DNA from: a candidate division WOR-3 bacterium
Lineage (GTDB): Bacteria > Hydrothermota > Tepidihabitantia > Tepidihabitantales > Tepidihabitantaceae
Length of the DNA stretch: 64,000 bases
Assembly (NCBI GenBank): GCA_965648905.1
Contig: CBFGIT010000010.1
Coordinates: 43,914 to 107,913, forward strand
Direction of reading: 5' to 3'
Below, piece by piece: positions 1 through 64,000 of this stretch; the stretch's first letter is position 1, and every line of letters starts with the position of its first letter. The position numbers and the translations under genes were made by a program. The notes under the pieces are model-generated. The model made no database searches, had not been told where the DNA came from, and saw only the letters and a program-made list of their open reading frames with translations.

Positions 1-912
1 CTCCCGCTGCTGGTTCTGCCAGGCAGTGCCGAAATGGCCGGCAAGGTGTTTGTAGGCTTTGAGTTTGGGATAGCCATGGCAGGGCAGCATCTCACCGTGG
101 GTGTAGATATTGATGCCTTTGCCCTCGGTCTGCTTGAGCAGCAGTTCAAGGTCCCGAAGGTCATGGCCGGATACGACAATCGCTTTGCCTTTGAGCGGAG
201 TGATGCGCACGCGGGTCGGCGCCGGGTGGCCGTAGGTCGTGGTGTTGGCCTTGTCGAGCAGCTCCATCACGCCGAGGTTGAGCTTGCCCACCTCGAGCGC
301 AGTGGCAAGCAGGGTGTCAGCGTCCTGCGTATCTTGAGCGAGCAGGTCAAGGATGCGGTGGAATTCGGCGTAGAGTGCGTCGTTGTCGTGCCCAAGCACG
401 TGTGCGTGGTCAGCATAAGCAGCCGCACCCTTCAGTCCGAACAGCACGAGGTCGTGCAGGTCGGCAACGTCATCGCCCCAGTTCTCGTGTCGGGCAAGGA
501 TGCCCACCGGCCGTCCCTGTCCGACAAGGCCGCCAATGTCTGGGGCTGGTTGCCAGGTTGCAGGGCCGGAGAGTTGTTTGACCGGTTGGCCGGCGTGAGC
601 TGCGGCCCGTTCATAGAGCTGCCGGGACCGGTTTTTCAGCTCGCCGGCTTTGAGCAAGAGAGCACTGAGTCGCTCCGGGTCGAAGTCAACGTTCGTGATG
701 GTCGCGAACAGCGCCTCGACCGTGAAGGCGTTGACCTCAGGGTCGGTTGCGCCCAGCGTTCGGGCCCGGTGGGCGTATTGACTGATACCTTTGGCAGCAT
801 AGAGCAGCAGGTCCTGAAGCACCGCAGTCGTTTCGTCCTTACCGCAGACACCCTGAACCGTGCAGCCGGTTCCTTTGTTGGTCTGTTCACACTGATAGCA
901 GAACATGCTCAA
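1..912 (-). CDS. hcp: Hydroxylamine reductase / hybrid cluster protein (3' end runs off the window; start TTG 912 or ATG 906)
   Basis: The minus strand reads (MS)MFCYQCEQTNKGTGCTVQGVCGK, the Hcp N-terminal cubane-cluster motif. It is absent from the ORF track because it has no stop in the window. Confidence 0.93.
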   Translation of the reverse strand, partial: MSMFCYQCEQTNKGTGCTVQGVCGKDETTAVLQDLLLYAAKGISQYAHRARTLGATDPEVNAFTVEALFATITNVDFDPERLSALLLKAGELKNRSRQLYERAAAHAGQPVKQLSGPATWQPAPDIGGLVGQGRPVGILARHENWGDDVADLHDLVLFGLKGAAAYADHAHVLGHDNDALYAEFHRILDLLAQDTQDADTLLATALEVGKLNLGVMELLDKANTTTYGHPAPTRVRITPLKGKAIVVSGHDLRDLELLLKQTEGKGINIYTHGEMLPCHGYPKLKAYKHLAGHFGTAWQNQQRE

Positions 913-915
913 TGG

Positions 916-1749
916 TCAGCTCCTGTTCTTGGTTGTTCCGTCCAGGTCAATTGTGATCTGGGCAAAGGGAATGGTCTTGCCTGAGGCTTTGATTGCCGCG
1001 CGGACAAGCTGGACCAGGCCGAAACAGCAGGGCACGGTCATATGGGCGACTGTGACCGATTTCGGTGTGTTGGTCCGAAATATCTCGGTCAGTTTCTCCT
1101 GGTAGGCCAGGGCATCGTCGAGCTTCGGGCAGCCGATGAGCAACACCTTACCTTGAACCAGTTCACGGTGGAAGTTGGGGTGGGCTGAGCCCACGCAGTC
1201 GGCGGATATGAGCAGGTCAGCACCGGCAAGATACGGGGCTGAAGGCGGGATCAGGGTAATCTGAATCGGCCAGTTGCGCAATGCCGAGGCGGCTCGGGGA
1301 ACCGGTGAGTCAGACGGCTCAGGAGAAACGGAAGGGGAGATGTGGCGAACCGCAGAGCCTGGGCAGCCGCAGGGCAGGCGCGACGAGGCGGCCAGCGGGA
1401 CCGGGATGCTGTGTTTCTTCAGGTAGGCGACGGCCTGGTTGTAGTACTCGGTTGCGCCGTGTTCTTTCAGATGGGCGAGGTGCGCAGCAATCGTGTTGGT
1501 ACCGGCCTTGACGATATTCTCCATGACCCGGGTTTCATCGTAAGGTTCGGCGGGCCGCTCCTCAACGGTCATCGCTCCTTCGGGACAATGGCCGACGCAG
1601 GCTCCGAGACCGTCGCAGAACAGGTCGGATACTAGTCGGGCCTTGCCGTCAATGACCTGGAGCGCACCTTCGGGACAATTCGGGATGCATTGGCCACAGC
1701 CGGTGCATTTCCCTTCGTCTATCCTGATTATCTTCCTTCGTGTTGTCAT
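916..1749 (-). CDS. 4Fe-4S dicluster ferredoxin-domain protein (hcp-associated)
   Basis: Motifs CTGCGQCIPNCP, CDGLGACVGHCP, CGCPGS, NWPIQ, GCPKLD and VPCC. Confidence 0.88.
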   Translation of the reverse strand: MTTRRKIIRIDEGKCTGCGQCIPNCPEGALQVIDGKARLVSDLFCDGLGACVGHCPEGAMTVEERPAEPYDETRVMENIVKAGTNTIAAHLAHLKEHGATEYYNQAVAYLKKHSIPVPLAASSRLPCGCPGSAVRHISPSVSPEPSDSPVPRAASALRNWPIQITLIPPSAPYLAGADLLISADCVGSAHPNFHRELVQGKVLLIGCPKLDDALAYQEKLTEIFRTNTPKSVTVAHMTVPCCFGLVQLVRAAIKASGKTIPFAQITIDLDGTTKNRS

Positions 1750-1750
1750 G

Positions 1751-2185
1751 TCAGGCTCCTGGAGTTAGGGTAATGTCAGACACAGTTGTGCGACGGAGCT
1801 TGTCGGCCGCCTGCTGGGTCAGGTGATTGAAGAAACTGCCGAGCACGCAGCGCGTACCGTCACAGACCGGGATGGCGAACGGACAACCGGTTGATCCGAG
1901 CCGACCTTCGAGCGCCTCGTATACTTCCAGCACACTGACTTGGTCTGGTGGCCGGGTAAGCTGGTACCCGCCGGCCGGGCCGCGTGTGCCGGAGACGATT
2001 CCTGCGTGTTCAAGCGAGACCAAGACCTTGGCCAGATGAGCGGCCGAGGCTCTGAGCTCCTGGGCGAGTTCGCGTACGGTCATTCGATCAGAGCCGCCCC
2101 GGGCAAGGGCCGCTACGGCGTGAAGACCAAGACTCGCTGCCTCGGAGGCACGGAACAGCCGGGAAGGTTGGACGATATTACTCAT
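1751..2185 (-). CDS. Rrf2-family transcriptional regulator, probably Fe-S binding
   Basis: wHTH with HLAKVL and RGPAGGYQL; C-terminal CPFAIPVCDGTRC provides three Cys; first gene of the hcp operon. Confidence 0.9.
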   Translation of the reverse strand: MSNIVQPSRLFRASEAASLGLHAVAALARGGSDRMTVRELAQELRASAAHLAKVLVSLEHAGIVSGTRGPAGGYQLTRPPDQVSVLEVYEALEGRLGSTGCPFAIPVCDGTRCVLGSFFNHLTQQAADKLRRTTVSDITLTPGA

Positions 2186-2296
2186 TACTGTACCAGATTA
2201 CCAGATTTAGACTCTGAGTCAAGCGGAAGGATGCTTCTGTTGACAGCCGAGGTTTTTGTATCATCATCTCTTGGCGAACTAAGCCAAGGAGTGTTC

Positions 2297-3556
2297 ATGA
2301 GAACGTTGCTGTTTGTCTTGACCGCTGTCGGACTGTGCTTTGCCCAGCCGCGCTGGGTGCAGATGGACCCGGTGCCGCCGCTGCCGTCGGGCCGGGCAGT
2401 GAGCGATGGTGCCTGGCTCGAGCCGGTCATCCGGCCGAGCGGACTTGCCGTCTACGCGGCAAAGGGCAACCGGACCAGTGACTTCTACGCTTATATGGTT
2501 GCCGATGACTCGTGGCGAACCATGCCGGGAGTGCCGCTTGGTACCGAGAACAAGACCGTGGACGAAGGTTCGAAAGGGGTCTCCGACGGAGCCGACGCAA
2601 TCTATGTAACCAAGGGCAACAACTCGTTCGGGTTCCACCGATTCAACGTGACGAGCGGGGAATGGGTGCAACTGCCTGATGTACCGTCGGGGCCGGACTC
2701 AAGCCGACTCCGAGGTGGAACCGATCTGGTGCACGTGGAGCGCGGTGGGTCAGGCTATGTCTATCTGCTGAAGGGGCAGTCAGGCGAGTTCTGTCGCTTC
2801 GACATTTCGGACCAGAGTTGGGCTTTCTTGCCGCACGCACCGGTCGGCAGTGAGCCGCTCTGGGGCTTCGGTTCCTGGCTGGCCTACGATGGTGCCAGGT
2901 ACATCCTTGCGCACAAGGCGCGGGCGAACGAGCTCTGGGTGTTTGACGTGACCGCCGACTCATGGCTTGCTTCGCCGAAGACCGGCATGCCCTTCGTCGG
3001 CCGGGGCGGGCAGGCAATGCAGTCCGGACCTGGTGGCTGTGCTGAGTGGTTCGGGGGTAGCGTCTACGCGCTCAAAGGGAACGGCTCTCCTGAACTCTGG
3101 CGGTACTTTTCGTCCGGCGACAGTTGGCGCCAGTTGGAGGATATTCCGGTTGCCGTCGGTGGTGGTGGCGCGCTTGCGCTCGGCGACTCGGGCCCGGGCG
3201 GTTCGAGATACTTCTACGCACTGGTCGGCAGCAGCCGGTACGATCTCTGGCGCTATCGTGCCGGCGGAGTTCCGGCAGTGGGGGAAAAAGGACTTGGTCG
3301 ACTGGGCCGGGTATCGGTAGTGCCATCACCGCTCAGAGATGGTAGAGGCATGCTAAGATACAACCTGTCCGGCGCGGGCGTCGCGCGGCTGAGTCTCTGC
3401 GACCTCACTGGCAGACGGCGTTGGTATCACCGGGTGGTCTTGCCGGACAGCGGCCAGGTGCCGCTGTCACTGAGCGGGCTTGCTCCGGGCACTTACTTCC
3501 TGTTCGTTGAGACTGGTTCCTACAGCGGTGTGCTGCGGGTCGTGCTGGCGCGCTAG
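2297..3556 (+). CDS. Secreted Kelch-like beta-propeller protein with T9SS/FlgD-like C-terminal domain
   Basis: AAGGAG RBS precedes ATG 2297; signal peptide MRTLLFVLTAVGLCFA; repeated YxxKGN..F.RY....W units; C-terminal PSP...DLTGR...LAPGTYF...VVLAR. Confidence 0.75.
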   Translation: MRTLLFVLTAVGLCFAQPRWVQMDPVPPLPSGRAVSDGAWLEPVIRPSGLAVYAAKGNRTSDFYAYMVADDSWRTMPGVPLGTENKTVDEGSKGVSDGADAIYVTKGNNSFGFHRFNVTSGEWVQLPDVPSGPDSSRLRGGTDLVHVERGGSGYVYLLKGQSGEFCRFDISDQSWAFLPHAPVGSEPLWGFGSWLAYDGARYILAHKARANELWVFDVTADSWLASPKTGMPFVGRGGQAMQSGPGGCAEWFGGSVYALKGNGSPELWRYFSSGDSWRQLEDIPVAVGGGGALALGDSGPGGSRYFYALVGSSRYDLWRYRAGGVPAVGEKGLGRLGRVSVVPSPLRDGRGMLRYNLSGAGVARLSLCDLTGRRRWYHRVVLPDSGQVPLSLSGLAPGTYFLFVETGSYSGVLRVVLAR

Positions 3557-4684
3557 TCACGAGCCGGCTGCCAACAGGCAGCGGGCTGCGGTGTCGGCAC
3601 CAGTAAGAGAGAAACGGCCAAACCCGAGTTCTGCCATTCGGACCAACTGGCCTGACTGCCTGAGTTGGGTCAATGTCTGGGCAAGTCCATGCGCTTCGGC
3701 CATGGTACGCACTGGTTGACATACTCCCTGTCCCATGGCAAACGCCATGTTCTCCGGTGCGAATGGACCGATGTTGGGCAGCAGTGCAAACATGGGCAGG
3801 CCGAGTCCGACTGCCCAGTTGGTGCGTTCGTGCGCCGCAGCGACCATCACGTCGAGATTGGGCAGCAGCCTGACCGTGCGTGCGGTCTCAGTCTGCGGGC
3901 TGTCAGCCCAGACGATTTGCGAACCGTCTTCAGCAACTCCGAGCCGGCTCAGAATTGCCCGTAGTCTGGCCGCACGCAGCCAGCCGCTGCCCCAGAACAG
4001 AATCGTCTTGTGCCCGGCACGGGTCAACGAGACGGTGGCGGCGATGATGCGGTTGACATGGGGACGCGGGTATGCACCAGAGGAGAAGAGACCAACGGTC
4101 AACGGAGCTTCTGACCGCAGGCGCGCGACCCGGGCCAGAAATGCAGCCTCGGCACCGGGCAGCAGGTCAGGCTCGACCACGAGTCCGGTGACCGTCATGT
4201 TCTCGCGTCTGACCCCGTGTGCTGTAAGACGCGAAGCGGTGTGTTCAAGCGGCACGAATGTCTGCCACGCCTCGGGTACGGCTGCGCTTGCCGGTGTGGC
4301 AATCTCGCCGTGCAGGTAGGCGACCCTGCAGGTTCGGCACAGGATGTGGGCGAGAAGAGGATGGTCAACCAGACAGACACCACTGTAGCCAGTCAGCTCT
4401 TGTCTGAGTTGTGAGCCGAGCGCGGCGAGCGACAGCCCGGATGGGTTTGCACCAGACCGGCGCAAGAGGTTGTACAGCCAGGTTGCCGGGCCGCCGAGGC
4501 CTCCAAGCCGATAGCCCGCGCGCAGTGCCTGCCAAGCCAGGTTATCCAATCTTCTGCTGACTCGACGGATCGAGCAGGCAGGGTTGACTGCTGCCAGCGC
4601 CCGGAGTACCGCGTCCAAGTAGCCCGGGTGCCCCCGGCCGATGCCAGAGCAGGCCACAGTGAGTTCGGGAGCCTGCGTCGGCAT
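3557..4684 (-). CDS. Hypothetical protein, possibly GT-B glycosyltransferase-like
   Basis: 375-aa ORF coupled to the upstream gene; N-terminal SGIGRGH, VTGL, DVMV...AVGLGLP layout is reminiscent of GT-B. Confidence 0.5.
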   Translation of the reverse strand: MPTQAPELTVACSGIGRGHPGYLDAVLRALAAVNPACSIRRVSRRLDNLAWQALRAGYRLGGLGGPATWLYNLLRRSGANPSGLSLAALGSQLRQELTGYSGVCLVDHPLLAHILCRTCRVAYLHGEIATPASAAVPEAWQTFVPLEHTASRLTAHGVRRENMTVTGLVVEPDLLPGAEAAFLARVARLRSEAPLTVGLFSSGAYPRPHVNRIIAATVSLTRAGHKTILFWGSGWLRAARLRAILSRLGVAEDGSQIVWADSPQTETARTVRLLPNLDVMVAAAHERTNWAVGLGLPMFALLPNIGPFAPENMAFAMGQGVCQPVRTMAEAHGLAQTLTQLRQSGQLVRMAELGFGRFSLTGADTAARCLLAAGS

Positions 4685-4687
4685 CGG

Positions 4688-5548
4688 CTACGAACCGTTG
4701 GCCAGGGTAGTCGGAGGATTGCGGTCAGCCAGTGCTTGGCCCTGAGTTTGACAGCCTGGGCAGTAGCTGGTCAGCATCCGTCCGTCGTGCACGACTCTGA
4801 CGACCGAACCGCAGCGCGAACAAGGTTCTCCCTGCCGGCGATGGATCTTGAGAAACGGCCGGTCTGACTCACTTGGCAGGCGGTCTGGAGGCAGGGATCG
4901 GTGGTGGACGACGGCTATCCCGAGGACCTTCTTCAGAGCAGAGTGCAGTCGGATGACCGCCTCGCGCTTCAATTCGAGTGTGGTCTGGAACGGCGACAAC
5001 CGGGCTTCAAACAGGACTTCGTCCGCATACGCGCTGCCGACACCGGCCAGGATGCGCTTGTCGGTCAGCACGTGCCGGATTGGGCGATTCCGCCGGCTGA
5101 GCACGGTAGTGAAACGGTTGAGGGTGAAGGCCGGACTAAGTGGGTCAAGACCTGGCTCGGTACGGTGTGGAATTGTGTCCAAGTTCTGTACCAGGTACGC
5201 GGCAAGTCGAGGCGGTCGGCCTGGGTCGGTTGCGCCTACACCGGCATGGCCTTCAAAGTGGATGACGATGCAGCTTGAGCCCGGGCGGGTGGAGCCGGAC
5301 CGAACTAGCTCCAGCCGGCCGCCGCGGGTGAAATCAAGGTCCAGGTGTAGGCCGGTGCCGAAGTCAAAGGTGAGATGCTGACCCTGACGGGTGATGTTAC
5401 TCACGTGAGCCGAGCACAGGGATTCAAGCGGTGCTGTCTGTCTCTTCATCACCGAACGTTGGAGCAATAGTGCGCCACTGACTTTGCGGCCGACAAGAGC
5501 TGGTCGCAGTCGCTCGCGAATGATGTCGAGTTCGGGCAACTCAAGCAT
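4688..5548 (-). CDS. Fpg/Nei-family DNA glycosylase-like protein with altered catalytic residues
   Basis: M-L-ELPE start, GLDPL, H2TH region LAGVGSAYADEVLF, zinc finger CSRCG...YCPGCQ. Confidence 0.85.
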   Translation of the reverse strand: MLELPELDIIRERLRPALVGRKVSGALLLQRSVMKRQTAPLESLCSAHVSNITRQGQHLTFDFGTGLHLDLDFTRGGRLELVRSGSTRPGSSCIVIHFEGHAGVGATDPGRPPRLAAYLVQNLDTIPHRTEPGLDPLSPAFTLNRFTTVLSRRNRPIRHVLTDKRILAGVGSAYADEVLFEARLSPFQTTLELKREAVIRLHSALKKVLGIAVVHHRSLPPDRLPSESDRPFLKIHRRQGEPCSRCGSVVRVVHDGRMLTSYCPGCQTQGQALADRNPPTTLANGS

Positions 5549-5675
5549 GTATGAAGATAGAGCCGAATCGCAAGTGAGTCAAACCGGGACGGCTTCAGAT
5601 TGTCGCGCTTGACTTCGGCTCGGCGCTCGCTATCCTGTATATGTCCTCGGTCATGAACGAGGACTCAAAGCAAGA

Positions 5676-5703
5676 GAGCCGCAGGGCGGCTCCTTCTGTT
5701 TTT
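5676..5703. terminator. Intrinsic terminator, probably bidirectional
   Basis: GAGCCGC-AGG-GCGGCTC hairpin followed by CTTCTGTTTTT on + and TCTTGCTTT on -; lies just downstream of the ABC permease stop. Confidence 0.7.
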
Positions 5704-5718
5704 CCTGAGCGCGTTGGT

Positions 5719-6471
5719 CTAGTACTCGCCGCGGTTGAAGAAATAGACCGCGGCTCCAGTTGCGACCGCGCCAAACACCACCAGGAACCCAAGGTCGAAC
5801 CACACCGGATAGAACCCGAATCCAAGTACCAGCCGTCTGACCAGGTCCACGCCGTAGGTTAGTGGGTTCAGGCGCACGAGCACATCGAGCCAGGAAGGCA
5901 GGCCGCGCATCGGGAAAAGTGCGCCCGAAAGGAACCACATCGGCATGATGACGAAGTTCATGATTGTACCGAATCCCTGGAACGAAGTCATGCGGGCGGC
6001 GATGACGATGCCGATGCCGGTGAGGGAGAATGACATCAGGGCCATCACCAGCATCAGCGGCACGATGTTCGGAAGCGGCAGGCGGACGTGGACGAGCGGG
6101 GCGAGGAGCATGATGATGCTGCCTTGGATGAGCGAAAGCGTGGTGCCGGCAAGGCCCTTGCCGATTACGATTGACGTGCGCGGAACCGGCGCAACCAGAA
6201 TCTCCTTGAGAAAGCCGAACTCTCGGTCCCAGATGATACTGATGGCCGACTGAATCGACGTGAAGATTGTGGTCATTGCGATGATGCCCGGGAAGATGAA
6301 TTGGGTATAGTTGACGTTCTCAACCCGGCCGTACGAGCCACGCAGGCCCATGCCGAGGATGAAGAGCCAGAGGGCGGGTCGGGCGAGCGAGCCGTAGAGT
6401 TGGCTCCTTTCTCGGAAGTAGCGAATGAAGTCCCGTAACCAGATCATGTAGATGCAGGCAAAGTCAATCAT
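5719..6471 (-). CDS. ABC-2 type exporter permease (DrrB-like)
   Basis: Start MIDFACIYMIWLRD; IIWDREFGFLKEILVAP, FLSGALFP, NPLTYGVD. Confidence 0.9.
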   Translation of the reverse strand: MIDFACIYMIWLRDFIRYFRERSQLYGSLARPALWLFILGMGLRGSYGRVENVNYTQFIFPGIIAMTTIFTSIQSAISIIWDREFGFLKEILVAPVPRTSIVIGKGLAGTTLSLIQGSIIMLLAPLVHVRLPLPNIVPLMLVMALMSFSLTGIGIVIAARMTSFQGFGTIMNFVIMPMWFLSGALFPMRGLPSWLDVLVRLNPLTYGVDLVRRLVLGFGFYPVWFDLGFLVVFGAVATGAAVYFFNRGEY

Positions 6472-6550
6472 ACGCGGACGACCCCGGAAGTGAACTTCGA
6501 GGATGCAGGGAACGGAACGAATGAAGGCCCTGGATTCCGACTTCGCTCGG

Positions 6551-7561
6551 TCATCGCCACGCCCTTCCCATACGACGCAAGCGAGTCTTGAGTTTCTCAC
6601 GACCCGAAGCTTCGTCGTCGCGGATTTCCCGGCCGGTGAGTCTGAGGAAGACGTCGTCCAGAGTCGGCGGGTGAACCGACACCGCAAACACCGGCACCGA
6701 CAGTTCGTGTATGAGCTTCGGCACGAACTCGGCTCCGTTCTTGACCTCAAAGCGCACGCCTTCGTTGTCCACCATTACCGGTGTGGGATGTGCTCTGTCG
6801 ACAAGTCCTGTGTTGAGCAGTTGGCGTACTTCGGCCGCGGCCTTCTCATTATCGCTGGTCGACAGGCGAATGCGGTCACCCTGCACCTGCTCTTTGAGGC
6901 GCGCCGGCGTATCCAAGGCGACTATCCGACCGTGGTCAATGATGGCAATCCGGTCGCAGTATTCGGCTTCATCCATGTAGTGGGTCGTCAGGAAGAGGGT
7001 CATGTTCCGCTCACGGCGGAGCGTCATCAGTCGCTCCCAGATACGGTTGCGCGTCTGCGGGTCAAGGCCCAGTGTCGGTTCGTCGAGGAAGAACACCCGC
7101 GGTTCATGCAGCAGTCCACGGCCGATTTCCAACCGGCGTTTCATCCCGCCCGAGTAGTTCCGCACTAGGTCATCAGCCCGGTCTTCAAGTTTCATCCAAT
7201 TGAGTGCGTCAGCGATTCGCTGTCTAAGTTCGGATTTCGGCACCCGGTAGACCATGGCGTGGAACCGCAGGTTTTCACGTGCGGTCAGTCGGTCGTCGAG
7301 CGACGGGTCCTGGAAGATGATACCGATCGACTTCCGCACCTGGTTGTGCTCGCGGACAACGTCGTGTCCGGCTACCTCTGCCTGACCCGCACTCGGACGG
7401 GTGAGGGTACAGAGCATGCGCACGGTTGTGGTCTTGCCTGCGCCGTTTGGTCCGAGAAACCCGAATACCTCGCCGGGCTGTACAGCGAACGATATGTGGT
7501 CAACAGCCAGCAAGCCCTTGAATTCCTTGGTCAGACTGTCGACTCGGATGATCGGTGGCAT
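6551..7561 (-). CDS. ABC exporter ATP-binding protein (DrrA-like)
   Basis: GPNGAGKTT, YSGGMKRRL, LDEPTLGLDP, TTHYMDEA, PTLDDVFLRLTG. Confidence 0.95.
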   Translation of the reverse strand: MPPIIRVDSLTKEFKGLLAVDHISFAVQPGEVFGFLGPNGAGKTTTVRMLCTLTRPSAGQAEVAGHDVVREHNQVRKSIGIIFQDPSLDDRLTARENLRFHAMVYRVPKSELRQRIADALNWMKLEDRADDLVRNYSGGMKRRLEIGRGLLHEPRVFFLDEPTLGLDPQTRNRIWERLMTLRRERNMTLFLTTHYMDEAEYCDRIAIIDHGRIVALDTPARLKEQVQGDRIRLSTSDNEKAAAEVRQLLNTGLVDRAHPTPVMVDNEGVRFEVKNGAEFVPKLIHELSVPVFAVSVHPPTLDDVFLRLTGREIRDDEASGREKLKTRLRRMGRAWR

Positions 7562-7567
7562 CGTCCG

Positions 7568-8449
7568 TTATCCGGCCGGTTCAACCTTCTTCTGCACGTC
7601 TACTGCCGCCAGGTAGATGCCGGCACAGATGACCGCACCGCCCACGGCTTCGTATGGTGTCGGTGCCTGTCTGAGCAGAGCCCAGGCGAGCAGCGTTGTT
7701 CCGACCGGCTCGCCGAGCACAGCCATGGCCACGGTCGGCGCCGATACGTACCTGAGCGCCCAGTTGAAGCTCGTGTGTCCGAGCAACTGAGGACCGAGGC
7801 CGAGCAGGATGATGAAGAGCCACGCTTTCGGGTCGGATACCCGGACGCCTCTTGTGAGCATCGCCACGACCAGCAGTGCCGCCGCGATACTGTAGACAAC
7901 GTAGATGTATGAGACGAGCGACAGATTCGGCCGTACGCGTCTGCCAGCCATGAGATAGCCGCCGGCACAGGCCGCACCGGCCAAAGCCAACAGGTTGCCG
8001 ACAGTAGTGCCGGGTGACTTGAGCGCGGGCCCGGCAATGACCGCAGCGCCGAGCAGACCGAGCACCACTGCAAGCACGATGCGCCACGATATCCTCTCCT
8101 CGAGCGCCAGCGGTGACAGGGCCGCGACAAAGATCGGGTTCATGGCCACGAGTACAACCGACGAGGCGACCGAGGTTCGATTCAGAGACTCTATCCAAAA
8201 TGCGAAGTGGGCGGCGAGCAGTAGCCCGGCGAGAGCCATCGGCCCCAGCGGTACCCTGCGCAGCTCGGACCGGCGCTCGGTCGGCCGGGTCCAGAAGAAC
8301 GGTGAGAGTACCAGCGCGGCAACGACCATACGTCCGGCGGCAATCACGATGCTCGGCGCGGGCGTGACTTTGATGATGATGGACGCGAATGACAAGACCA
8401 CGATACCGGCGCCCAGACCGGCGAGTACACGCATGCGAGACACAGCCAA
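7568..8449 (-). CDS. DMT/EamA-family transporter
   Basis: About ten hydrophobic segments; TSVASSVVLV..NP; GHTSFNWAL..V...EPVG. Confidence 0.88.
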   Translation of the reverse strand: MAVSRMRVLAGLGAGIVVLSFASIIIKVTPAPSIVIAAGRMVVAALVLSPFFWTRPTERRSELRRVPLGPMALAGLLLAAHFAFWIESLNRTSVASSVVLVAMNPIFVAALSPLALEERISWRIVLAVVLGLLGAAVIAGPALKSPGTTVGNLLALAGAACAGGYLMAGRRVRPNLSLVSYIYVVYSIAAALLVVAMLTRGVRVSDPKAWLFIILLGLGPQLLGHTSFNWALRYVSAPTVAMAVLGEPVGTTLLAWALLRQAPTPYEAVGGAVICAGIYLAAVDVQKKVEPAG

Positions 8450-8497
8450 GGAGTAACTTTGTCCGGCATCCGTGCAAAGTCAAGGACAACCTGTGGC

Positions 8498-8525
8498 TTG
8501 ACCGTCGAGGCTGCTGCCCTATACT
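8498..8525 (+). promoter_or_regulatory. Sigma70-type promoter, probably leaderless
   Basis: TTGACC-N16-TATACT ends 5 nt before ATG 8531. Confidence 0.6.
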
Positions 8526-8530
8526 CGGAC

Positions 8531-9490
8531 ATGATTCGTTGCTCCCTGGTTGTTCTGCTCGTTGCGCCGGCATGGGCGTGGTTTGGCTCGTCAGCAACCG
8601 GCTACACGTTCATGAAGATTGGGGTCGGTGCCCGGCCGGTCGCGATGGGCGGCGCATACACCGCGGTGGCAGACGATGCCAACGCCATGTTCTGGAATGC
8701 GGCCGGGCTCGCCTTCGGACAGGACCTCTCAGCCAGTGCCACCATCATGGGGCTGTTCCAGTCGGTCACGTACACCTCGGCCGGACTTGCGGCATCGCCT
8801 GTGAGGAACGTTGGCATCGGCGCGGCAGGCGCATACCTGAATGCGACCGATACCCGCCGCGACGAGCACGGTGAAGAGACTGGCACGTTCGGCGTGTCGG
8901 ATTTCGTCGTCGGTCCGGCCGCGGCCTGGATGCCGGTCAGAAACCTGGGCATGGGCCTGGGGGCACGCTATGTCGCCAGCCGGATAGACAGCTTCGCGGC
9001 CTACTCAGCGTCACTTGACGCCGGAGTCATCTACCGGCCGGTCGGCTTTCTGACATTCGGAGCAAGCCTGCTTCATGTCGGCCCGCCCCGTAAGTTCATC
9101 GCCGACTGGGAGCACCAGCCGACGAACCTGCGTACCGGCGTCGCGCTGAAGTTCCCGTTCTCCCGAAACCACATCATTGTGGCCTCTGACCTGTCCGTGT
9201 TGCCGGACTACGGGCCGACCATCTCGGTAGGCGGCGAGCTACACATCACTATGCAGACCAAGGGCCGCGAGGCGACCGGGGAACATGGGTTCGCCATCAG
9301 AGCCGGCTATCAATCCGGCGCACACGTTGGCACCTGGTCGGGGTTCTCACTTGGCATGGGCTATGAGTACCCGATTGCGCCCGGTCTCTCACTCGGCGTG
9401 GACCTCGTCTATCTCTCCTACGGTCTGCTTGGTTCATCCGAACGCGCTTCGGTCGGTCTCAAGTACGCCCGGCCCAAACGTCGGCGTTAG
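8531..9490 (+). CDS. PorV/PorQ-family outer-membrane beta-barrel protein
   Basis: Signal peptide; FMKIGVGARPVAMGGAYTAVADDANAMFWNAAGL signature; alternating beta-strand pattern. Confidence 0.85.
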   Translation: MIRCSLVVLLVAPAWAWFGSSATGYTFMKIGVGARPVAMGGAYTAVADDANAMFWNAAGLAFGQDLSASATIMGLFQSVTYTSAGLAASPVRNVGIGAAGAYLNATDTRRDEHGEETGTFGVSDFVVGPAAAWMPVRNLGMGLGARYVASRIDSFAAYSASLDAGVIYRPVGFLTFGASLLHVGPPRKFIADWEHQPTNLRTGVALKFPFSRNHIIVASDLSVLPDYGPTISVGGELHITMQTKGREATGEHGFAIRAGYQSGAHVGTWSGFSLGMGYEYPIAPGLSLGVDLVYLSYGLLGSSERASVGLKYARPKRRR

Positions 9491-9732
9491 GCTGACGCAA
9501 ACGGCAGAAGCCCAGGCAAAGGTGTTTTCTCTTGTCCGTCTCTCGCCTGACGTCGCTGGCTGGGAGACAGCCATGCATGCGTGAGTGCCACTTCCGCGGT
9601 CGCGCCTGCCCGGTGAATCTGTCATCGACGTTTCAAGTGACCGGCGACTGAGCATGGGAGGCCGACCCGGCCAGCGCTCTTGCTCAGTACTCGGTTCGGG
9701 TGCGGACGGTCACACCGCGCCGAGCGGGTCTG

Positions 9733-10746
9733 CTACTTCTTCTTGTACCCGTCAGGTACTTCGAATTCCGTCACGGATACGTCGGTGACAACAACGGACT
9801 TGACCTCGTGGTAGGACGAGAAGAGGACGTCCGACTTGTCCTTGGGCGGCTCTTTGACAATTGCCTTGGCAATCTTGCCGGCGAGCATGCCGCCGAGCCC
9901 GCCTGAAGGAGCCGGCTCCTCTTCATCTTCGTGGGCCTTGGTTCGAGCGGCTGAGTCCGCTTTCACCCGCCAGGTGACTTCGGTGACAATCGGGTAACCT
10001 TCGACCTTGGCGAGCTCTCGGGCCGCCTTCTCAAAGCTCCGCGCCGCATCCTGTGAGCTAACACCGTAGGTCATGGTCAGAAGACCAAGACCCATCTGCT
10101 GCATCTGTTCAGTTGTAACCTCAAGGCCCATCTTCCTGGCAAGCTTCCGGCTGAACTCGGCCTCGACCGCCTGTGCTTTCTTGAGATTCTCGGTCGAGGG
10201 CGTGTTCCACATATCCGTGGTCATTACTTGGCCGACTCTCTCTCTGCTGACCGTGTCTTCAAGTTCCAGTTCCCAGGTCATCAGGTACTCGGTGCAAGGG
10301 AACCCATTGATATCTTTCGTCTTGCCGGTCTTCTCGACCTTGAACTCCGACTTGGTGACACGGTGGCGCGAGGCAGGCACGCTGCCTTCGGTTGTCGCCT
10401 CGGCCTTCGTGTTCGAGAGCTCTTCCTCGGTCGGGGGCTTGATAGGTCGTTCGGTGTAGCTCTTGCTTCCGTGGTCGACATCCCAGATGAGGTCTTTGTC
10501 CAGCCGGGTTATCTCAGTCTGTTTTCGCGGCTTGCCGGCCAGCGCGCCGACTACGCCGCCGACCATCTTGACGGTCTGGGCAGCGGCTTTCATGTCGCCA
10601 TGGAAGGCGTTCTGGGACGTAATTTCGACGTTGCCGATGCCGGCCAAGAGCGACGTGCGGGTGAACGTCTCGGTCTTGAGGTCAGCCCAGGCTGTGCCGG
10701 CGAGAATCACGAGCAGGGCTGCTGCGGTCGTAATGGTCTTCTTCAA
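9733..10746 (-). CDS. Exported hypothetical protein (DUF4412-like)
   Basis: Signal peptide; TGKTKDINGFPCTEY and C-terminal FEVPDGYKK; RBS AAGGAG and TTGACC-N16-TATAAT upstream. Confidence 0.65.
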   Translation of the reverse strand: MKKTITTAAALLVILAGTAWADLKTETFTRTSLLAGIGNVEITSQNAFHGDMKAAAQTVKMVGGVVGALAGKPRKQTEITRLDKDLIWDVDHGSKSYTERPIKPPTEEELSNTKAEATTEGSVPASRHRVTKSEFKVEKTGKTKDINGFPCTEYLMTWELELEDTVSRERVGQVMTTDMWNTPSTENLKKAQAVEAEFSRKLARKMGLEVTTEQMQQMGLGLLTMTYGVSSQDAARSFEKAARELAKVEGYPIVTEVTWRVKADSAARTKAHEDEEEPAPSGGLGGMLAGKIAKAIVKEPPKDKSDVLFSSYHEVKSVVVTDVSVTEFEVPDGYKKK

Positions 10747-10896
10747 AGTGGTTCTCCTTGGCAGGGATTATAGACGCTTGGCCGGCTCGGTCAACCTCAC
10801 AGGTGCGGCTGCGCCGGCCGCTGTCCGTCTGACACGAGTCGTCACGCCCGGCCCTGGCTGCGACCGACCCGACGCATCCGCTTGACGTAAAGCCGC

Positions 10897-11135
10897 ACCG
10901 CGGCCCCGAACTTGCGCCAGCTCGCCCGCTGGAACAGCTTGCCGAGCAGCGCTTGCACTCCGGCCCATCATCTGAACCGGTGGCGGATGATGCGCAGTCT
11001 GATGGCCGAGAGTTCATCGACGCCAAGCCCGGGCTGCAGGAGCAGAGGAATCGATGGGTCCTGACTCAGGTCGACAAGGCGCGGGCCAGAGTACTCCTCG
11101 CTCCACGAGAAGCCGGCAGGCAGCAGGCCGCGTTC
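10897..11135 (-). pseudogene. Degenerate duplicate of the 3' end of the radical SAM gene
   Basis: 239-bp direct repeat of 15176-15414 with 14 mismatches by manual count; in-frame TGA at 10968; no start codon. Confidence 0.85.
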
Positions 11136-12897
11136 AGCGCTGGATGACAAGCTTCTGTGCGGCCTGGTGGCCTTGCGCCTCCAGCCGCACGAAGTAGACA
11201 CCGTCAGGGAGTGCCGCGCCCAGCGGGACGGAGTACCGACCCGGCGTGTGCCTACCTGACGCCAGTTCGGCCACAACCCGTCCCGCCGCGTCGAACAGGC
11301 ATAGCCTGACCTCTGCCGACTTCGGCACATCGTAGCAGGCCATCGCTCTGCCAGGAGCCGGGCTTGGACTGACGGACAAGGCCCAGTCGGCCGGAGCCGC
11401 GACCGGAGCCTCGCAAGCCCCCACTGGCGCAATCTGGAAAGCCTGATGTGACTCGTCAAACTGCCAGCCAGGCCCGTAGGCGATGGCCAGAATCTTGGCC
11501 CAGGCGAGCGTCGTTTCCGGCACGACCCAGACGTAGCTTGATTCGCTCGGTGCAAGTCCGGTCGCAATCGTATCCAGCCGCCAGAACCACTCACCAGTCG
11601 GCACGATTGTATCGGTCAACAGGAACAACGACACCGAATCGCACCTCGGGGGCTGAAACAGCCGCCAGCGAATCTCGCACGTGTCGCCCGAGCGAAGGAA
11701 GTGGTTCGTGTCCGGGCTGAGCACCCGGATGCACTCGACCTCCAGCACGAAGCTCTGCCCGTGCCCGCCGACCAATATCTCCTTGTATCCGTTCCGGTTG
11801 AAGTCGGCCGCATTGCACATGCTGAAGATCCCCTGGCCAAATCCGCCATCGCAGACTCTCTCATACTGGTGCGGCCCGGTGGCCTTCAAGATGATGATCC
11901 GGTATCCACAGCCCCAGATGACCTCGTCCAGGCTGTCTCCGTCCACGTCGGCACACAGACTCTGGCCGCAGTAAGGCTCGTAGACGCTTGACGCTGTATC
12001 GACTGTGTCGCAGAAGTACTGATGCTCGAAAGGAGCCTCGACCTGGCAGAGGGTTTGTGAGTACCTCAGGCCACCCAGATTTCCGCTAACCACGTCGAAG
12101 TACTCAGGTCTTCCGTTGTGGTCCACGTCGCGCCCGGAAAACCTGTCGTTGTCTCCCCAGGAGCCGGTATACACTGAGCAGACCCGTTCGTACCGATTGT
12201 CGCCAATGCACTCAACTACATGGTCCCCGCGGAAATTCCCGTTGCCGAACGCATAGTCGGTTCGGCCATTCTGGTCGAAGTCGCCTATCACCGGCAGCGA
12301 CCATACATAAGAGCGCGGGGCTGTACAGACCAGGCTTTCGCGGTCGTTGCCCACGTTCTCGAAGACCGCAGTGGATTCCACTCCCCAAGGGGTTACGATG
12401 TCCCAGGCCGAGTCTCCATCAAGATTCGAGCAGAGCGCCGGACAGGCGGCGGCGCTGTTTGGGGTCGGAATCCACCAAACCAGGGAGTCGGGGTGGGAGC
12501 GAGCGTCCCGACTCTCGAATATGCAGAGCGCCATCCTGTACCCGCTTCCACTGTCATATCCTGCCTCGCCTACGACTTCGAGCAGGCCGTCCCGGTCTAC
12601 ATCACAGACATCGTAGGGCCTCAAGTTCCCGAGCAGAATGCTCTCGCCAGAAGGGTAATGCCCCGTATCCGAGATGACGAGGTCGTACCGGTTGACCGGC
12701 CTATACTCGGCCATCTGGAAGAGCCGACCGGGGTTGTGGATGACCTCTCCCAGACTATCGTGGTCTGTGTCGGTGGTCAGCAGCCTATCAAGGGGATTGC
12801 TGGCGGCCAGGGGCAGGTCCGCAATCCGAACTAGAGCGAGTTCTGTCGCGGAGGCAACGGTGATGCCCGACAGGACGATGCCTAGGAGGGTTTTCAT
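11134..12897 (-). CDS. Secreted FG-GAP/VCBS-repeat protein with T9SS-like C-terminal domain
   Basis: Repeated DxDxDG..E/D motifs (DTDHDSLGE, DVDRDGLLE, DFDQNGRTD); C-terminal DAAGRVV...LPDGVYFVRL...KLVIQR. Confidence 0.8.
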   Translation of the reverse strand: MKTLLGIVLSGITVASATELALVRIADLPLAASNPLDRLLTTDTDHDSLGEVIHNPGRLFQMAEYRPVNRYDLVISDTGHYPSGESILLGNLRPYDVCDVDRDGLLEVVGEAGYDSGSGYRMALCIFESRDARSHPDSLVWWIPTPNSAAACPALCSNLDGDSAWDIVTPWGVESTAVFENVGNDRESLVCTAPRSYVWSLPVIGDFDQNGRTDYAFGNGNFRGDHVVECIGDNRYERVCSVYTGSWGDNDRFSGRDVDHNGRPEYFDVVSGNLGGLRYSQTLCQVEAPFEHQYFCDTVDTASSVYEPYCGQSLCADVDGDSLDEVIWGCGYRIIILKATGPHQYERVCDGGFGQGIFSMCNAADFNRNGYKEILVGGHGQSFVLEVECIRVLSPDTNHFLRSGDTCEIRWRLFQPPRCDSVSLFLLTDTIVPTGEWFWRLDTIATGLAPSESSYVWVVPETTLAWAKILAIAYGPGWQFDESHQAFQIAPVGACEAPVAAPADWALSVSPSPAPGRAMACYDVPKSAEVRLCLFDAAGRVVAELASGRHTPGRYSVPLGAALPDGVYFVRLEAQGHQAAQKLVIQR

Positions 12898-12945
12898 GTC
12901 GGCGCGGGGCGGGGAGGATCCCTCCCCGCCCCAGACCTTGACTAC

Positions 12946-14889
12946 CTACCGGGTCAGTACGACCTTGCGGGTCTGGCTGAAGCCCGAGGATTCGACACGG
13001 AGCAGGTAAGCGCCGGGCCTCACGGCACGCCCATTGGCATCCAGCCCGTTCCAGGTTGCGCTGTACGTACCCCGCCCACGGAATCCCGTGGCCACGCGCC
13101 GGACCACCCGACCAAGCGCGTCGTAGACACCGACGTCCACATAGCCCGGCTGCGAAACCGCGTAGTCGATGCGCGTTGCGGCACCGATGATGGCTGGCCC
13201 GAGTTCGACAAGCTCCACTGGTTGGACACATCTGTCGGCCAGCACGGCGTCTCGGCTGCCGTCGTCCGATTTCCGCTTGTACGGATAGCACTGATATAGC
13301 TTCAGCTCGGCCAGCACGGCGTAGTCGCCCACAAGCCTCGTGATATCAAGGTCCACCCTGGAGTCCCCAACGTACTTCTCGCGCGGGATGTACACGAGAA
13401 CCGTCTCAAGAACGCCTGGCTCGAACCGAACCCTCGCGACCTGCACGCTGTCAAGAGAGAAACTCTGCTCCCACGTGTCCTGGCTAGCCTGGTACAGGAC
13501 CGCCTCTACCCGGTAGTCGTAGTTCGGGTTCAGATACCAGAGACGGTACTTCAGTCCCTCGCGGCCATAGTCAACTGAATGGCCACGCCAGCGCCTGAAA
13601 CCATCTCGGGCCAGGCAGTACCGCGAACGTACAGAGTCGCCAGCTTGGACGTCGTAGTACACGAACCCCCTGAAACCGTCGTGCGGTGGCGGCGTGAACA
13701 CGTCGCGCCGGAACAGCACCTCATAGGGCGTCGGCGAGCCCGGTGCGGCTTCGCTGGTCCAGGCCGTGTGGAGCACGAGGTACTCTTCTGGGAGCGTGGA
13801 CACTTCAGCAGCGATGTTCGGATACAGGGATTGAGGTTCGTCCACCTGGAGTGGAAACGTCGGCGGAAGCATGAACAGGTTCAACCAGATATCCTCGTCC
13901 ACGGTGACATCCGCGCGCTGGTGCCACGCATGCGCCCACGGAGTGGACTGCTGCGGGCAATTGGCGTACTCCGTGGCCGCGTCGAGGACAGGCTGAATGG
14001 GGAACCACACGCTAGGTGGGTCTTCCACGTACCGCTGTGCTCGCCATATCATGCCATCGTCACCTTGCTCCTTGCTTCGCCAGACGACATAGACTGACTC
14101 TGCGAAGCTCTCGATCGAGGGATTGAACGCAGGTTTGTACAGGTCCGGCCGGGCTTGGGATACTTCCCATTGCCCGTCCCACCAGCCCGGCGCGATTCTC
14201 ATCCTGTACCAGAGCTGGCGGTCGAACTGCGGGGGCAGCTGCTCACACCAAGACACATGGACGTACTCGCCTGGACCCCTCTCGCCACCTGTGACAGCTA
14301 CGCTGGGTTCCCAGAGATGCGCGTCGGCCGGGGCGGCCCAGGCGGCATCCGGCGGCTCCACTGGACCGGACGAGAGGGTGACCGTGTGCAAGCGTATGAT
14401 GTGGTAAGACCATTCGGGGTCAAACCAGCCGTACGCGACACATACTGCTGGTCCGGTGCTTGCGACGGGAGGCTTGTGGCACACCGCCATCGACGGCGGG
14501 GTAAACACGTTGTCTTTGCACACCTCGAATGCCTGCCATATGCCAGAAGCCAGCCGCGCGGCCGTGAAGAGCTTCTGTGGGGCCCATTTCCAGTAGCTGA
14601 CCCAAGGCTGGCCTCCCTCACATACAATGCAGGGCTCTCTGCCTTCTCCGACGACCTCAACCGGCGACCAAGTGCTTCCCTGGTCGGTCGAGTACGAGTA
14701 GTGTATGGGTGAGTCGTCAGTTTCGCCGTAGGCGAAGACCAGGTGAAGCCATCCGGTCACAGGGTCCAGGGCCAGGTGGCGGCCCTGGTTGTACGCCGTA
14801 GCGTACTGGGTCTCGGTCGGGAACGACTGTCCAGCTACCGCAGACAGAAGCCCGACCACTGCGAACATGAAACAGATGCTTCTGACCAT
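12946..14889 (-). CDS. Secreted protein with Asp-box/BNR-like N-terminal region and FlgD-Ig C-terminal domain
   Basis: AGGAGG RBS before ATG 14889; YSTDQGSTW; C-terminal YDALGRVVR...WNGLDANGRAVRPGAYLLRV. Confidence 0.75.
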   Translation of the reverse strand: MVRSICFMFAVVGLLSAVAGQSFPTETQYATAYNQGRHLALDPVTGWLHLVFAYGETDDSPIHYSYSTDQGSTWSPVEVVGEGREPCIVCEGGQPWVSYWKWAPQKLFTAARLASGIWQAFEVCKDNVFTPPSMAVCHKPPVASTGPAVCVAYGWFDPEWSYHIIRLHTVTLSSGPVEPPDAAWAAPADAHLWEPSVAVTGGERGPGEYVHVSWCEQLPPQFDRQLWYRMRIAPGWWDGQWEVSQARPDLYKPAFNPSIESFAESVYVVWRSKEQGDDGMIWRAQRYVEDPPSVWFPIQPVLDAATEYANCPQQSTPWAHAWHQRADVTVDEDIWLNLFMLPPTFPLQVDEPQSLYPNIAAEVSTLPEEYLVLHTAWTSEAAPGSPTPYEVLFRRDVFTPPPHDGFRGFVYYDVQAGDSVRSRYCLARDGFRRWRGHSVDYGREGLKYRLWYLNPNYDYRVEAVLYQASQDTWEQSFSLDSVQVARVRFEPGVLETVLVYIPREKYVGDSRVDLDITRLVGDYAVLAELKLYQCYPYKRKSDDGSRDAVLADRCVQPVELVELGPAIIGAATRIDYAVSQPGYVDVGVYDALGRVVRRVATGFRGRGTYSATWNGLDANGRAVRPGAYLLRVESSGFSQTRKVVLTR

Positions 14890-15129
14890 GAGAGAACCTC
14901 CTTGATGGTCACGAGAACATCTCTTTGGGAGTACGGCGAGTTCGTGCAACGGAGCTTCCCAAGGAAGCGCGCATACCGGCGGTCGGGAGCGGTCCCGTGC
15001 CAGCTTGCCCACCGTCATCCCGCCAAGAGTCTAGGCCAAGTCAGTCCGAAGTCAATGCCGCGCAGATTCGATCTCTGTGCAAGCCGGCCCCAAATGGCGC
15101 GGCACGGGCACTTGGTGCGCAAGACCGCG

Positions 15130-16569
15130 CTACCGCGCTGAGCCGGGCGCGAACAGCCGCCTCAAGTACAGCCTGACCGCGGCCCCGAACTTGCGCCAGC
15201 TCGCCCGCTGGAACAGCTTGCCGAGCAGCGTCTTGACTCCGGCCCAGCCTCCGAATCGCTGGCGGATGATGCGCAGCCTGATGGCCGAGAGTTCATCGAC
15301 GCCAAGCTCGGGCTGCAGGAGCAGAGGAATCGATGGGTCCTGGCTCAGGTCGACAAGGCGCGGGTCAGAGTACTCCTCGCTCCACGAGAAGCCGGCAGGC
15401 AGCAGGCCGTGTTCTCGGGCATAGGTCTCAAGGTGCGTTCCCGGGTAGATGCGGACGCCCGCGCCACAGGCAAGGGTGGAGATGCGCTTGCGGTGTTTCT
15501 CGACGAACCGGAACGTCTGCTCGACATCGGCCATGGTCTCTGCAATGTGGCCCATGGAGAAAAAGACCTTGGTCTTGAGTCCCAGGTCGGCGCACCAGCC
15601 GAGCAGTTCTTCGGCTCGCTCTAGACGGAACCCCTTACACATCGCGTCGAGCACGCGCTGACTGGCTGACTCGATGCCGAAGTCGACGTAGTAGCAGCCT
15701 GCCCGCTGCATCCTCTCAAGCAGGGGCAGGTCAACCGTGCCGACCCTGATTTCGCACTCCCAGGGGAAACTGAGGCCCCGGCGTTCGATTTCGGCACAGA
15801 TGCCTTCGATGTGGGGCCGGCGCAGGGTGATGGTCGAGTCAAAGAACCTGATGCCCTCGTAGCCGTACTTATCCATGAGCAGTTGGACCTGGTCGAGCAC
15901 ATACCCGGCCGAGTGGCAGGTAACGTCATGTCCGTACATCGCGCTGGCCGAGCAGAAGGTGCACTGCATGGTGCAGCCGCGCGAGGAGATGAACGCGATG
16001 CCGCGCTTGTTCAGGAATTCCATCCTGAGTGCGTAGCGGTTCATCGCCAGCAGGTCCCAGGCCGGGCCGGGCAGCGAGTCGAGGTGCTGGATGCGCACCG
16101 GCGGCCCGGTTTCGACGATGCCGCGGTTCTGCCGGAACAGCAGACCCGGGACGCGGGTGAGCTCAGCCGGTCCTGTCCTCAACGTACGCAGAATGACGGT
16201 CATGCTCTCTTCGCCTTCTCCCCGCACCACGATGTCGATGTCGGGCACGTGAGCGAGCGTGTCGCGGCCGGTGAACGAGGCATGGACGCCTCCGAAGACC
16301 GTCCTGATTTCGGAGCTGAAACACTTGACCCGGCGGGCGATGTCGAAGCTCTGGTAGCGCGTGTGGGTTGTGCCGGAGATCCCGACCACGCGCGGCTGGA
16401 GTTCGGCAAGGTGTTTCTCCAGGGGCTGTTGTTCGACTTCGTAGTCGAGGAGTTTCACCGAGAATCCCCCTGCCCGGGCGTGGGCCGCAATGTAGGCCAG
16501 GCCGAGCGGCGGTATCAGCTCGAACGGAGTTCCCCGTTCCTTGGGGTTTACCAGCAACAGGTCAATCAT
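15130..16569 (-). CDS. Cobalamin-binding radical SAM protein
   Basis: PPLGLAYIAA, GGVHASF, VVRGEGE, SRGCTMQCTFC (CxxxCxxC), FGIESASQ. Confidence 0.93.
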   Translation of the reverse strand: MIDLLLVNPKERGTPFELIPPLGLAYIAAHARAGGFSVKLLDYEVEQQPLEKHLAELQPRVVGISGTTHTRYQSFDIARRVKCFSSEIRTVFGGVHASFTGRDTLAHVPDIDIVVRGEGEESMTVILRTLRTGPAELTRVPGLLFRQNRGIVETGPPVRIQHLDSLPGPAWDLLAMNRYALRMEFLNKRGIAFISSRGCTMQCTFCSASAMYGHDVTCHSAGYVLDQVQLLMDKYGYEGIRFFDSTITLRRPHIEGICAEIERRGLSFPWECEIRVGTVDLPLLERMQRAGCYYVDFGIESASQRVLDAMCKGFRLERAEELLGWCADLGLKTKVFFSMGHIAETMADVEQTFRFVEKHRKRISTLACGAGVRIYPGTHLETYAREHGLLPAGFSWSEEYSDPRLVDLSQDPSIPLLLQPELGVDELSAIRLRIIRQRFGGWAGVKTLLGKLFQRASWRKFGAAVRLYLRRLFAPGSAR

Positions 16570-16677
16570 GCGAAGTCTGGCGAATGATAGGAGGGCACGG
16601 GCCGGCTGTCAAAGGAACCGGCCGGGTCCAAGACCCGGCGGGCTTGATTCGGCACGTTGCTCTGCTATAGTCCGACC

Positions 16678-17154
16678 GTGGATAGCACTCACATCCTCGA
16701 AGCCGCGGGTCGGTTTCACGGCCATATCGGGCCCTGGCTTGCTCTTGGCGTTCGGGCCGGTCTGCTGGCCATGGAACGGCTCGGAGCCTCCCACTTTGGC
16801 CTTGGGGCCGACGTGCGCTGCCCGGAGCGCACTCCCTACACGTGTTTCCTTGACGGCATTCAATTCAGCACCGGCTGTACCATGGGCAAGGGTAACATCC
16901 GCCATCTTGTTGCTGAAGGCTGCTCGGTCGTTTTCTCGACCAGCGGAAAAGGTCTGCCGGGTCGCACGTTGGAACTGGGGGTTGCGCCGGACCTGTGGGC
17001 CGAGTTACACGAAGACCGTCAACTGAACGATCGGCAGGTGACTTTGCTCGGCTATGACGTGTTCGAGAGGCCGACTGAGTCTCTGTTCCGGGAATACCCA
17101 CCCGATACGAATTCCGAAACCAGCAGCACCGGACCGGAGTCTAACGAGCCGTAA
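16678..17154 (+). CDS. FmdE-family protein
   Basis: RFHGHIGPWLALG and CFLDGIQFSTGCTMGKGN; GTG start 6 nt after TTGATT-N16-TATAGT. Confidence 0.85.
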   Translation: MDSTHILEAAGRFHGHIGPWLALGVRAGLLAMERLGASHFGLGADVRCPERTPYTCFLDGIQFSTGCTMGKGNIRHLVAEGCSVVFSTSGKGLPGRTLELGVAPDLWAELHEDRQLNDRQVTLLGYDVFERPTESLFREYPPDTNSETSSTGPESNEP

Positions 17155-17175
17155 CCCAATCAGGAGGTGAGCAAT

Positions 17176-17625
17176 ATGGCTCGTAATCTAGTTACCTGGG
17201 ACCCGTTCCGTGAGATGACTTCGATGCGGGACGAAATGGAACGGCTCTTTGATAACATGCTCGGTCGCTATCCGCGCGAGCGGGCTGATGCATTCTGGGT
17301 GCCGTCGGTTGACGTCGAAGAGAGCAACGAGGCGGTGACGGTTCGTGCCGAGATTCCCGGCATGAAGAAGGACGACATCAAAGTGACGGTGTCGGATGAC
17401 CTGGTCACCATCAGCGGCGAACGCAAGCATGAAGTCGAGCAGAAGGACAAGACCTTTCACCGCATCGAGCGCGTCTACGGCAAGTTCCAGCGCACGATCG
17501 GCCTGCCGGCTGATGTCGAGGGCGACAAGGCCAAGGCCAGCTACAAGGCCGGAGTACTTGAGCTGGTTCTGCCCAAGTCGGCCAAAGCCCGGGCCCACGA
17601 AGTACAGATAAAGGCCGAGGAATAG
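17176..17625 (+). CDS. Hsp20/alpha-crystallin small heat shock protein
   Basis: WDPFRE, PSVDVEE, AEIPGM, ISGER, ERVYGKFQR, ASYKAGVLEL; RBS AGGAGGTG. Confidence 0.95.
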   Translation: MARNLVTWDPFREMTSMRDEMERLFDNMLGRYPRERADAFWVPSVDVEESNEAVTVRAEIPGMKKDDIKVTVSDDLVTISGERKHEVEQKDKTFHRIERVYGKFQRTIGLPADVEGDKAKASYKAGVLELVLPKSAKARAHEVQIKAEE

Positions 17626-17648
17626 CGCCTCATTCCTCTGGTCTTGCC

Positions 17649-17677
17649 GGACCCGCCTTCGGGCGGGTCCTTCTGTT
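17649..17677 (+). terminator. Intrinsic terminator after hsp20
   Basis: GGACCCGCC-TTCG-GGCGGGTCC followed by TTCTGTT. Confidence 0.8.
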
Positions 17678-17779
17678 GGTGCGTGACCCGCCCCGAGCCT
17701 ACGGTCAAGGAGAGGGACCGGGCAGAGCTTGACAGGCGCAGTTGAGCCGCGAGACTATTGAGGCCCGAAAGGAGTATCG

Positions 17780-19978
17780 ATGATGAAGTTCTGCTTACTG
17801 GCAGTCTGGGTCGGTGTTGCCCAGGCCGCCTGGATTTCAGTTGGTCCGGATGGCGGGTACGTCCAGGCGTTTGGCGTTGACCCGCAGGCACACGAGCATC
17901 TCTACGCGGCCTGCTATGACTACCCGGAGAACTCAAGGCTGTTTCGTTCGACCGATGCCGGCGCATCCTGGGCGCTGCTGGGTACGATTCCTTATCCGTC
18001 GGTTACAGCTCTGGCGGTTGACCCGTTTGATGCGCGTTTCATCTACGTTGCCGCACGCGGGTCAGGACTGTACCGCTCGGACGACGGCGGTGCGAGCTGG
18101 CGCATGTATAGTCTGCCCGGTCAAGCCAATGCATTCGACTGGAGCACGGGCGTGGCCGGTCGGATCGTTGCTGGCGGCTACTACCTGTCAGGCGGCAGCT
18201 ACCGGGCGGCACTGTTCGTTTCGACCGACCGTGGGGCAACGTGGTCGGTGTCAATGCCGCGGCCGGATACGGTGTTCTACGCCTATGCCTGTGCCGCAGA
18301 CCCATCCCGGCCTGGGACCGTGTATCTGGGCAGCAGCTCAGGTTACCTGCATCTTACCACTAATGGCGGCAGCACGTGGACTCTTGTTAACTCGGGCCTG
18401 CCGTCGACCGCGACGACCATGAGTCTGGCGGTCAACTCGGACGGCAGCGCAGTGCTGGCCGGGACCAGCGCCGGCATATACCGCAGCACAAACCAGGGTG
18501 CAAGCTGGACACTGGGTACGGGCTCGCCCGGCTCGGTGACGAGCGTCACTTTCTCGCCGGCAGACGCGCGGTACGCCTGGACCCTGGGCCGGACTGATTC
18601 GATGCGGGTCATGGTTTCGACCGACGCGGGCAGTCGCTGGACCGTACCGGTGCCGGGCTTTGTGACGCTCAAGACCGCAACCCTCGTGCCCGACCCGGCG
18701 ACCCCAACCTGCGCTTACCTCGGTACCCAGACCGGGGTCTTTCGTTCGACCGACATGGGCGCAATCTGGAACCCGGCGCATACCGGTTTGCGTATCGCCA
18801 AGATTTCGACGATCGCGGCCGGGCCCTGGAACAGCGAACGGGCCTACCTTGAAGTATCTGAAAACGGTGTCTTCAAGACTCTGAACCGGGGCTCGAACTG
18901 GACCCGGTGCAACGACTTCCTTTCCTGCGGTAACATCTGTGGAATCGGGGTACTGACCGAATCCGGCGGCGACGTCTTGTACGCGCTTGAGGGCTCGGGC
19001 TGAGGCAACGCCGAGCTCTTCAAGAGCACGGACGGCGGTGCCGTCTGGATAGAAATCGAAAGCTACTACGGTGAGGGCGGGGCCTGCATCGGTCATCCGG
19101 ATTCGCTCAGGACCCTGCTTACCGGGGGGCAGGGCGCGGCAGCAGACAGCTACGGGTTCGTCGTTTCAACTTCCTTCAATGCCGGACAGAGCTGGCTGAG
19201 GAGGCGCATGGCTTATCCGTGTCGCGGCTACTGCAATGCGCTGGCCGTACGTACCGGGACAGACCGGGCCGTGTACGCAGGCGGGTGGGTTAACTTCCCG
19301 ACTGGAACGTCTGGTGCGGTCCTGAAGTCTACCGACTTTGGCGCGACGTGGGAATCGTTGCCCGGTCCTCTGCCTGATACGGTGTTCGGCATTGTGGCCG
19401 ACGACCAGGACGGGCCTTTGGTCTTCTGCGCGACGACGAGCGGTGTCTATCGCACGACCAACGAAGGGCAGAGCTGGACCAGAGTGCTGGGTCAGCGCGG
19501 AATGCGGGCATTGGCTCGGGCTGGAACGCGCTGTGCCGCGGCCGGAGATTCCGGGGTCTGGGTGACCACGGACCAGGGCGCAAGCTGGGTCAAACTCGAT
19601 TCCGGCCTTGGTTCGACCAGGGTGAACTGCCTTGAGTTCATGGCCGGAGCTGATGACTGGCTCTGGCTATTGGCCGGCACTCACGGCAGGGCAGTGTTCT
19701 ACTGGGACTTCGGGCCGACCGCGGCCGCGGGGCCTTGCGTTCCGGTCGGGTGCAGGATACCAGCGTCGGTGCTGCGCGCCCGGCTGGTTCTGGATCTGGA
19801 GCAGGGGTCAAGGGTTCGGTTACTTGATGCTGCGGGCCGGACCGTGCTCAGCAGGCGTCTGCACCGGGGTCGGGCAGAGCTGGATGTTTCGTATCTGCCT
19901 GCCGGTCTCTACTTTGTGCAGCGGACCGACGTAGAGTCCGGCAAGTCGGTTACGACCAAGGTCGTGGTCGAGCGCTAG
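17780..19978 (+). CDS. Secreted Asp-box (BNR/VPS10-like) beta-propeller protein with T9SS-like C-terminal domain; one in-frame TGA at 19001-19003 (putative selenocysteine)
   Basis: ORFs 17780-19003 and 19208-19978 share a frame, and the 68 codons between them are open and continue the SxDGGxxW repeat pattern (GNAELFKSTDGGAVW). Confidence 0.75.
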
Positions 19979-21348
19979 CGCGGTCTCGATGCAGTGGCCA
20001 GGCCGACTGAGGCGATGATGGCCATCAGCGGCTCGACTGGTGCACGGAACCGGGCATCGCCGACCGGCCCGACCGAAAGCGTGAAGTAGAGCAAAGGCAG
20101 AAGCAGCCAGAGCACACTTCGGCCCTGCCGGTTCAGCAGTCCGACAGCAATGAGCAGGAGCAGGCAGAGATGGAAGACCAGTGCCCAGATGAGCAGAATC
20201 AGGGCGAGTGTCGGCATCCGGGACAGGCGCTCGCGCCATAACAGGGCGAATGCCGTACTGACCCGGACCCGGGCCAGCAGCCCGAACACCTGCTGGGCCA
20301 GATGCGGAGTCGAGGCAAAGTCCTGGTTCGTGCCGGCTCCAAAGTGAATCAGCAGGGGCCGGATACTCAAAGGCATGGTCAGGGCAGCAGCGCTTCCGGC
20401 AATGTGAACTCGAACCGCGGTGGCCGGGTGGCGGAGCACATGACGCCAGCCCACCGCGGACAGTTTCTCCCAGAATCGTGCCTCGTCGGACGAGTCGAGC
20501 TGACCGAATACCTGCCCGGCTTCAGCCATCATCGAGTCGCGGGCCGCGGCCACGCTGATTGACTTCTCTGACGCCAGCACCGACGCGGCCGAGTACAGGT
20601 AGACGTTGCGTTCGGAAACGGTCGAAATGATGTAACGACCTGTCGCCTGGCCGTTGCGGACCACCCAGGGCAGGACTACGACTGTTGCCGCAGCAAGCGG
20701 GAGAATCGGTGCGAACAGCGGAGCGATGCGATGCCTCAGTTGGCGGTAGAGCAGATACCCGGCGATGACCAAAGGGAAGAAAGTCGCAATCGGCCGGGTG
20801 AGAATCAGAAGGCCGCCGAGCACGCCGGCCGCGACAAGGTCGTGAGCACGACCGGCAACGCGAAACCGGTTGAGCAGCAGCACGGTGAGAATCAGGCCGA
20901 GAGTGAACAGGGTTTCGGTGACGAGCTTGGTCGCAAGGAACGCGAGGTTCGGGCTCAAGGCAACGAGCAGTGCGGCGATGGCGGCGAACCTCTGGTCCAG
21001 GCCCAGCTCGCGCGCCAGTCTCTGCGTGGCCCAGATGAGGCAGAGCGACAGAGCAAGCTGGCCCAATAGAGCCGGCAGCAGCGGGTTTGTGAAAAGCAGG
21101 ACAAACCCGGCCAGGAACAGTGGATATGCCGGAGTGCGGAACACGTCCGGCCGGAAAGGAGGGGCAGAGTCGAGCGAGAAAAGGTGGTGCCGGGCCAGGT
21201 TTTCGGCCAGTCTTACGTATTCCGGCGTGTCGGCAATCGGCTCCAAAGCCTTCCGGCTGAGCGGGGTCGATGGGACAGCCAGCAGGAGAAGACGGAACGC
21301 GATTCCAGCGGCCAGTGCTGCCGGCAGGAGCCGGCTAGCTGATTTCAT
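19975..21348 (-). CDS. GT-C (ArnT/PMT-like, family 39) membrane glycosyltransferase
   Basis: DTPEYVRLA, FRTPAYPLFL, TETLF, LTRP, PWVVRN, RFRAP; many transmembrane segments. Confidence 0.8.
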   Translation of the reverse strand: MKSASRLLPAALAAGIAFRLLLLAVPSTPLSRKALEPIADTPEYVRLAENLARHHLFSLDSAPPFRPDVFRTPAYPLFLAGFVLLFTNPLLPALLGQLALSLCLIWATQRLARELGLDQRFAAIAALLVALSPNLAFLATKLVTETLFTLGLILTVLLLNRFRVAGRAHDLVAAGVLGGLLILTRPIATFFPLVIAGYLLYRQLRHRIAPLFAPILPLAAATVVVLPWVVRNGQATGRYIISTVSERNVYLYSAASVLASEKSISVAAARDSMMAEAGQVFGQLDSSDEARFWEKLSAVGWRHVLRHPATAVRVHIAGSAAALTMPLSIRPLLIHFGAGTNQDFASTPHLAQQVFGLLARVRVSTAFALLWRERLSRMPTLALILLIWALVFHLCLLLLIAVGLLNRQGRSVLWLLLPLLYFTLSVGPVGDARFRAPVEPLMAIIASVGLATASRPR

Positions 21349-22006
21349 ACCAGGGCCGGCGCACGCGGCGCTTGATAAGGAGTCCGAACAGAACCCCGGC
21401 GCCGAAGCCGCCGATGTGGGCAAAGTAGGCGATGCCGCCCGCGCCCGGCGCAGCGCCGCAGCCGTTCAGGACCTGGAACAGAATCCAGAAACCGAGCAGG
21501 AGCCCGGCCGGCAGGTAGACCATTCTCAGGAAAAAGAAAATCGGGATGACGGTCAGTACCCGGGCGCGCGGGTAGAGCACGAAGTAAGCGCCCATTACCC
21601 CGGAGATAGCGCCTGATGCGCCAATCGTCGGTACCGGTGAGCCCGGGCTGAAGATGACGTGCAGCCCGCTGCCGAGCAGGCCTGAGACGAGATAGACAAA
21701 CGGATAGGCGGCGTGTCCGAAGGCGTCTTCGATGTTGTCGCCGAAAATCCAGAGATAGAGCATGTTGCCGATGAAGTGGAAGAAGCCGCCGTGCAGGAAC
21801 ATTGAGGTGAGCAGGGTCCAGAGATGGCGGCCGCTTACGATATCGCGCGGAATCATGCCGTAGGCCCGGACAATCGCGTTGCCTGCCTCGGGGTCGTTGA
21901 GTGCGGCAAGCTGCTGATAGGCGAACGCGGCTGTGCAGGCACCGATGAGCAGGTAGTTGACAATCGGCCGGCGGGAAGAGCGGATGTCGTCGTGCAGCGG
22001 TATCAT
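21335..22006 (-). CDS. Rhomboid-family intramembrane serine protease
   Basis: MIPLHDD start overlaps the ispF stop (ATGA); SMFLHGG..HFIGNM, GASGAISG, AHIGGF. Confidence 0.93.
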   Translation of the reverse strand: MIPLHDDIRSSRRPIVNYLLIGACTAAFAYQQLAALNDPEAGNAIVRAYGMIPRDIVSGRHLWTLLTSMFLHGGFFHFIGNMLYLWIFGDNIEDAFGHAAYPFVYLVSGLLGSGLHVIFSPGSPVPTIGASGAISGVMGAYFVLYPRARVLTVIPIFFFLRMVYLPAGLLLGFWILFQVLNGCGAAPGAGGIAYFAHIGGFGAGVLFGLLIKRRVRRPWYEIS

Positions 22007-22497
22007 TTCGCTTTCCGGAGCAGGACCAAGGCGAGTGCGGCGATACTGCGGCCGGGCCGGGCCAGGCCGGTGCCTTCGGTGGTTTTGGCTTTCAGCCCGA
22101 CGCAGTCGGGCCGCAGGGACAGGAGCCGGCCGATGCTTGAGCGAATCGCCTCGGCGTGAGGGGCGAGCTTCGGCTGGTCGCAGACGACCACGCAGTCGAT
22201 GTTCGTCGCGCACCAGCCCTGCTGGCGCACGAGGCCACAGGCGTGTAACAGAAGCCCGGCGCTGTCGGCATCCTTGCAGGTCGGGTCGGTGTCGGGAAAG
22301 AGCGTGCCCAGGTCAGGCAGGGCGGTTGCTCCGAGGAGTGCGTCGGTGATGGCGTGCAGCAGCACGTCTCCGTCCGAGTGCCCGGTCAGGCCTGAGGGGT
22401 GCGGGATAGTCACGCCGCCGAGGACCAGTCTTCGTCCCTTCTTGAGGTTGTGGGCGTCAAAGCCAAGACCGATGCGCAGTCGGGGGAGAGATGTCAA
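22003..22497 (-). CDS. ispF: 2-C-methyl-D-erythritol 2,4-cyclodiphosphate synthase
   Basis: RIGLGFDAH, GHSDGDVLLHAITDALLGA, DLG..FP, KAKTTEG. Confidence 0.96.
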   Translation of the reverse strand: MTSLPRLRIGLGFDAHNLKKGRRLVLGGVTIPHPSGLTGHSDGDVLLHAITDALLGATALPDLGTLFPDTDPTCKDADSAGLLLHACGLVRQQGWCATNIDCVVVCDQPKLAPHAEAIRSSIGRLLSLRPDCVGLKAKTTEGTGLARPGRSIAALALVLLRKAK

Positions 22498-22610
22498 CTG
22501 CGTGATTGTATAGGCTGCCAGCGCCCGGTCAAGGCGAACCTTGCAGGCCGAGTTCGGGACTGGACCACGGCGCTTCGTCTCCGCCTTGGCCGTGGTTGCG
22601 GTGGCCCGTC

Positions 22611-23717
22611 TTACTGGGTCAGGTAGGCGAGGATGAGCCGGACCGTTGCCAGCAGGGCCCGGCGATGAGTGCGTTCGAGATTGTGCGAGGCGTCAATGCC
22701 CGGGCCGATAAGCCCGGTGACAACGTCGTGGCCGGCCCGAACTGCAACCGCGGCATCCGAGGCATAGAACGGGTAGACATCCACCTTGTACGGAATCTCG
22801 TTCGCGCGACAGAGCTCGACCAGATGCTGTCGCAGCCGGTAGTCGAACGGGCCGGTTGAATCCTTGGCACAGATTGAGACCGAGTACTCGTCCGAAGCCT
22901 GGCCTTTGCCGACCGCCCCCATGTCGACTGCAAGCAACTGGCCTGTGCCCTCAGGGATTCCGGCTGAAGCGCCGAACCCGACCTCCTCGGAAGTGCTGAA
23001 GAAAAGGTGGCAGGTGCGACGCGGTTTGGCGCCCTGCTCGACCAGTGATTGGACGGCCGCGAGCAGGCAGGCAACCCCGGCCTTGTCGTCCAGGTGGCGT
23101 GACTTCACGAACCCGGAGTCGGTCAACTCGAATCTGGGGTCAAAGTGGATGTAGTCGCCGACCGCGACGCCCAGGGCCGTGACCGCGGCCTCGCTCGGTG
23201 ACTCCAGGTCGAGCCGAACGACCATGTTTTCGGCATCGCGCCGGGCCGATTCAATCTCCTTACTGACGTGGGCCGATGGTTTTTCGTACAGAACCGTGCC
23301 GCGAATCATGCGGCCCGAGCTGGTTTCAACAGTGCAGTACTCGCCTTCGACCGTGCTCAGAGCATAGCCGCCGACCTGGGTGAGTCGGACCAACCCGTCC
23401 TTCTCAATTGACTTCACCATGGCCGCGAGCGTGTCAACATGGGCGGTCAGGGTTCGGTGCGGCCCGGCCTCCTGCCCGGGGATCGATCCGACCAGAGCGC
23501 CGCGCCGGGTTCGTTCATGGCGCACGCCGAGCCGGTCGAGCTCGGCTCCAAGGAACTGGATTGCAGCGTCGGTATGCCCGGCCGGGCTTGGGATGTGGAC
23601 AAGCTCTTTCAGAATCTCGATGATGCGGTCGGTGAGGGCAGACAAGCTGGCAGGAGTGCTGTTCAAGGATGTTACCTTTGTTGTTGGGTTGACTATCCCG
23701 CTGTTTCCGGCTGTCAC
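22611..23717 (-). CDS. M42-family metallopeptidase
   Basis: IPSPAG, AHVDT, SRHLDDKAG, SEEVGFG, AVDMG, YASDA, ASHNLER. Confidence 0.92.
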   Translation of the reverse strand: MTAGNSGIVNPTTKVTSLNSTPASLSALTDRIIEILKELVHIPSPAGHTDAAIQFLGAELDRLGVRHERTRRGALVGSIPGQEAGPHRTLTAHVDTLAAMVKSIEKDGLVRLTQVGGYALSTVEGEYCTVETSSGRMIRGTVLYEKPSAHVSKEIESARRDAENMVVRLDLESPSEAAVTALGVAVGDYIHFDPRFELTDSGFVKSRHLDDKAGVACLLAAVQSLVEQGAKPRRTCHLFFSTSEEVGFGASAGIPEGTGQLLAVDMGAVGKGQASDEYSVSICAKDSTGPFDYRLRQHLVELCRANEIPYKVDVYPFYASDAAVAVRAGHDVVTGLIGPGIDASHNLERTHRRALLATVRLILAYLTQ

Positions 23718-23779
23718 GACAGGAGATTATACCTGCGGCCGAAAAGTCGGTCAAATCCGGCGGGGGGACGGAGGAGACA

Positions 23780-23814
23780 AGGCAGAAGGCAGAAATCAGA
23801 AGGCAGAATGGCGG
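23780..23814. repeat. Heptamer tandem repeat (AGGCAGA-like x5)
   Basis: aggcaga aggcaga aatcaga aggcaga atggcgg, just downstream of the tsaB stop. Confidence 0.75.
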
Positions 23815-23825
23815 AGGGCGAGAGG

Positions 23826-24518
23826 CTAGGAGTTCGTACGCCGTTCGCGGGCAAGTTCGGCGTCGGTGCGGCGGAGATAGAGCGGTTCAAGTCGCTCCAG
23901 GTCATCGGCCTGGCCGGCCTGGATTGCCTGAGCCGCGGCAAGCGCAATGACCCGGGGCAGAGGGTTTTCGATGCCGGATGTTTCGAGCTGAACTTGCCGG
24001 CTCTCAAGAAAGGGCCGGCACAGGCCGGACCCAGAGCCGGCGATGATGAGCTTGTGCCCGGAGCGGCCGGATGCGGCTTCAGCGATTTCAGAATAGCTGA
24101 ACAGTCCGGGCTCGATGAGCACTCGGTCCTGGTGGTACAGGGCAGCGTAGACCTGGGACTTGCGGGCGTCGATTGTCGCAAGTACGGGCCGGCCCGGTTC
24201 AGGCACAGAGCGGGCCAGAGCCCAGAGAGTGTTGATGCCTTTGACTGGTATGCCGAGGACGAATGCGAAACCTTTGGCCGTGCTCAGGCCGACGCGCAAC
24301 GACGTGAACATGCCCGGGCCGATGGTGACGCCGAGTCCGGCAAGGCCCTGGGGCCTGGCGTTGATTGAGGCGAGCGCCTCATCAATCAGGGGCATGAGCA
24401 GCTCGTCGTGGCGCATCTTGTCGCCGAGCGCCTGCTCGTAGATGACGTTTCCGGCCCTGGCCAGAGCCACACCGGTTCCGGTGCCGCTGGTCTCGATTCC
24501 CAGGTACAGGTCAGGCAT
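23826..24518 (-). CDS. tsaB: tRNA threonylcarbamoyladenosine biosynthesis protein TsaB
   Basis: LGIETSG, GPGMFTSLRVG..AKG, IDARKSQVY, LEPLYLR. Confidence 0.93.
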   Translation of the reverse strand: MPDLYLGIETSGTGTGVALARAGNVIYEQALGDKMRHDELLMPLIDEALASINARPQGLAGLGVTIGPGMFTSLRVGLSTAKGFAFVLGIPVKGINTLWALARSVPEPGRPVLATIDARKSQVYAALYHQDRVLIEPGLFSYSEIAEAASGRSGHKLIIAGSGSGLCRPFLESRQVQLETSGIENPLPRVIALAAAQAIQAGQADDLERLEPLYLRRTDAELARERRTNS

Positions 24519-25254
24519 CAGAGGCTTTCTGACTAAGCTGGTACACATGGGCAAGGCCGCGTGAGCCGAGGTCAGGGTCGACTGTAACCGGCCGGCCGAG
24601 TGCCCGATAGAACAGCTTTGCGCGGCCGCCGGTGAGAATGACTCTGAAGCTGCGGGACGTCGTCCGTTCGAGCTCGCCAATGACACCGCGCAGGCCGCAA
24701 GCGAGGATGTGAAACACCCCGGCCTGGATTGCGGCGCAGGTTGTGCGGCCGATGAGTTCTGGCTTGCGCCTGAGTTCGACACGGGGCAGCAGCGCAGTGC
24801 TTCGGGCAAGGCTTGCAAGCATCAGGTCCGGGCCGGGCAGAATGAGCCCGCCGGCAAAGCTGGCTTCAGCAAGCACGACGTTGACCGTGACCGCAGTGCC
24901 GAAGTCAAGGACAATGCAGTTGTCGCGGTGAAGGTGCCAGGCTCCGACTGCGTCACAGACCCGGTCAGCACCAAGCTGGCTGCGGCGGCAGCGGAACGAG
25001 AGCCCGACTCTGGTCCCAGACCCGAGGACAAAAGGTGAGCAGTTTGTCGCAAGTTCCAGGGTTCGGGCAAGAACCGGGGTCGCACGCGGCACAACCGAGG
25101 CAATGGCAACGCCCTTGACCGGCCGCGATGAGCCGGGCACACGGGCACACTGTAGGACTCGGACCGTGGGCAGGATGCGTCTTGCCCGCACTGTGCCACG
25201 GGTCCACCAGACGAGGCGCGTGTTGGTGTTGCCGACGAGCGCAGTGAGAATCAT
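24511..25254 (-). CDS. coaX: Type III pantothenate kinase
   Basis: VGNTNT, ASVVP, LGADR, LDFGTA, GGLILPG, ILTGG. Confidence 0.9.
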   Translation of the reverse strand: MILTALVGNTNTRLVWWTRGTVRARRILPTVRVLQCARVPGSSRPVKGVAIASVVPRATPVLARTLELATNCSPFVLGSGTRVGLSFRCRRSQLGADRVCDAVGAWHLHRDNCIVLDFGTAVTVNVVLAEASFAGGLILPGPDLMLASLARSTALLPRVELRRKPELIGRTTCAAIQAGVFHILACGLRGVIGELERTTSRSFRVILTGGRAKLFYRALGRPVTVDPDLGSRGLAHVYQLSQKASDA

Positions 25255-26012
25255 CTGAGCCGGCGGACGTCGCCCGCGCTCAGGGAGAGGACCTTGCCCG
25301 AATCGGTGCGCAGGACCAGCCGGCCTTCGCGGTCGATGTCGATGCAGGTTCCGATATGGGTGCGGAGCAGGGTCTTGACTTCGACCCGGCGATGGAGGAT
25401 TGCCGAGCGTTCTTTGAGCTGGGTGAGCAGGGCAGCTCCTTGGTCCTTGACTGCCTGGTCGAGTGCGGCAAACGTCTCTTTGACGCAGGCCTCAAGCAGC
25501 ACGAGCTTGTCGAAAGTCCGGCCGGTGGCCATCGTGAGCGACGTTGCGTCGGGCAGGTCCAGAGGAAAGTTCGGCTGATTCACGTTGATGCCGAAGCCGA
25601 CGGCGACACCGTTGCCCCGGGCCTCACAAAGGATACCCGCGACTTTCTTCTCTCCGAGCATGATATCGTTGGGCCAGCGGATGAGCGGTCTTGTACCGGT
25701 GGTTGATTCGACGGCGCGGCAGGCGGCAAGACCGGCGATGTGGGTGATGAGCGAGCCGGGGAAGTCAGGCTGGTCACGGCAGAGGAGCAGGCTGAAGCAG
25801 AGGCTTGCGTCGTCTGAGTACCAGTGGCGGCGGAACCGGCCCCGGCCTCTGGTTTGATGCCGGGCAAGCACCACCGCAGGCTCGCCCGTGGTCCCTAGAC
25901 CGAGCGCATGGTCATTGGTCGAGCCGACCTGGTCAAGGACCACAACCCGGGCACAGGCAGCAAGGCGCGAGAGCAGCGAGCCGGGCAGCTCGGTCAGTGC
26001 TGGCTCAGACAT
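25251..26012 (-). CDS. birA: Biotin--[acetyl-CoA carboxylase] ligase without an HTH domain
   Basis: STND, QTRGRGRFRRHW, RWPND, KKVAGIL, GFGINV. Confidence 0.93.
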   Translation of the reverse strand: MSEPALTELPGSLLSRLAACARVVVLDQVGSTNDHALGLGTTGEPAVVLARHQTRGRGRFRRHWYSDDASLCFSLLLCRDQPDFPGSLITHIAGLAACRAVESTTGTRPLIRWPNDIMLGEKKVAGILCEARGNGVAVGFGINVNQPNFPLDLPDATSLTMATGRTFDKLVLLEACVKETFAALDQAVKDQGAALLTQLKERSAILHRRVEVKTLLRTHIGTCIDIDREGRLVLRTDSGKVLSLSAGDVRRLR

Positions 26013-27698
26013 CTACTGGTCGGCGCGAACGAGCTTCAGCTCGCGGCCGTCGTCGGTCCGGCAGAACCAGACTCCAGGCGGCAGAGAGCCGAGCCTTAAG
26101 GACACGCCAGATTGCAGATTGGGGATTGCAGATTGCAGGACCAGGCGGCCGGCCGGGTCGTAGATGGAGAGAGTGATGAGTGGTGAGTGATGAGCGATGG
26201 GTCGAGGAGTGAGGAGGATCTCGACAAGGTCGCGCACCGGGTTGGGTCGGGCTGAGAGTCCGGCGAGTCGCTCTAGTCCGGCAGGCGCGGCAGCGCCGAC
26301 CGGCGTGGTGTTGAGGAACAGGTGGTTGCCGTTCGGCTGGTCCCAGTTGGTGACGACCAGGTCCGGATGAGTCGAAACCCGGGTGAAGAACCGGACCTGG
26401 CTTGACTCGGGCGGCGGGTTCGCAAAGCTGACCCAGGCGCCCAGCAGGTCGCAGCAGTAGCCGGAGCGCGGAACCGGCACGCCGTTGACCTTGATGCTGT
26501 CGAGAGACTGGAGCGGGCCGGTCTTGCGGATGGTGAACAGACTGGTTCGGCCGTCACCGGTGACCGCCACTTCGCAAGGGACAAGGTGCGAGTTATTGAT
26601 GTCGGCCCAGACCAGGGCTTCGCAGACCAGGTCATACCGGTTGGCCGGAGACCAGGACCAGGTTGCAACCGTATCGAGCACGCCGGCCCGGTTCTCAAAC
26701 ACGACCGCAGGACGCCACCAGCCGCCTGCGGCCAGCTCCGGGTACCCGTCGCCGTTCGCGTCGGCCCAGGCAACACACGAGGAGTAGAGGCTTGAACCCT
26801 GGCGCAGCATGTTGAAAGTGGCGATGGTGTCGAACGTGCCCTGGTTGTTGTGAAACACCTTGATGCTGTTCGGGTCGCCAAGCTGGTCGTTGCAGGCTGC
26901 GGCAAGGTCGAGCCAGCCGTCCAGGTCATAGTCGCCGAACGCCAGGCGCAGGCACCAGCCGATGTTCCGGGTCGCAACCCAGGAAGGGGTATTCTCCAGC
27001 ACGCCGGAGTTGTTCCGGTACATCGAGATGCGTCGGCGCTGGCCGACAAAAAGGTCAAGGTCGCCGTCGTTGTCGATGTCGCAGAGTCGGATGGCGTCGG
27101 ACGGAGTGCCCTGGTTCGCGGTCCAGAACGGCAGCGTGTCGAGCACGCCCGAGTTGTTGCGGTAAACTCGGGCTGAATCGGTTGAGCCGGTATAGGCGTC
27201 GCCCGCCGAGATGGCGAGGTCCAGGTCGCCGTCAAGGTCAATGTCGCCCAGGCAGCAGTCGAACGAGGAGTGCTGGTCACGGGCCCGCCAGTACGGCGCA
27301 GGCGAGAGCGTGTTGCCCGAGTTGCGGTACACCCGGGCGAGGAAGTCGCCGGCCGTCCCGGCCCCGAGGTAGCCGACCGCGAGGTCGTCAAGCCCGTCGT
27401 TGTCGATGTCGCCGGCATAGCAGTGGCCGAAGTAGCCGTTGTCGGACGAGCGCCAGGAAGCACCGGACTCAAGCGTACCGCCCCGGTTCAGATAGACCGA
27501 GTTCTGGTTCAGGGCCATGTCGTTGCCGTTCGATACACACAGGTCGAGAAAGCCGTTGGTATCGACGTCGGCAACCGCACCGCCGGTTGAATAGTCGTTG
27601 TCGTTTGATGTCCAGTTCGGAGCCGAAGGCAGCGGGACCAGAGCCGGTGCAGCAGACCAGGCAATCAGGACCAGACCCAGGACGCTCAGTTTGCGCAT
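26013..27698 (-). CDS. Secreted FG-GAP/VCBS-repeat protein with T9SS-like C-terminal domain
   Basis: Signal peptide; repeated (G)DxDxDGxxDL; C-terminal PNP...YDPAGRLV...LPPGVWF. Confidence 0.82.
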   Translation of the reverse strand: MRKLSVLGLVLIAWSAAPALVPLPSAPNWTSNDNDYSTGGAVADVDTNGFLDLCVSNGNDMALNQNSVYLNRGGTLESGASWRSSDNGYFGHCYAGDIDNDGLDDLAVGYLGAGTAGDFLARVYRNSGNTLSPAPYWRARDQHSSFDCCLGDIDLDGDLDLAISAGDAYTGSTDSARVYRNNSGVLDTLPFWTANQGTPSDAIRLCDIDNDGDLDLFVGQRRRISMYRNNSGVLENTPSWVATRNIGWCLRLAFGDYDLDGWLDLAAACNDQLGDPNSIKVFHNNQGTFDTIATFNMLRQGSSLYSSCVAWADANGDGYPELAAGGWWRPAVVFENRAGVLDTVATWSWSPANRYDLVCEALVWADINNSHLVPCEVAVTGDGRTSLFTIRKTGPLQSLDSIKVNGVPVPRSGYCCDLLGAWVSFANPPPESSQVRFFTRVSTHPDLVVTNWDQPNGNHLFLNTTPVGAAAPAGLERLAGLSARPNPVRDLVEILLTPRPIAHHSPLITLSIYDPAGRLVLQSAIPNLQSGVSLRLGSLPPGVWFCRTDDGRELKLVRADQ

Positions 27699-27754
27699 AG
27701 TGGGCCAGTCTAGTTCATTTCGCCACCAGGGTCAAGCCGGCCGTCGGCCCGGTG

Positions 27755-29242
27755 CTACCTGGTCAGAACGACCCGGTGCGTGCGGCCGGATGCGCTCGGG
27801 ACAAAGTAGACACCGGGCGTAAGGCGGGAAAGGTCGTTGGCACCAGGCCGAAGCGACCGGACACGACGGCCGGTGGCATCGACCAGGTCGGTTGTCTGAT
27901 TGCCGGCGAGAAGCAGGATTCGGCTTACGACCGTGGCCGGCTCGGCAGCGCGAATGCGGGCCGGGCCAAGGGTTTCGGCCAGAGCAGTCGGAACCCGGGC
28001 CTTGAGCGTGCCGTCACCAACCAGGCACATGCCGTAGAACCACGACTGCTCCCAGGGCTCAAGGCCGTCCATCATGCGCCAGTAGAACCAGACAACCAGC
28101 GCCTCGGCCAGGGGCCGACCCTCGAACAGAGCGTAGTAGAAGTCCTCAAACCGGAGCATCGAGCCGGTCTTGGTCGAGCCGACCGCGCCCAGTCCGGTTG
28201 AGGTCTGGAACACATAGCAGCCGCCGCAGAAGTTACGCTCGACAAATCGGGCGTTGGAACAGGCGAAGAGATTGTAGAAATTCGCGCACGGGTCGAGTCC
28301 GGCAATCTGGTCGGCGTAGAAGTAGTCCCAGTTCTGGCCGTTGTTATATTTCATTGCGTGGCCGCCCGGCCAGGAATGAGAGCAGAGCTGAATCCACTGG
28401 TAGGCGGCAGTGTCAATCCGGGGACGATAGTCGCGGACCCGGGTCGTTTCGCGCTGCCAGACAAAGACCCGCTCCGGGTACAGATACCCGACCGCATAGT
28501 CCCACTCCGACGCATAGGGAACCCAGTCGTCGTCGATGTAGACCAGGGCCCGGTCAGTGACCGGCAGGTCGCCGTTCCGATACCGGTGGTTCCGGGAAAG
28601 ATAGCGGCTGAGCAGGGTGACTTCGTTGCCGACCACGGATGCAGGCAGACGCGAAACCGCCAGTTCGGGCACGATGTCGCCGTCGTGCTGGTCGTAGATG
28701 CCGTCGGCGCCCGAGACCAGACTGTCAAGGGTATCGAGTCGCACCATCTGGTCGGCCCAGTTGCCGTTGATGTCGGCGAAGAAAAGGTCACAGGGGAACT
28801 CCTCGTAGCCCTCGTCCGGGTCGCGGCGGCGGTTTGAATTCCAGTCGTCAATCATCTGGAACCAGGCCACCGGCAGGTCGCCGACGAGCACGGCATGACG
28901 CACGCCCAGCTCGTACTCGCGGGCAAGGAAAGCCCGGAGCGACTCAGCCGACGTGGCTGCGACCGAATAGAGCATCGGCGCATGGCCTTCCTGGACAAGG
29001 TCGGCAAAGAGCGTGTCGAGCTGCAACCGGAGCGGGGCGACAAGCTCCTCTTCAATCAGCACGTCGACCCCGGGTTCGAGCCGGGGCCCGACCGAAGAAA
29101 TCGGCCGGATGCGCCAGACCGGGCCTGCGGGTCGGGATTCAAGCCAGGATGAATAGCTCAGCGGCCGCGAGCTGTCCGGGCTCTGCCAGCGCAGGACCTG
29201 GACCGAAGGAACGGCGACCAGAGCGAAGATGAGAGCGAACAC
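27755..29242 (-). CDS. Secreted C25 (gingipain-like) cysteine peptidase-domain protein with C-terminal sorting domain
   Basis: VLVGDLP, DLFFADING, PELAVSRLP, SHS...FACSN (His/Cys dyad), LVGDGTL, DATGRRV...PGVYFV. Confidence 0.7.
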   Translation of the reverse strand: MFALIFALVAVPSVQVLRWQSPDSSRPLSYSSWLESRPAGPVWRIRPISSVGPRLEPGVDVLIEEELVAPLRLQLDTLFADLVQEGHAPMLYSVAATSAESLRAFLAREYELGVRHAVLVGDLPVAWFQMIDDWNSNRRRDPDEGYEEFPCDLFFADINGNWADQMVRLDTLDSLVSGADGIYDQHDGDIVPELAVSRLPASVVGNEVTLLSRYLSRNHRYRNGDLPVTDRALVYIDDDWVPYASEWDYAVGYLYPERVFVWQRETTRVRDYRPRIDTAAYQWIQLCSHSWPGGHAMKYNNGQNWDYFYADQIAGLDPCANFYNLFACSNARFVERNFCGGCYVFQTSTGLGAVGSTKTGSMLRFEDFYYALFEGRPLAEALVVWFYWRMMDGLEPWEQSWFYGMCLVGDGTLKARVPTALAETLGPARIRAAEPATVVSRILLLAGNQTTDLVDATGRRVRSLRPGANDLSRLTPGVYFVPSASGRTHRVVLTR

Positions 29243-29286
29243 ACGACAGCGTAGCCCGCAGGGCGCGGCTTGTCAACCTCGCGCAG

Positions 29287-29321
29287 GCAGGCGGCAGAGT
29301 GCAGCCTTCTCTGCCGCCTGC
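29287..29321. terminator. 13-bp hairpin downstream of the capsid-like gene (possible terminator)
   Basis: GCAGGCGGCAGAG-N9-CTCTGCCGCCTGC; no clear U-tract. Confidence 0.45.
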
Positions 29322-29364
29322 TGGTTCTCAGCGCCCGGCGTGATGCGTCGGGCGCAGCGCGCCG

Positions 29365-29742
29365 TTACGGACTCGATGGCGGCGCGATGTTGAAGACGCC
29401 GGTGCGGATGGTCTCGAGCACACTGCGGGCCAGGCCGCGGGCCACCCATTTCACAATGAGCAGCTCGGCCTCAACCGACGCAGACTCGCCGGAGACCTCG
29501 CGCCCGTGGGTCAGATGCCAGAGCTCCCGGCCGAAGCTCAGGTACGAGGGGTACAGGATGATTGAGACCCCGGCCAAATCCAGCACCTGCTTGACCTGGG
29601 ACTCCATCGTCGCAATCAGCGCGAACACGGACTGGACCCGGGCGAGCATGTCGGCCCGCTTCTTGTCCATCCGCGCCTTCACCTGGTCGGTGTCGAAGTT
29701 TGAGTCCCAGTTCATGACTCTACGGACTGGGTCAATCGGCAT
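29365..29742 (-). CDS. Hypothetical helical protein resembling SIRV2/Adnaviria-type major capsid protein (paralogue 1)
   Basis: Strong RBS GAAAGGAGGTGA before ATG 29742; aligns with the 31468-31917 product (RRV..W, E..V.QV.D.A.V, Y..FGREL, KW..RGL). Confidence 0.6.
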   Translation of the reverse strand: MPIDPVRRVMNWDSNFDTDQVKARMDKKRADMLARVQSVFALIATMESQVKQVLDLAGVSIILYPSYLSFGRELWHLTHGREVSGESASVEAELLIVKWVARGLARSVLETIRTGVFNIAPPSSP

Positions 29743-29881
29743 GGTTGTCACCTCCTTTCGGCAACGTGATTGGCGTCCTTACCATGGCGGACGCCGGTTG
29801 CGGCCTGAGTTCGGGCCAGGCGTGGCCTGCGCCTGCTGCCGGCTCGTGCTCAAGCATCACGGCAATCGTCGGTTCGGTCAT
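29732..29881 (-). CDS. Small hypothetical ORF (49 aa)
   Basis: Its ATG overlaps the upstream stop (ATGA), and it overlaps the start of the capsid-like gene. Confidence 0.35.
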   Translation of the reverse strand: MTEPTIAVMLEHEPAAGAGHAWPELRPQPASAMVRTPITLPKGGDNHAD

Positions 29882-30150
29882 TGCTGAACTCCGATGTCGA
29901 CAATGAGCTGCCGCACGACACTCGCGGTATCGGTCCACTCAACGTGGTTCATGTACTGCCACAGCAGCTCGACCAGGGCCGCCTCGAGCAGCCGGCGGTG
30001 CATAGACCGCAGCCGCTTCTCCTGACAGGCCAGCAGCGCCAGCGCCTGCCGGCCGTGCTTCGTGGCCGGAACCAGGCGCTGGGCATCGACCGTCAACTCA
30101 AGCAGGTCGGCCACGCGGTCGGCTTCCTGGACAAGGCGTGCGGCATTCAT
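29878..30150 (-). CDS. Hypothetical alpha-helical protein (90 aa)
   Basis: GAGAGG RBS before ATG 30150; lies directly downstream of the shared upstream motif. Confidence 0.55.
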   Translation of the reverse strand: MNAARLVQEADRVADLLELTVDAQRLVPATKHGRQALALLACQEKRLRSMHRRLLEAALVELLWQYMNHVEWTDTASVVRQLIVDIGVQQ

Positions 30151-30176
30151 GGCTGGCCTCTCTTTCTCGTGGTTCA

Positions 30177-30214
30177 TCACTGGAATTGGAGAAACCGACC
30201 GGCCCGGACGCAAC
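30177..30214 (-). promoter_or_regulatory. Bipartite motif copy 1 (putative ECF-sigma promoter)
   Basis: GTTGCGT-N11-GGTTTCTCCAATTCCAGTGA on the minus strand. Confidence 0.65.
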
Positions 30215-30299
30215 CTGGGCGACGAACCCGGCGCTTCGCTGACAAACGCGACCGCCCCGGTACACCGGGGCGGCTGCCCGCTACGACTGTCGGCCTGGG

Positions 30300-30761
30300 C
30301 TACTTCTTGCGCTTACGCGGTCGGCGCTGACCGGCCGCGCGCTTCGGCCCGGCGCTGGGGCCCGCACGTCTCTTTCGGCGCGGTCTTGCCGGCGCGACCT
30401 CTTCTACGCCCAGGGTCGTGACGTCCGCGAGGCGTCGGTTTGGTGGCCTGAGAGCTGCTTGTCGGCCTGTTGCCGCGGGCCCAAGCACCGCGGCCAGCCT
30501 GTCCTCTGGCCGTTCGACAACAGAGAGCAGCCGGGCCAGCAGCGTCGCGAACGCCTCTTTCTCGTCTTTGCCCTCGACCGCCATCACGACCTCATCGCCC
30601 GGCTCAGGGCCCAGGGTCATGACTTCGAGGTCGTCCTTGCCGTTGACCGTTTCCCTGCCCAGGCTGAGCGTGACCGTTGACCTGAATCGCGCTGCTGCGC
30701 GTGCAAAACCGAGCGCGGCTTCGGCGTTCCAGCCTTCAACCGCAATCGCGACCTTAGTCAA
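30300..30761 (-). CDS. HPr-fold protein lacking His15 and Ser46, with a basic C-terminal tail
   Basis: AARFRSTVTL...VNGK...VMTLG...GDEV...VEGKDEKEA matches HPr; GWNAEAA replaces GLHARPA; KDDL replaces KSIM. Confidence 0.75.
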   Translation of the reverse strand: MTKVAIAVEGWNAEAALGFARAAARFRSTVTLSLGRETVNGKDDLEVMTLGPEPGDEVVMAVEGKDEKEAFATLLARLLSVVERPEDRLAAVLGPAATGRQAALRPPNRRLADVTTLGVEEVAPARPRRKRRAGPSAGPKRAAGQRRPRKRKK

Positions 30762-31425
30762 TTGACCTCCTCTGGTCGCGCTTCTCTTTCAGCACTTCGC
30801 GGCCGCGCTTCAGATGGTTCCGCACGTCGCTCGCGCTCACCTTGAGTACCAGGGCGATCTCGCCGGGCGACAGCCCGGCCATGGTCAGGTAGAACACTTC
30901 TCTGGTCTGCGGGGTCAGCAACTCGCGCACGTCTTTGACCACTTCGAGCAGCCGCTCGCGCTGCTCGTGGTCTCTCTCGGGCGTGTGCTGTCTGCTAACT
31001 GTCAGGGCCTGTTCAATCTGGGTAATCCAGTCTGCCTCCTGGGGCCGTGCCGCGCCCTGGTCCTCAACGTCGTCGGATTGACCGGGTGAGTCGAACTCGA
31101 CCTCGCGGCCGGCCACGACCAGCACCGCCTTCTGTTCCTTGAGCAGCCGAAACTTGTAGATGCTGTACAGCCAGGCAAAGAACGACGAACGACCCTGGAA
31201 CGTGCCGACATTGTTGAAAGCATCGGCCAGCGTATCCTGCACCACTGCCTCGGCCCGAGCCCGGTCATGCAGCGAGGACGCGGCGTGGTTCAGCAGACCC
31301 TGCCGGTACTTCCTGTCCAACTCGTCGGCCGCGGCGTGGCCGTCCAGAATCCGGGCCACGGCATCAGCGTCCGGGTCCTCGGGCCGGCAGGGCCGGCGTG
31401 GCCTGGGGGCTTCACTCTTGGCCAT
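30754..31425 (-). CDS. ECF-type RNA polymerase sigma factor
   Basis: Region 2: AEAVVQDT...FQGRSSFFAWLYSI. Region 4: LTPQTREVF...GLSPGEIALVLKVS...VRNHLKRGRE. Confidence 0.9.
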   Translation of the reverse strand: MAKSEAPRPRRPCRPEDPDADAVARILDGHAAADELDRKYRQGLLNHAASSLHDRARAEAVVQDTLADAFNNVGTFQGRSSFFAWLYSIYKFRLLKEQKAVLVVAGREVEFDSPGQSDDVEDQGAARPQEADWITQIEQALTVSRQHTPERDHEQRERLLEVVKDVRELLTPQTREVFYLTMAGLSPGEIALVLKVSASDVRNHLKRGREVLKEKRDQRRSID

Positions 31426-31467
31426 GACGTTTCCTCACTGTAGTGCGGATTCGTCCCAAGTCAACGG

Positions 31468-31917
31468 CTACCGGCCATTGCGCAGGATGCCCAGTTCCTC
31501 GAGCACCTCGATGACCGCGGCCTCGACTCTGTCCAGCAGAATCGGGTCCAGACCCCGGACAGCCCACTTGTAGCGGACAATCTCGAACTCGGACTCCTGG
31601 CACGACGTCGGCACTGTGCGCCAGATGCGGCTCAGCTCGCGGCCAAAGTCGTTGTACCAGAATCGGATCAGGCCCGGCACGCAGGCCGCGTCGGTCACCT
31701 GGGCCACAGCCTGTTCCACCCGGCCCTGCAGCTCGGCCTGGGTGCGATACCTCTGCTGCATCTGCTCAGTTCGGAACGCGAGCCGACCAGCCAACCGCTC
31801 CGGCGTGTACTTCGCAGCCCACTTGGCAACGCGGCGCCTGACCTGCTCGGCCACCGGGTCGGGCGGCGTCGCTCCGGCATCCGTCATTCGAACTTCGTCG
31901 TCAGCACTTCTCTTCAT
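31468..31917 (-). CDS. Hypothetical helical protein resembling SIRV2/Adnaviria-type major capsid protein (paralogue 2)
   Basis: RBS GAAAGGAG before ATG 31917; RRVAKWAAKY...VPGLIRFWYNDFGRELSR...GLDPILLDRV. Confidence 0.6.
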   Translation of the reverse strand: MKRSADDEVRMTDAGATPPDPVAEQVRRRVAKWAAKYTPERLAGRLAFRTEQMQQRYRTQAELQGRVEQAVAQVTDAACVPGLIRFWYNDFGRELSRIWRTVPTSCQESEFEIVRYKWAVRGLDPILLDRVEAAVIEVLEELGILRNGR

Positions 31918-31928
31918 GAGTGCTCCTT

Positions 31929-31966
31929 TCACTGGCATTAGAGAAACCACGACCCCAAAACGCAAC
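31929..31966 (-). promoter_or_regulatory. Bipartite motif copy 2 (putative ECF-sigma promoter)
   Basis: GTTGCGT-N11-GGTTTCTCTAATGCCAGTGA on the minus strand, with the same spacing as copy 1. Confidence 0.65.
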
Positions 31967-32017
31967 ACCGCCCGTTCATCCGTCCTCACTTCTGCTTGCT
32001 TCTGTCTTTTCTTCACG

Positions 32018-32061
32018 TCTGCCATTCTGCACTCTGCAATCTGCATTCTGTCTTCTGCCTT
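32018..32061. repeat. Heptamer tandem repeat (TTCTGCA-like x6)
   Basis: tctgcca ttctgca ctctgca atctgca ttctgtc ttctgcc. Confidence 0.75.
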
Positions 32062-32676
32062 TGTCCTACCATATGACCATCCCCTGGCTGGTAAGGGGGA
32101 CGGTTCCCCTTTCCGAGCCCCCTGCCCCGACCCCGGCCCAACCCCCCTGGGCTAGCCCCGGCGCAGCGGCTACGCCTTCCCCTGCCCCAATCCTTTCGGC
32201 AACCCCTGCGCCTGCCGCCGCCCCGGGGGGTTCGGCGGCCAGGGCCCAGGCCCGATGCGTTCGCGGTTCCCCAGCCCGGGCCCAGACCGGTGTCGACCCC
32301 CCTTCCCATCCGCCCGCGCCTCCCCTTGCCCAACCCACCGCGACACCCCTCAGCCCGGCCGCAGAATTGCCGTCTGCGCGGTCTTGACTTGCGCAAGCTC
32401 AGCATTATTCTGTCGGACGATGGAACGCCAGTCGCTTGGTCCCGGGGCCCCTGGTGCGGGCAGGCGGTCGCTTCGACTCCGACGCCCGGGTCCGGGAGTT
32501 CCGTGGGTTCGTTGCGAAGCAATGGGGCGAGTCGGGCCACGACCGTATCGCACGGGCAGCAGTCTGGGCCCGGCCAGTGATGTCGGTTCCCTGTCCGGGA
32601 TACTCTGAAGCGAGGTAAGCTGGATGTCTCCCAACCTCTGGCACGTGCTCTTGACCCGTGCAACAGCCCGGGACGC

Positions 32677-35595
32677 ATGAGCACCGACTACCACGCGCAG
32701 TACTGGGCGCACGAACTGACCCGCCGCCGTGCGTCGGATGAATCGGACAAGTTCTCGTCTACGTTCTACAACGCCACCGTTGACCTGAACCCGCACCAGA
32801 TTGACGCGGCTCTCTTCGCCTTCCGCAACCCGCTATCGCGCGGCGCGATTCTGGCCGACGAGGTCGGCCTCGGCAAGACCATCGAAGCCGGACTGGTCAT
32901 CAGCCAGCTTTGGGCCGAGCGCAAGCGTCGTATCCTCTGTGTCGTGCCCGCGTCCATCCGCAAGCAGTGGCTGCAGGAGTTGCAGGAGAAGTTCTTCGTC
33001 CGGGCCACGATTCTCGAAACCGCCAGCTTCAACCAGGCGGTGCGCAACGGAACCGTGAATCCATTCGAGCGGGACGGCACCATCGTTATCTGCTCCTACA
33101 ACTTCGCTCGGACCCGTGAGAACGAACTGCGTCTCGTTCCGTGGGACCTCGTTGTGGTTGACGAGGCCCACCGTCTGCGAAACGTCTACAAGTCGGGCAA
33201 CAAGATTGCGAAGTCCATCTACGACTCCCTGCTGGAGCGGCCCAAGCTCCTGCTCACGGCGACCCCGCTCCAGAACTCGCTCATGGAGCTGTACGGCCTG
33301 GTCAGCTTCGTAGACGCCCACCTGTTCGGTAACGAAGACGCGTTCCGAGACCAGTATGCGCGGTACGGCGCAGACCTTGCCCCGGAGACCTATGCCGAGC
33401 TGCGTGCCCGACTGGCGCCGGTCTGCCAGCGAGCACTCAGGCGTCAGGTAGTTGAGTATGTCCGCTACACCAACCGCACCTCACTGACGCAGGACTTCTC
33501 GCCCACCGAGGACGAGGTCCGGCTCTATGAAGCAGTGTCCGGCTACCTGCAGCGGCCCGAATCGTTCGCCCTGCCAAAGAGCCAGCGCCAGTTGCTTACG
33601 CTCGTTCTGCGCAAGATTCTGGCATCATCTTCCTACGCAATCGCGGCCACCCTCGGCACCATGCTGGAACGCTTGGAGGCGTTGGAGGCAGGCCTCAAGG
33701 ACTCCGAAGCGCCTGACGTTGCCGATGCTGTTGCGACCGACTTCGAAGCCTTGGGGCAGACTCAAGAAGAGTGGACTGAGGCCGACGACGATGTCGTTGC
33801 CCGCGAGCGCAAAGCGAGCGACTCCGAGGAGCAGAAACGCATGCTAGAACTGCTCCGGGCCGAGATTGCCGACCTCCGCTCATACAAGGAACTGGCCACG
33901 TCCATTGTCGAGAACGCCAAAGCCAAGGCCCTGCTTTATGCTCTGGATGCCGGGTTCCGCAAAGCCGCAGAGCTCGCCGGCCCGCGTAAGGCGCTTATCT
34001 TCACCGAGTCCCGCCGCACCCAGATGTACCTGAAGGACTGGCTGGTGAAGAACGGCTATGCCGGGCAGGTCGTCACCTTCAATGGCACGAACACCGAGCC
34101 CGACTCAAAGCGCATCTACCGCGAATGGCGCGAGCGCCACAAGAACGACGACGCCGCTACCGGCTCGGCTTCGGCCGACATGCGTTCTGCCCTTGTCGAG
34201 GAGTTCCGGGACCGCGCCGCAATCATGATTGCCACCGAATCCGGCGCTGAGGGCGTCAACCTCCAGTTCTGCAACGTGGTCATCAACTACGACCTGCCCT
34301 GGAATCCCCAGCGCATCGAGCAGCGCATCGGCCGTTGCCACCGCTACGGTCAGAAGCACGACGTGGTTGTCATCAACTTCCTCAACCGCAAGAATGCGGC
34401 GGACCAGCGCGTATTTGAGTTGCTCCGCGACAAGTTCCGGCTCTTCGACGGCGTCTTCGGCGCTTCGGACGAGGTGCTTGGTGCGCTCGGCTCCGGCGCG
34501 GATTTCGAGAAGCGTATCAACGATATCTACCAGTGCTGCCGCACGCCCGAGGACATCACCAAGGCGTTCGACCAGTTGCAGCTCGACTTCGACGAGCGCA
34601 TCCAGTCCCGGCTGAGCGACGCCCGTGCCAAGCTGATGGAGAACTTCGATGAGGAGGTCCACCGCAGGCTCAAGCTCTATCAGAACGAAACTGATAAGCA
34701 ACTGGACCGGTTCCGTGAGTGGCTCTGGTTGCTCACCCGGCACGAGCTCGGCGACGCTGCCTTGTTCGGCGAAGGCCATTCATTCCGGCTGGACCGCGCG
34801 CCGGCAGGCGTCCGACTTGAACCGGAGCATCTCGGTCAGTATCGGCTGGTGACCGAGCGTAACGGAGAGCCCGAGCACCACTACCGCATCGGACACCCGC
34901 TGGCCGTGCAGCTCATCGAACGGGCCAAAGCACGAGCACTCTCGCCGTGCGAGGTTGTCGTCCGTTACGACCTGCACCGGGCGGCAAACCCGCGAATCAG
35001 CCTCGTAGAGGCTCTACAGGGCAAGACCGGCTGGCTGCGGCTTGGGCTGCTAACCGTGGACTCGTTCGAGCGGGAAGAATACCTGGTCTTCGCGGCAATG
35101 TGCGACGACGGCTCCCCGCTTGACGACGAGACCTGCCGCAAGCTGCTCTCAGTTGATGCCGAAACCGGAGCCACAGCCGCGCTGCCGCCGGACAAGTCGA
35201 GAGCGCTGGACGGACTTGCGAGAGAGTCGCAGGGCCGACTCCTTGCCCGCGTGACGGAGCGCAACCAGAAGTACTTCGAGCAGGAAATCGAGAAGCTCGA
35301 CGCATGGGCAGAAGACCTGAAAGAGAACCTCGAGCGAGAGCTGAAGGAATTGGACCGCGAGATTCGGGCGACCAAGAAACAGGCCCGGCAGATGATGGAC
35401 CTCGACCAGAAGGTCGCCCTGCACAAGAAAGCCAAAGAGACCGAGCGCAAGCGCAACGACAAGCGCCGGGCGCTCTTCGACCAGCATGACGCGATAGATA
35501 GGCAAAAAGACAGCGTGATCACGCGCGTCGAAACGCAACTCGCCCAGAAGGTCGAGATGAAGAAGCTGTTTGAGATAAGATGGAGGGTGGTGTAG
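32677..35595 (+). CDS. SNF2-family helicase (type III R-M-associated, RapA-like)
   Basis: LADEVGLGKT, VVDEAH, LTATP, EGVNLQ, DLPWNPQRIEQRIGR; C-terminal coiled coil. Confidence 0.93.
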   Translation: MSTDYHAQYWAHELTRRRASDESDKFSSTFYNATVDLNPHQIDAALFAFRNPLSRGAILADEVGLGKTIEAGLVISQLWAERKRRILCVVPASIRKQWLQELQEKFFVRATILETASFNQAVRNGTVNPFERDGTIVICSYNFARTRENELRLVPWDLVVVDEAHRLRNVYKSGNKIAKSIYDSLLERPKLLLTATPLQNSLMELYGLVSFVDAHLFGNEDAFRDQYARYGADLAPETYAELRARLAPVCQRALRRQVVEYVRYTNRTSLTQDFSPTEDEVRLYEAVSGYLQRPESFALPKSQRQLLTLVLRKILASSSYAIAATLGTMLERLEALEAGLKDSEAPDVADAVATDFEALGQTQEEWTEADDDVVARERKASDSEEQKRMLELLRAEIADLRSYKELATSIVENAKAKALLYALDAGFRKAAELAGPRKALIFTESRRTQMYLKDWLVKNGYAGQVVTFNGTNTEPDSKRIYREWRERHKNDDAATGSASADMRSALVEEFRDRAAIMIATESGAEGVNLQFCNVVINYDLPWNPQRIEQRIGRCHRYGQKHDVVVINFLNRKNAADQRVFELLRDKFRLFDGVFGASDEVLGALGSGADFEKRINDIYQCCRTPEDITKAFDQLQLDFDERIQSRLSDARAKLMENFDEEVHRRLKLYQNETDKQLDRFREWLWLLTRHELGDAALFGEGHSFRLDRAPAGVRLEPEHLGQYRLVTERNGEPEHHYRIGHPLAVQLIERAKARALSPCEVVVRYDLHRAANPRISLVEALQGKTGWLRLGLLTVDSFEREEYLVFAAMCDDGSPLDDETCRKLLSVDAETGATAALPPDKSRALDGLARESQGRLLARVTERNQKYFEQEIEKLDAWAEDLKENLERELKELDREIRATKKQARQMMDLDQKVALHKKAKETERKRNDKRRALFDQHDAIDRQKDSVITRVETQLAQKVEMKKLFEIRWRVV

Positions 35596-37581
35596 ATGTA
35601 TCTGGCTCGTGTCGAGATCACCAACTTCAGAATCTTCGGAGGCACCATCGGGAAGAACGGGGTGGTCGAGGCACCTGGGTTGGCGCTTGACCTTCGTCCC
35701 GGGTTGAATGCTCTTGTGGGCGGGAACGACTCGGGCAAGACCGCGTTTGTTGATGCAATCCGTGCCCTCCTGGGCATGACAAGCGATGAGTCGTACCCTC
35801 TTTCCCGCGAAGACTTCCACGTCTCTTCCGAGGGACCCGCAAAGGACTTATGGATACAGGGCGAGTTCCGGGAATTGACCAACGACGAAGGAGCTGCCTT
35901 GCTTGAGTGGCTCTGCCTTTCCGAGGTAGGCGGCAGGAAGCAGCCCGTGTTGCGGCTGATCATGCACGCGCACCGGTTTGAGCTTGTCGACAGGACGAGT
36001 CGGTGGGACAAGGAGATTGAAATTGAGGTGAAGGCGGGAGCTACGTTCGAAACCGGCAAACGCATGCAAGGCAAGGCGCGGGAGTTACTGCGGGCGACCT
36101 ACCTGCGACCTCTACGTGACGCTGACCGCGAGCTTTCCGCTGGTCGCGGCTCGCGTCTATCCCAGATTCTGGCCGCCCACCCAGACTTCAAGAAGGGCGA
36201 CCCGGGAAAGCCTCACCGTCTTGAGGAGATTGTGAGGAAGGCCGACACTGACGTACGCGGAGTAGCCTTGGTGAGGGCTGCCGTCAAAGACATCAACGAG
36301 GGCTACCTATCTCGACTCTCCATCCGGCAGAATCAGCTAGAAGCGGACATTCGCATGTCGCGCGTAGAGCTACGGAACATACTGGAGAGAATGGAGCTTC
36401 TGCTTCGGCCACCGAAGGGAATGCCCGACATGGGCGACCAGCGCTTCGACATTGAGCGCGGAATGGGATACACCAATCTGCTATTTATGGCTGCGGAGCT
36501 CCTGCTACTTGATAAGCGTACCACGCCGGCCATCCCTCTCGTCTTGATTGAGGAGCCGGAGGCGCACCTGCATCCTCAGTTGCAGGTCCGGCTGATGGAG
36601 TTTCTGGAGGAGCGCTGCTGCCCCGGCCAGGATAGCAGTGACAAGCGGACGCAACGTTGCCCACAGGCCATCGTGACAACGCACAGTCCGAACCTGGCCT
36701 CCGCGGCTGATGTTGAGAGTCTCATTCTATTTGAGCACGGACACGCGTTCCCGATGGGGCACAGCGCGACGGCACTTGCCGAGGGCGACTACGCTCATCT
36801 CCGACGTTTCCTGGACACTACCAAGGCCAACCTCTTCTTTGCGACTGGGGTGATGCTGGTCGAGGGCACGTCGGAGCAGATACTGGTTCCTGAGTTGGCC
36901 AAGATGCTGGGACGTCCGTTCGCCGAGTTCGGGGTTAGCGTAGTCACCGTGGGACACAAGGGTCTGTTCCGATATTCCAGGATATTCCAGCGCCTGCAGG
37001 GAGAAGCTCCGGACATCCGTGTGGCGTGCGTGATGGACACGGACGTCGCCTCGGACTGGAAGGTCGTTGACCCTGTCTACGGCAGACCTGAGAAGACTAC
37101 TGAGACGAACGTGGTCGAAGCCAAGAAGGAGAAACTGAAGAAGAGGTACAACGGCGGCCCTGTCCTTGCATTTGCTTCCACGCGCTGGACTCTGGAGCAC
37201 GACCTGGCCTTGGCTGGCTTGGCCCAAGAGGTCTATGCCGCGGTGCTGCTTGCTCAAGACAGCGAGAACGCGTCCGAGGTTGGAGCTGAGCAAGTGACGC
37301 AGGCGTTGGAGAAAGCGAACGCAGAGCTAGATGTGTGGCAGAAGGACGGATTCACTCCCGATAGAACCGCGTGTCAGGTCTACGCGTACCTGCTGGAGTC
37401 TGGTGTATCCAAGGCAGTCACTGCCGAACGTCTGGTGCAGATTCTCTGTCACGAAGTGGATGGTGACCGACTCGATGTAAATGCGCTGAAAGGAAAGCTC
37501 CCGGCCTACCTGATTGACGCTATCAACTACGTGACACGGGCAGACGCGAGCGCCCCCAAGACCGAGGAACCAATCAATTGA
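35596..37581 (+). CDS. OLD-family ATP-dependent endonuclease (GajA-like)
   Basis: GGNDSGKT, IEEPEAHLHPQ, TTHSP; TOPRIM motifs LVEG.SE and MDTD. Confidence 0.9.
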   Translation: MYLARVEITNFRIFGGTIGKNGVVEAPGLALDLRPGLNALVGGNDSGKTAFVDAIRALLGMTSDESYPLSREDFHVSSEGPAKDLWIQGEFRELTNDEGAALLEWLCLSEVGGRKQPVLRLIMHAHRFELVDRTSRWDKEIEIEVKAGATFETGKRMQGKARELLRATYLRPLRDADRELSAGRGSRLSQILAAHPDFKKGDPGKPHRLEEIVRKADTDVRGVALVRAAVKDINEGYLSRLSIRQNQLEADIRMSRVELRNILERMELLLRPPKGMPDMGDQRFDIERGMGYTNLLFMAAELLLLDKRTTPAIPLVLIEEPEAHLHPQLQVRLMEFLEERCCPGQDSSDKRTQRCPQAIVTTHSPNLASAADVESLILFEHGHAFPMGHSATALAEGDYAHLRRFLDTTKANLFFATGVMLVEGTSEQILVPELAKMLGRPFAEFGVSVVTVGHKGLFRYSRIFQRLQGEAPDIRVACVMDTDVASDWKVVDPVYGRPEKTTETNVVEAKKEKLKKRYNGGPVLAFASTRWTLEHDLALAGLAQEVYAAVLLAQDSENASEVGAEQVTQALEKANAELDVWQKDGFTPDRTACQVYAYLLESGVSKAVTAERLVQILCHEVDGDRLDVNALKGKLPAYLIDAINYVTRADASAPKTEEPIN

Positions 37582-39692
37582 GCGCGGCTGCATACGAAAC
37601 ACATGCTCGAATCGGCGGAAGCCCGGTCGAAGTCTGGGGTCCAGCTTTTCGGGTCTCGGCGGACGACATCCAGCACGTTCAGCATGAGTTTGGACCTCCT
37701 TACGACTTCAGGACGCGGGAACGCGAAGCCTTCCTGCAATCCATGAAAACCCAAGACGTCGTCGCCTGCGCCGGAAGCGGCAAGACGACTCTCTTGGCCG
37801 CGAAGCTGGGGATACTTGCAGATAAGTGGCCGTTCTCACACCGAGGAATCGCGGTTCTGTCACATACGAACGCGGCGCGAGAGGTCGTCGAGGACAAGCT
37901 TTCGGCAGCCGAAGCCCATGACCTCACCAGCTATCCTCATTTCGTAGGCACCATTCAGAGCTTCGTTGACCGGTTCCTCGCCATCCCGGCCTGCATCGAG
38001 TACTTTGGACATCGGCCCACTCCCGACGACGACAAGCTGTGCCGTACCCTGCGGGGAATCTACGATCGTCGCCGGGGCGAACTCAAGGCAGCCGCAGTGC
38101 ACGTGCGACAGCGATGCAAGAAGGACAGTCTCTACGCCGAGAGGTTCTTTCGCGGACTCCAGTACCAGTACAAGGGCGGCGACCTGTGGCTGCCGATAGT
38201 GAGAAAGTCCAAAGGCGGCAGGGCGCACTACCGGACTGAGTCGAACACCTATCGACAATTCTGCAGCATCAAGGAAGAAGCACAAAGCGCCGGCGTCTGG
38301 GGCTTCCGCGACATGTTCGCCCTGGCGGAGAAGTACATCGCGGACTGCCCGCGGGTCGCGGAGCTACTCAGATGGCGCTTCCCGCTCGTCTTCATTGATG
38401 AAATGCAGGACACATCGGCTGCGCAGTGGCGGCTGCTGGACTCGTTGTTCGGAGGTGATGTAGTCGTGCAGCGGCTTGGTGACCCGAACCAGCAGATTCT
38501 GGCGGACGATGAAAACCCTGACGAAGAGACGACTGGGTCGGAGTTTCCTCGTAATGACTGCCTTACCCTACCGTACTCGCTCAGGCTGAGCCGCTCTATC
38601 GCCAAGCTCGCGCAGAGCGTTGCCGTGAGACAGACCGTCCTTGTCGGGTGCAGCAATCGCAGAGATGACCTGCCGCATACTGTGTTCCTGTTCGACAAGT
38701 CAAGCGTCTCACGCGTGCTGGAGGAGTATGCACGTCTTGTCCTCCGCGGTTTCACCGACGAAGACCTAGCCGACCATGAGAATAGAGTCGTGGCCATCGG
38801 CGCGGTGCAGCGTCGCGGAAGAGATGACACAAACTTCCCGTATTCGCTCTGCGACTACTGGGACAAGTACGAACCCAAGACAGAAGGTCCTGCCGAGAGG
38901 CTGGCGTGTCTCGGCGACTACGTGCTTGCCGGCGAGGACGAAATGCTCGCCGACGGCGATTGCGAGCACGTCCTGGACAGGATGATGGAAGGCCTTGCCG
39001 AACTCCTGCGCCGCAACGGTACACCGCATCCTCAATCGAAGAAGCCCTTCACCCTCTCGTCTTTGACCGACTTCCTACGGGAAACACAAAGTGTGGAGTT
39101 CCTCGAAATGAAAGACGCCATGTTCAGGCGCTACCGGGCGGCAGAACGAGCCACGAGCGTGAACGTAGAGAAACTCAGCGAGTGGACGCGCCGTTCACTC
39201 TTGGCGTTGACTGGCGGCAGGTGGAACAAGGAGGCGCGGGCGTTCCTGGAAGGCAAAGCAACACCGCGGATGAGTGGTCATGCTCCCACGGGCACTTCCT
39301 CAAGTCTGCAGAACGAGTACGAGTACAAGGAGGAAGGACGGAGTGTGTCGGTTTCCGTGGGCACCATTCACTCGGAGAAGGGCAAGACGCACCTGGCCAC
39401 GTTGGTCCTACAAACCCACTGTTTTGAGCAGGACCTTCCTATCGTACTGCCTTGGATTGTCGGCAGGCGCGAGAGGAAGCCGAAGATACGCACGGCGATG
39501 CATGTTCGTCGTGCCCACGTCGCAATGACGCGGCCCAAGGAGCTGCTCTGCCTCGCCCTCTGCAAGGACACACTACCCGCTGGATTCGACACGTGCTGCC
39601 TCAATGCACGTGGCTGGCGCATCACCGACCTCACAACAGGACGGCCCGAGAGCGAGGAAGACCCCGTTAACGCAGGCGGCGATGACTCCTAG
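37578..39692 (+). CDS. UvrD-like helicase (GajB-like)
   Basis: ACAGSGKTT, LSHTNAA, GTIQSF, FIDEMQD, LGDPNQQI, TIHSEKG, VAMTRP; overlaps the OLD gene stop. Confidence 0.9.
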   Translation: MSAAAYETHARIGGSPVEVWGPAFRVSADDIQHVQHEFGPPYDFRTREREAFLQSMKTQDVVACAGSGKTTLLAAKLGILADKWPFSHRGIAVLSHTNAAREVVEDKLSAAEAHDLTSYPHFVGTIQSFVDRFLAIPACIEYFGHRPTPDDDKLCRTLRGIYDRRRGELKAAAVHVRQRCKKDSLYAERFFRGLQYQYKGGDLWLPIVRKSKGGRAHYRTESNTYRQFCSIKEEAQSAGVWGFRDMFALAEKYIADCPRVAELLRWRFPLVFIDEMQDTSAAQWRLLDSLFGGDVVVQRLGDPNQQILADDENPDEETTGSEFPRNDCLTLPYSLRLSRSIAKLAQSVAVRQTVLVGCSNRRDDLPHTVFLFDKSSVSRVLEEYARLVLRGFTDEDLADHENRVVAIGAVQRRGRDDTNFPYSLCDYWDKYEPKTEGPAERLACLGDYVLAGEDEMLADGDCEHVLDRMMEGLAELLRRNGTPHPQSKKPFTLSSLTDFLRETQSVEFLEMKDAMFRRYRAAERATSVNVEKLSEWTRRSLLALTGGRWNKEARAFLEGKATPRMSGHAPTGTSSSLQNEYEYKEEGRSVSVSVGTIHSEKGKTHLATLVLQTHCFEQDLPIVLPWIVGRRERKPKIRTAMHVRRAHVAMTRPKELLCLALCKDTLPAGFDTCCLNARGWRITDLTTGRPESEEDPVNAGGDDS

Positions 39693-40410
39693 CCACGGCG
39701 TCGGACGGGGTCGATGCTGGGCGTACGCGCTGTACGCGGGCCTGGCAAGCATGCTGAGCCAGCTTGGTCATGTCTGGGTGTACGCCGCTCGCGGAGGACA
39801 CGAACTGCGAACTTGGCGCAGCACCGTGATACCTATCAGCACCGGCATATGGGGCTCAGTCCTGTTTCTGCTGATGTCTGTCGCCGTCAGCCTGCGAGTG
39901 TTGCCTTCCCTGTATCGGCAGAAGCCCAGCGTCATGTTGACTTGGGGAATGGTCTACATGCTGGGCATGGGCTCACTGTCGCAGCTTGTCTTCTCCAGTC
40001 TGATGCGGGTGGCATACGAGGTTTCCTTCTACGCTGTCGTGGTAGCGTCGATGTTCGTGGTGCGGTTCTTCACGTCCGATAAGGCACTGAGCATGAATCT
40101 GCAAGGTACGACTCACTCACAACGACTCTGGCACCTGGCGAGGACCCTCATTCCTGTCAGCGCGGCGTGGCCCGTTGCAGTTCTTGGCATCAGCATGATA
40201 AGGGACTTCTACCCGGGCGAACCGGAGGTAGCCAAGGCCCAGCTCTACAGGCACGCCATCATGGCCGTCCTCACGGTTGTTGGTTTGCTCGCGTTCGTTA
40301 TCCTCCCGATTCTGGCCCGAATCGTGGAAAGCGAGGTGGGCGAGGCTGACGATGGAGTTGAGGAAGTGTCGACGAGACAGGCAGACAAAGACGATGCACG
40401 GCAAGCTTGA
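39682..40410 (+). CDS. Hypothetical multi-pass membrane protein
   Basis: About six hydrophobic segments; ATG 39682 overlaps the end of the UvrD gene. Confidence 0.6.
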   Translation: MTPSHGVGRGRCWAYALYAGLASMLSQLGHVWVYAARGGHELRTWRSTVIPISTGIWGSVLFLLMSVAVSLRVLPSLYRQKPSVMLTWGMVYMLGMGSLSQLVFSSLMRVAYEVSFYAVVVASMFVVRFFTSDKALSMNLQGTTHSQRLWHLARTLIPVSAAWPVAVLGISMIRDFYPGEPEVAKAQLYRHAIMAVLTVVGLLAFVILPILARIVESEVGEADDGVEEVSTRQADKDDARQA

Positions 40411-40439
40411 GCTGACCTGGGTCGGGAAGGATGAGCGGC
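40394..40439 (+). repeat. Direct-repeat copy of the first 46 bp of mod
   Basis: Matches 41879-41924 at 44 of 46 positions (MHGKLELTWVGKDER vs MRGKLELTWVGKDER). Confidence 0.92.
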
Positions 40440-40442
40440 AAA

Positions 40443-40491
40443 GAGGAGTGAGGACTGAGGAACGAGGACTGAGGACTGAAGACGGAGGAAG
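40443..40491 (+). repeat. GAGGAxT heptamer array
   Basis: gaggagt gaggact gaggaac gaggact gaggact gaagacg gaggaag. Confidence 0.85.
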
Positions 40492-40552
40492 CTGGACGAT
40501 GAGCCGCGAGGCGGGAAGCCGAACTTGACCGTATGAACTTATAGGTTAATAT

Positions 40553-40933
40553 ATGCTGAGTCTCAGGCTCTTGGAGTCCGGGCCGGCCCGGGATGTCTAC
40601 GCGCTGGCGGTCGGCGACCGGTGTGAGGTAACTCAGTTCATTGCCGGGCTTGACGTTCGGGCAAGGCAGCACCTGTTCCATGCCTTTGAGCGCCTGGCAC
40701 AGACCGGATGGGCCGGGCAGAGTGGGACCGTGTTCAAGCGCTTGGTAGCCGACGTGTACGAAATCAAGGAGCACGTCTCGAACAGCCGGGTGTTCTGCTT
40801 CCTTGAGGGACGGCGCGTAGTCGTCTGTACCCATGCGCGTACGAAGCCGGCCGGTAAGGCCAGATACCGGGACGAGATTGAGAAAGTGAGGTCGTGGCGG
40901 GCGCGTTGCATCGCCGCAGGAGTACTATCATGA
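40553..40933 (+). CDS. RelE/ParE-superfamily (Gp49-like) toxin
   Basis: FKRL..DVYEIK....SRVFCF.....VVVCTHA..K pattern; toxin-first order with an HTH gene. Confidence 0.75.
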   Translation: MLSLRLLESGPARDVYALAVGDRCEVTQFIAGLDVRARQHLFHAFERLAQTGWAGQSGTVFKRLVADVYEIKEHVSNSRVFCFLEGRRVVVCTHARTKPAGKARYRDEIEKVRSWRARCIAAGVLS

Positions 40934-41364
40934 TTGAACGAGACAATTGGTATGAAGCACAGAGGGCGGAGTTCGACAACGACCCGGACTACTGGGCCGA
41001 GGCACTGAAGCTCGACTTTGCCGAGGAGGTCGGGCGGTTGATGGAAGAGCAGAAGGTCAGCCGGGCCGAGCTGGCCCGCAGGCTTGGGACTTCTCCAGCC
41101 TACGTCACCAAGATTCTGCACTGGACCGCGAACCTGACCCTGCAGAGCATGTCCAAGATAGCCCTTGCGTTCGACTCCCGCGTCGTGCTTGCAGTGGCAC
41201 CAAAGGACGCCCCGCTGGGAACAAGGCCCGCCCGAGCGCGGATTCCTGCCCGCCGCACGCGCCGGCACGAGTTCGCTGCCGCCGACCTTCCTACCCGCTC
41301 CGGGCGCAACGAGTTCATCGCGTCCGACAAACCTGTCCGCGCGAAGAAGAATAGCAAGGAATGA
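40930..41364 (+). CDS. XRE/HTH antitoxin
   Basis: VSRAELARRLGTSPAYVTKIL...NLTLQSM; ATGA overlap with the toxin stop. Confidence 0.85.
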   Translation: MIERDNWYEAQRAEFDNDPDYWAEALKLDFAEEVGRLMEEQKVSRAELARRLGTSPAYVTKILHWTANLTLQSMSKIALAFDSRVVLAVAPKDAPLGTRPARARIPARRTRRHEFAAADLPTRSGRNEFIASDKPVRAKKNSKE

Positions 41365-41403
41365 GGAGTGAGGAATGAGGAATGAGGAGTGAGGAACGAG
41401 GAT
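41357..41403 (+). repeat. GAGGA(A/G)T heptamer array upstream of the four-helix-bundle gene
   Basis: aggaat gaggagt gaggaat gaggaat gaggagt gaggaac gaggat. Confidence 0.9.
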
Positions 41404-41758
41404 GAAGGAGAGGACGAAGGAGTTCGCTCTGAGGGTCGTTCGGCTCTACGCGTCGTTGCCCAAGTCCGTAATCGCCCAGACGCTGGGCAAGCAGGTACTG
41501 CGGTCTGGCACGTCGGTCGGCGCGCACTACCGGGAAGCAGTCCGCAGCCGGTCGGACGCCGAGTATATCAGCAAGGTAGAGGGCGCGTTGCAGGAGCTTG
41601 AGGAGACCGCGTACTGGCTCGAACTACTGGCCGACTCGGGAGCCTGCACGGCGGAGACCGTAGCGGCCCTGCGCCACGAGGCCGACGAGCTTACGGCCAT
41701 GCTCGTAGCCTGCGCCAAGAAAGCGAAGGTGAAGAGAGGAATGAGGAGTGAGGAATGA
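41402..41758 (+). CDS. Four helix bundle protein (23S rRNA intervening-sequence protein / Avd-like family)
   Basis: ERTKEFALRVV...QVLRSGTSVGAHYREA..SRS.AEYISK....QELEET.YWLELL. Confidence 0.9.
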   Translation: MKERTKEFALRVVRLYASLPKSVIAQTLGKQVLRSGTSVGAHYREAVRSRSDAEYISKVEGALQELEETAYWLELLADSGACTAETVAALRHEADELTAMLVACAKKAKVKRGMRSEE

Positions 41759-41811
41759 GGAGTGAGGAATGAGGAGTGAGGAATGAGGAGTGAACAATGA
41801 GGAATGAGGAC
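41736..41811 (+). repeat. GAGGA(A/G)T heptamer array downstream of the four-helix-bundle gene
   Basis: About 10 alternating gaggaat/gaggagt units. Confidence 0.9.
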
Positions 41812-41878
41812 GAGAAAGCGAGGTGGCGAAGTCGGCGTTTCCTCTGTCTTCCATCCTCCATCTTCCTTCCTTTGGCTG

Positions 41879-43489
41879 ATGCGCGGCAAGCTTGAGTTGA
41901 CCTGGGTCGGGAAGGATGAGCGGCCGAGGCTGGAGCCGCGCGTCCTTGTCGAGGACCCGTCCAAGTCCTACGGCGACCCCGCTTCGGAGAACATGCTCAT
42001 CTTCGGCGACAACCTGCTCGCGCTCAAGGCGCTGGAGCAGGACTTCGCCGGCCGCATCAAGTGCATCTACATTGACCCGCCATTCAACACCGGTCAGGCA
42101 TTCGAGCACTACGAGGATGGCTTGGAGCACTCCATCTGGCTTTCCTTGATGCGCCAAAGACTTGAGGCACTACGGACGCTGCTCTCAGAAGATGGCACGA
42201 TATTCATCCACATCGACGACAACGAGTTGGGGTACCTGCTGGTGCTAGCGGACGAGATCTTCGGCCGGACGAACCGAGCCTACGTGGTCACGTTCAAACA
42301 GGGGGCAGCGACCGGCCACAAGGCTATCAACCCAGGTTGCGTCAACACCTCAAACTTCGTGCTCATTTACGCGAAGCGCAAGGAGAAGTGGGCCTGCAAC
42401 CGTGTTTTCACGGGGAGGGACAGGGACAGGCGGTATGGGCAGTTCATTGTGAACCGCGGAGAGCCGTATTCGAAGTGGCGTTTCACGACCCTCCGCAAGG
42501 CGTTCGCGTCCGCGCACCCGGATGCGCCCAAAGATGACGAAGCCGAGTCTATACTCGACCAGTTTGTCCTTGACCACGCAGAGTCCGTCATTCAGCTGGC
42601 TCGTCCAAGCTATAAAGGTGTAGGCGCAGCTACGCGCAAGGTCATCGACGCGTCGGCCGCGGCTCCGCAGCGGGTCTTTTACTTGCAGCGGGAAGGCTAC
42701 CCCGACATGTACTTCCTCAAAGGCATGCGCATCCTGTTCTACTCCGACAAGGTCAAGTACATAGATGGCCAGCCTGTCGCAGGTGAACCGCTGACGACCA
42801 TCTGGGATGACATCCTATCGAATAACCTACACCAGGAGGGAGGCGTGGTTCTGCCTAAGGGCAAGAAGCCCGAGGGCCTCATCAAGCGCGTTCTCGACCT
42901 TGCCACTCAGAGGGGCGAGTGGGTGCTGGACAGCTTCGGCGGCAGCGGGACAACCGCGGCCGTTGCACACAAGATGGGCAGACGGTGGATCACGGTCGAG
43001 CTCGGTGAGCAGTGTGATACCCTCATAGTGCCAAGGCTGCGGCGTGTCATCGACGGCGCGGACGACAGCGGCGTTACCAAGGCCGTGGGCTGGAAGGGCG
43101 GAGGCGGGTTCAAGTATTATCGGCTGGCCGAGACGCTCCTGGTACGGGACCCTGATTTGTCGGCCAAGGGGCATCCGGTCTACATCATCAATCCGCGCTA
43201 CGATGAGAAGATGCTGATTCGGGCCATCTGCAAGATTGAGGGGTTCCGGTATCGGAATGAGGGCCGGTTGCATGGGGTGTCGAGCGAGAACCGGTTCCTG
43301 CACGTGACCACGCAACTGCTGACGCAGGGTTACCTCGATTCGCTGGCCTCAGACCTGCGCCTTGGGCAGTCCCTCCTAGTCTACTGCACGCGCCGAAGTC
43401 GAAACCTGGCCGTGCCGGACAACATCGAGGTCAAGAAGATTCCCCGCGACCTCCTCGCCAAGTGCGACTATGAGGAGGACAAACGATGA
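41879..43489 (+). CDS. mod: Type III R-M adenine DNA methyltransferase (Mod)
   Basis: KLELTWVGK, GDNLLALK, IYIDPPFNTG, KKPE.LI, LDSFGGSGTT. Confidence 0.93.
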   Translation: MRGKLELTWVGKDERPRLEPRVLVEDPSKSYGDPASENMLIFGDNLLALKALEQDFAGRIKCIYIDPPFNTGQAFEHYEDGLEHSIWLSLMRQRLEALRTLLSEDGTIFIHIDDNELGYLLVLADEIFGRTNRAYVVTFKQGAATGHKAINPGCVNTSNFVLIYAKRKEKWACNRVFTGRDRDRRYGQFIVNRGEPYSKWRFTTLRKAFASAHPDAPKDDEAESILDQFVLDHAESVIQLARPSYKGVGAATRKVIDASAAAPQRVFYLQREGYPDMYFLKGMRILFYSDKVKYIDGQPVAGEPLTTIWDDILSNNLHQEGGVVLPKGKKPEGLIKRVLDLATQRGEWVLDSFGGSGTTAAVAHKMGRRWITVELGEQCDTLIVPRLRRVIDGADDSGVTKAVGWKGGGGFKYYRLAETLLVRDPDLSAKGHPVYIINPRYDEKMLIRAICKIEGFRYRNEGRLHGVSSENRFLHVTTQLLTQGYLDSLASDLRLGQSLLVYCTRRSRNLAVPDNIEVKKIPRDLLAKCDYEEDKR

Positions 43490-46077
43490 GTCTCTCTGAG
43501 CAGGTCGCCCGCTACATGAGCCTGCGTGAGCCGCAGGCTGAGGCGCTTTCGGTGCTTGAGAGCATCAGCGAGGGACTGGACTACAGGTCGGCGCAACTGG
43601 CGGCAGTGGCAGAAAAGGCGACCGGCCTGAGTCGAGGCGCAAGGCCGGTCGAGTTCGACACCGAGTTTCCGTCGTTCTGCTTCGCCCTTGCGACCGGCGT
43701 GGGTAAGACGCGGCTGATGGGCGCGTGCGTGTATCACCTCTGGAAGTCAAAGGGCTACCGAAACTTCTTCATCCTCGCCCCGGGCATGACCATCTACGAC
43801 AAGCTGCGGGCCGAGCTTGAGCCGAGCCACCCGAAGTACATGTTCGTGGGCTTGTCCGACTTCCCCGCGCCTGCGGTGTATGACGGTGACAGCTACCTGC
43901 GGTTCGATGCCCGGCCCAGGCTATTCGAGGAGAAACAGGCGAACGTCTTTGTGTTCAACATCGGCAAGATATTCGCGCCGAAAACCGACCGCCAATTCAA
44001 GTTCCACCGGTTCAACGAGAACCTGGGCGCTGCATTCTCGGACGTACTGCGGCAGATGGGCGACCTGGTCGTGCTGATGGACGAGAGCCACCGGTATCGG
44101 GGCGAGGCGTCCCTCAAGGCAATCAACGACTTGAAGCCGGTGCTGGGGCTTGAGTTCACGGCCACGCCCAAGTACCAGAGGAACGTCATCTACTCATTCG
44201 GTCTGGCTCAGGCCATCGGCCGGTTCGTGAAGACGCCCACCGTTGTCACCCGCACGAACCTGACTACCTCTGACAAGCAGGAGATGGAGCGCCTGAAGCT
44301 CCAGGACGGCATGACCCGCCATGAGGCCAAGAAGGCGCGGCTGGCCGAGTACTGCGCGGCCGGCCGGAAGGAACTGGTCAAGCCGTTCGTGCTGGTCTCC
44401 ACCGCGGATACGGAACACGCCGGCAGGATACGCGCGCTCGTCGAGTCGGAGAGCTTCTGCGAAGGAAGATACAAGGGCAAGGTGATTGAGATACACTCCG
44501 GTAAGACCGGAGCGGAGAGCGATGAGAACGTACAGCGGTTGCTGGAGGTCGAACTCCCTACCAGCACGGTGGAGGTTGTGATTCACGTGAACATGCTCAA
44601 GGAGGGCTGGGACGTGAAGAACCTGTACACCATCGTGCCCTTGCGAGCGTCAGTGAGCGATATTCTGACTGAACAGACCATCGGTCGCGGATTGCGACTG
44701 CCGTTCGGCACGCCAACCGGCATTCAGGACCTTGATGAATTGGAGATAATGTCGCACGACAACTACGCGAAGCTCATTGAGGCAGCTAAGGGGAGTCCGC
44801 TGTTTCACTTCAAGGAGCTTCCACCCGAAGACTTGCGCCCGGTGAAGACCGTGCAGGTGCAGCATGGATTCCTGGACCTGGATAAGGTGTTGGATAGAGC
44901 TGATGCGCTCGCCAACGATATCTTCACCGGTGACCTGCCGGTCGACGAGCGGATAGACACCGTGGTGGATGCCGTTGTCCGCGAGATGGCCGAAGCGCAC
45001 GAGATAAGAGCCAGAGCGCACGAAGCCGGTGTAGAACCTGTCGTAACGCCGGCGCAGGCCGAGATGTTCGCTCTGCCCGAGGCCCCGAAGCTGGGCGAGA
45101 AGTTCGACTCTGAGCAGGCGCGGGCGGCACTGACCAAACGGCTGACCATGTTCTTCGACAGGGCCATCCGCGTACCGCGCATTGACATGGAGGTTGTGAC
45201 CGAGCGAACACTCATGCCCTTCCTCGCAAAGGTGACTCGCGGGCCATTCTCGCTGGTGAAACAGCACCTGCAGACGGGCGTCCTCCCAACCGGAGAGGTC
45301 AGGCAAGGTGAGGAGGTTGAGGTTCTGGCGATAGACAACCCGCGCGGGTTCCTTGCCGGCAAGCTGATTGATGCCATTGAGGAGCTCGATGCGCCAGGCG
45401 ACAAGGAAGTCGCTCTGAGGCTGGTGGACGAATACATGGCCGGGATGGGGGCATCCGCAGAGGACTTGCCCAGGCTGGTGCACCTGTATCGGGACGTGAT
45501 AGTCGAGGACCTGCGCGGGCAGGTTGAGGCCCACCTGAAGGAGCACACAAACAGCAAGCCGGTTGTGAGGAGCGGATTCATCAAGTTCCGCCCATCAACG
45601 AAGGCCGTGTTGGAGAAGGACGGCATCAGGCAGTTCCGAGATGACGTGCCACGCGCCGACGTACCCAAGTATGCTTTCGAGGGGTACACAAAGACCATCT
45701 ACACCTTGGTGTCGTACGACTCAACACCGGAGAAGGACTTCGCGACTGCTTTGGAAGATGACCCGGAGGTCCTGAAGTGGGTTCGGCCGCCCGACGGCAA
45801 CATCCCGATACGCGCCGGCGGCAGCAACTACAACCCGGACTTCATAGTCGAGACTGCCGACCGGAAGTACATCGTTGAAGTCAAACGCCGGAGCGAACTG
45901 CTTCCGAAGATGGACGAAGAGGTTCGTCACAAGGCGCTGGCTGCGACCAGGTGGTGCGAGGTCGCGAGTGCCGTGCCCAACTCGAAGCCCTGGGAGTACA
46001 AGCTTATCCCCGACGACGTCATCCTCCCCGGTCGCAACTTCGCCTTCATCATCAGCCACGCCGTGAGGGGTTGGTAG
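43486..46077 (+). CDS. res: Type III R-M restriction subunit (Res)
   Basis: LATGVGKT, MDESHRY, FTATP, LKEGWDV, QTIGRGLR; C-terminal YNPDFIVE...IVEVK; ATGA overlap with mod. Confidence 0.92.
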   Translation: MSLSEQVARYMSLREPQAEALSVLESISEGLDYRSAQLAAVAEKATGLSRGARPVEFDTEFPSFCFALATGVGKTRLMGACVYHLWKSKGYRNFFILAPGMTIYDKLRAELEPSHPKYMFVGLSDFPAPAVYDGDSYLRFDARPRLFEEKQANVFVFNIGKIFAPKTDRQFKFHRFNENLGAAFSDVLRQMGDLVVLMDESHRYRGEASLKAINDLKPVLGLEFTATPKYQRNVIYSFGLAQAIGRFVKTPTVVTRTNLTTSDKQEMERLKLQDGMTRHEAKKARLAEYCAAGRKELVKPFVLVSTADTEHAGRIRALVESESFCEGRYKGKVIEIHSGKTGAESDENVQRLLEVELPTSTVEVVIHVNMLKEGWDVKNLYTIVPLRASVSDILTEQTIGRGLRLPFGTPTGIQDLDELEIMSHDNYAKLIEAAKGSPLFHFKELPPEDLRPVKTVQVQHGFLDLDKVLDRADALANDIFTGDLPVDERIDTVVDAVVREMAEAHEIRARAHEAGVEPVVTPAQAEMFALPEAPKLGEKFDSEQARAALTKRLTMFFDRAIRVPRIDMEVVTERTLMPFLAKVTRGPFSLVKQHLQTGVLPTGEVRQGEEVEVLAIDNPRGFLAGKLIDAIEELDAPGDKEVALRLVDEYMAGMGASAEDLPRLVHLYRDVIVEDLRGQVEAHLKEHTNSKPVVRSGFIKFRPSTKAVLEKDGIRQFRDDVPRADVPKYAFEGYTKTIYTLVSYDSTPEKDFATALEDDPEVLKWVRPPDGNIPIRAGGSNYNPDFIVETADRKYIVEVKRRSELLPKMDEEVRHKALAATRWCEVASAVPNSKPWEYKLIPDDVILPGRNFAFIISHAVRGW

Positions 46078-46216
46078 GTGAGAAACGGTGAGAAGGAAAC
46101 GGTGTCGCAACATGAAACCCTGCCAGCCCAGCGCCCGGCCCTCGTTCCCACTTCTGCCAGCCAGGGTGCCAATCTGACGAGCGAAGAGCAGTTTCTTCCC
46201 GAGGCAGTCTGAAGCT

Positions 46217-49200
46217 ATGCCGTCAACAAGGCCGTCCTCCTACCCACGCGGGTCTGAGTGGAGGAAGTGGGACCTTCACGTGCACACGCCGGCGTCGATT
46301 GTGAACCACTACCGCGGTCATGATCCCGAAGACAAATGGGAGAAGTTCTTGGCGGACATCGAGCGTCTGCCACCGGAATTCAAGGTGTTGGGCATCAATG
46401 ACTACCTGTTTCTTGATGGCTATCGAAGAGTCCTTGAGGAAAGGGCCAAAGGGCGGTTAGCGAACATCGATGGCGTCTTTCCAGTGGTCGAACTTAGGCT
46501 GCGTGACTTCTGTGGAACCGACAGCCGACTCCAGAAGGTCAACCTCCACATTCTCTTCTCTGCTGACCTGGACCCGGGTATCATCGAATCTCAGTTCCTT
46601 GGCTCGATCCGCACTGACTACAAGCTCGACCCAGCCATCGGTGGCGGGGTATCGTGGTGTGCCGCGCCGGACCGGGATAGCTTGGAGGACCTCGGCAGGA
46701 GGATCATCGAGCAGGCCCCTGCGGAAAAGCGGAGGGGGTATAAAAGTGCTCTCCTCGTCGGTTTTGGTGCTCTGGTGTACGAACTGCGCACCATCAGAGA
46801 GCGATTAAGTAACACGCATCACTTCCACGGCAAATATGTGATCGCAGTAGGAAAGACCGAGTGGGCTGACATACGTTGGACCGACGGAGCCGCCCTCGCC
46901 AAGAAGGACATCATCAACGGAGCAGACTTGGTCTTCGTAGCCTCTGATACTCCAGCCGCGTACTCGCGAGCGCGTAGCCAGCTACAGGATGCTCACGTGA
47001 ATAGCAGGCTGCTGGACTGCAGCGACGCTCACTGGAACTCCAACAGCACCGAAAAGGACCGCATAGGTAACTGCTTCACATGGGTGAAGGCGGACCCGAC
47101 GTTGGAGGGCCTGAAGCTGGCCGTCAGGGAGTTCGACGACCGCGTGTTCGTAGGGGATGAACCACCGCTCCTGACGCGAGTCAAGAGCGCCCCAACCAAG
47201 TTCATTGACAGCGTGTCGTTCGCAAAGAAACCCACCTCTCATCTGCAGGAGAAGTGGATGGATGGCGTCAAGGTTGAGTTCAATCCCGGCCTGGTCGCCA
47301 TTATTGGCAACAGAGGCAGCGGCAAGAGCGCTCTCTCAGACACCATTGGGCTGTTGGGAAACACGAAGCAGTATCGGGATTTCTCCTTTCTGTCCGACAC
47401 AAAGTTCCGAGACCCGAAGTCAGGCACCAAGGCAGAGAACTTCGAGGCGACGATGACATGGGCAAGTGGCGGTGCGGAACCTGCCAAGAATCTCAACACT
47501 AACCCGGCAGAGGGCGCTGTTGAACTCGTGAAGTACATACCCCAGAACTACCTGGAGACTATCTGCAATGAGGTTCGCAGGCTGGAGGAAGGGGAATTCG
47601 ACCGCGAGCTGAAGTCGGTCGTCTTCTCCCACGTGGACCCGACCGAAACTCTGGGCTGCGCCGATTTGGATGCCCTCATCAAGTACAAGACAAAGGCGTC
47701 ACGCGATACGAGGGACCGCTTGGTCACTGAGCTGGGCGAACTGAATGCTTCCATCGTCGCCCTGGAACGTGAAGCGTCTCCAGAGCGCAAGGCGGAGTTG
47801 GAGAACGCCATCAAGCAGAAAGAGCTCGAGCTTGATGCTCACGACAAGTCCGAGCCTCCTGCAATGATCGAACCAAAGGCAGACCCCGATTCTCAAGCAA
47901 GGACGGAAGAGATAACCGCAAGGATGATCGGATTGGATAAGGAACTCGGCGAAGCCGATGAGGCCATCAGGCAGGCGCAGACGGCGTTGGAAACCGCTAA
48001 CAGACGAGAGGCCGCAGCGCAGCGACTCTTGGACAAGCTAGCCAATCTACGTCGGTCATACTCCGCCTTCGTCGAGGAGTGCAGAGCCGACGCCGGCCTG
48101 CTGGGTCTTGCGGTTGAATCGCTGGTGGAGATACGGGTAGACACATCGAGAATCGATGAACTGCTGAAGGGCGTGCGTGAGGAACAACAGGCCAGAAGAC
48201 GCGAACTCGACAGGACTGACCCCACTTCACTTGTCTCGAAGCGAACCAGACTTGATGAAGACCTCAAGGCGCTGCGGTCACAACTCGACGAGCCGAACCG
48301 GAAGTACCAGACATATCGAGCTCAACTCAAGGACTGGTTTGTCGGCCGGGCCAGAATCGTCGGCGATCAAGCCACGCCTGGCTCTCTGGAGTACCTGAAG
48401 AGCAAGCTGAATGACCTAGCGAACATCCCTGCAAGACTGACTGAGAAGCGCAAGCAGCGAGAAGCGAAGGTCCGGGAGATTCACGACAAGATCGCTGAAC
48501 TGGCTGATAGCTACCGGGTGATGTTCCGCGGAGTGGACGATTTCGTGCACCGGCACCCGTTGGCAGCCGAACTCGCGATTAGCTTCAAGGTGGACATCGT
48601 GCCGATGAAGCTTGAAGACGAATTCCTAGGTCTTATCAATCAGAAACGGGCCGGCACTTTCTGTGGTGCGGATGAAGGCCGCGAGAGGCTCCGTCACCTT
48701 GTGGCGCCGGTGCAATTCCACGACCGGGAACAAGTTCTGGACTTCCTCCGCAAGCTTGAAGACGCCCTGACACACGACCGCCGCAGCCCCCGTGGCGAGG
48801 CCACTCAGGTGGAAGGGCAACTTCGCAAGGGAGTGGAAGTCAAGCAACTCTACGACTGCATCTACTCCCTGTCGTACTTGCAGCCTCGGTATCTGCTGGA
48901 ATGGGAGGGCAAGGACTTGTCCGTGCTCTCACCGGGTGAGAGGGGTACCCTGTTGCTTGCGTTCTACTTGCTTATCGACAGAAGCACCGTTCCGCTCGTC
49001 ATCGACCAACCCGAAGAGAACCTCGACAACGAGACGGTCTTCAAAGTCCTCGTCAAATGCCTCAAGGATGCCAAGAAGCGCCGGCAGGTTATCATCGTTA
49101 CCCACAACCCAAATCTTGCAGTCGTTTGCGACGCTGACCAAGTCATCTACGCCAACATCGACAAACAGGATGGCAACCGAATTGACTACGAAAGCGGCGC

Positions 49201-49321
49201 CATTGAAAATCCAGCTATCAACAAACACATCGTGGATGTACTTGAGGGCACGAAGCCTGCGTTCCGGAACCGAGACGACAAATACGAAGCGGTGACCAGC
49301 GCAGGAGGGGGGCGTGAGTGA
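46217..49321 (+). CDS. PHP-domain + SMC/ABC-like ATPase (TrlF/Ppl-like)
   Basis: GSEWRKWDLHVHTP, GINDY, CSDAH; GNRGSGKS, long coiled coil, LSPGERG, IDQPEENLDN, VTHNPN. Confidence 0.88.
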   Translation: MPSTRPSSYPRGSEWRKWDLHVHTPASIVNHYRGHDPEDKWEKFLADIERLPPEFKVLGINDYLFLDGYRRVLEERAKGRLANIDGVFPVVELRLRDFCGTDSRLQKVNLHILFSADLDPGIIESQFLGSIRTDYKLDPAIGGGVSWCAAPDRDSLEDLGRRIIEQAPAEKRRGYKSALLVGFGALVYELRTIRERLSNTHHFHGKYVIAVGKTEWADIRWTDGAALAKKDIINGADLVFVASDTPAAYSRARSQLQDAHVNSRLLDCSDAHWNSNSTEKDRIGNCFTWVKADPTLEGLKLAVREFDDRVFVGDEPPLLTRVKSAPTKFIDSVSFAKKPTSHLQEKWMDGVKVEFNPGLVAIIGNRGSGKSALSDTIGLLGNTKQYRDFSFLSDTKFRDPKSGTKAENFEATMTWASGGAEPAKNLNTNPAEGAVELVKYIPQNYLETICNEVRRLEEGEFDRELKSVVFSHVDPTETLGCADLDALIKYKTKASRDTRDRLVTELGELNASIVALEREASPERKAELENAIKQKELELDAHDKSEPPAMIEPKADPDSQARTEEITARMIGLDKELGEADEAIRQAQTALETANRREAAAQRLLDKLANLRRSYSAFVEECRADAGLLGLAVESLVEIRVDTSRIDELLKGVREEQQARRRELDRTDPTSLVSKRTRLDEDLKALRSQLDEPNRKYQTYRAQLKDWFVGRARIVGDQATPGSLEYLKSKLNDLANIPARLTEKRKQREAKVREIHDKIAELADSYRVMFRGVDDFVHRHPLAAELAISFKVDIVPMKLEDEFLGLINQKRAGTFCGADEGRERLRHLVAPVQFHDREQVLDFLRKLEDALTHDRRSPRGEATQVEGQLRKGVEVKQLYDCIYSLSYLQPRYLLEWEGKDLSVLSPGERGTLLLAFYLLIDRSTVPLVIDQPEENLDNETVFKVLVKCLKDAKKRRQVIIVTHNPNLAVVCDADQVIYANIDKQDGNRIDYESGAIENPAINKHIVDVLEGTKPAFRNRDDKYEAVTSAGGGRE

Positions 49322-49812
49322 TCGCCGGTGACGAGCTTTCCTCCGACCTTTCCGCCGAGTATGCCGACCTGCTGGCACGCACGATGAACCTGCTCGGTGA
49401 TATGAGGAAGCTGGCGTATGAGAAGATGAACCAGTTCCAGCATGAGTACCGTTGCCTGCAAATGGTTGCGGAGCTGAAGCGGCGCGTCCCGGGCAGGAGA
49501 CGCCTGAGGTGGCACTGGCATCCGGCCCAGTCGAGTCACCCGAACGAAGGCGACATCGTCGGGTACTCAGGCGCGAGGCCTGTCGTACAGGCAGAAGTCA
49601 CAACGTCGCCCAAGCCAGGCGAGCAGATTGGCAAGCGCATGCGGGAGACGTTGGAGCACCTTGCTGCGCTGCCCGGCGAACACAAGTTCTACGGCGTGGT
49701 GTCGGAGAAGATGCGCCAGCTCGCCGAGACCAGGGCCAAGGCGTACGGCGTCACCGTGGTTCTGCTGCCCGACCCGGCGGCAGATGCCAAGAGCGAGCCG
49801 GCCCGGCGCTGA
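49318..49812 (+). CDS. Hypothetical protein, possible PD-(D/E)xK-like nuclease
   Basis: GTGA overlap with the ATPase gene; HE...EGDIVG....VVQAEVTT motif spacing. Confidence 0.45.
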   Translation: MIAGDELSSDLSAEYADLLARTMNLLGDMRKLAYEKMNQFQHEYRCLQMVAELKRRVPGRRRLRWHWHPAQSSHPNEGDIVGYSGARPVVQAEVTTSPKPGEQIGKRMRETLEHLAALPGEHKFYGVVSEKMRQLAETRAKAYGVTVVLLPDPAADAKSEPARR

Positions 49813-49912
49813 CACCCTATGAGGACTGACCTGATAGGCAGGGTCTACACAACCTTTGGAAGTTGTATTCTTCGACTACAACCCAATAGGTATGTAGGAT
49901 TACCGGCGTGAC

Positions 49913-50572
49913 ATGAAGACCCTGTGCATCCTCCTCGGTGATGTCGTCGCCTCGGCCGACGCGGCGGCGCGGACGCACTTGCAGCAGCGGTTGGCGGCTG
50001 CGTGCCGCGCCGCGAACCGGGCGGCGGGCGACGACCTCTTTGCGGCCTTCAAGCCGCTCAAGGGCGTTGATGAGGTGGGCGGCGCGCTGTTGTCACCACG
50101 GTCCGCGTTTGATGTCGTGTGCGCATTTCTCGACGCGATACATCCGTACCGCGTGCGCTTCGTACTGGCGCGAGGCGGCGTTGACGTAGGATATTCCACG
50201 CGTGACGCCGCAAAGCTGGACGGGTCGGTCTTTGGCACCGCCGCGAATCTGATGGGACGGCTCAAGCAGTCGAAGCTGCCGTTCGCGTCGGCGCTGAACG
50301 GGCCGGGTTTCGACGCTGCGGTGTCAGGTCTGTTCAACGTGCTACTGACGATGCGCTGGTCGTGGACCGAGCGGCAGCGTGCCGTAGTGGCGGCGTATCG
50401 GGCTGCGGGTAGCCAGCAGGCCGCGGCCGAGCGGATGGGCATATCCCAGCAGGCGGTGTCCAAGGCGCTGGGCAGCATCGACTGGCGGGTGTACAGCCAG
50501 GCCGAGAAGGCGCTGCGTCAGACGCTCGCGAGCCTGGACGAGTCCGGCACGCCGAAGAAGGCTCAACGGTGA
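49913..50572 (+). CDS. SatD-family protein with C-terminal HTH
   Basis: ILLGDVVAS, GVDEVGG, LDGSVF..A, WTERQ...SQQAAAERMGISQQAVSKAL. Confidence 0.8.
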   Translation: MKTLCILLGDVVASADAAARTHLQQRLAAACRAANRAAGDDLFAAFKPLKGVDEVGGALLSPRSAFDVVCAFLDAIHPYRVRFVLARGGVDVGYSTRDAAKLDGSVFGTAANLMGRLKQSKLPFASALNGPGFDAAVSGLFNVLLTMRWSWTERQRAVVAAYRAAGSQQAAAERMGISQQAVSKALGSIDWRVYSQAEKALRQTLASLDESGTPKKAQR

Positions 50573-50940
50573 TTGGGGCATACAGCCCGTGGGACCTGCT
50601 GGCTGTCCTGTGCGGTTGTGCGCTGCTGGTCTTGACAAGCGGGCTTGTTGTCAGCGCCGTGCTGTGTCGAACATCCGGCCGGCCTCTGAGCGAGGTGGTG
50701 AAGAAATCAGAGCGGGATACCGGGTTCGTAGTCGGGAAGTGTGAGAACATCCTCATCCTGGTTTTCGTCGTTCTCGGCGCCTACACCGCTCTGGGTCTGG
50801 TGTTCGCGGCAAAAGCCGTCGTCCGGGTGGAGGATGCCCGCCGTGAGCCGTTGTTCTATCTTGCCGGCACGATGGTGAACGTGACGTACTCGATTCTGTT
50901 CGGTCTTGCGGTGAAGATGCTGCTGCATGTCATACCCTGA
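50569..50940 (+). CDS. Small membrane protein, SatD-associated (DUF3307-like C-terminal region)
   Basis: GFVVGKCENIL...FAAKAVVR...YLAGT. Confidence 0.65.
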   Translation: MIGAYSPWDLLAVLCGCALLVLTSGLVVSAVLCRTSGRPLSEVVKKSERDTGFVVGKCENILILVFVVLGAYTALGLVFAAKAVVRVEDARREPLFYLAGTMVNVTYSILFGLAVKMLLHVIP

Positions 50941-50998
50941 CCAGGAGGCCCGTTTGGAGACGGTGTCACAACCATGAGACTCTGCCTGCCCAGTGCCT

Positions 50999-51057
50999 TG
51001 AGGAAGGGTGAAGGATGAGGGATGAGGAGCGAAGGGCTGAAGAACGAAGAGCGAGAA
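50999..51057 (+). repeat. Degenerate purine-rich heptamer-like array
   Basis: tgaggaa gggtgaa ggatgag ggatgag gagcgaa gggctgaa gaacgaa gagcgag. Confidence 0.6.
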
Positions 51058-51359
51058 GTTCCCGCTCGGCGTCATCGGTGCGGCCTATGGGGTTTGCATA
51101 ACCACCCGTGCGCCGGCTCGTCGAACCAACGCGATGCACAGCTTGACAAGAAGGGCTATCTGCGCATTATCTGACCTGTCCATGCACAGAGGCTACCGGC
51201 TGTTGCTGGATTGGCCCGGCAGGATGTACCTCTTAGTTAGCATGTCAAGACGATGATGATGAACGCCCGGCTCGCACAGGCGTCGAACATTCCTGCCTGG
51301 CGCCCGGACCTACGGCTGAACGGACAGGTCCGGCTTGCCAGCTCGCTTTCCTGCACCAG

Positions 51360-54197
51360 ATGATCGTCCCACCCAGTGCGGAGCTCGGCAGCACTACCCT
51401 CCCGAAGAACCGACTTGAAGCGGCCTTCCGCGCGGCCGGTGACCTCGCGGCGCGCCTTGTGGTGCCACGGTGGTTTTTCTTCGTCTTCCTGGGCTTGTGC
51501 ACGGCGAGCGCAGTCTTCAGCCAGAGGGCGTTTGCGCTGCAGATATGGCCTCCCCACACGCCGGCTCTCAACTTCGTCTACCGCTGGTTCGACCCGTACC
51601 TGCTGTTCCTTGGCAGCGCGTTCTACGTTTTCTACAAGCTGGGCCGAATGGCCGTGCCATCCCGGCCGGGCCGGCGGCGGAGGTCACTGGTGGCCGTCGC
51701 GGCCACCTTGTCTCTGTCCGGGATGTTCTTCGCGGGGCTGTACGTCATCGAGGTCGAGGTACTCAAGCCAGTATTCTCAATCAGCCGGCCCGTCTTCTGG
51801 ATTGAGCGGTCCGTTGTCCGCGACCTGTTGACGGGGGCCGTAGATGACCAGGGTCTCGTGCGGTCGCTTCGGCCCGCGGATTTCCGGCAGCCGCTCTCCA
51901 GAATCGTCGTAGAAGCTGTCAGGAACGACACCCTAGTACATGTGGACCCGGATGTGGTTCAAGCCGCGCTGGTTGCCGCCGGCGTTTCGCCGGGAGCAGC
52001 ACGGCGGCAGGTCGCCGAGGCAATAGCCGGGCACGGGGTTCCCGGCAGGATACCGTCTTTCGACTCCCGAGTAAGGTTGCTGGGGCAGATGACAGCCTGG
52101 CTCGCCCAGGGCATCAAGCCGTTTGTTATCGAGTGGCTCGGGCTGGAGAACGATGATGAGGACAAGCGCGATGCCATGCCTTCAGGGCACATCCTGCGTC
52201 AGATAGTGGTACTCTTCATCGGCCTCTTCATGGTCCTGCAACGGACCGAGATCAGACGGAGAGCTTTCAAGGGCAGATTCGAAGAAGCCATCTTCGCCTC
52301 GGTCGTATCGCTCTGCTTTCCACTGGTCGCGTTCTCCAGATTCTACGGGTTCCAGCATAGTCTGCCCGACATGATGATGGCGGCCGGGTTCCCGGTTTTC
52401 CTGCTGCCGTTACTGGTGTTCACCGTCTACTGGTCCGTTGCCCGACGTGCTGAGCAGGACAAGGCCGCTCATGAACGGGTGGGGCAATCAGTCCCCGACC
52501 TCCTGTATCAGACCGATGCAGATGGAAATCTGACTTACATCAACCAGGGGTTTGCTACGATGTTCGGCTACCACAGCGAAGAAGAAATGAGGGAAGCGGA
52601 ATCTGTTGTTGTTGCCGGCGTCACGGTCCTGCCGATCAGCAATTTCTGGATGTACCCCAAGCACCGCACGCTTCTCCTGACTGAGGTCCAGGCTCGGAAA
52701 GGCCGCGTTTTGGACTATTTCTGCTACGTGCGGAGCAAGCGCCGAAGACCATTCTACCTGTCCGTGGACAGCGTCTCGGTCGGTTCGGGCATTGGCGGGA
52801 CCGGCCGAGAGGTCACGTCCAAGGTGATGGTCTTTGACGGCTTCTATCAGACGAACCGCGACGGCGTGATAACGTTCTGCGACGAGAAATTCGCGCATCG
52901 CTTCGGCTACTCCATGGATGAACTTGTCGGTCAGCACATCGGAGACAAGCTCTACCTGGACCCGGCGCGGTGGGCCATGACTCTGCAGGTTCTCCGTGAT
53001 GGACCAAACGAGTTCGCGACCCGGGTAATTCCAACCAGGACGAAGGACGGGCTGGTGATTGCGGTGGAGTTCGCTAATCACCTGATTCTGCAGGGTGGCG
53101 CCTTCTGCGGAATTGAAGGGACGATTCGGTCCGTCCGGACGCAGGGCGTGTACGTGATTCAAGACAGCAGGTTCGTATCTGTGGATGAGGAGTTCTGCCG
53201 AATCTTCGGCTACTCGGACACGGAGATTCGCAATCTGCCGACCTACCTGGCGATCGTGGCACCTCATGACCGAGACATGGTCCGAAAGGAGGTAGACCGG
53301 AAGATGTCCGGTATGCCTGGGCGCGCATACGAGTTTGACGCTCTCCGCAAGGGCGGACAAGTTCTGCGGGTCATCTGCGATTCAGACCACGGCTTCTACG
53401 AAGGCAGACCTGCTGTCATCGGCTACATACTTGAAGCCAAACCGGGGAGGACTGTGTTGGAGAGGCTGCGGCGACGCGAGCTGTTCTCTGCCATCGGCGA
53501 GGCAGCAAACGACCTGACGCATTGGCTCGGGCAGGTTGCGCCGGCCATAAGCAGCTCAGTCATGTTCATCCGGCAGGACCTTGCGAAGCTGGGCATCTCA
53601 TTGTCTCCGGGCGAAGAGCCAGGTGAATCATTGAAGATGATAGAGGACAATGCCCGTCTAATCGCGCGCATGAAACGAGACCTAATGGGAAACGCCGACC
53701 AAGTCTCCGAACATGAGGAGAACGAACTCAACCAGCTCCGGTTAGCTGGCATCATTGCTCAGGCGCTCAACTCAATCAGGATACCCGCGAATGTAGCAGT
53801 CCAGGTCGATGTGCCGTCAGACATTCCGGGTGTGCCAAGGCGAGGACCTCATCTGGTTAAGGTGTTTGGATACCTGGTGAGGAACGCGATTGACGCCATG
53901 CCGCAAGGCGGAAGGGTCGCCATTACCGGCAGGGTCATGTCGGACGCGCGCACAGTTGTTGTCAGTGTCGAGGACACCGGCACAGGAATCAAGCCAGAGC
54001 ACCATGACAAGCTGTTCAAGCCGTTCTGGACTACAAAGCCGTCCGGCACCGAGAGCGGACTTGGACTTGGGCTTTGGTACTGCCGGACGGCGCTGGAATC
54101 GATGAACGCGGAGATTGACTTCGAGAGCGAAGTCGGCCGCGGCACGAAGTTCGAAATAACTTTCTTTGGACTGATTAGGAGAGAATCCAATGGCTGA
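51360..54197 (+). CDS. Membrane multi-PAS sensor histidine kinase (start uncertain)
   Basis: N-terminal transmembrane segments; three PAS-like repeats (F..MFGY, F.HRFGY, FC.IFGY); LTHWL H-box, LVRNAIDAM, EDTGTGI, FKPFWTTK, GLGLGL. Confidence 0.9.
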   Translation: MIVPPSAELGSTTLPKNRLEAAFRAAGDLAARLVVPRWFFFVFLGLCTASAVFSQRAFALQIWPPHTPALNFVYRWFDPYLLFLGSAFYVFYKLGRMAVPSRPGRRRRSLVAVAATLSLSGMFFAGLYVIEVEVLKPVFSISRPVFWIERSVVRDLLTGAVDDQGLVRSLRPADFRQPLSRIVVEAVRNDTLVHVDPDVVQAALVAAGVSPGAARRQVAEAIAGHGVPGRIPSFDSRVRLLGQMTAWLAQGIKPFVIEWLGLENDDEDKRDAMPSGHILRQIVVLFIGLFMVLQRTEIRRRAFKGRFEEAIFASVVSLCFPLVAFSRFYGFQHSLPDMMMAAGFPVFLLPLLVFTVYWSVARRAEQDKAAHERVGQSVPDLLYQTDADGNLTYINQGFATMFGYHSEEEMREAESVVVAGVTVLPISNFWMYPKHRTLLLTEVQARKGRVLDYFCYVRSKRRRPFYLSVDSVSVGSGIGGTGREVTSKVMVFDGFYQTNRDGVITFCDEKFAHRFGYSMDELVGQHIGDKLYLDPARWAMTLQVLRDGPNEFATRVIPTRTKDGLVIAVEFANHLILQGGAFCGIEGTIRSVRTQGVYVIQDSRFVSVDEEFCRIFGYSDTEIRNLPTYLAIVAPHDRDMVRKEVDRKMSGMPGRAYEFDALRKGGQVLRVICDSDHGFYEGRPAVIGYILEAKPGRTVLERLRRRELFSAIGEAANDLTHWLGQVAPAISSSVMFIRQDLAKLGISLSPGEEPGESLKMIEDNARLIARMKRDLMGNADQVSEHEENELNQLRLAGIIAQALNSIRIPANVAVQVDVPSDIPGVPRRGPHLVKVFGYLVRNAIDAMPQGGRVAITGRVMSDARTVVVSVEDTGTGIKPEHHDKLFKPFWTTKPSGTESGLGLGLWYCRTALESMNAEIDFESEVGRGTKFEITFFGLIRRESNG

Positions 54198-55404
54198 ATC
54201 ACTGCGAGTCCTAGTCGTCGATGATTTTGAGCCCGACCGCAAGGTATTCGCTCGAATCCTGCGCGACAAGGGATGTGGTGTCGACACGGCCGTCGACTAC
54301 ACGGAGGCAATTGAGAAGCTCAGCACGGCCGAGTTCGACGTAGTTCTGATTGACCTGAAGATCCCAAACGAATCCGGTGAGCAAGACCCCGAAGGTGGCG
54401 TGAAGCTCCTGCAAGAGATCCGGAGGCGCAACATCCGGGTCGGTATCATCGTGCTGACCGGACAGACAAAATCCGAGGTTCTGCTCAGGAGCCTCAAGGA
54501 GACAGAACAACTGGGGTACTCGAGTTTCTTGGTGAAGGACAGGCTGATTGGCCTCCAAACAGGCGAGGAAGGCGCTGATGAGCTGTTCCGGGAAGTACAG
54601 AAGGCGGCCAACAGACGACTTGGGCCTGAGGAGATCGTGCGCGTCCTCGAGATTGACCCGTTCGTCCTTACCTACGAGCGGTATCTCAAGCTCGAGTCAC
54701 ACTGGGTCGCGGACGTTCAGAGAAGGGCCCGGGAGGCCAAAGAGGAATGGGCACTTGAGAGACTTAGAGCCGAGAGAGCCAGGTGGCTTGTGCTCTGCGG
54801 AGACAGAGTCGTGCGACAGTCCGGCAACATGCAGGAGTTACCCGGGCCGAAGGAACTCGATGAGATAGGCAGGGAAACAAACCTCGTGCCATTTGTGTTT
54901 ATCCGCATGTCGGAGAACGAAGAAGTATGCCGTGCTGAGATTCCCTGGCAGGCGACAAGACACCCCGGCGACTTCTATCCCTCGATTGACATCATTGTCA
55001 AGGGTAGCAACGGTACCAGGGCTGTGCTGTGTGCCGACCTGGACACTGGCTCGCCTGAAGTCCATCTCAATCTTGAAGAACTTCTTGAGCGCGGCGTGAT
55101 TACGGCCAGCGACCTCGCCGAGTGCAAGGCCTGCGGGCTGTTCCTAGATGCACGTCCTCACCTTGGCCGAAGCACGCCGTGCTACTGGCACACGGTCGAG
55201 ATTGGGACCGCTAAGACCGGCAGCACCCCGGTCTTGTGTGAGTTCATCGAGCGATGGACCGAGAGCGGCTTTCATCACGCCAATGTGGGCCGGAAGGCAC
55301 TCGCAGGTCGCCCTCTGTTGCTCCAGTTGCGAGTCAGGCTCGAACTTGACGGGAAGAACCGCGTGACCCGGGTTCTGCCACCCGAGAACCCGGTGGGCAA
55401 GTAA
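54190..55404 (+). CDS. Response-regulator receiver fused to DUF5678-like and retropepsin-like aspartic protease domains
   Basis: Receiver VLVVDD...DVVLIDL...VLTG...K; linker RWLVLCGDRVV...PFVF; protease ADLDTGS...ALAGRPLL. Confidence 0.7.
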   Translation: MAESLRVLVVDDFEPDRKVFARILRDKGCGVDTAVDYTEAIEKLSTAEFDVVLIDLKIPNESGEQDPEGGVKLLQEIRRRNIRVGIIVLTGQTKSEVLLRSLKETEQLGYSSFLVKDRLIGLQTGEEGADELFREVQKAANRRLGPEEIVRVLEIDPFVLTYERYLKLESHWVADVQRRAREAKEEWALERLRAERARWLVLCGDRVVRQSGNMQELPGPKELDEIGRETNLVPFVFIRMSENEEVCRAEIPWQATRHPGDFYPSIDIIVKGSNGTRAVLCADLDTGSPEVHLNLEELLERGVITASDLAECKACGLFLDARPHLGRSTPCYWHTVEIGTAKTGSTPVLCEFIERWTESGFHHANVGRKALAGRPLLLQLRVRLELDGKNRVTRVLPPENPVGK

Positions 55405-55456
55405 CGCACTTAGAGGCTACTTAGGGGAACCCGATTACTGAGAAGGGATCAGCACC

Positions 55457-56224
55457 ATGCCCACAAACTCATTGACTGACCAAGAAGTATCCGAGCTCAT
55501 AAAGGCGCTGGACGCCGCGTACGGCGTGAGTCTGACGGAGACCACCCGGTCTGCCTTGCCGGTCGAGGAGGTTCTGCCGGAGGGCCGTGCGCCGATGGCG
55601 GAAGTAGACCAGGAGTATCTGGTCCTCGGTGCAAGGATGCACTGCATCTCTTACGCCGTAGTCGTCACCCTTTCCGAGAACCGGGCTGCGGTCAAGCAGG
55701 CCACCGAGCTCATCGCCAAGTGGATGCTCGGTCATCAGCCGGTCCGTATCCTTGGCGCGGGCCGCGCCCTGCTCGCCGGGGCCATGCCCGGCAACCGTCT
55801 GGCGCACGCCGGCGCGCAGGTATCGTTCATGGGTGGAATGGTTCCGCTGCCCAACTCCATTCGCGGGGGCGGCATCATTGCCTGCAGCGCGTCGGGCAAG
55901 ACGGTGCCGGTACTTGAGGCGATGGCCATCGCTAAGCGGAACAACAAAGAGGTGAAGACCATCGGTATTGCGGACTACAAGGCGAAGGACTTCGAAGCGC
56001 TGTGCGATGTCTTCATCGGCCTGCGCTACCCGAAGGAGACGCTTCCTAATCCTTTGTCTGCCCTGGCCGACACCGAGGAGTACATGATAGCTGAAATCCT
56101 CGACGGGCTGGTTGTTCTTGCAGGCCGGTCAATTGGATTCGACGATGAGGCCTGGCGCAAGGGACACGAGGACATCGGCCCGACCGGCCCCTATGCTCCG
56201 CAGGGCAAGAGCCACGGGTCCTGA
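55457..56224 (+). CDS. SIS-domain protein (6-phospho-3-hexuloisomerase-like)
   Basis: ILGAGRA...RLAH.G; IACSASGKT...AK.....IGI. Confidence 0.75.
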   Translation: MPTNSLTDQEVSELIKALDAAYGVSLTETTRSALPVEEVLPEGRAPMAEVDQEYLVLGARMHCISYAVVVTLSENRAAVKQATELIAKWMLGHQPVRILGAGRALLAGAMPGNRLAHAGAQVSFMGGMVPLPNSIRGGGIIACSASGKTVPVLEAMAIAKRNNKEVKTIGIADYKAKDFEALCDVFIGLRYPKETLPNPLSALADTEEYMIAEILDGLVVLAGRSIGFDDEAWRKGHEDIGPTGPYAPQGKSHGS

Positions 56225-56354
56225 GGCCACCGGCCCGTCATAACCGGGACCCGGCAGGGCCGGGGTCAGATACAGTTCGAGGTCTTGGATTCGGTCAGCA
56301 TGGGGAGTAACCACCGGATGCTGTGCCCGACAGCGAAGTTGCGAGACGCCGGCT

Positions 56355-57062
56355 TCAGGTTCGGTTCGGAGTGGCCGCGAGCAGGACTTTGTGGAAGTGG
56401 AGGTGGAGAACCGCAGGAGTGAAGCCTGTGGCTCTGAGCATGCGCAGGTATGGCTCCAGCGCGAGCGGGTGCTCGCGGTCTTTTCGTCGAGGGTCGGTGA
56501 AGCTTGAGGACATCTGGCCGTCTCGCGACTGGGTGATGCGCTGGAGCCGATTGAGCACCGCGAGATGAGCTGGTCTCAGGTTCGCAAGGTCGAGTGCGAT
56601 GCGGTCGATGATAAGCAGGAGTCCGCGTCCGCTCAGATGGTCCCGGCAGAATCGGAACAGGCGGCGTTTGGCCGGGTGAGTCAGTTCGTGGACCGCGTCA
56701 ATGAGCAGGATGAAGCGGGAAGAGCGTTCGGGCAGCCGGAGAGATTCAAGATGCGCGAGGTCGTGCACAAGGAAGCGACACTGCCGGGTATGAGCGGCAA
56801 GTCGCTGGCGGGCGAATTCGAGCATCACTTCGGAGCGGTCAACACAGACGAATCGAGCATCAGGCAGATGAGGGAGCAGCAGTCTTTCGGTCTTGCCCGT
56901 GCCACAGCCCAGGTCGAGGATACGGCTGCCGACCTGCCAGTTCTCTTTGACCACGGCGGCGAGGATATCGAGCTGCTCGGCTTTGAGCCTGTTTGCCGGC
57001 CTTCGGTCCCAGTTGCGTACGAATTCGGGGTCAGACCAGCGGCCGGGCTGCTGCTCACTCAT
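56355..57062 (-). CDS. Class I SAM-dependent methyltransferase
   Basis: ILDLGCGTG, VDRSEVML, AVHEL; ATGA overlap with the upstream gene. Confidence 0.88.
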   Translation of the reverse strand: MSEQQPGRWSDPEFVRNWDRRPANRLKAEQLDILAAVVKENWQVGSRILDLGCGTGKTERLLLPHLPDARFVCVDRSEVMLEFARQRLAAHTRQCRFLVHDLAHLESLRLPERSSRFILLIDAVHELTHPAKRRLFRFCRDHLSGRGLLLIIDRIALDLANLRPAHLAVLNRLQRITQSRDGQMSSSFTDPRRKDREHPLALEPYLRMLRATGFTPAVLHLHFHKVLLAATPNRT

Positions 57063-58147
57063 TTGACGCCCATCCACTTAATTGCTTTCTTGAGTGGTTC
57101 CTCGGGGACCGAGTGGCCGCCTTTGAAGTCGGCGACCGTGACTTTGAACCCACGGCGCATGAGGAAGTCACGGCTGGACTTGCCATAGGCGTGTTCGACA
57201 ACCGGGTCATCAATGCCGTGTGACGAGAAGACCGGCAGTCCGCGGGCCGCTTCGTAGTCCGCGGGAGTGAATCGGAGCGTGTCGAATCCGCCGCCGAAAC
57301 AGACGATTCCTTTGAGCGCGCCGCTGTGCTTCAGTCCGACTGCGTAGGCCATGCCGCAGCCTTGTGAGAAGCCGAGCAGCCAGGTTCCGCTGGTTCGGAA
57401 CCGGGTGGCGAGCTGGCGGGCAGCCTCGATGACGTACTCGGTGGAAAGCGCGGAGGAGACCGGGCGGACCGTGGAGTCGTCTTTGCTTGAGGTTACCCAG
57501 GAGTAGCCTGCCTCGCTGCCTGCGGCCATCGGGTAGGGTGCCTGGAGCGAGGCGAAGATGAGTTCAGGGCTGCCCGCGCGTTCGTAGAGCAGGGCGAACT
57601 GCCTTGGGTTGGAGCCGTAGCCGTGCAGGCCGACGAGCAGCGGGTAGGCGCGAGTCGAGTCATAGCCTTCAGGCAATCGGACATAGACCGGAAGCAGGAC
57701 CGGGGTTCTGACCGTGAGAGCCAGGCCGGCTTGGGCTGCCCGGGCACGGGCCTGGGCAGATGCACTTTCCAGGGCCGCGCTGAATACCGGAGTCGAGCGG
57801 ACCGACTCGAAGTCCGGGTCGCGGCCGGCGTGTTCCAGGTCGTCGAAACCAGCCCGGACCGCGCGGGTCAGATAGAGCGCGGCCAGCGTGTCTTTGCCGA
57901 GCAGGCCGTAACAGCAGGCGAGGTTGTAGATGTCGCTGGAATTGGTGATGTCATGGCTGAGCGCTTCAAGGTAGTGCCGGGCAGCGACCGCGTAGTTACC
58001 GGACTGGTAGGCGGAAGTGGCTGCGGCGCGGAGCGAGTCAAGAGCAAGGTCAAGGAAGTCACCGGCTCTCGGGTCGAGTTCGTTCAGGGCAGGCTGGGCT
58101 GACGCGACCGCGACGCCGAGGAGAACCGAAGCGAGAACCAGTTTCAT
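57059..58147 (-). CDS. Exported TPR + alpha/beta-hydrolase (carboxylesterase/phospholipase-like)
   Basis: YNLACCY...DPDF (TPR end); LHGYG, GFSQG, HGIDDPVV, GGHSV catalytic triad. Confidence 0.85.
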   Translation of the reverse strand: MKLVLASVLLGVAVASAQPALNELDPRAGDFLDLALDSLRAAATSAYQSGNYAVAARHYLEALSHDITNSSDIYNLACCYGLLGKDTLAALYLTRAVRAGFDDLEHAGRDPDFESVRSTPVFSAALESASAQARARAAQAGLALTVRTPVLLPVYVRLPEGYDSTRAYPLLVGLHGYGSNPRQFALLYERAGSPELIFASLQAPYPMAAGSEAGYSWVTSSKDDSTVRPVSSALSTEYVIEAARQLATRFRTSGTWLLGFSQGCGMAYAVGLKHSGALKGIVCFGGGFDTLRFTPADYEAARGLPVFSSHGIDDPVVEHAYGKSSRDFLMRRGFKVTVADFKGGHSVPEEPLKKAIKWMGVK

Positions 58148-58156
58148 CTGTGTCCC

Positions 58157-58594
58157 TTACGGCTTGGCTGCCCTCAGTTGCTCGGCGATGGCGTCGAGTT
58201 CCGGTTCGGTAAAGGGCGGCTTCATTCTGACCTGGGCAAAGTGGTGCATGGCCAGGGTCTTGTCGAGCAGGTTCTCTTCGCCTTTGATGGTCGGGACGAT
58301 GAGCATGTGGAGGTGAGGGACCCGCGTGCCCCGGATGAGCATTGTGACGTACTCGCAGTTGAAGGCGTGCTTTGCCTTGCGGGCCATGATGTAGCAGGTT
58401 TTGAGAAACGGGCCGGCCAGGCCCTCTTCTGGTTCCAGGTCGGTAAACCACTGGACGTGTTTCTTGGGTATGACAAGGCAGTGGCCGCGGGAGATAGGGT
58501 AGAGGTCGAGAAAGGCAAGGGTGTGTTCGTCTTCGTAGACTTTTCGGGCCGGGGCTTTGCCGGCAACGATTTGACAGAAGATACATTCAGGCAT
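58157..58594 (-). CDS. HIT-family protein
   Basis: CIFCQIV.G..PA..VYED...AFLD..P...GH.LVIPKKH; VPHLHML. Confidence 0.9.
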   Translation of the reverse strand: MPECIFCQIVAGKAPARKVYEDEHTLAFLDLYPISRGHCLVIPKKHVQWFTDLEPEEGLAGPFLKTCYIMARKAKHAFNCEYVTMLIRGTRVPHLHMLIVPTIKGEENLLDKTLAMHHFAQVRMKPPFTEPELDAIAEQLRAAKP

Positions 58595-58612
58595 TCTTGC
58601 TCCTTGCAGGTT

Positions 58613-59173
58613 CTACCATCGGCTTGGTTTGGTCACAATTTCCCTTATCTGCGTCGCAAAGAACTGGCGCGAGTGGGCCGGCCGGATGACGAGCGCAGTG
58701 TCGGCACCGGTTCCGGTTCCGGCAATGGCGATGATATCTTTGCCGTAGGGGATGAGTCCGGCGTCAAGGGCCATGACCGCGATTTCGACGCCGACTTTGG
58801 TGCCTTCGCCAAAGGTGCGGTAGGTGTTGGCAACCGTCTCGACCGGGCCGAGTCCGGCGAACTTGAGCCGAATCGCCCGCTCAACACCGGCAAACAGGTG
58901 CGTGGTTCTAAGCACCGGGATACCCTGCTCGGCCAGCTTGTTCTCGGTTTCGTCGGAAAGCTCGGACCTGCCGTATTCATGAAAACCGGCATGGTGGGTG
59001 ACGCAGACAACCTCGAAGTGATGGGGCAGCTCTTCGGCCAGCAGCAGGGCGGTGCGACCAGTGGTCGAGGCAACGACCAGATGGCGGATGCCGAGTTCGT
59101 CGGCCCGCTTCACCGCCGCGCGCAGCGTGGCACGCGTCCGAGCTCGGGCGCCTGAAGCAGCTTTCTTCTTCAC
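58613..59173 (-). CDS. Pyruvate kinase alpha/beta (C-terminal-like) domain protein
   Basis: VVASTTGRTA, VTHHAGF, G.KV.VEIAVMA.DAG, AIAGTG.GADTA. Confidence 0.85.
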   Translation of the reverse strand: MKKKAASGARARTRATLRAAVKRADELGIRHLVVASTTGRTALLLAEELPHHFEVVCVTHHAGFHEYGRSELSDETENKLAEQGIPVLRTTHLFAGVERAIRLKFAGLGPVETVANTYRTFGEGTKVGVEIAVMALDAGLIPYGKDIIAIAGTGTGADTALVIRPAHSRQFFATQIREIVTKPSRW

Positions 59174-59231
59174 AACGTGCTTCCTTTCTTGGTTTACAAG
59201 CCACGGAATGATAGTCGTGGCCAGACCCGGG

Positions 59232-59615
59232 TCAAGGCCGCGGCTCGCAGCATTCGCGCTCGAGTCGATACAGCTCGTCGTCCGAGAGCCCGAAGTAGTG
59301 CCCGACTTCGTGGATCACCACCCGGCGCACGAGGTTGCGGATCTGGTCGTCGGTGCGGGCCAGGCGTTCGATCGGCTGCTGGAAGATGAGGATTCGGTCG
59401 GGCAGAACATTGCCGTACCAGGGGCCGCGACTGCTGAAGGGAATCCCGGTGTAGAGCCCGAGCAGGCTCCACGGATTCTTGCCGAGCTTCTCAGCCAGTT
59501 CGGGCGGAGCAAGGGGCAGGACCTCAATTGACATGTTGGCGAACCGGGCGCGGAAATACTCCGGGATCGAGCCGAGCGCCTCATCAACCAGTTCAGCGAA
59601 GCGCTCGACTTCCAC
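59232..59615 (-). CDS. Zincin-like metallopeptidase (Zincin_1)
   Basis: LLGLY.G, PDRI.IF, VVIHEVGHYFGLSD. Confidence 0.9.
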   Translation of the reverse strand: MEVERFAELVDEALGSIPEYFRARFANMSIEVLPLAPPELAEKLGKNPWSLLGLYTGIPFSSRGPWYGNVLPDRILIFQQPIERLARTDDQIRNLVRRVVIHEVGHYFGLSDDELYRLERECCEPRP

Positions 59616-60295
59616 TAGGCGGTTCTCGGGCCGAAGATGGCCGTGCCGATGCGGATGATGGTCGCGCCTTCTTCGATGCCGACCGCAAAGTCTGAAGACA
59701 TGCCCATGGAGAGATGGGGCAGGGGGATGCCGAACCGCTGGCGGGACTCTTCGGCCAGTTGGGCCAGTTGGCGGAAGCAGGGTCGGGATGCCTCCGGGGC
59801 CTCGACTGCCCAGCCCGGGCCAATCGTCATCAACCCTTCAACCCGGAGCGGGGAGAGTCGCAGTATCTGTTCCAGAAGTTCGGGCAGGGACTGAGGAGCG
59901 ACGCCGTGTTTGGTCGGTTCGGCTGAGGTGTTGACTTCGACGAGAACCCGAACCGTGCGACCGGCAGCCCGGCGCGCAAGTTCCTGGGCGAGCCGGAGCG
60001 AATCGACACTCTGGATGACATCGAACAGCTCAAGCGCCTTGCCGGCCTTGTTGGTCTGAAGCGTGCCGACCAGATGCCAGCAGGCCGGCCGGGAGACAAG
60101 TGATTTCTTGGCCAGTGCTTCCTGGACCCGGTTCTCGCCGATGTCGGTGACTCCAGCCGCGATGGCTTCGTCAATCTCAGTTGCGGTGCGAGTTTTCGTG
60201 ACGGCAACGAGGGTCACGTCTTTGCGGCTCCGGCCGGCGCGGTCGCAGGCCGCGGCAATCCGGGCTTGAAGCCGGGCCAGATTATCGGCGATCAC
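59615..60295 (-). CDS. yggS: YggS/PLPBP pyridoxal phosphate homeostasis protein
   Basis: LVAVTK, GENRVQE, WHLVG.LQTNK, SVDS, GLMTI, LSMGMSSD, RIGTAIFG. Confidence 0.95.
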   Translation of the reverse strand: MIADNLARLQARIAAACDRAGRSRKDVTLVAVTKTRTATEIDEAIAAGVTDIGENRVQEALAKKSLVSRPACWHLVGTLQTNKAGKALELFDVIQSVDSLRLAQELARRAAGRTVRVLVEVNTSAEPTKHGVAPQSLPELLEQILRLSPLRVEGLMTIGPGWAVEAPEASRPCFRQLAQLAEESRQRFGIPLPHLSMGMSSDFAVGIEEGATIIRIGTAIFGPRTA

Positions 60296-60298
60296 CGG

Positions 60299-62089
60299 TT
60301 ATCGGCCGATGAAGCGGAATTCGACCCGGCGATTGCGGACTTTGTCTGCTTCGGAGTCACTGACGGCAATCGGCTGGGTGTCGGCATAGCCGTTGGCCGA
60401 GATTCGGTCGTAGGCGATGCCCAGTTGTTCGTTCAGATAGCGGCGGACCGCCTCAGCCCGGGCTTGAGAGAGTTCCCAGTGGGAAGGGTACGGGTCAACA
60501 GTCTGCTCGTGCGGGTCGGTGTGACCGGCGAGTTCGAGCGCGAGGCCGGGGTCGGCGCGCATCATCTCGGCAACCCGGGCAAGTACCGGCCCGAACTCAG
60601 TACCGAACGCGGCCCGGCCGGGCGCAAAGGTGATATCGGTGACGGTGGCGGCTGGTGCTGGTGCGGTTGATGGTCGGGAGCTGGGGGCAGGCGATGCACC
60701 GAGGTAGAACTCGCGGCGCGTGACCCGGCCGGCTTCCGCATTCAGGGTGCAGGTCTGTGCTGCGTAGCCGTGGTCAAGGGGTGATACGGTGAGGACGTAG
60801 GAGCCGGCTGGAATGTTCTTGAGCACAAACGTGCCGGTCTCAGTCCCGGTCAGTACGCTGCCCTGAGTCGGGCCGCGATAGAAGATACTGGCTCGGACCG
60901 GCTGGCGGGTTGCTGCGTCATAGGTCGCTCCGGCCAGGCTGGCGTAGTCGAGCCGACGCAGGGCAAGCACGGCAGTCTGCTCGCGGTCGCCGATGATGTA
61001 CATCGTGTCGAAGCGCGGGGCATAGCCGGCAAGCGCGGTCGTGATGAAGAGCGAGCCACGCACGAGCCGGGTAAGGGTCAGTTCGCCCTGACGGTCAGTG
61101 CGCATGGTTGCGTCTCGGGCACCGCCGAATACCAGGTCGGCCTGAACCGGTTCGAGACTCGCAGCGTCGATGACTCTGACTCTGAGCGTGCCCAGGCCAC
61201 GGCGCACGAATCGGGCCTCAAGTCCGATGCGGTGGGTAATGCCGAGTTTGCCATATGGGGTCAGCGTGTAGTCCAGGGTCAGGCTGCCGATTCGGGCACC
61301 AATGCCTGCGGTCAGACCGGAGAGAAGTCCGAGCGTGGCAACGTCGGCCGGCCCGGTTCGGTACCCGAGTCGAACCGCCAGTTCCGGAACCGGCAGATAC
61401 TCCAGTCCGCAGCGCAGCGAAGGCGAGTTGTCGAGAGGAACTGCCAGTCCGAACGTTGCATTGACGAGCCGGAAAGCCAGGGCACCGCCCAACTCGGCCT
61501 CAGCCGGCAGCAGTCTGAGGTCAGAGTTGTATCCGGTTCCGGCGCCCAGGTTGCGGCAGGCAAGACCAATCCCGAGCCGCGACGATGGCCGGCAGAGAAA
61601 CCCGAGGTCGAGCGCACCGCCATATCCGGCCACCTCGTAGAGGTCTTCGTAGTACCCTTTACCGGCAAAGCCCAAGAAGCATTTGCGGCCCAGCCTGAGT
61701 CCGTAGCCGAGCGCGATAACCGAGTTCCATGTGCTGAACGTGCCGAGCGACTCGTTCGTCGCGCTCCAGCGCTCGATGCCGGGCGTGCCGCTGTAAGCCA
61801 GGCCGATGCCGAATGAGCCGGTCGGGCCGGGCAGGACGCAATGGACAAACTCGTCCCGGGTCTGGGTGAGCCACTCGTGATGGCTGAGCGACAGGTGGTA
61901 GCGGTGCAACTGGCCAAGCCCGGCCGGATTCCAGTACAAGGCGCTGGCATCGTCAGCCAGACCGGCATACGACTCGCCCAGTGCCGTGGCGCGTGTACCC
62001 GGGCCGGTGCGCAGGAAAGGCATCACTGCCGTGCCTGGTTCCTGAATCCCGAACAGTGAAAACAGGGCGGCAAGCAGCAACGTGTTCAT
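60299..62089 (-). CDS. PorV-like barrel + carboxypeptidase-regulatory-like Ig domains + OmpA peptidoglycan-binding domain
   Basis: FLRTGPGTRATALGE...DDASALYWNPAGL; C-terminal GHTD...LSQARAEAV..YL...GYAD.QP...NRRVEF. Confidence 0.85.
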   Translation of the reverse strand: MNTLLLAALFSLFGIQEPGTAVMPFLRTGPGTRATALGESYAGLADDASALYWNPAGLGQLHRYHLSLSHHEWLTQTRDEFVHCVLPGPTGSFGIGLAYSGTPGIERWSATNESLGTFSTWNSVIALGYGLRLGRKCFLGFAGKGYYEDLYEVAGYGGALDLGFLCRPSSRLGIGLACRNLGAGTGYNSDLRLLPAEAELGGALAFRLVNATFGLAVPLDNSPSLRCGLEYLPVPELAVRLGYRTGPADVATLGLLSGLTAGIGARIGSLTLDYTLTPYGKLGITHRIGLEARFVRRGLGTLRVRVIDAASLEPVQADLVFGGARDATMRTDRQGELTLTRLVRGSLFITTALAGYAPRFDTMYIIGDREQTAVLALRRLDYASLAGATYDAATRQPVRASIFYRGPTQGSVLTGTETGTFVLKNIPAGSYVLTVSPLDHGYAAQTCTLNAEAGRVTRREFYLGASPAPSSRPSTAPAPAATVTDITFAPGRAAFGTEFGPVLARVAEMMRADPGLALELAGHTDPHEQTVDPYPSHWELSQARAEAVRRYLNEQLGIAYDRISANGYADTQPIAVSDSEADKVRNRRVEFRFIGR

Positions 62090-63784
62090 CTATTCCTCGC
62101 TTACCACCAGTTGTTTCCGGATCGACTCGGTCCGGCCAGAGTGCCTGAACGTAAGGACGTATTGGTACGTGCCGGGCGCGAGGCGGGTGCCGTGGGTGTT
62201 GTCGCCCGGCCAGTTGACACGATGGACCCCGGCCGACATGGTCGAATCCGGTCTGATTACGCGCCGAACCAGCACGCCGTTCCGGTCATAGACGTCAAGG
62301 CTCGCGCGGCCGTCCTGGGGCAGACTCAGGAAGAAAGTCGTGCCGCGCTGGAGTGGATTCGGAGAGTTGTGCATGTGCAGGCCAGAGCGGAGGCGCAGCC
62401 TGACTGTGGCGCTGTCCCGGCCTGAGCTGTCGCCAGCACCGAAGCCGTGGATGACGAACCGCTGACGCAGGAGTGCATCCGGGCTGCCCTGCAGACTGTT
62501 CGGAGCCTTGAAGCGCAAAGTGAAGTACCGGCGCACCGCCGGAGGGACCAGACCCAGGTCAGGCCAGCCGTCGCCGTTCGTATCGGTCAGTCTTGTTCTA
62601 CCGGCCGAGTCGAGCAGAGTGAAACTCCAGAGGTCGTCCGAGACCGGAGGGATGAGCCCGACGATGTCGCCGAGACCAGACGCGAGCCGGGCATAGAAGC
62701 GCAGGGAAAGGCTCTCGCCCACAGCCACGACCGTGTCGTAGTTCGGTGCAAGAGCGAGCGATTCCGGGCCGATGACCGTCACCTGAGACGTCAGTTTGTC
62801 GTTGTCCGGGTTGACATCAACCGACAGTGCGGTTGAGCACGAGACCGGATGGGTTCCGGGTGTTGCAATCCAGAATGGGAAGCTGATGGTCGCGGACGAC
62901 TCGGGCAAGAGGTCGTAGATATAGGTGGCGTTGCGGAAGTAGGACGAGCCGATGCGGAATCGGACGTCAAAGACCCGCTCGGTCGAGCGACCGTAGTTGC
63001 GCACGACCGCACGGGGAATGACAGTATCACCAGCTCGGAGCTGACCGGCCGGAGCGAGAATCCCGACCGCGGCCAGGTCATGGGCCAGGCTGGTGCGAAC
63101 CCGGAGCGAGTCGCGCAGGGTGTCGTTGGCCCGGTTTTCGTCGCCGGCCAGACCGGTGAAGCAGACAACCGAAATCGTGCCGGTCCGGTTTGCCTGCCAG
63201 TCCGGGAAGAAGACCGTGTCGGCCCGGCCCGGGTCAAGGGTGTCGTAGACGACCCGGGAGTAGTCAGAGCCAAGCTGCAACGTGACCGGGAACTCGGTCC
63301 GGCCCCGGCCGAAGTTCCGGACCTGGACTCTGGGCGTGAAGACCGCGCCGGAGTCAGCTACGCCCTGCGGTGAAATGATACGTTGAACCCCGACGTCAAG
63401 GCTGCGCTGGGTGCGGACAATCACGGTCTTGCGCACGGTGTCGTTGGCCGGATTCTCGTCGCCAGTCAGAGTCGTGTAGCAGATTGCCTGAACCGGACCG
63501 AGCAGCAGCGGGGTCCAGGGGCTAAACCCGACCGTATCGGTCTGGCCGGCAGCAAGCGTGTCCGTAATCAGTATCGCGTACTGGGTGCCGATGCGCATGA
63601 CGACGCTGAATGACGTGTCGATGCTGCCGAAGTTGCCGACCACGGCCGCGGGCACAAGTGCCACACCTGAGTCAACGGTATCGGCTGGCGCGACAATCGA
63701 AACCACGCCGACGTCACGCTCGGCAGCATGAGCAGTGAACGTCAGGAAGAGACCGAACGCGACCGCGAGTCGGGCCGAAATCAC
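62090..63784 (-). CDS. Secreted CARDB/Ig-repeat protein with FlgD-Ig C-terminal domain
   Basis: Three DVGV..I..P...V.NFG...DEN.ANDT repeats; C-terminal PNP...YDRNG.LVR...W.G.N..G..LAPGTY; GTG start 6 nt after TTGACT-N16-TACAAT. Confidence 0.8.
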   Translation of the reverse strand: MISARLAVAFGLFLTFTAHAAERDVGVVSIVAPADTVDSGVALVPAAVVGNFGSIDTSFSVVMRIGTQYAILITDTLAAGQTDTVGFSPWTPLLLGPVQAICYTTLTGDENPANDTVRKTVIVRTQRSLDVGVQRIISPQGVADSGAVFTPRVQVRNFGRGRTEFPVTLQLGSDYSRVVYDTLDPGRADTVFFPDWQANRTGTISVVCFTGLAGDENRANDTLRDSLRVRTSLAHDLAAVGILAPAGQLRAGDTVIPRAVVRNYGRSTERVFDVRFRIGSSYFRNATYIYDLLPESSATISFPFWIATPGTHPVSCSTALSVDVNPDNDKLTSQVTVIGPESLALAPNYDTVVAVGESLSLRFYARLASGLGDIVGLIPPVSDDLWSFTLLDSAGRTRLTDTNGDGWPDLGLVPPAVRRYFTLRFKAPNSLQGSPDALLRQRFVIHGFGAGDSSGRDSATVRLRLRSGLHMHNSPNPLQRGTTFFLSLPQDGRASLDVYDRNGVLVRRVIRPDSTMSAGVHRVNWPGDNTHGTRLAPGTYQYVLTFRHSGRTESIRKQLVVSEE

Positions 63785-63825
63785 AGCCGGATTGTAGGGC
63801 AGCACAGCGACAAGTCAAGCAGGCG

Positions 63826-64000
63826 CGTTGCCTCACGAGAAATCTACTCGAAGCCACCCCGTTGCCTCACATAGGAAATCTACTCGAAACGGAGGCACAA
63901 TATGACCATCTCTAACTCTGAAAGGAGATGGTCCCGTGGCTTTGACGATGCATGAGAAACAAGCAGTGACGAAAGAACTGGCTCGGCGTTATCGCCGGGC
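63826..64000 (+). mobile_element. Left end of an insertion sequence (ISNCY/integrase-core-type) with a tandem terminal motif
   Basis: CGTTGCCTCAC..GAAATCTACTCGAA occurs twice (63826-63852 and 63860-63888), followed by an RBS and a transposase-like start. Confidence 0.7.
63936..64000 (+). CDS. Transposase N-terminus (partial)
   Basis: AAAGGAGA RBS; GTG start reads MALTMHEKQAVTKELARRYRR, resembling the N-termini of integrase-core transposases. Confidence 0.7.
   Translation, partial: MALTMHEKQAVTKELARRYRR

Follow-up and report, generated by a model that had tools for sequence, protein, structure and literature searches.

A conserved in-frame UGA and a SECIS-like hairpin point to a family of exported double beta-propeller selenoproteins

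The 64,000-nucleotide stretch of contig CBFGIT010000010.1 (assembly GCA_965648905.1) that we analysed, referred to here as the window, comes from a candidate division WOR-3 bacterium and carries a gene whose single in-frame UGA, at codon 408, is very probably decoded as selenocysteine, as judged from comparative sequence evidence. Almost as probable is the joint reading that this is a working selenoprotein gene and that it belongs to a family of exported double beta-propeller selenoproteins that had not been catalogued before. Well over a hundred related genes have kept both the UGA and its RNA signal, and of the two hairpins directly downstream the second is conserved, covaries and agrees with the bacterial SECIS model as published. 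The features of the gene are collected in Table 1.

Table 1. Features of the candidate selenoprotein gene, in window coordinates.
Feature	Position	Strand	Basis
Complete predicted selenoprotein gene, 732 codons and TAG stop	17780..19978	+	ORF list and translation
Putative signal peptide, residues 1-16 (MMKFCLLAVWVGVAQA, then AW)	17780..17827	+	by eye; low-pLDDT helix
Predicted double beta-propeller, 13 Asp-box repeats, about 14 blades, GH74-like fold	17831..19717	+	Pfam, AlphaFold2, Foldseek
CGNIC, codons 383-387, Cys pair kept alongside the putative Sec	18926..18940	+	family alignment
UGA, probably read as selenocysteine (U408)	19001..19003	+	loop EGSG-U-GN between strands 397-404 and 411-416
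Hairpin 1, GCUCU-UCA-AGAGC, beginning 11 nt after the UGA	19015..19027	+	four invariant pairs
Hairpin 2, SECIS-like, CGGACGGC-GGU-GCCGUCUG	19029..19047	+	covariation, energy, SECIS criteria
Predicted T9SS type A C-terminal sorting domain, residues 671-730	19790..19969	+	TIGR04183

The reading frame contains one TGA, and a shorter open reading frame of 407 codons (17780..19003) ends there, while the same frame remains open to a TAG at 19976-19978; read through, it yields 732 residues with U408 as the one recoded position. The first-pass annotation of this DNA had described exactly this frame, with UGA at codon 408, and its coordinates proved correct. Its further statement that TGA is a normal stop elsewhere agrees with the genome at large, where TGA ends 478 of the 1082 stop-to-stop frames that span 400 codons or more, and with 13 neighbouring Pfam-supported genes, three of which end in TGA and none of which contains one internally. 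The gene is its own transcription unit. Upstream, an Hsp20 gene is closed by a terminator-like hairpin (17649-17670), an AGGAG read by eye lies 6 nt 5' of the ATG, and the gene on the 3' side is convergent; a sigma-70 promoter scan at the locus returned no candidate.

Conservation of the UGA across relatives carries much of the argument. Among the matches listed from 41 related genomes, 48 have exactly one TGA, including all 46 with E values of 7.5e-54 or below, and the weaker homologues listed have none. Our alignment took in 43 of these 48 one-TGA matches, drawn from 24 genomes, and in every one the TGA occupies the same alignment column, within the motif LEGSG-U-GxAELF(K/R)STDGGxVW, and the junction is free of gaps and frame changes. 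The frame 3' of the TGA is constrained as protein, with G433, G450, G502, G521 and W524 among its invariant residues. When public genomes were searched with a DNA pattern that left the site codon open, 77 of 78 distinct matches had TGA, and these 77 loci, wherever the contig extends far enough, have long open frames on both sides, with about 400 codons before the TGA and 320 after it as typical lengths; a match in a record titled Krumholzibacteriia, with GTC at the site in an unrelated protein, was set aside as a chance hit. Thus the outcome that the first-pass annotation had associated with a simple nonsense mutation, Trp, Arg or Gly at this site in homologues, was not encountered in the aligned relatives or the open-codon matches. 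In a set of 272 genomes from the phylum, the motif with TGA occurs 120 times, in 64 genomes, and the motif with TGY occurs nowhere, as does a reversed control. Nineteen public sequencing runs contained no reads of the window itself (each shared 0.05 of the sampled words); in four of them the region of about 18985-19049 was covered by relatives' contigs only, with no difference listed at 19001-19003, and the contigs without a listed difference include those of one RNA library; this neither implies transcription nor confirms the base in the present assembly.

The RNA downstream of the UGA is conserved at the level of individual nucleotides. The first-pass annotation had drawn attention to a hairpin at 19029-19047 with a G-first loop 33 nt past the UGA, and this element (hairpin 2; in DNA letters CGGACGGC-GGT-GCCGTCTG) stands with its coordinates exact. 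According to section 5 of PMC13188914, bacterial SECIS elements have a loop of 3-9 nt with G in one of its first two positions, a stem of 4-16 bp, a distance of 16-37 nt from the UGA and a minimum free energy of -7.5 kcal/mol or lower. Hairpin 2 has eight pairs beneath a GGU loop that begins 33 nt after the UGA, and folds alone at -11.8 kcal/mol, so that its loop, G position, spacing and energy all lie within the bounds given in that section. The spacing is near the top of the model's range. In the core of this hairpin five of six pairs show two-sided changes, amounting to 15 cells, a value reached by none of 500 shuffles, and 91% of cells pair compared with 33-43% when the partners are slid. 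Hairpin 1 behaves differently: its G-C, C-G, U-A and C-G pairs are identical in all 43 sequences, and, because it folds at only -5.8 kcal/mol and has no G in its loop, it fails the bSECIS model when taken alone. Both hairpin cores were recovered independently by RNAalifold. Codon usage shows the same constraint, since of 63 conserved degenerate columns only L413, S416 and G419, all stem positions, are frozen; Leu413 is always CTC and Ser416 always AGC (40 of 40) while the 60 other columns vary, and CTC is found at Leu413 in all 120 phylum matches although the search pattern allowed YTN. A competing long-range helix, in which alignment columns 10-19 would pair with columns 39-48, was rejected, as it showed no covariation and 203 to 244 of 500 shuffles reached the observed values; this helix is the one favoured by the single-sequence minimum free energy fold of the window sequence. 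Hairpin 2 overlaps the codons of an Asp-box, T-D-G-G-A-V-W, and this overlap explains why that Asp-box reads GG-x-V-W: Val occupies the position in 85 of 101 family members, whereas the other twelve Asp-boxes of the protein mostly have Ser or Thr.

The genome encodes the machinery that selenocysteine insertion would need, as the first-pass annotation had suggested checking. It contains a tRNA-Sec (72.2 bits; called SeC (tca) by ARAGORN), SelA (482.5 bits), a SelB wing domain (64.8 bits) and two SelD genes, each with a TGA of its own, all scoring above the curated cut-offs. A SECIS motif common to the gene and the two selD genes was sought and not found, the selD hairpins being different. SelA is present in 38 of the 41 relatives, and the three relatives that are without it (G014, G022 and G027) have no TGA-form member among the matches listed. 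Together these elements suggest a conventional route of decoding, in which SelB carrying Sec-tRNA-Sec would dock on hairpin 2 as the ribosome sits at the UGA, selenocysteine would be inserted at codon 408, and the second propeller would, like the C-terminal sorting domain, be present only in the read-through product.

Cysteine-containing homologues are the usual corroboration for a predicted selenoprotein, but are not a strict requirement. Among 10 matches obtained from 33 candidates none was full length with Cys at the site; nine were fragments that end at the TGA, and the remaining one (P0161) shows no match to the Sec loop. A profile search with the 95-position Sec region against 1.84 billion representatives was swamped by multi-repeat BNR proteins, giving 75,578 matches of which the best 150 each had 7-26 matched stretches. 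One useful sequence emerged among these best 150 representatives, P0076, a full-length relative with a sense codon, for Leu, at the site and with neither C383 nor C387, and the scaffold can therefore exist without selenocysteine. The Cys pair is missing in all 18 non-TGA homologues.

The protein is predicted to be an exported double propeller, and the terminal domains named in the first-pass annotation, an N-terminal signal peptide and a C-terminal sorting domain, are both recognisable. The N-terminus (MMKFCLLAVWVGVAQA/AW) resembles a signal peptide by eye, residues 2-13 are modelled as a helix at low pLDDT, and the N-termini of homologues are alike in having a hydrophobic stretch followed by W.(S/P)(I/V)GP.GG. 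Pfam assigns Sortilin-Vps10 (PF15902, 110.9 bits, cut-off 33) and BNR (PF02012, 54.2 bits, cut-off 27) to the repeats, and the AlphaFold2 model has a mean pLDDT of 88.3 and a pTM of 0.79; the NCBIfam scan of the protein matched no selenoprotein model. The sorting domain is marginal, at 23.8 bits for TIGR04183 (cut-off 23) and 20.7 bits for Pfam PF18962, under its cut-off of 27, and the genome has a SprA translocon gene (SprA_N 68.4 bits in a 1903-residue frame). The predicted export is supported by the sorting-domain match and the SprA gene. Because the read-through product alone would have the second propeller and the sorting domain, only the selenocysteine form should be exportable, through the Sec translocon and then by type IX secretion to the cell surface.

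Several alternatives to selenocysteine decoding deserve consideration. There is hardly any probability that the TGA is a nonsense mutation, the mark of a pseudogene, or a sequencing or assembly error in an ordinary BNR-repeat gene. Public gene callers do break the gene at the TGA, and a same-genus orthologue (G001) that keeps the TGA and both hairpins nevertheless carries three extra in-frame TAG codons, which means that single copies can decay. However, the codon occupies one column in all 43 aligned relatives and recurs in 77 of 78 open-codon matches and in the 120 phylum matches, and because it is common to many independent assemblies a base error in a single one cannot account for it; moreover, the downstream half is kept as protein and synonymous sites past the TGA are frozen. 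One contaminating sequence as the source of all TGA copies is excluded by their identities of 30-67%. Scarcely more probable is an arrangement of two genes, or a split protein, in which translation ends at the TGA and the second propeller is made separately. The C-terminal half would then be made without a signal peptide and the N-terminal half without a sorting domain, and in all 43 relatives the frame passes the TGA junction unbroken. An ATG-initiated ORF (19208..19978) does exist in the second half of the gene, but its ATG, the next after the TGA, is 69 codons further on, and the 68 codons in between are among the best conserved, in frame (GxAELFKSTDGGxVW...DGG).

Programmed read-through of the UGA by something other than Sec-tRNA, for example a near-cognate Trp, Cys or Arg tRNA stimulated by the downstream hairpins, has somewhat more in its favour and is still very unlikely. 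It would accommodate the lack of a Cys homologue and the dissimilarity of hairpin 1 to a SECIS, and the case for selenocysteine is built on sequence. Against it stand the complete Sec machinery, the agreement of hairpin 2 with all four SECIS criteria, and the three SelA-less relatives that have no TGA-form member among the matches listed. Such a mechanism should also leave at least a few copies with a sense codon, whereas roughly 200 copies show none. A last alternative accepts selenocysteine and gives it a mainly regulatory role, the UGA acting as a selenium-dependent gate between a truncated form without the sorting domain and a surface form. The position of the sorting domain downstream of the UGA would suit such a gate, as would the tolerance of the fold for a residue other than selenocysteine that the Leu variant P0076 reveals. 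Yet the surroundings of the UGA are as strict as those of an active site, in E404, the glycines around U408 and the two cysteines (97-98 of 101), and these residues are lost together in the non-Sec relatives, so we regard the gate as improbable, if less so than read-through by another tRNA.

The location of U408 offers some indication of what the selenocysteine may do. In the predicted structure U408 would lie in a loop rich in glycine (G-S-G-U-G after the invariant E404), on the blade face that also has the C383-x3-C387 pair. The Cys-rich segment that the first-pass annotation had placed about 30 residues upstream was found as CNDFLSCGNIC at residues 377-387, which is 21-31 residues before U408. 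C383 is present in 98 of 101 family members and C387 in 97, and E404 in all 101. In the model the pair lies where strand 386-394 begins, within the blade that also carries U408, and strand topology suggests that both cysteines are on the same face of blade 9 as the putative selenocysteine. That U408, C383 and C387 form a single site on the GH74-like scaffold, either a selenenylsulfide/thiol redox centre or a binding site for a soft metal or metalloid, is a possibility to which we give rather less than an even chance; the Se-S bond that the first-pass annotation had proposed is likewise inferred. More tentative, and on balance unlikely, is the extension that these residues are a catalytic or ligand centre, with Se-S or Se-metal bonding, within a GH74-like substrate cleft, that they perform an undescribed extracellular chemistry delivered by the T9SS, and that selenocysteine is so indispensable there that no member of the family has a Cys form. 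If this were true, the protein would be the first T9SS-exported selenoenzyme, with a SECIS written into an Asp-box and reshaping the protein sequence of that repeat. Gene neighbourhoods of family members showed no conserved redox partner, whether thioredoxin, Dsb or cytochrome.

The gene resembles canonical bacterial selenoprotein genes such as fdhF and selD in having a single in-frame UGA, a stem-loop just 3' of it within the coding region, a GG that opens a small apical loop, and selA, selB, selC and selD in the genome. It differs from them in the additional nucleotide-invariant hairpin between the UGA and the SECIS-like hairpin, in the lack of Cys-form homologues among those found, and in encoding a 732-residue beta-propeller rather than a thioredoxin-fold or molybdopterin enzyme. 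As for the fold, the best Foldseek matches are GH74 xyloglucanases, about 20 structures with TM scores of 0.60-0.65 and an E value of 1e-24 (among them 6p2o, 5fkt, 2cn3 and 1sqj), which likewise consist of two tandem seven-bladed Asp-box propellers in about 700 residues, although Foldseek identity is only 14-19%. Profile matches to GH74 chains reach an E value of 1.9e-39 with alignments that the repeats throw out of register, and the NCBIfam F510_1955 glycosylhydrolase model scores 165.4, under its cut-off of 175. We know of no Sec or CxxxC site in GH74 enzymes. PorZ and other T9SS type A cargo share with our protein a signal peptide, beta-propellers and a C-terminal sorting domain, and PorZ (5m11) ranks 26th in Foldseek (E 3e-19), but the protein is not PorZ, as its score with the NCBIfam PorZ model is 20.8 and the cut-off is 260. 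Our literature search found no T9SS cargo containing selenocysteine. To our knowledge GrdA, the selenoprotein A of glycine reductase, likewise has no Cys-containing form; GrdA is a small redox carrier of the cytoplasm, has a CxxU motif and is unrelated to the present family in sequence, size and location.

The suggestion in the first-pass annotation that this would be an unusual class of selenoprotein stands in part. Table 1 of the 2026 catalogue (PMC13188914) includes no BNR, Sortilin, propeller or T9SS entry among its 119 families, which supports the claim with respect to the fold. Selenoproteins of the envelope or outside the cell, in contrast, are already represented in that table, by the TonB-dependent receptor of FCYXU type, the GSU2204/MtrB-PioB-like outer-membrane protein, the ExtKL cytochrome and DsbA/DsbG-like proteins, and with these, as they are listed there, the present family shares a Sec protein outside the cytoplasm while differing in folds and motifs. 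Known prokaryotic selenoproteins are described in the same source as mostly thioredoxin-fold or otherwise redox-type. What sets this family apart is a large, exported, repeat-built scaffold with abundant, multi-copy genes and no Cys counterpart, and the absence of Cys forms makes it a good test case for the advantages of selenocysteine over cysteine. The placement of a SECIS over a protein repeat motif is also a clean example of RNA and protein constraint acting on the same bases.

The family has gone unrecognised because public gene calls end at the TGA, leaving fragments of 405-497 aa that finish in ...ALEGxG. Since annotation splits every member in two, proteomes of these lineages would miss a major surface protein and undercount selenium use. 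The 65-nt segment from the UGA through the SECIS is conserved enough to be used as a probe. Family members occur in anaerobic uncultured lineages with records titled WOR-3, Stahlbacteria and Fermentibacteria, and additional ones, beyond the 120 matches in the phylum, come from genomes that carry Fermentibacteria in the record title. Genomes hold up to eight paralogues as well as tandem arrays. The neighbours of family members are often other sorting-domain proteins, and the only large neighbour cluster, joined by single linkage, mixes tandem paralogues with unrelated sorting-domain proteins.

The UGA at codon 408 of this gene for a predicted exported double-propeller protein is very likely decoded as selenocysteine (Sec, U), inserted in the way that is standard for bacteria. 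This selenoprotein interpretation had been proposed by the first-pass annotation, and it is supported by the conservation of the UGA, the presence of Sec machinery, and a covarying downstream hairpin that fits the SECIS model. Translated with TGA as U, the gene encodes a 732-residue protein whose single recoded residue is U408, in the context ...LYALEGSG-U-GNAELFKSTDGGAVW..., in agreement with the single in-frame codon described earlier, and the Cys-rich segment CNDFLSCGNIC noted upstream lies at residues 377-387. TGA is a normal stop in the window's genome, as had been stated for the window: it terminates 478 of 1082 long frames and 3 of 13 neighbouring Pfam-supported genes, with an internal TGA in 0 of these 13.

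Coordinates of the recoded gene and its hairpins (window positions) and of the selD copies (contigs of the window's genome, G000)
Feature	Location	Strand	Detail
First ORF	starts 17780, TGA at 19001-19003	+	407 codons before TGA
Frame beyond TGA	open up to TAG at 19976	+	same frame as the 17780 ORF
Hairpin 1	19015-19027		GCUCU-UCA-AGAGC; begins 11 nt past UGA
Hairpin 2	19029-19047, core 19031-19045		CGGACGGC-GGT-GCCGTCTG; loop begins 33 nt past UGA
selD, first copy	C4:87631-88554		in-frame TGA
selD, second copy	C8:88040-88942		in-frame TGA

The first-pass annotation had asked whether homologues have Cys or a conserved TGA at this position, and family members carry a conserved TGA. The window's genome (3.0 Mb, 99.6% complete; window on contig C10) holds three copies of the gene with one TGA each, and exactly one TGA occurs in 48 listed matches from 40 relatives and this genome, a group to which all 46 matches with E 7.5e-54 or better belong; in weaker homologues (about 31% identity and below) it does not occur. 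We rebuilt and aligned 43 of these 48, the remainder being L022 (three extra TAGs), L080, G017:C1 and the partial matches G029:C60 (contig end) and G008:C35. The UGA falls in one column in 43/43, within (A/M)LEGSG-U-GxAELF(K/R)STDGGxVW and about 25 residues after L(S/A)CGN(I/V)C, and neither the EGSGUG loop nor the Cys pair is found in any of the 18 non-TGA homologues. A DNA pattern over the UGA region with the Sec codon set to NNN, run on a 185,579-species collection, returned at least 78 distinct matches; TGA is present in 77 of the 78 listed, typically between open frames of ~400 and ~320 codons where no contig end intervenes. The remaining listed match was rejected as chance, unrelated sequence. 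A degenerate protein-level pattern with TGA found 120 matches in 64 of 272 genomes from the same phylum as the window, all confined to six families of one class, with no match to the reversed-pattern control; substituting TGY, the Cys form, gave 0/272.

Members occur in MAGs titled Stahlbacteria, WOR-3, Fermentibacteria, Fermentibacteraceae, Hyd24-12, Sabulitectum and Aegiribacteria, and three genomes (titled Fermentibacteraceae, Hyd24-12 and Aegiribacteria) hold matches outside the 120, so the family extends beyond the 272-genome set. The highest copy number noted was eight motif matches in one genome, G150, on whose public contig C29 at least four members (L087/L088/L130/L131) form a tandem array ~2.3-2.6 kb apart. 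L022 (G001:C27:4724-6874), a full-length same-genus orthologue of the window gene in one frame at 66% identity, retains the TGA and both hairpins yet is interrupted in frame by three TAGs, two of which align with window-protein residues Y27 and Q29; it is either a fresh pseudogene or reflects a TAG oddity in that assembly.

The selA, selB, selC and selD genes that the first-pass annotation wished to see are accounted for in the window's genome by tRNA-Sec (72.2 bits; SeC-tca by ARAGORN), SelA (482.5 bits), SelB (wing domain 64.8 bits, 700-residue frame) and two SelD genes that themselves contain one in-frame TGA apiece (AG-U-A.K). On C8, selD directly adjoins selB (C8:89016-89141). SelA was detected in 38 of 41 relatives, and the three SelA-less genomes have no TGA-form member among the matches listed, a co-occurrence that is only consistent with a Sec reading and is not a test of it, these kin not being independent.

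Downstream of the UGA, constraint is evident at the RNA level. The 60 nt 3' of the codon show 83% mean column identity across 43 genes with protein identities of 30-67%. Four pairs of hairpin 1 are identical in 43/43 sequences, and hairpin 2 shows two-sided changes in five of six pairs (15 cells), including GAC..GUC to ACU..AGU, AGC..GCU and AAC..GUU; its covariation was reached by 0 of 500 shuffles, and 91% of its cells pair versus 33-43% with slid partners. RNAalifold recovered both cores. A rival long helix that MFE folding prefers when given the window sequence alone showed no covariation and was rejected. Across the gene, codon entropy was computed over 63 conserved four- or six-fold degenerate columns in 40 sequences (three genes running off their contigs left out), and just three of these are frozen: Leu413 (CTC, 40/40), Ser416 (AGC, 40/40) and Gly419 (GGC, 37/38). 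All are stem positions, and Gly420, with its third base in the loop, is free; CTC is also used in 120/120 phylum matches despite YTN being allowed. The bacterial SECIS model in section 5 of PMC13188914 specifies a 3-9 nt loop, a 4-16 bp stem, a G within the first two loop positions, a distance of 16-37 nt from the UGA and an MFE <= -7.5 kcal/mol. Hairpin 2, the G-first element singled out earlier, folds alone at -11.8 kcal/mol and agrees with all four criteria of that section's model, whereas hairpin 1 departs on two (no loop G; -5.8 kcal/mol), and hairpin 2 is therefore the candidate, and likely, SelB site. It overlaps the Asp-box codons T-D-G-G-x-V-W, where Val (GUC) pairs with Asp (GAC). 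Val occupies this position in 85/101 members and the window protein's other twelve Asp-boxes mostly have Ser or Thr before Trp, a difference we attribute to the need for GUC to pair in hairpin 2.

The window protein matches Pfam Sortilin-Vps10 (110.9 bits), BNR and PSII_BNR. The C-terminal sorting domain reported earlier matches the NCBIfam T9SS model by a narrow margin over its cut-off, and the F510_1955 glycosylhydrolase model falls slightly short of its own; the genome carries a SprA translocon gene. An AlphaFold2 model from 26 of 91 distinct full-length members (mean pLDDT 88.3, pTM 0.79) places U408 in the loop joining strands 397-404 and 411-416, in the ninth of ~fourteen blades as counted from Asp-boxes. 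That blade also carries C383 and C387, where strand 386-394 begins. Propeller blades usually follow an up-down topology that puts the 2-3 loop on the face where strand 1 starts, and the three residues would thus lie on one face. E404, L413, S416, G420 and W423 are invariant in 101/101 members, and C383 and C387 are kept in 98 and 97; U408 may have a chemical role together with this Cys pair. P0076, a full-length family-like protein of the representative library (745 aa; 29% identical over 726 residues), carries Leu at the Sec site (EGSG-L-GAAELFKSTDGGSSW), no CGNxC pair, and ...GGSSW rather than ...GGxVW (Ser for Val), so Sec, Cys pair and RNA constraint were gained or lost together. Other cysteines are part-family, namely a CC pair after DGG in 22/101 members (window residues 435-436, 19082-19087) and C170, C377 and C617 (alignment columns) in 35-40/101; their distribution in the alignment hints at disulfides particular to subfamilies or at an extended site. 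The solved structures nearest to the model are GH74 xyloglucanases (TM 0.60-0.65, 14-19% identity), and PorZ ranks 26.

In public gene calls the family appears as fragments that end in ...ALEGxG and are annotated as hypothetical, Sortilin N-terminal domain-containing or PSII stability/assembly factor-like. Our full-text literature search found no relevant BNR/beta-propeller, type IX-secreted, WOR-3 or Fermentibacteria selenoprotein. None of the 119 families and subfamilies in Table 1 of PMC13188914, a 2026 review, is a BNR, Sortilin, propeller or T9SS protein, and the terms searched for are absent from the main texts of that review, deep-Sep (PMC12013277) and PMC9312934. Within this table and these main texts, the family is new to selenoprotein catalogues. 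The first-pass annotation held that Sec in an exported propeller would be an unusual class; this stands for fold, location, copy number and lack of Cys forms, but export by itself is not new, since Table 1 of PMC13188914 already includes envelope selenoproteins.

The window gene stands alone, with a terminator-like hairpin after the upstream Hsp20 gene and a convergent PMT_2-family gene downstream. Across family loci, nearby genes encode other sorting-domain proteins or are tandem paralogues, and no redox partner is conserved among them. Upstream (15130-17625) lie a B12-binding radical SAM protein, an FmdE-domain protein and Hsp20, and further downstream (26013-29242) FG-GAP repeat proteins and a Peptidase_C25 protein; no link between either group and the selenoprotein was seen. 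The 65-nt UGA and SECIS segment (18985-19049) is conserved strongly enough for 31-mers taken from it to occur in metagenome contigs from 14 studies of sludge, wastewater, sediment, soil and biofilm, all being relatives' sequence and not the window organism, and one source is a metatranscriptome library with four contigs of up to 2286 nt.

Follow-up and report, generated by a model that had tools for sequence, protein, structure and literature searches.

Relatives of the Adnaviria capsid protein in sigma-linked gene modules of a candidate division WOR-3 bacterium

Organisation of the locus

The window considered here, that is, the whole 64,000-nt stretch of DNA that was analysed from an uncultured candidate division WOR-3 bacterium, carries on its minus strand a group of genes in which two paralogues, A and B, lie on either side of an ECF-type sigma factor gene, an HPr-like gene and a small open reading frame (ORF). 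The features, in order of position, are as follows.

29365..29742, minus strand: protein A (125 aa; ORF list), the conserved A-type SIRV2-fold paralogue, downstream of the sigma gene
29748..29758, minus strand: ribosome-binding site AAAGGAGGTGA, strong, ahead of A (read from the sequence)
29878..30213, minus strand: small conserved ORF (111 aa; ORF list), with homologues in the same position at loci L028 and L035
30300..30761, minus strand: pseudo-HPr (153 aa), in which a basic tail of low complexity comes after the HPr fold (PF00381)
30754..31425, minus strand: ECF-type sigma factor (223 aa; Sigma70_r2 and Sigma70_r4_2, TIGR02937)
31437..31464, minus strand: candidate sigma-70-like promoter TTGACT-16-TACAGT, between B and the sigma gene (pattern match only)
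31468..31917, minus strand: protein B (149 aa; ORF list), the fast-evolving, upstream-type SIRV2-fold paralogue

The paralogy of A and B, proposed in an earlier note on this DNA, is well founded, as the two proteins align by BLASTP over 123 residues at 29% identity with 7 gap positions (E 3e-13), far beyond chance. The same note placed between them an ECF sigma factor, an HPr-like gene and two small ORFs, all on the minus strand; this holds apart from the second small ORF, which found no support. The 111-aa ORF has clear homologues at two related loci (L028, E 1e-38; L035, E 3e-33) and no match in Pfam, PADLOC, NCBIfam or the ESM Atlas. The start of B is taken to be the ATG at 31917, which has the ribosome site AAAGGAG ahead of it; a longer reading from 32046 was rejected in its favour, since it runs into a dispersed repeat of about 120 bp that abuts B. 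The element GAAAGGAGGTGA precedes not only A but most A-type genes in the 32 loci compared. A consensus scan gave two sigma-70-like promoter sites against 0.3 expected. Rfam had no match between 27000 and 34000, and no arrays of 12-bp DNA were present beside the A/B module or on contig C52 of the same genome.

The sigma factor scores 70.2 bits with TIGR02937 (cut-off 42.9) and contains only the sigma-2 and sigma-4 domains, which places it in the ECF type. The HPr-like protein is equally clear in its family membership (PF00381, 50.6 bits against a cut-off of 23, E 2e-13), its best PDB matches are HPr and Crh chains (E 6e-7 to 8e-4), and it falls slightly under the cut-off of TIGR01003 (43.6 against 47.9 bits). 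In alignment with HPr 1rzr_T, His15 is replaced by Asn, Arg17 by Glu and Ser46 by Asp, so that the label pseudo-HPr, already given to it in the earlier note, is the right one. It has its fold in common with PTS HPr and with Crh but differs from them in lacking these three residues, in its basic tail and in being encoded in a sigma operon. Among 34 related loci, which were found with a seven-sequence alignment, just one has a gene of this kind. On contig C52 an HPr domain is fused to an extra domain of 230 residues that matches the PADLOC candidate PDC-M19A (4e-14). In the ESM Atlas this extra domain met only unnamed clusters and a weak SocA_Panacea/PadR lead, which Pfam did not confirm (PadR, 0.036).

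Relationship of A and B to Adnaviria capsid proteins

The nearest known counterparts are the capsid proteins of the Rudiviridae (SIRV2 ORF134, 3J9X; SSRV1, 6WQ0; the C-terminal domain from SIRV-YNP, 3F2E; Pfam PF12193) and the paired capsid proteins of the Lipothrixviridae, Ungulaviridae and Tristromaviridae (AFV1 ORF132/ORF140, 5W7G, 3FBZ and 3FBL; SFV1 VP4/VP5, 6D5F; SIFV, 6WQ2; PFV2, 6V7B). The likeness of B to the SIRV2 coat protein had been suggested in the earlier note from motifs, and it is borne out by BLASTP, which aligns B with SIRV2 ORF134 over 74 residues at 27% identity (E 3e-5) and sets RRVAKWAAKY opposite QRYAKWQAKF and FGRELSR opposite FGLKVAR. When a profile of 12 paralogues was compared with the PDB, the top seven matches were all Adnaviria capsid proteins (6d5f, 3e-6; 6wq0, 5.7e-6; 3j9x, 1.8e-5). 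A profile of 132 sequences gave 6wq0 at 8.5e-9, 3j9x at 3.1e-7 and 6d5f at 2.1e-6, followed by chains A and B of 5w7g (1.5e-3 and 3.2e-3), the first unrelated chain appearing at 0.31. These alignments cover about 110 of about 130 residues. Alignment of the family with SIRV2 ORF134 by hhalign (92.7% probability, E 4.3e-7) extended over 112 columns, and the N-terminal arm was also aligned, including the motif R..(K/R)(W/Y)..K.

The position of the family with respect to the curated Pfam models is less uniform. PF12193 matches 54 of the 132 members at E<=0.1, the best at 8.7e-8, and one tandem-fused member, P0019, exceeds the curated cut-offs of both PF12193 (39.7 bits) and PF25647 (29.4 bits). 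B itself remains below them, with 17-18 bits against 25.2 for PF12193 and 13.7-14.6 against 27 for PF25647, and A has no match to either model. For this reason A and B are placed in the wider SIRV2-fold superfamily, outside these two families, on the basis of significant profile similarity over most of the length of the capsid protein. The fold is likewise that of the viral protein, in which a helical, DNA-contacting arm at the N-terminus precedes a four-helix bundle at the C-terminus.

Helical proteins easily match one another in structure searches, and the Foldseek E-values were weak (5e-3 at best), so that it might be asked whether A and B are generic basic helical bundles that resemble the viral protein by chance. 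This reading was already disfavoured, and we regard it as extremely unlikely: four independent sequence methods agree in pointing only to Adnaviria capsids, over nearly the full length, and the E-values improved as the profile was deepened from 12 to 132 sequences. Sequence profiles and fold together show that A, B and their bacterial family share ancestry with the Adnaviria major capsid protein, N-terminal arm included, as the earlier note had supposed. The placement of SIRV2 ORF134 on the family tree was set aside, as it forms a long branch next to another long branch, and the tree is thus silent on the direction of transfer.

Distribution of the family

In the source genome (3.0 Mb) the family has 13 paralogues, spread over 8 contigs. 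Within the same order it occurs in every one of the 34 genomes sampled, with 3-21 matches in each, and it was found in none of 166 genomes from other orders of the phylum. In total the family comprises 1,444 clusters at 50% identity (E<=1e-3). Two matched stretches occur in 11 of the best 150 matches, which are natural tandem fusions; such fusions mimic a dimer. A search of longer proteins for fused forms gave none, which is weak evidence. One copy, on contig C5, carries a fused HTH of the XRE type, and this links the family to sequence-specific DNA binders. Many copies are solitary, with no sigma gene nearby. Four A-type copies have identical C-termini, and a recombination or attachment site was considered there and rejected: the genes are 74-79% identical across their whole length and the DNA similarity ends at the stop codon, so they are simply conserved paralogues. 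The family is annotated in no source, NCBIfam has no model for it, and the literature searches made turned up no paper on bacterial homologues of the Adnaviria capsid protein.

The genes neighbouring family members are housekeeping, secreted-protein or defence genes. At the present locus PADLOC identifies a defence island on the right, with matches to DrmD-like (2e-218), GajA (2e-180) and GajB (5e-140) proteins and to the methyltransferase (1e-146) and restriction enzyme (1e-107) of a type III restriction-modification system; the module does, then, sit at the island's edge, as the earlier note had claimed. Defence-type genes adjoin all three sigma-linked modules of the source genome. Of 15 related loci scanned, 7 show the same arrangement, as do several loci in relatives with few copies. 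Within the module, PADLOC-DB 2.0 gave no match for A, B, the pseudo-HPr or the 111-aa ORF, and for the sigma factor two weak CARF3 matches (E 2e-4).

Sigma-linked modules and two rates of evolution

A recurring operon was recognised in relatives, in which fast-evolving paralogues are followed by a sigma gene and then by a conserved A-type gene, often beside restriction or defence genes. In 24 of the 34 related loci a sigma homologue immediately precedes the A-type gene, and in 11 of those 24 further paralogues lie upstream of the sigma gene; the source genome has three sigma-linked modules. The clades of the family tree match operon position. Across 12 complete modules the median identity is 62.8% for the A-type proteins, 26.9% for the sigma factors and 26.2% for the upstream paralogues, and A-type proteins remain 48-86% identical while the sigma factors drop to 17-50%. 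The divergence of the upstream paralogues runs loosely with that of the sigma factors (Spearman 0.40, over 66 pairs that are not independent). Control of the A-type genes by the neighbouring sigma factor stays putative, because several A-type genes of relatives have a TTGACA-like element of their own and a long leader. No protein of the module matched an anti-sigma domain in Pfam or NCBIfam.

Discussion

The Adnaviria hosts named in two published accounts (PMC12282232, PMC10848233) are archaea only, and the alpha-helical capsid protein that defines the realm has been described as unique and confined to archaeal viruses. According to one of these accounts most Adnaviria have two paralogous capsid proteins (PMC12282232), so that a pair such as A and B invites the view that the locus is a decayed provirus or mobile element of a bacterial Adnaviria-like virus, and that A and B are its two capsid genes. 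The location of the module beside an island of horizontally mobile genes and the dispersed repeat abutting B are in keeping with this. However, the 28 neighbouring proteins contain no integrase, replication or packaging domain, in agreement with the earlier note, nor does a terminal protein or glycosyltransferase gene lie nearby, and the window has no tRNA gene. The copies in the source genome are scattered, many of them amid housekeeping genes, every sampled genome of the order has the family, and the A-type genes are conserved and have a high GC3, as host genes do. Viral collections gave no relative: none of 202 pattern matches to the A-type alignment in IMG/VR encoded one (weak evidence, as only two peptide patterns were used), a tblastn search of 50,697 phage records with the tandem member P0019 had no match, and PHROGs yielded no structural match, only weak ones to families without an assigned function (phrog_7510, at 1.6e-4 with P0008 and at 5e-3 with the contig C1 copy). 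We conclude that A and B are not proviral and that the chromosomal family is not part of any virus; the remnant of a filamentous bacterial virus that the earlier note had offered as one explanation is not supported by these observations and is highly improbable.

There are several differences from the viral systems. Compared with the capsid proteins of the Rudiviridae, A and B are under the Pfam cut-off, reside on a bacterial chromosome in many copies, and are accompanied by sigma factors and not by viral genes. In comparison with the paired capsids of the Lipothrixviridae, Ungulaviridae and Tristromaviridae, the paralogues here have a sigma gene between them and differ greatly in their rates of evolution, and no envelope or other virion genes accompany them.

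The function of the proteins is a separate matter. The members of the family have a median net charge of +5.5 and a median pI of 9.6, with a pI above 8 in 90% of them, and about ten conserved columns are basic; DNA binding by the family is plausible on these grounds, although basicity is much lower in the A-type proteins than in the viral capsid protein (+2 against +9). From the sequences we infer, as the best reading, that these proteins make up a system of the cell for wrapping DNA, equipped with private sigma factors. A and B would act like the viral protein, forming homo- or heterodimers and using their conserved basic residues to bind double-stranded DNA and wrap it. The slowly evolving A-type subunit, with its very strong ribosome site, might form one layer as a common building block, and a second, fast-evolving layer would consist of one to three upstream paralogues, such as B, together with the private ECF sigma factor, and could give each module of a genome its own specificity. 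The present module would have two additions, a small ORF and an HPr-like protein that is catalytically dead. Since modules tend toward the borders of variable DNA with restriction, defence and secreted-protein genes, a local nucleoprotein coating role appears most likely; a chromatin-like coat may silence, shield or mark such regions, or may coat invading DNA, and the role would not be the formation of virions. Taken as a whole, this explanation (a cellular, non-proviral family akin to the capsid protein, working as a two-layer DNA-coating module that does not form virions) has in our estimate a probability of roughly 0.55. A domesticated, sigma-regulated DNA-coating system, as put forward in the earlier note, would be the best of the readings considered. 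Its comparison with spore SASPs may be kept in a functional sense only, as Pfam at E<=1 matched neither A nor B to a SASP family.

The tight linkage of these genes to sigma factors also suggests another function. The SIRV2-fold proteins could serve the ECF sigma factor of the operon as soluble helical bundles with an anti-sigma or co-sigma role, having lost or never had a DNA-coating role, with the pseudo-HPr as a partner-switching element. The linkage itself, the loose co-divergence of the upstream paralogues with the sigma factors, the fusion of one copy to an XRE HTH, another DNA-binding regulator domain, and the want of any other anti-sigma candidate in the module would all fit. As in known ECF sigma/anti-sigma pairs, a small helical protein is encoded directly downstream and many diverged copies are present per genome. 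It is the A-type protein, however, that occupies this classical position, and it is conserved while the sigma factors diverge, so that the co-divergence expected of a specific partner is missing; it differs further from the usual downstream protein in having the fold of a capsid protein, in being basic and in occurring also alone. The family has retained the motif found in alignment with the N-terminal arm of the viral capsid protein, and the structural matches listed included no anti-sigma domain, though this is no proof of absence. This account seems to us unlikely. Somewhat less likely still is a role in immunity, in which the proteins would act on DNA entering the cell, by coating or trapping it, or would poison virion assembly in a hypothetical group of bacterial viruses whose capsids are of the SIRV2 type; the private sigma factor would be the switch. 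The frequent adjacency of defence-type genes, the match of the C-terminal domain of the C52 HPr fusion to PDC-M19A and the many fast-diverging module copies, as in an arms race, speak for it. Against this, adjacency to defence islands is typical of any accessory gene, the module proteins other than the sigma factor are without PADLOC matches, presence in every sampled genome of an order is unusual for defence genes, and no bacterial virus with a SIRV2-type capsid was found in IMG/VR or the phage collection.

H-NS, Lsr2, MvaT and Rok are nucleoid-associated or xenogeneic-silencing proteins of bacteria. The family may be said to work like them only by analogy, in being small, basic and multi-copy, in having paralogues often on or beside acquired islands and in the DNA-coating filaments proposed for it; no relation in sequence or fold was detected, and the function here is one deduced from the genes. 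H-NS is reported in one preprint to silence defence loci (bioRxiv 10.64898/2026.09.05.749240). The modules described here have private ECF sigma factors in addition. We know of no counterpart to such a tight pairing of a nucleoid-type protein with private ECF sigma factors. To go further, it is possible that the family is the cellular counterpart of the Adnaviria capsid protein, either its ancestor or its domesticated descendant, and that dimers of the conserved A-type protein and its fast-evolving partners form capsid-like, possibly A-form, coats on double-stranded DNA, each module being under its private sigma factor. Such coats would serve to silence or shield either variable and defence regions or DNA that enters the cell. 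We put this forward tentatively.

To our knowledge, earlier work on the origins of capsids gave no cellular homologue of the Adnaviria capsid protein. A capsid protein thought to be unique to archaeal viruses is now linked to cellular genes, and since the family is large and occurs in many copies in every sampled genome of one order, the origin of the Adnaviria capsid becomes testable: it can be asked in which direction the protein passed between cells and viruses, and across which domain of life it did so. The family also offers simple, mesophilic, expressible proteins for the study of protein-induced A-form DNA. Beyond this, the modules indicate an undescribed type of operon, in which a private ECF sigma factor is combined with putative DNA-wrapping proteins at the borders of defence islands. 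If the proposal of sigma-controlled, capsid-like coats is true, bacteria would have a type of chromatin or immunity that is new and is based on the fold of a 'viral' capsid protein.

Genes of the module

The module comprises five genes between 29365 and 31917, all on the minus strand:

29365-29742, minus: A, 125 aa, encoded downstream of the sigma gene (A-type)
29878-30213, minus: small ORF, 111 aa
30300-30761, minus: HPr-like protein, PF00381, 50.6 bits against 23
30754-31425, minus: ECF sigma factor, Pfam Sigma70_r2 and r4_2, TIGR02937 70.2 bits against a cut-off of 42.9
31468-31917, minus: B, 149 aa, the upstream-type paralogue, with its ATG at 31917 after an AAAGGAG ribosome site

The earlier note had described A and B as paralogues bracketing an ECF sigma, a pseudo-HPr and two small ORFs, and most of this description holds. 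A and B are paralogues, their sequences being 29% identical across 123 residues (E 3e-13), and the sigma factor between them is well above its profile cut-off. The HPr-like protein, when aligned to HPr chain 1rzr_T, has His15 replaced by Asn, Arg17 by Glu and Ser46 by Asp, and is predicted to be catalytically dead. One small ORF is a real gene, since two related loci have it in the corresponding position; the second found no support.

Just upstream of B (31982-32100, with weaker matches from 31904) is a dispersed repeat some 120 bp long. Copies 80-87% identical occur on at least nine other contigs, and as several are at contig ends the repeat probably breaks the assembly. Heptamer tandem repeats are also present at 32009-32058 and 26108-26216 (TCTGCAA x3.6, CAGATTG x4.4 and GAGTGAT x6.4). 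Arrays of 12-bp units were looked for beside the module and on contig C52, and none were found.

Homology to Adnaviria capsid proteins

Iterated HMM searching identified 13 paralogues in the 3.0-Mb genome to which the window belongs. When a 12-paralogue profile was compared with all PDB sequences, the seven best matches were capsid proteins of Adnaviria, the archaeal filamentous viruses, including SFV1 6d5f (3e-6), SSRV1 6wq0 (5.7e-6), SIRV2 3j9x (1.8e-5), 3f2e and AFV1 5w7g A and B. The values improved with a 132-sequence profile (6wq0 8.5e-9, 3j9x 3.1e-7, 6d5f 2.1e-6, 5w7g_A 1.5e-3 and 5w7g_B 3.2e-3), and no unrelated chain scored better than 0.31. In hhalign the family matched the SIRV2 coat protein ORF134 with 92.7% probability (E 4.3e-7, 112 columns) and B alone did so at E 3e-5; within the alignments the N-terminal arm RRVAKWAAKY of B lies opposite QRYAKWQAKF of SIRV2. 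Confident AlphaFold models of B (pLDDT 93.0, pTM 0.74) and A (pLDDT 92.3, pTM 0.73) both contain a short helix and a very long one, followed by a C-terminal part of three helices, and Foldseek pointed to the capsids both by its ranking and by its probabilities (1.00 for 3fbz and 3j9x), but its E-values were weak. The resemblance to the SIRV2 coat that had been noticed by eye is thus supported by independent methods as homology, that is, common ancestry.

The family is large: when 1.84 billion representative proteins were scanned in full with HMMER, 1,444 clusters matched at E<=1e-3, of which 519 also reached E<=1e-10, and most were 120-160 aa long. Members scanned singly at E<=0.1 matched PF12193 (Sulf_coat_C) in 54 of 132 cases, PF25647 in 8/132 and PF21660 in 6/132; Pfam's own cut-offs were passed by one tandem-fused member, and A and B individually fall below them. 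A and B are therefore placed in the wider superfamily, outside the curated viral families. The closest known proteins are the capsid proteins of rudiviruses, lipothrixviruses, ungulaviruses and tristromaviruses, from which the family differs in its host domain, its non-viral context, the number of copies, the linkage to a sigma and a lower charge. According to PMC10848233, PMC12282232 and PMC7189273 the fold occurs in archaeal viruses alone, and preprint 10.64898/2026.09.15.751708 concerns another virus group. No paper on bacterial or cellular homologues of the capsid was found in literature outside subscription journals.

A cellular setting

The earlier note saw no integrase, replication or packaging gene next to the module. 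The 28 proteins around it indeed contain no integrase, packaging, replication or virion domain, and the window has no tRNA gene. The 13 paralogues are spread over 8 contigs, have GC3 like that of host genes, and neighbour thiolase and enoyl-CoA hydratase, prolyl-tRNA synthetase, secreted proteases and restriction enzymes. In a phylum sample of 201 genomes, the profile had 3-21 matches in every one of the 34 further genomes (1.4-3.0 Mb) that share the order of the window, and none of 166 genomes from other orders had any at E<=1e-5. In two low-copy relatives some copies adjoin ribBA-nusB, tig-clpP-clpX, groEL and clpB, and the remainder adjoin restriction and abortive-infection genes. The relatives' source annotation reads 'hypothetical protein', if a name is given at all, with no Pfam domain.

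It had also been suggested that the module could be the remnant of a bacterial filamentous virus. Thirteen copies on 8 contigs with host-like GC3 argue against this, and no relative was found by a pattern-based scan of IMG/VR or by tblastn of one family member against 50,697 phage records. The provirus reading is rejected, given the 28 neighbours devoid of viral domains, the scattered copies and the presence of the family throughout the order.

A recurring operon

Searching species-representative genomes with the A-type alignment gave 34 loci in 9 metagenome-assembled bacteria, with up to 8 per genome. In 24 of these loci the gene immediately upstream, in the same orientation, encodes a sigma homologue, and Pfam added another (L040); the remaining nine comprise three cut by a contig end, two fragments and four that are truly solitary. 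Upstream of the sigma gene, 11 loci have one to three more family members. The window's genome has three sigma-linked modules (in the window and on contigs C52 and C1). The HPr-like gene and small ORF appear to be a local addition because they are found together at only one of the 34 loci (L028); L035, which is cut at its contig start, has the small ORF without the HPr-like gene.

A tree of 70 family members is grouped by operon position: every protein encoded downstream of a sigma falls into a single tight clade with short branches, and those from upstream positions make up separate clades with long branches. Among 12 complete modules (66 pairs) median identity is 62.8% (48-86) for A-type proteins, 26.9% for sigmas and 26.2% for upstream paralogues. 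Upstream-paralogue divergence tracks that of the sigmas and A-type divergence does not (Spearman 0.40 and 0.15, respectively, over 66 non-independent pairs).

A-type genes have a strong conserved ribosome site, GAAAGGAGGTGA, and several of those in relatives carry a CTCTTTGACAA element 75-105 bases upstream. Inverted repeats that are conserved and rich in GC, such as GGCAGCAGGC...GCCTGGCC and CCGCAACCGGCGTCCGCC, are present in their long leaders (for instance window 29743-29880, L028 and L035). These have no Rfam match, and could fold into a structured RNA or terminate the preceding gene.

A tendency to lie beside defence genes

The module was correctly placed at the edge of a defence island, which lies to its right:

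32677-49321, plus: compact defence island

PADLOC matches in the island are a DrmD-like SNF2 helicase (2e-218), GajA (2e-180) and GajB (5e-140) of Gabija, a type III restriction-modification pair (1e-146, 1e-107) and a 1,034-aa Ppl/SMC-like ATPase; two unassigned ORFs and a 23S-rRNA-IVP-family protein are also present. The DrmD-like helicase stands alone, without other DISARM genes. The C52 module is opposite an Eco57I-type enzyme, and that on C1 adjoins a helicase-nuclease, a NucS-like protein and DUF5131. Neighbours were scanned for domains in 15 of the 34 related loci, and seven of these had restriction or defence-type domains (TIR with HsdM, DUF499, BanI with a methylase, DUF3800 with Fic, two HsdM, Eco57I-type and Schlafen/AlbA_2), some of which we take to be defence domains; the other eight had housekeeping or secreted-protein genes. 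The location of modules beside defence genes is a tendency.

Some other genes of the family or its modules in the window's genome are unusual in structure or arrangement:

L009 (contig C52), 1201-2229: pseudo-HPr of the second module, fused to a domain of ~230 residues
L014 (contig C5), 8699-9361, minus: XRE-type HTH fusion, N-terminal HTH_31 (1e-9) and a single capsid-like domain
L016 (contig C21), 7897-8238, plus: irregular copy, last 111 bases 92.8% identical to A
L015 (contig C11), 7935-8306, plus: irregular copy, truncated after the middle of the domain
L010 (contig C1), 17957-18726, minus: tandem upstream-type pair, with no sigma or A-type gene after it

The ~230-residue domain matches the PADLOC candidate defence protein PDC-M19A (4e-14) and also the tail of a type I specificity-subunit model; in relative L057 a free-standing homologue follows the sigma, next to AbiJ- and GmrSD-type genes. 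Only the last 111 bases of the C21 copy are common to A, its N-terminal half being unrelated, and the C21 and C11 copies may be recombination products between paralogues, or decaying copies. The C1 tandem pair forms one end of 10 kb of DNA with helicase-nuclease, NucS-like, DUF5131 and DprA-like genes, and a sigma/A-type module forms the other, so this island looks bracketed by family members.

Possible function

The Adnaviria capsid protein dimerises and wraps dsDNA, according to the ICTV profile (PMC12282232). The family is basic (median net charge +5.5, pI 9.6, about 10 conserved basic columns), although A-type proteins are only mildly so, at +2 versus +9 for SIRV2. Natural tandem fusions occur, with two matched stretches in 11 of the best 150 matches, and one family copy is the XRE-type HTH fusion. 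The main rival explanation is that the upstream paralogues are partners of the sigma, that is, anti-sigma-like proteins, and their co-divergence with the sigmas is in its favour, to the extent that non-independent pairs allow. The A-type protein does not co-diverge with the sigma, which weakens this explanation for that protein.

We reason instead that the family is most likely a cellular, sigma-linked DNA-wrapping system, although the mild charge of the A-type proteins speaks against this. A-type and upstream-type subunits would form capsomer-like dimers that coat DNA, and the variable partners, together with the sigma, would make the target or trigger specific to each module. Such a coat may serve in the regulation or protection of variable DNA, or act on incoming DNA in the same way.
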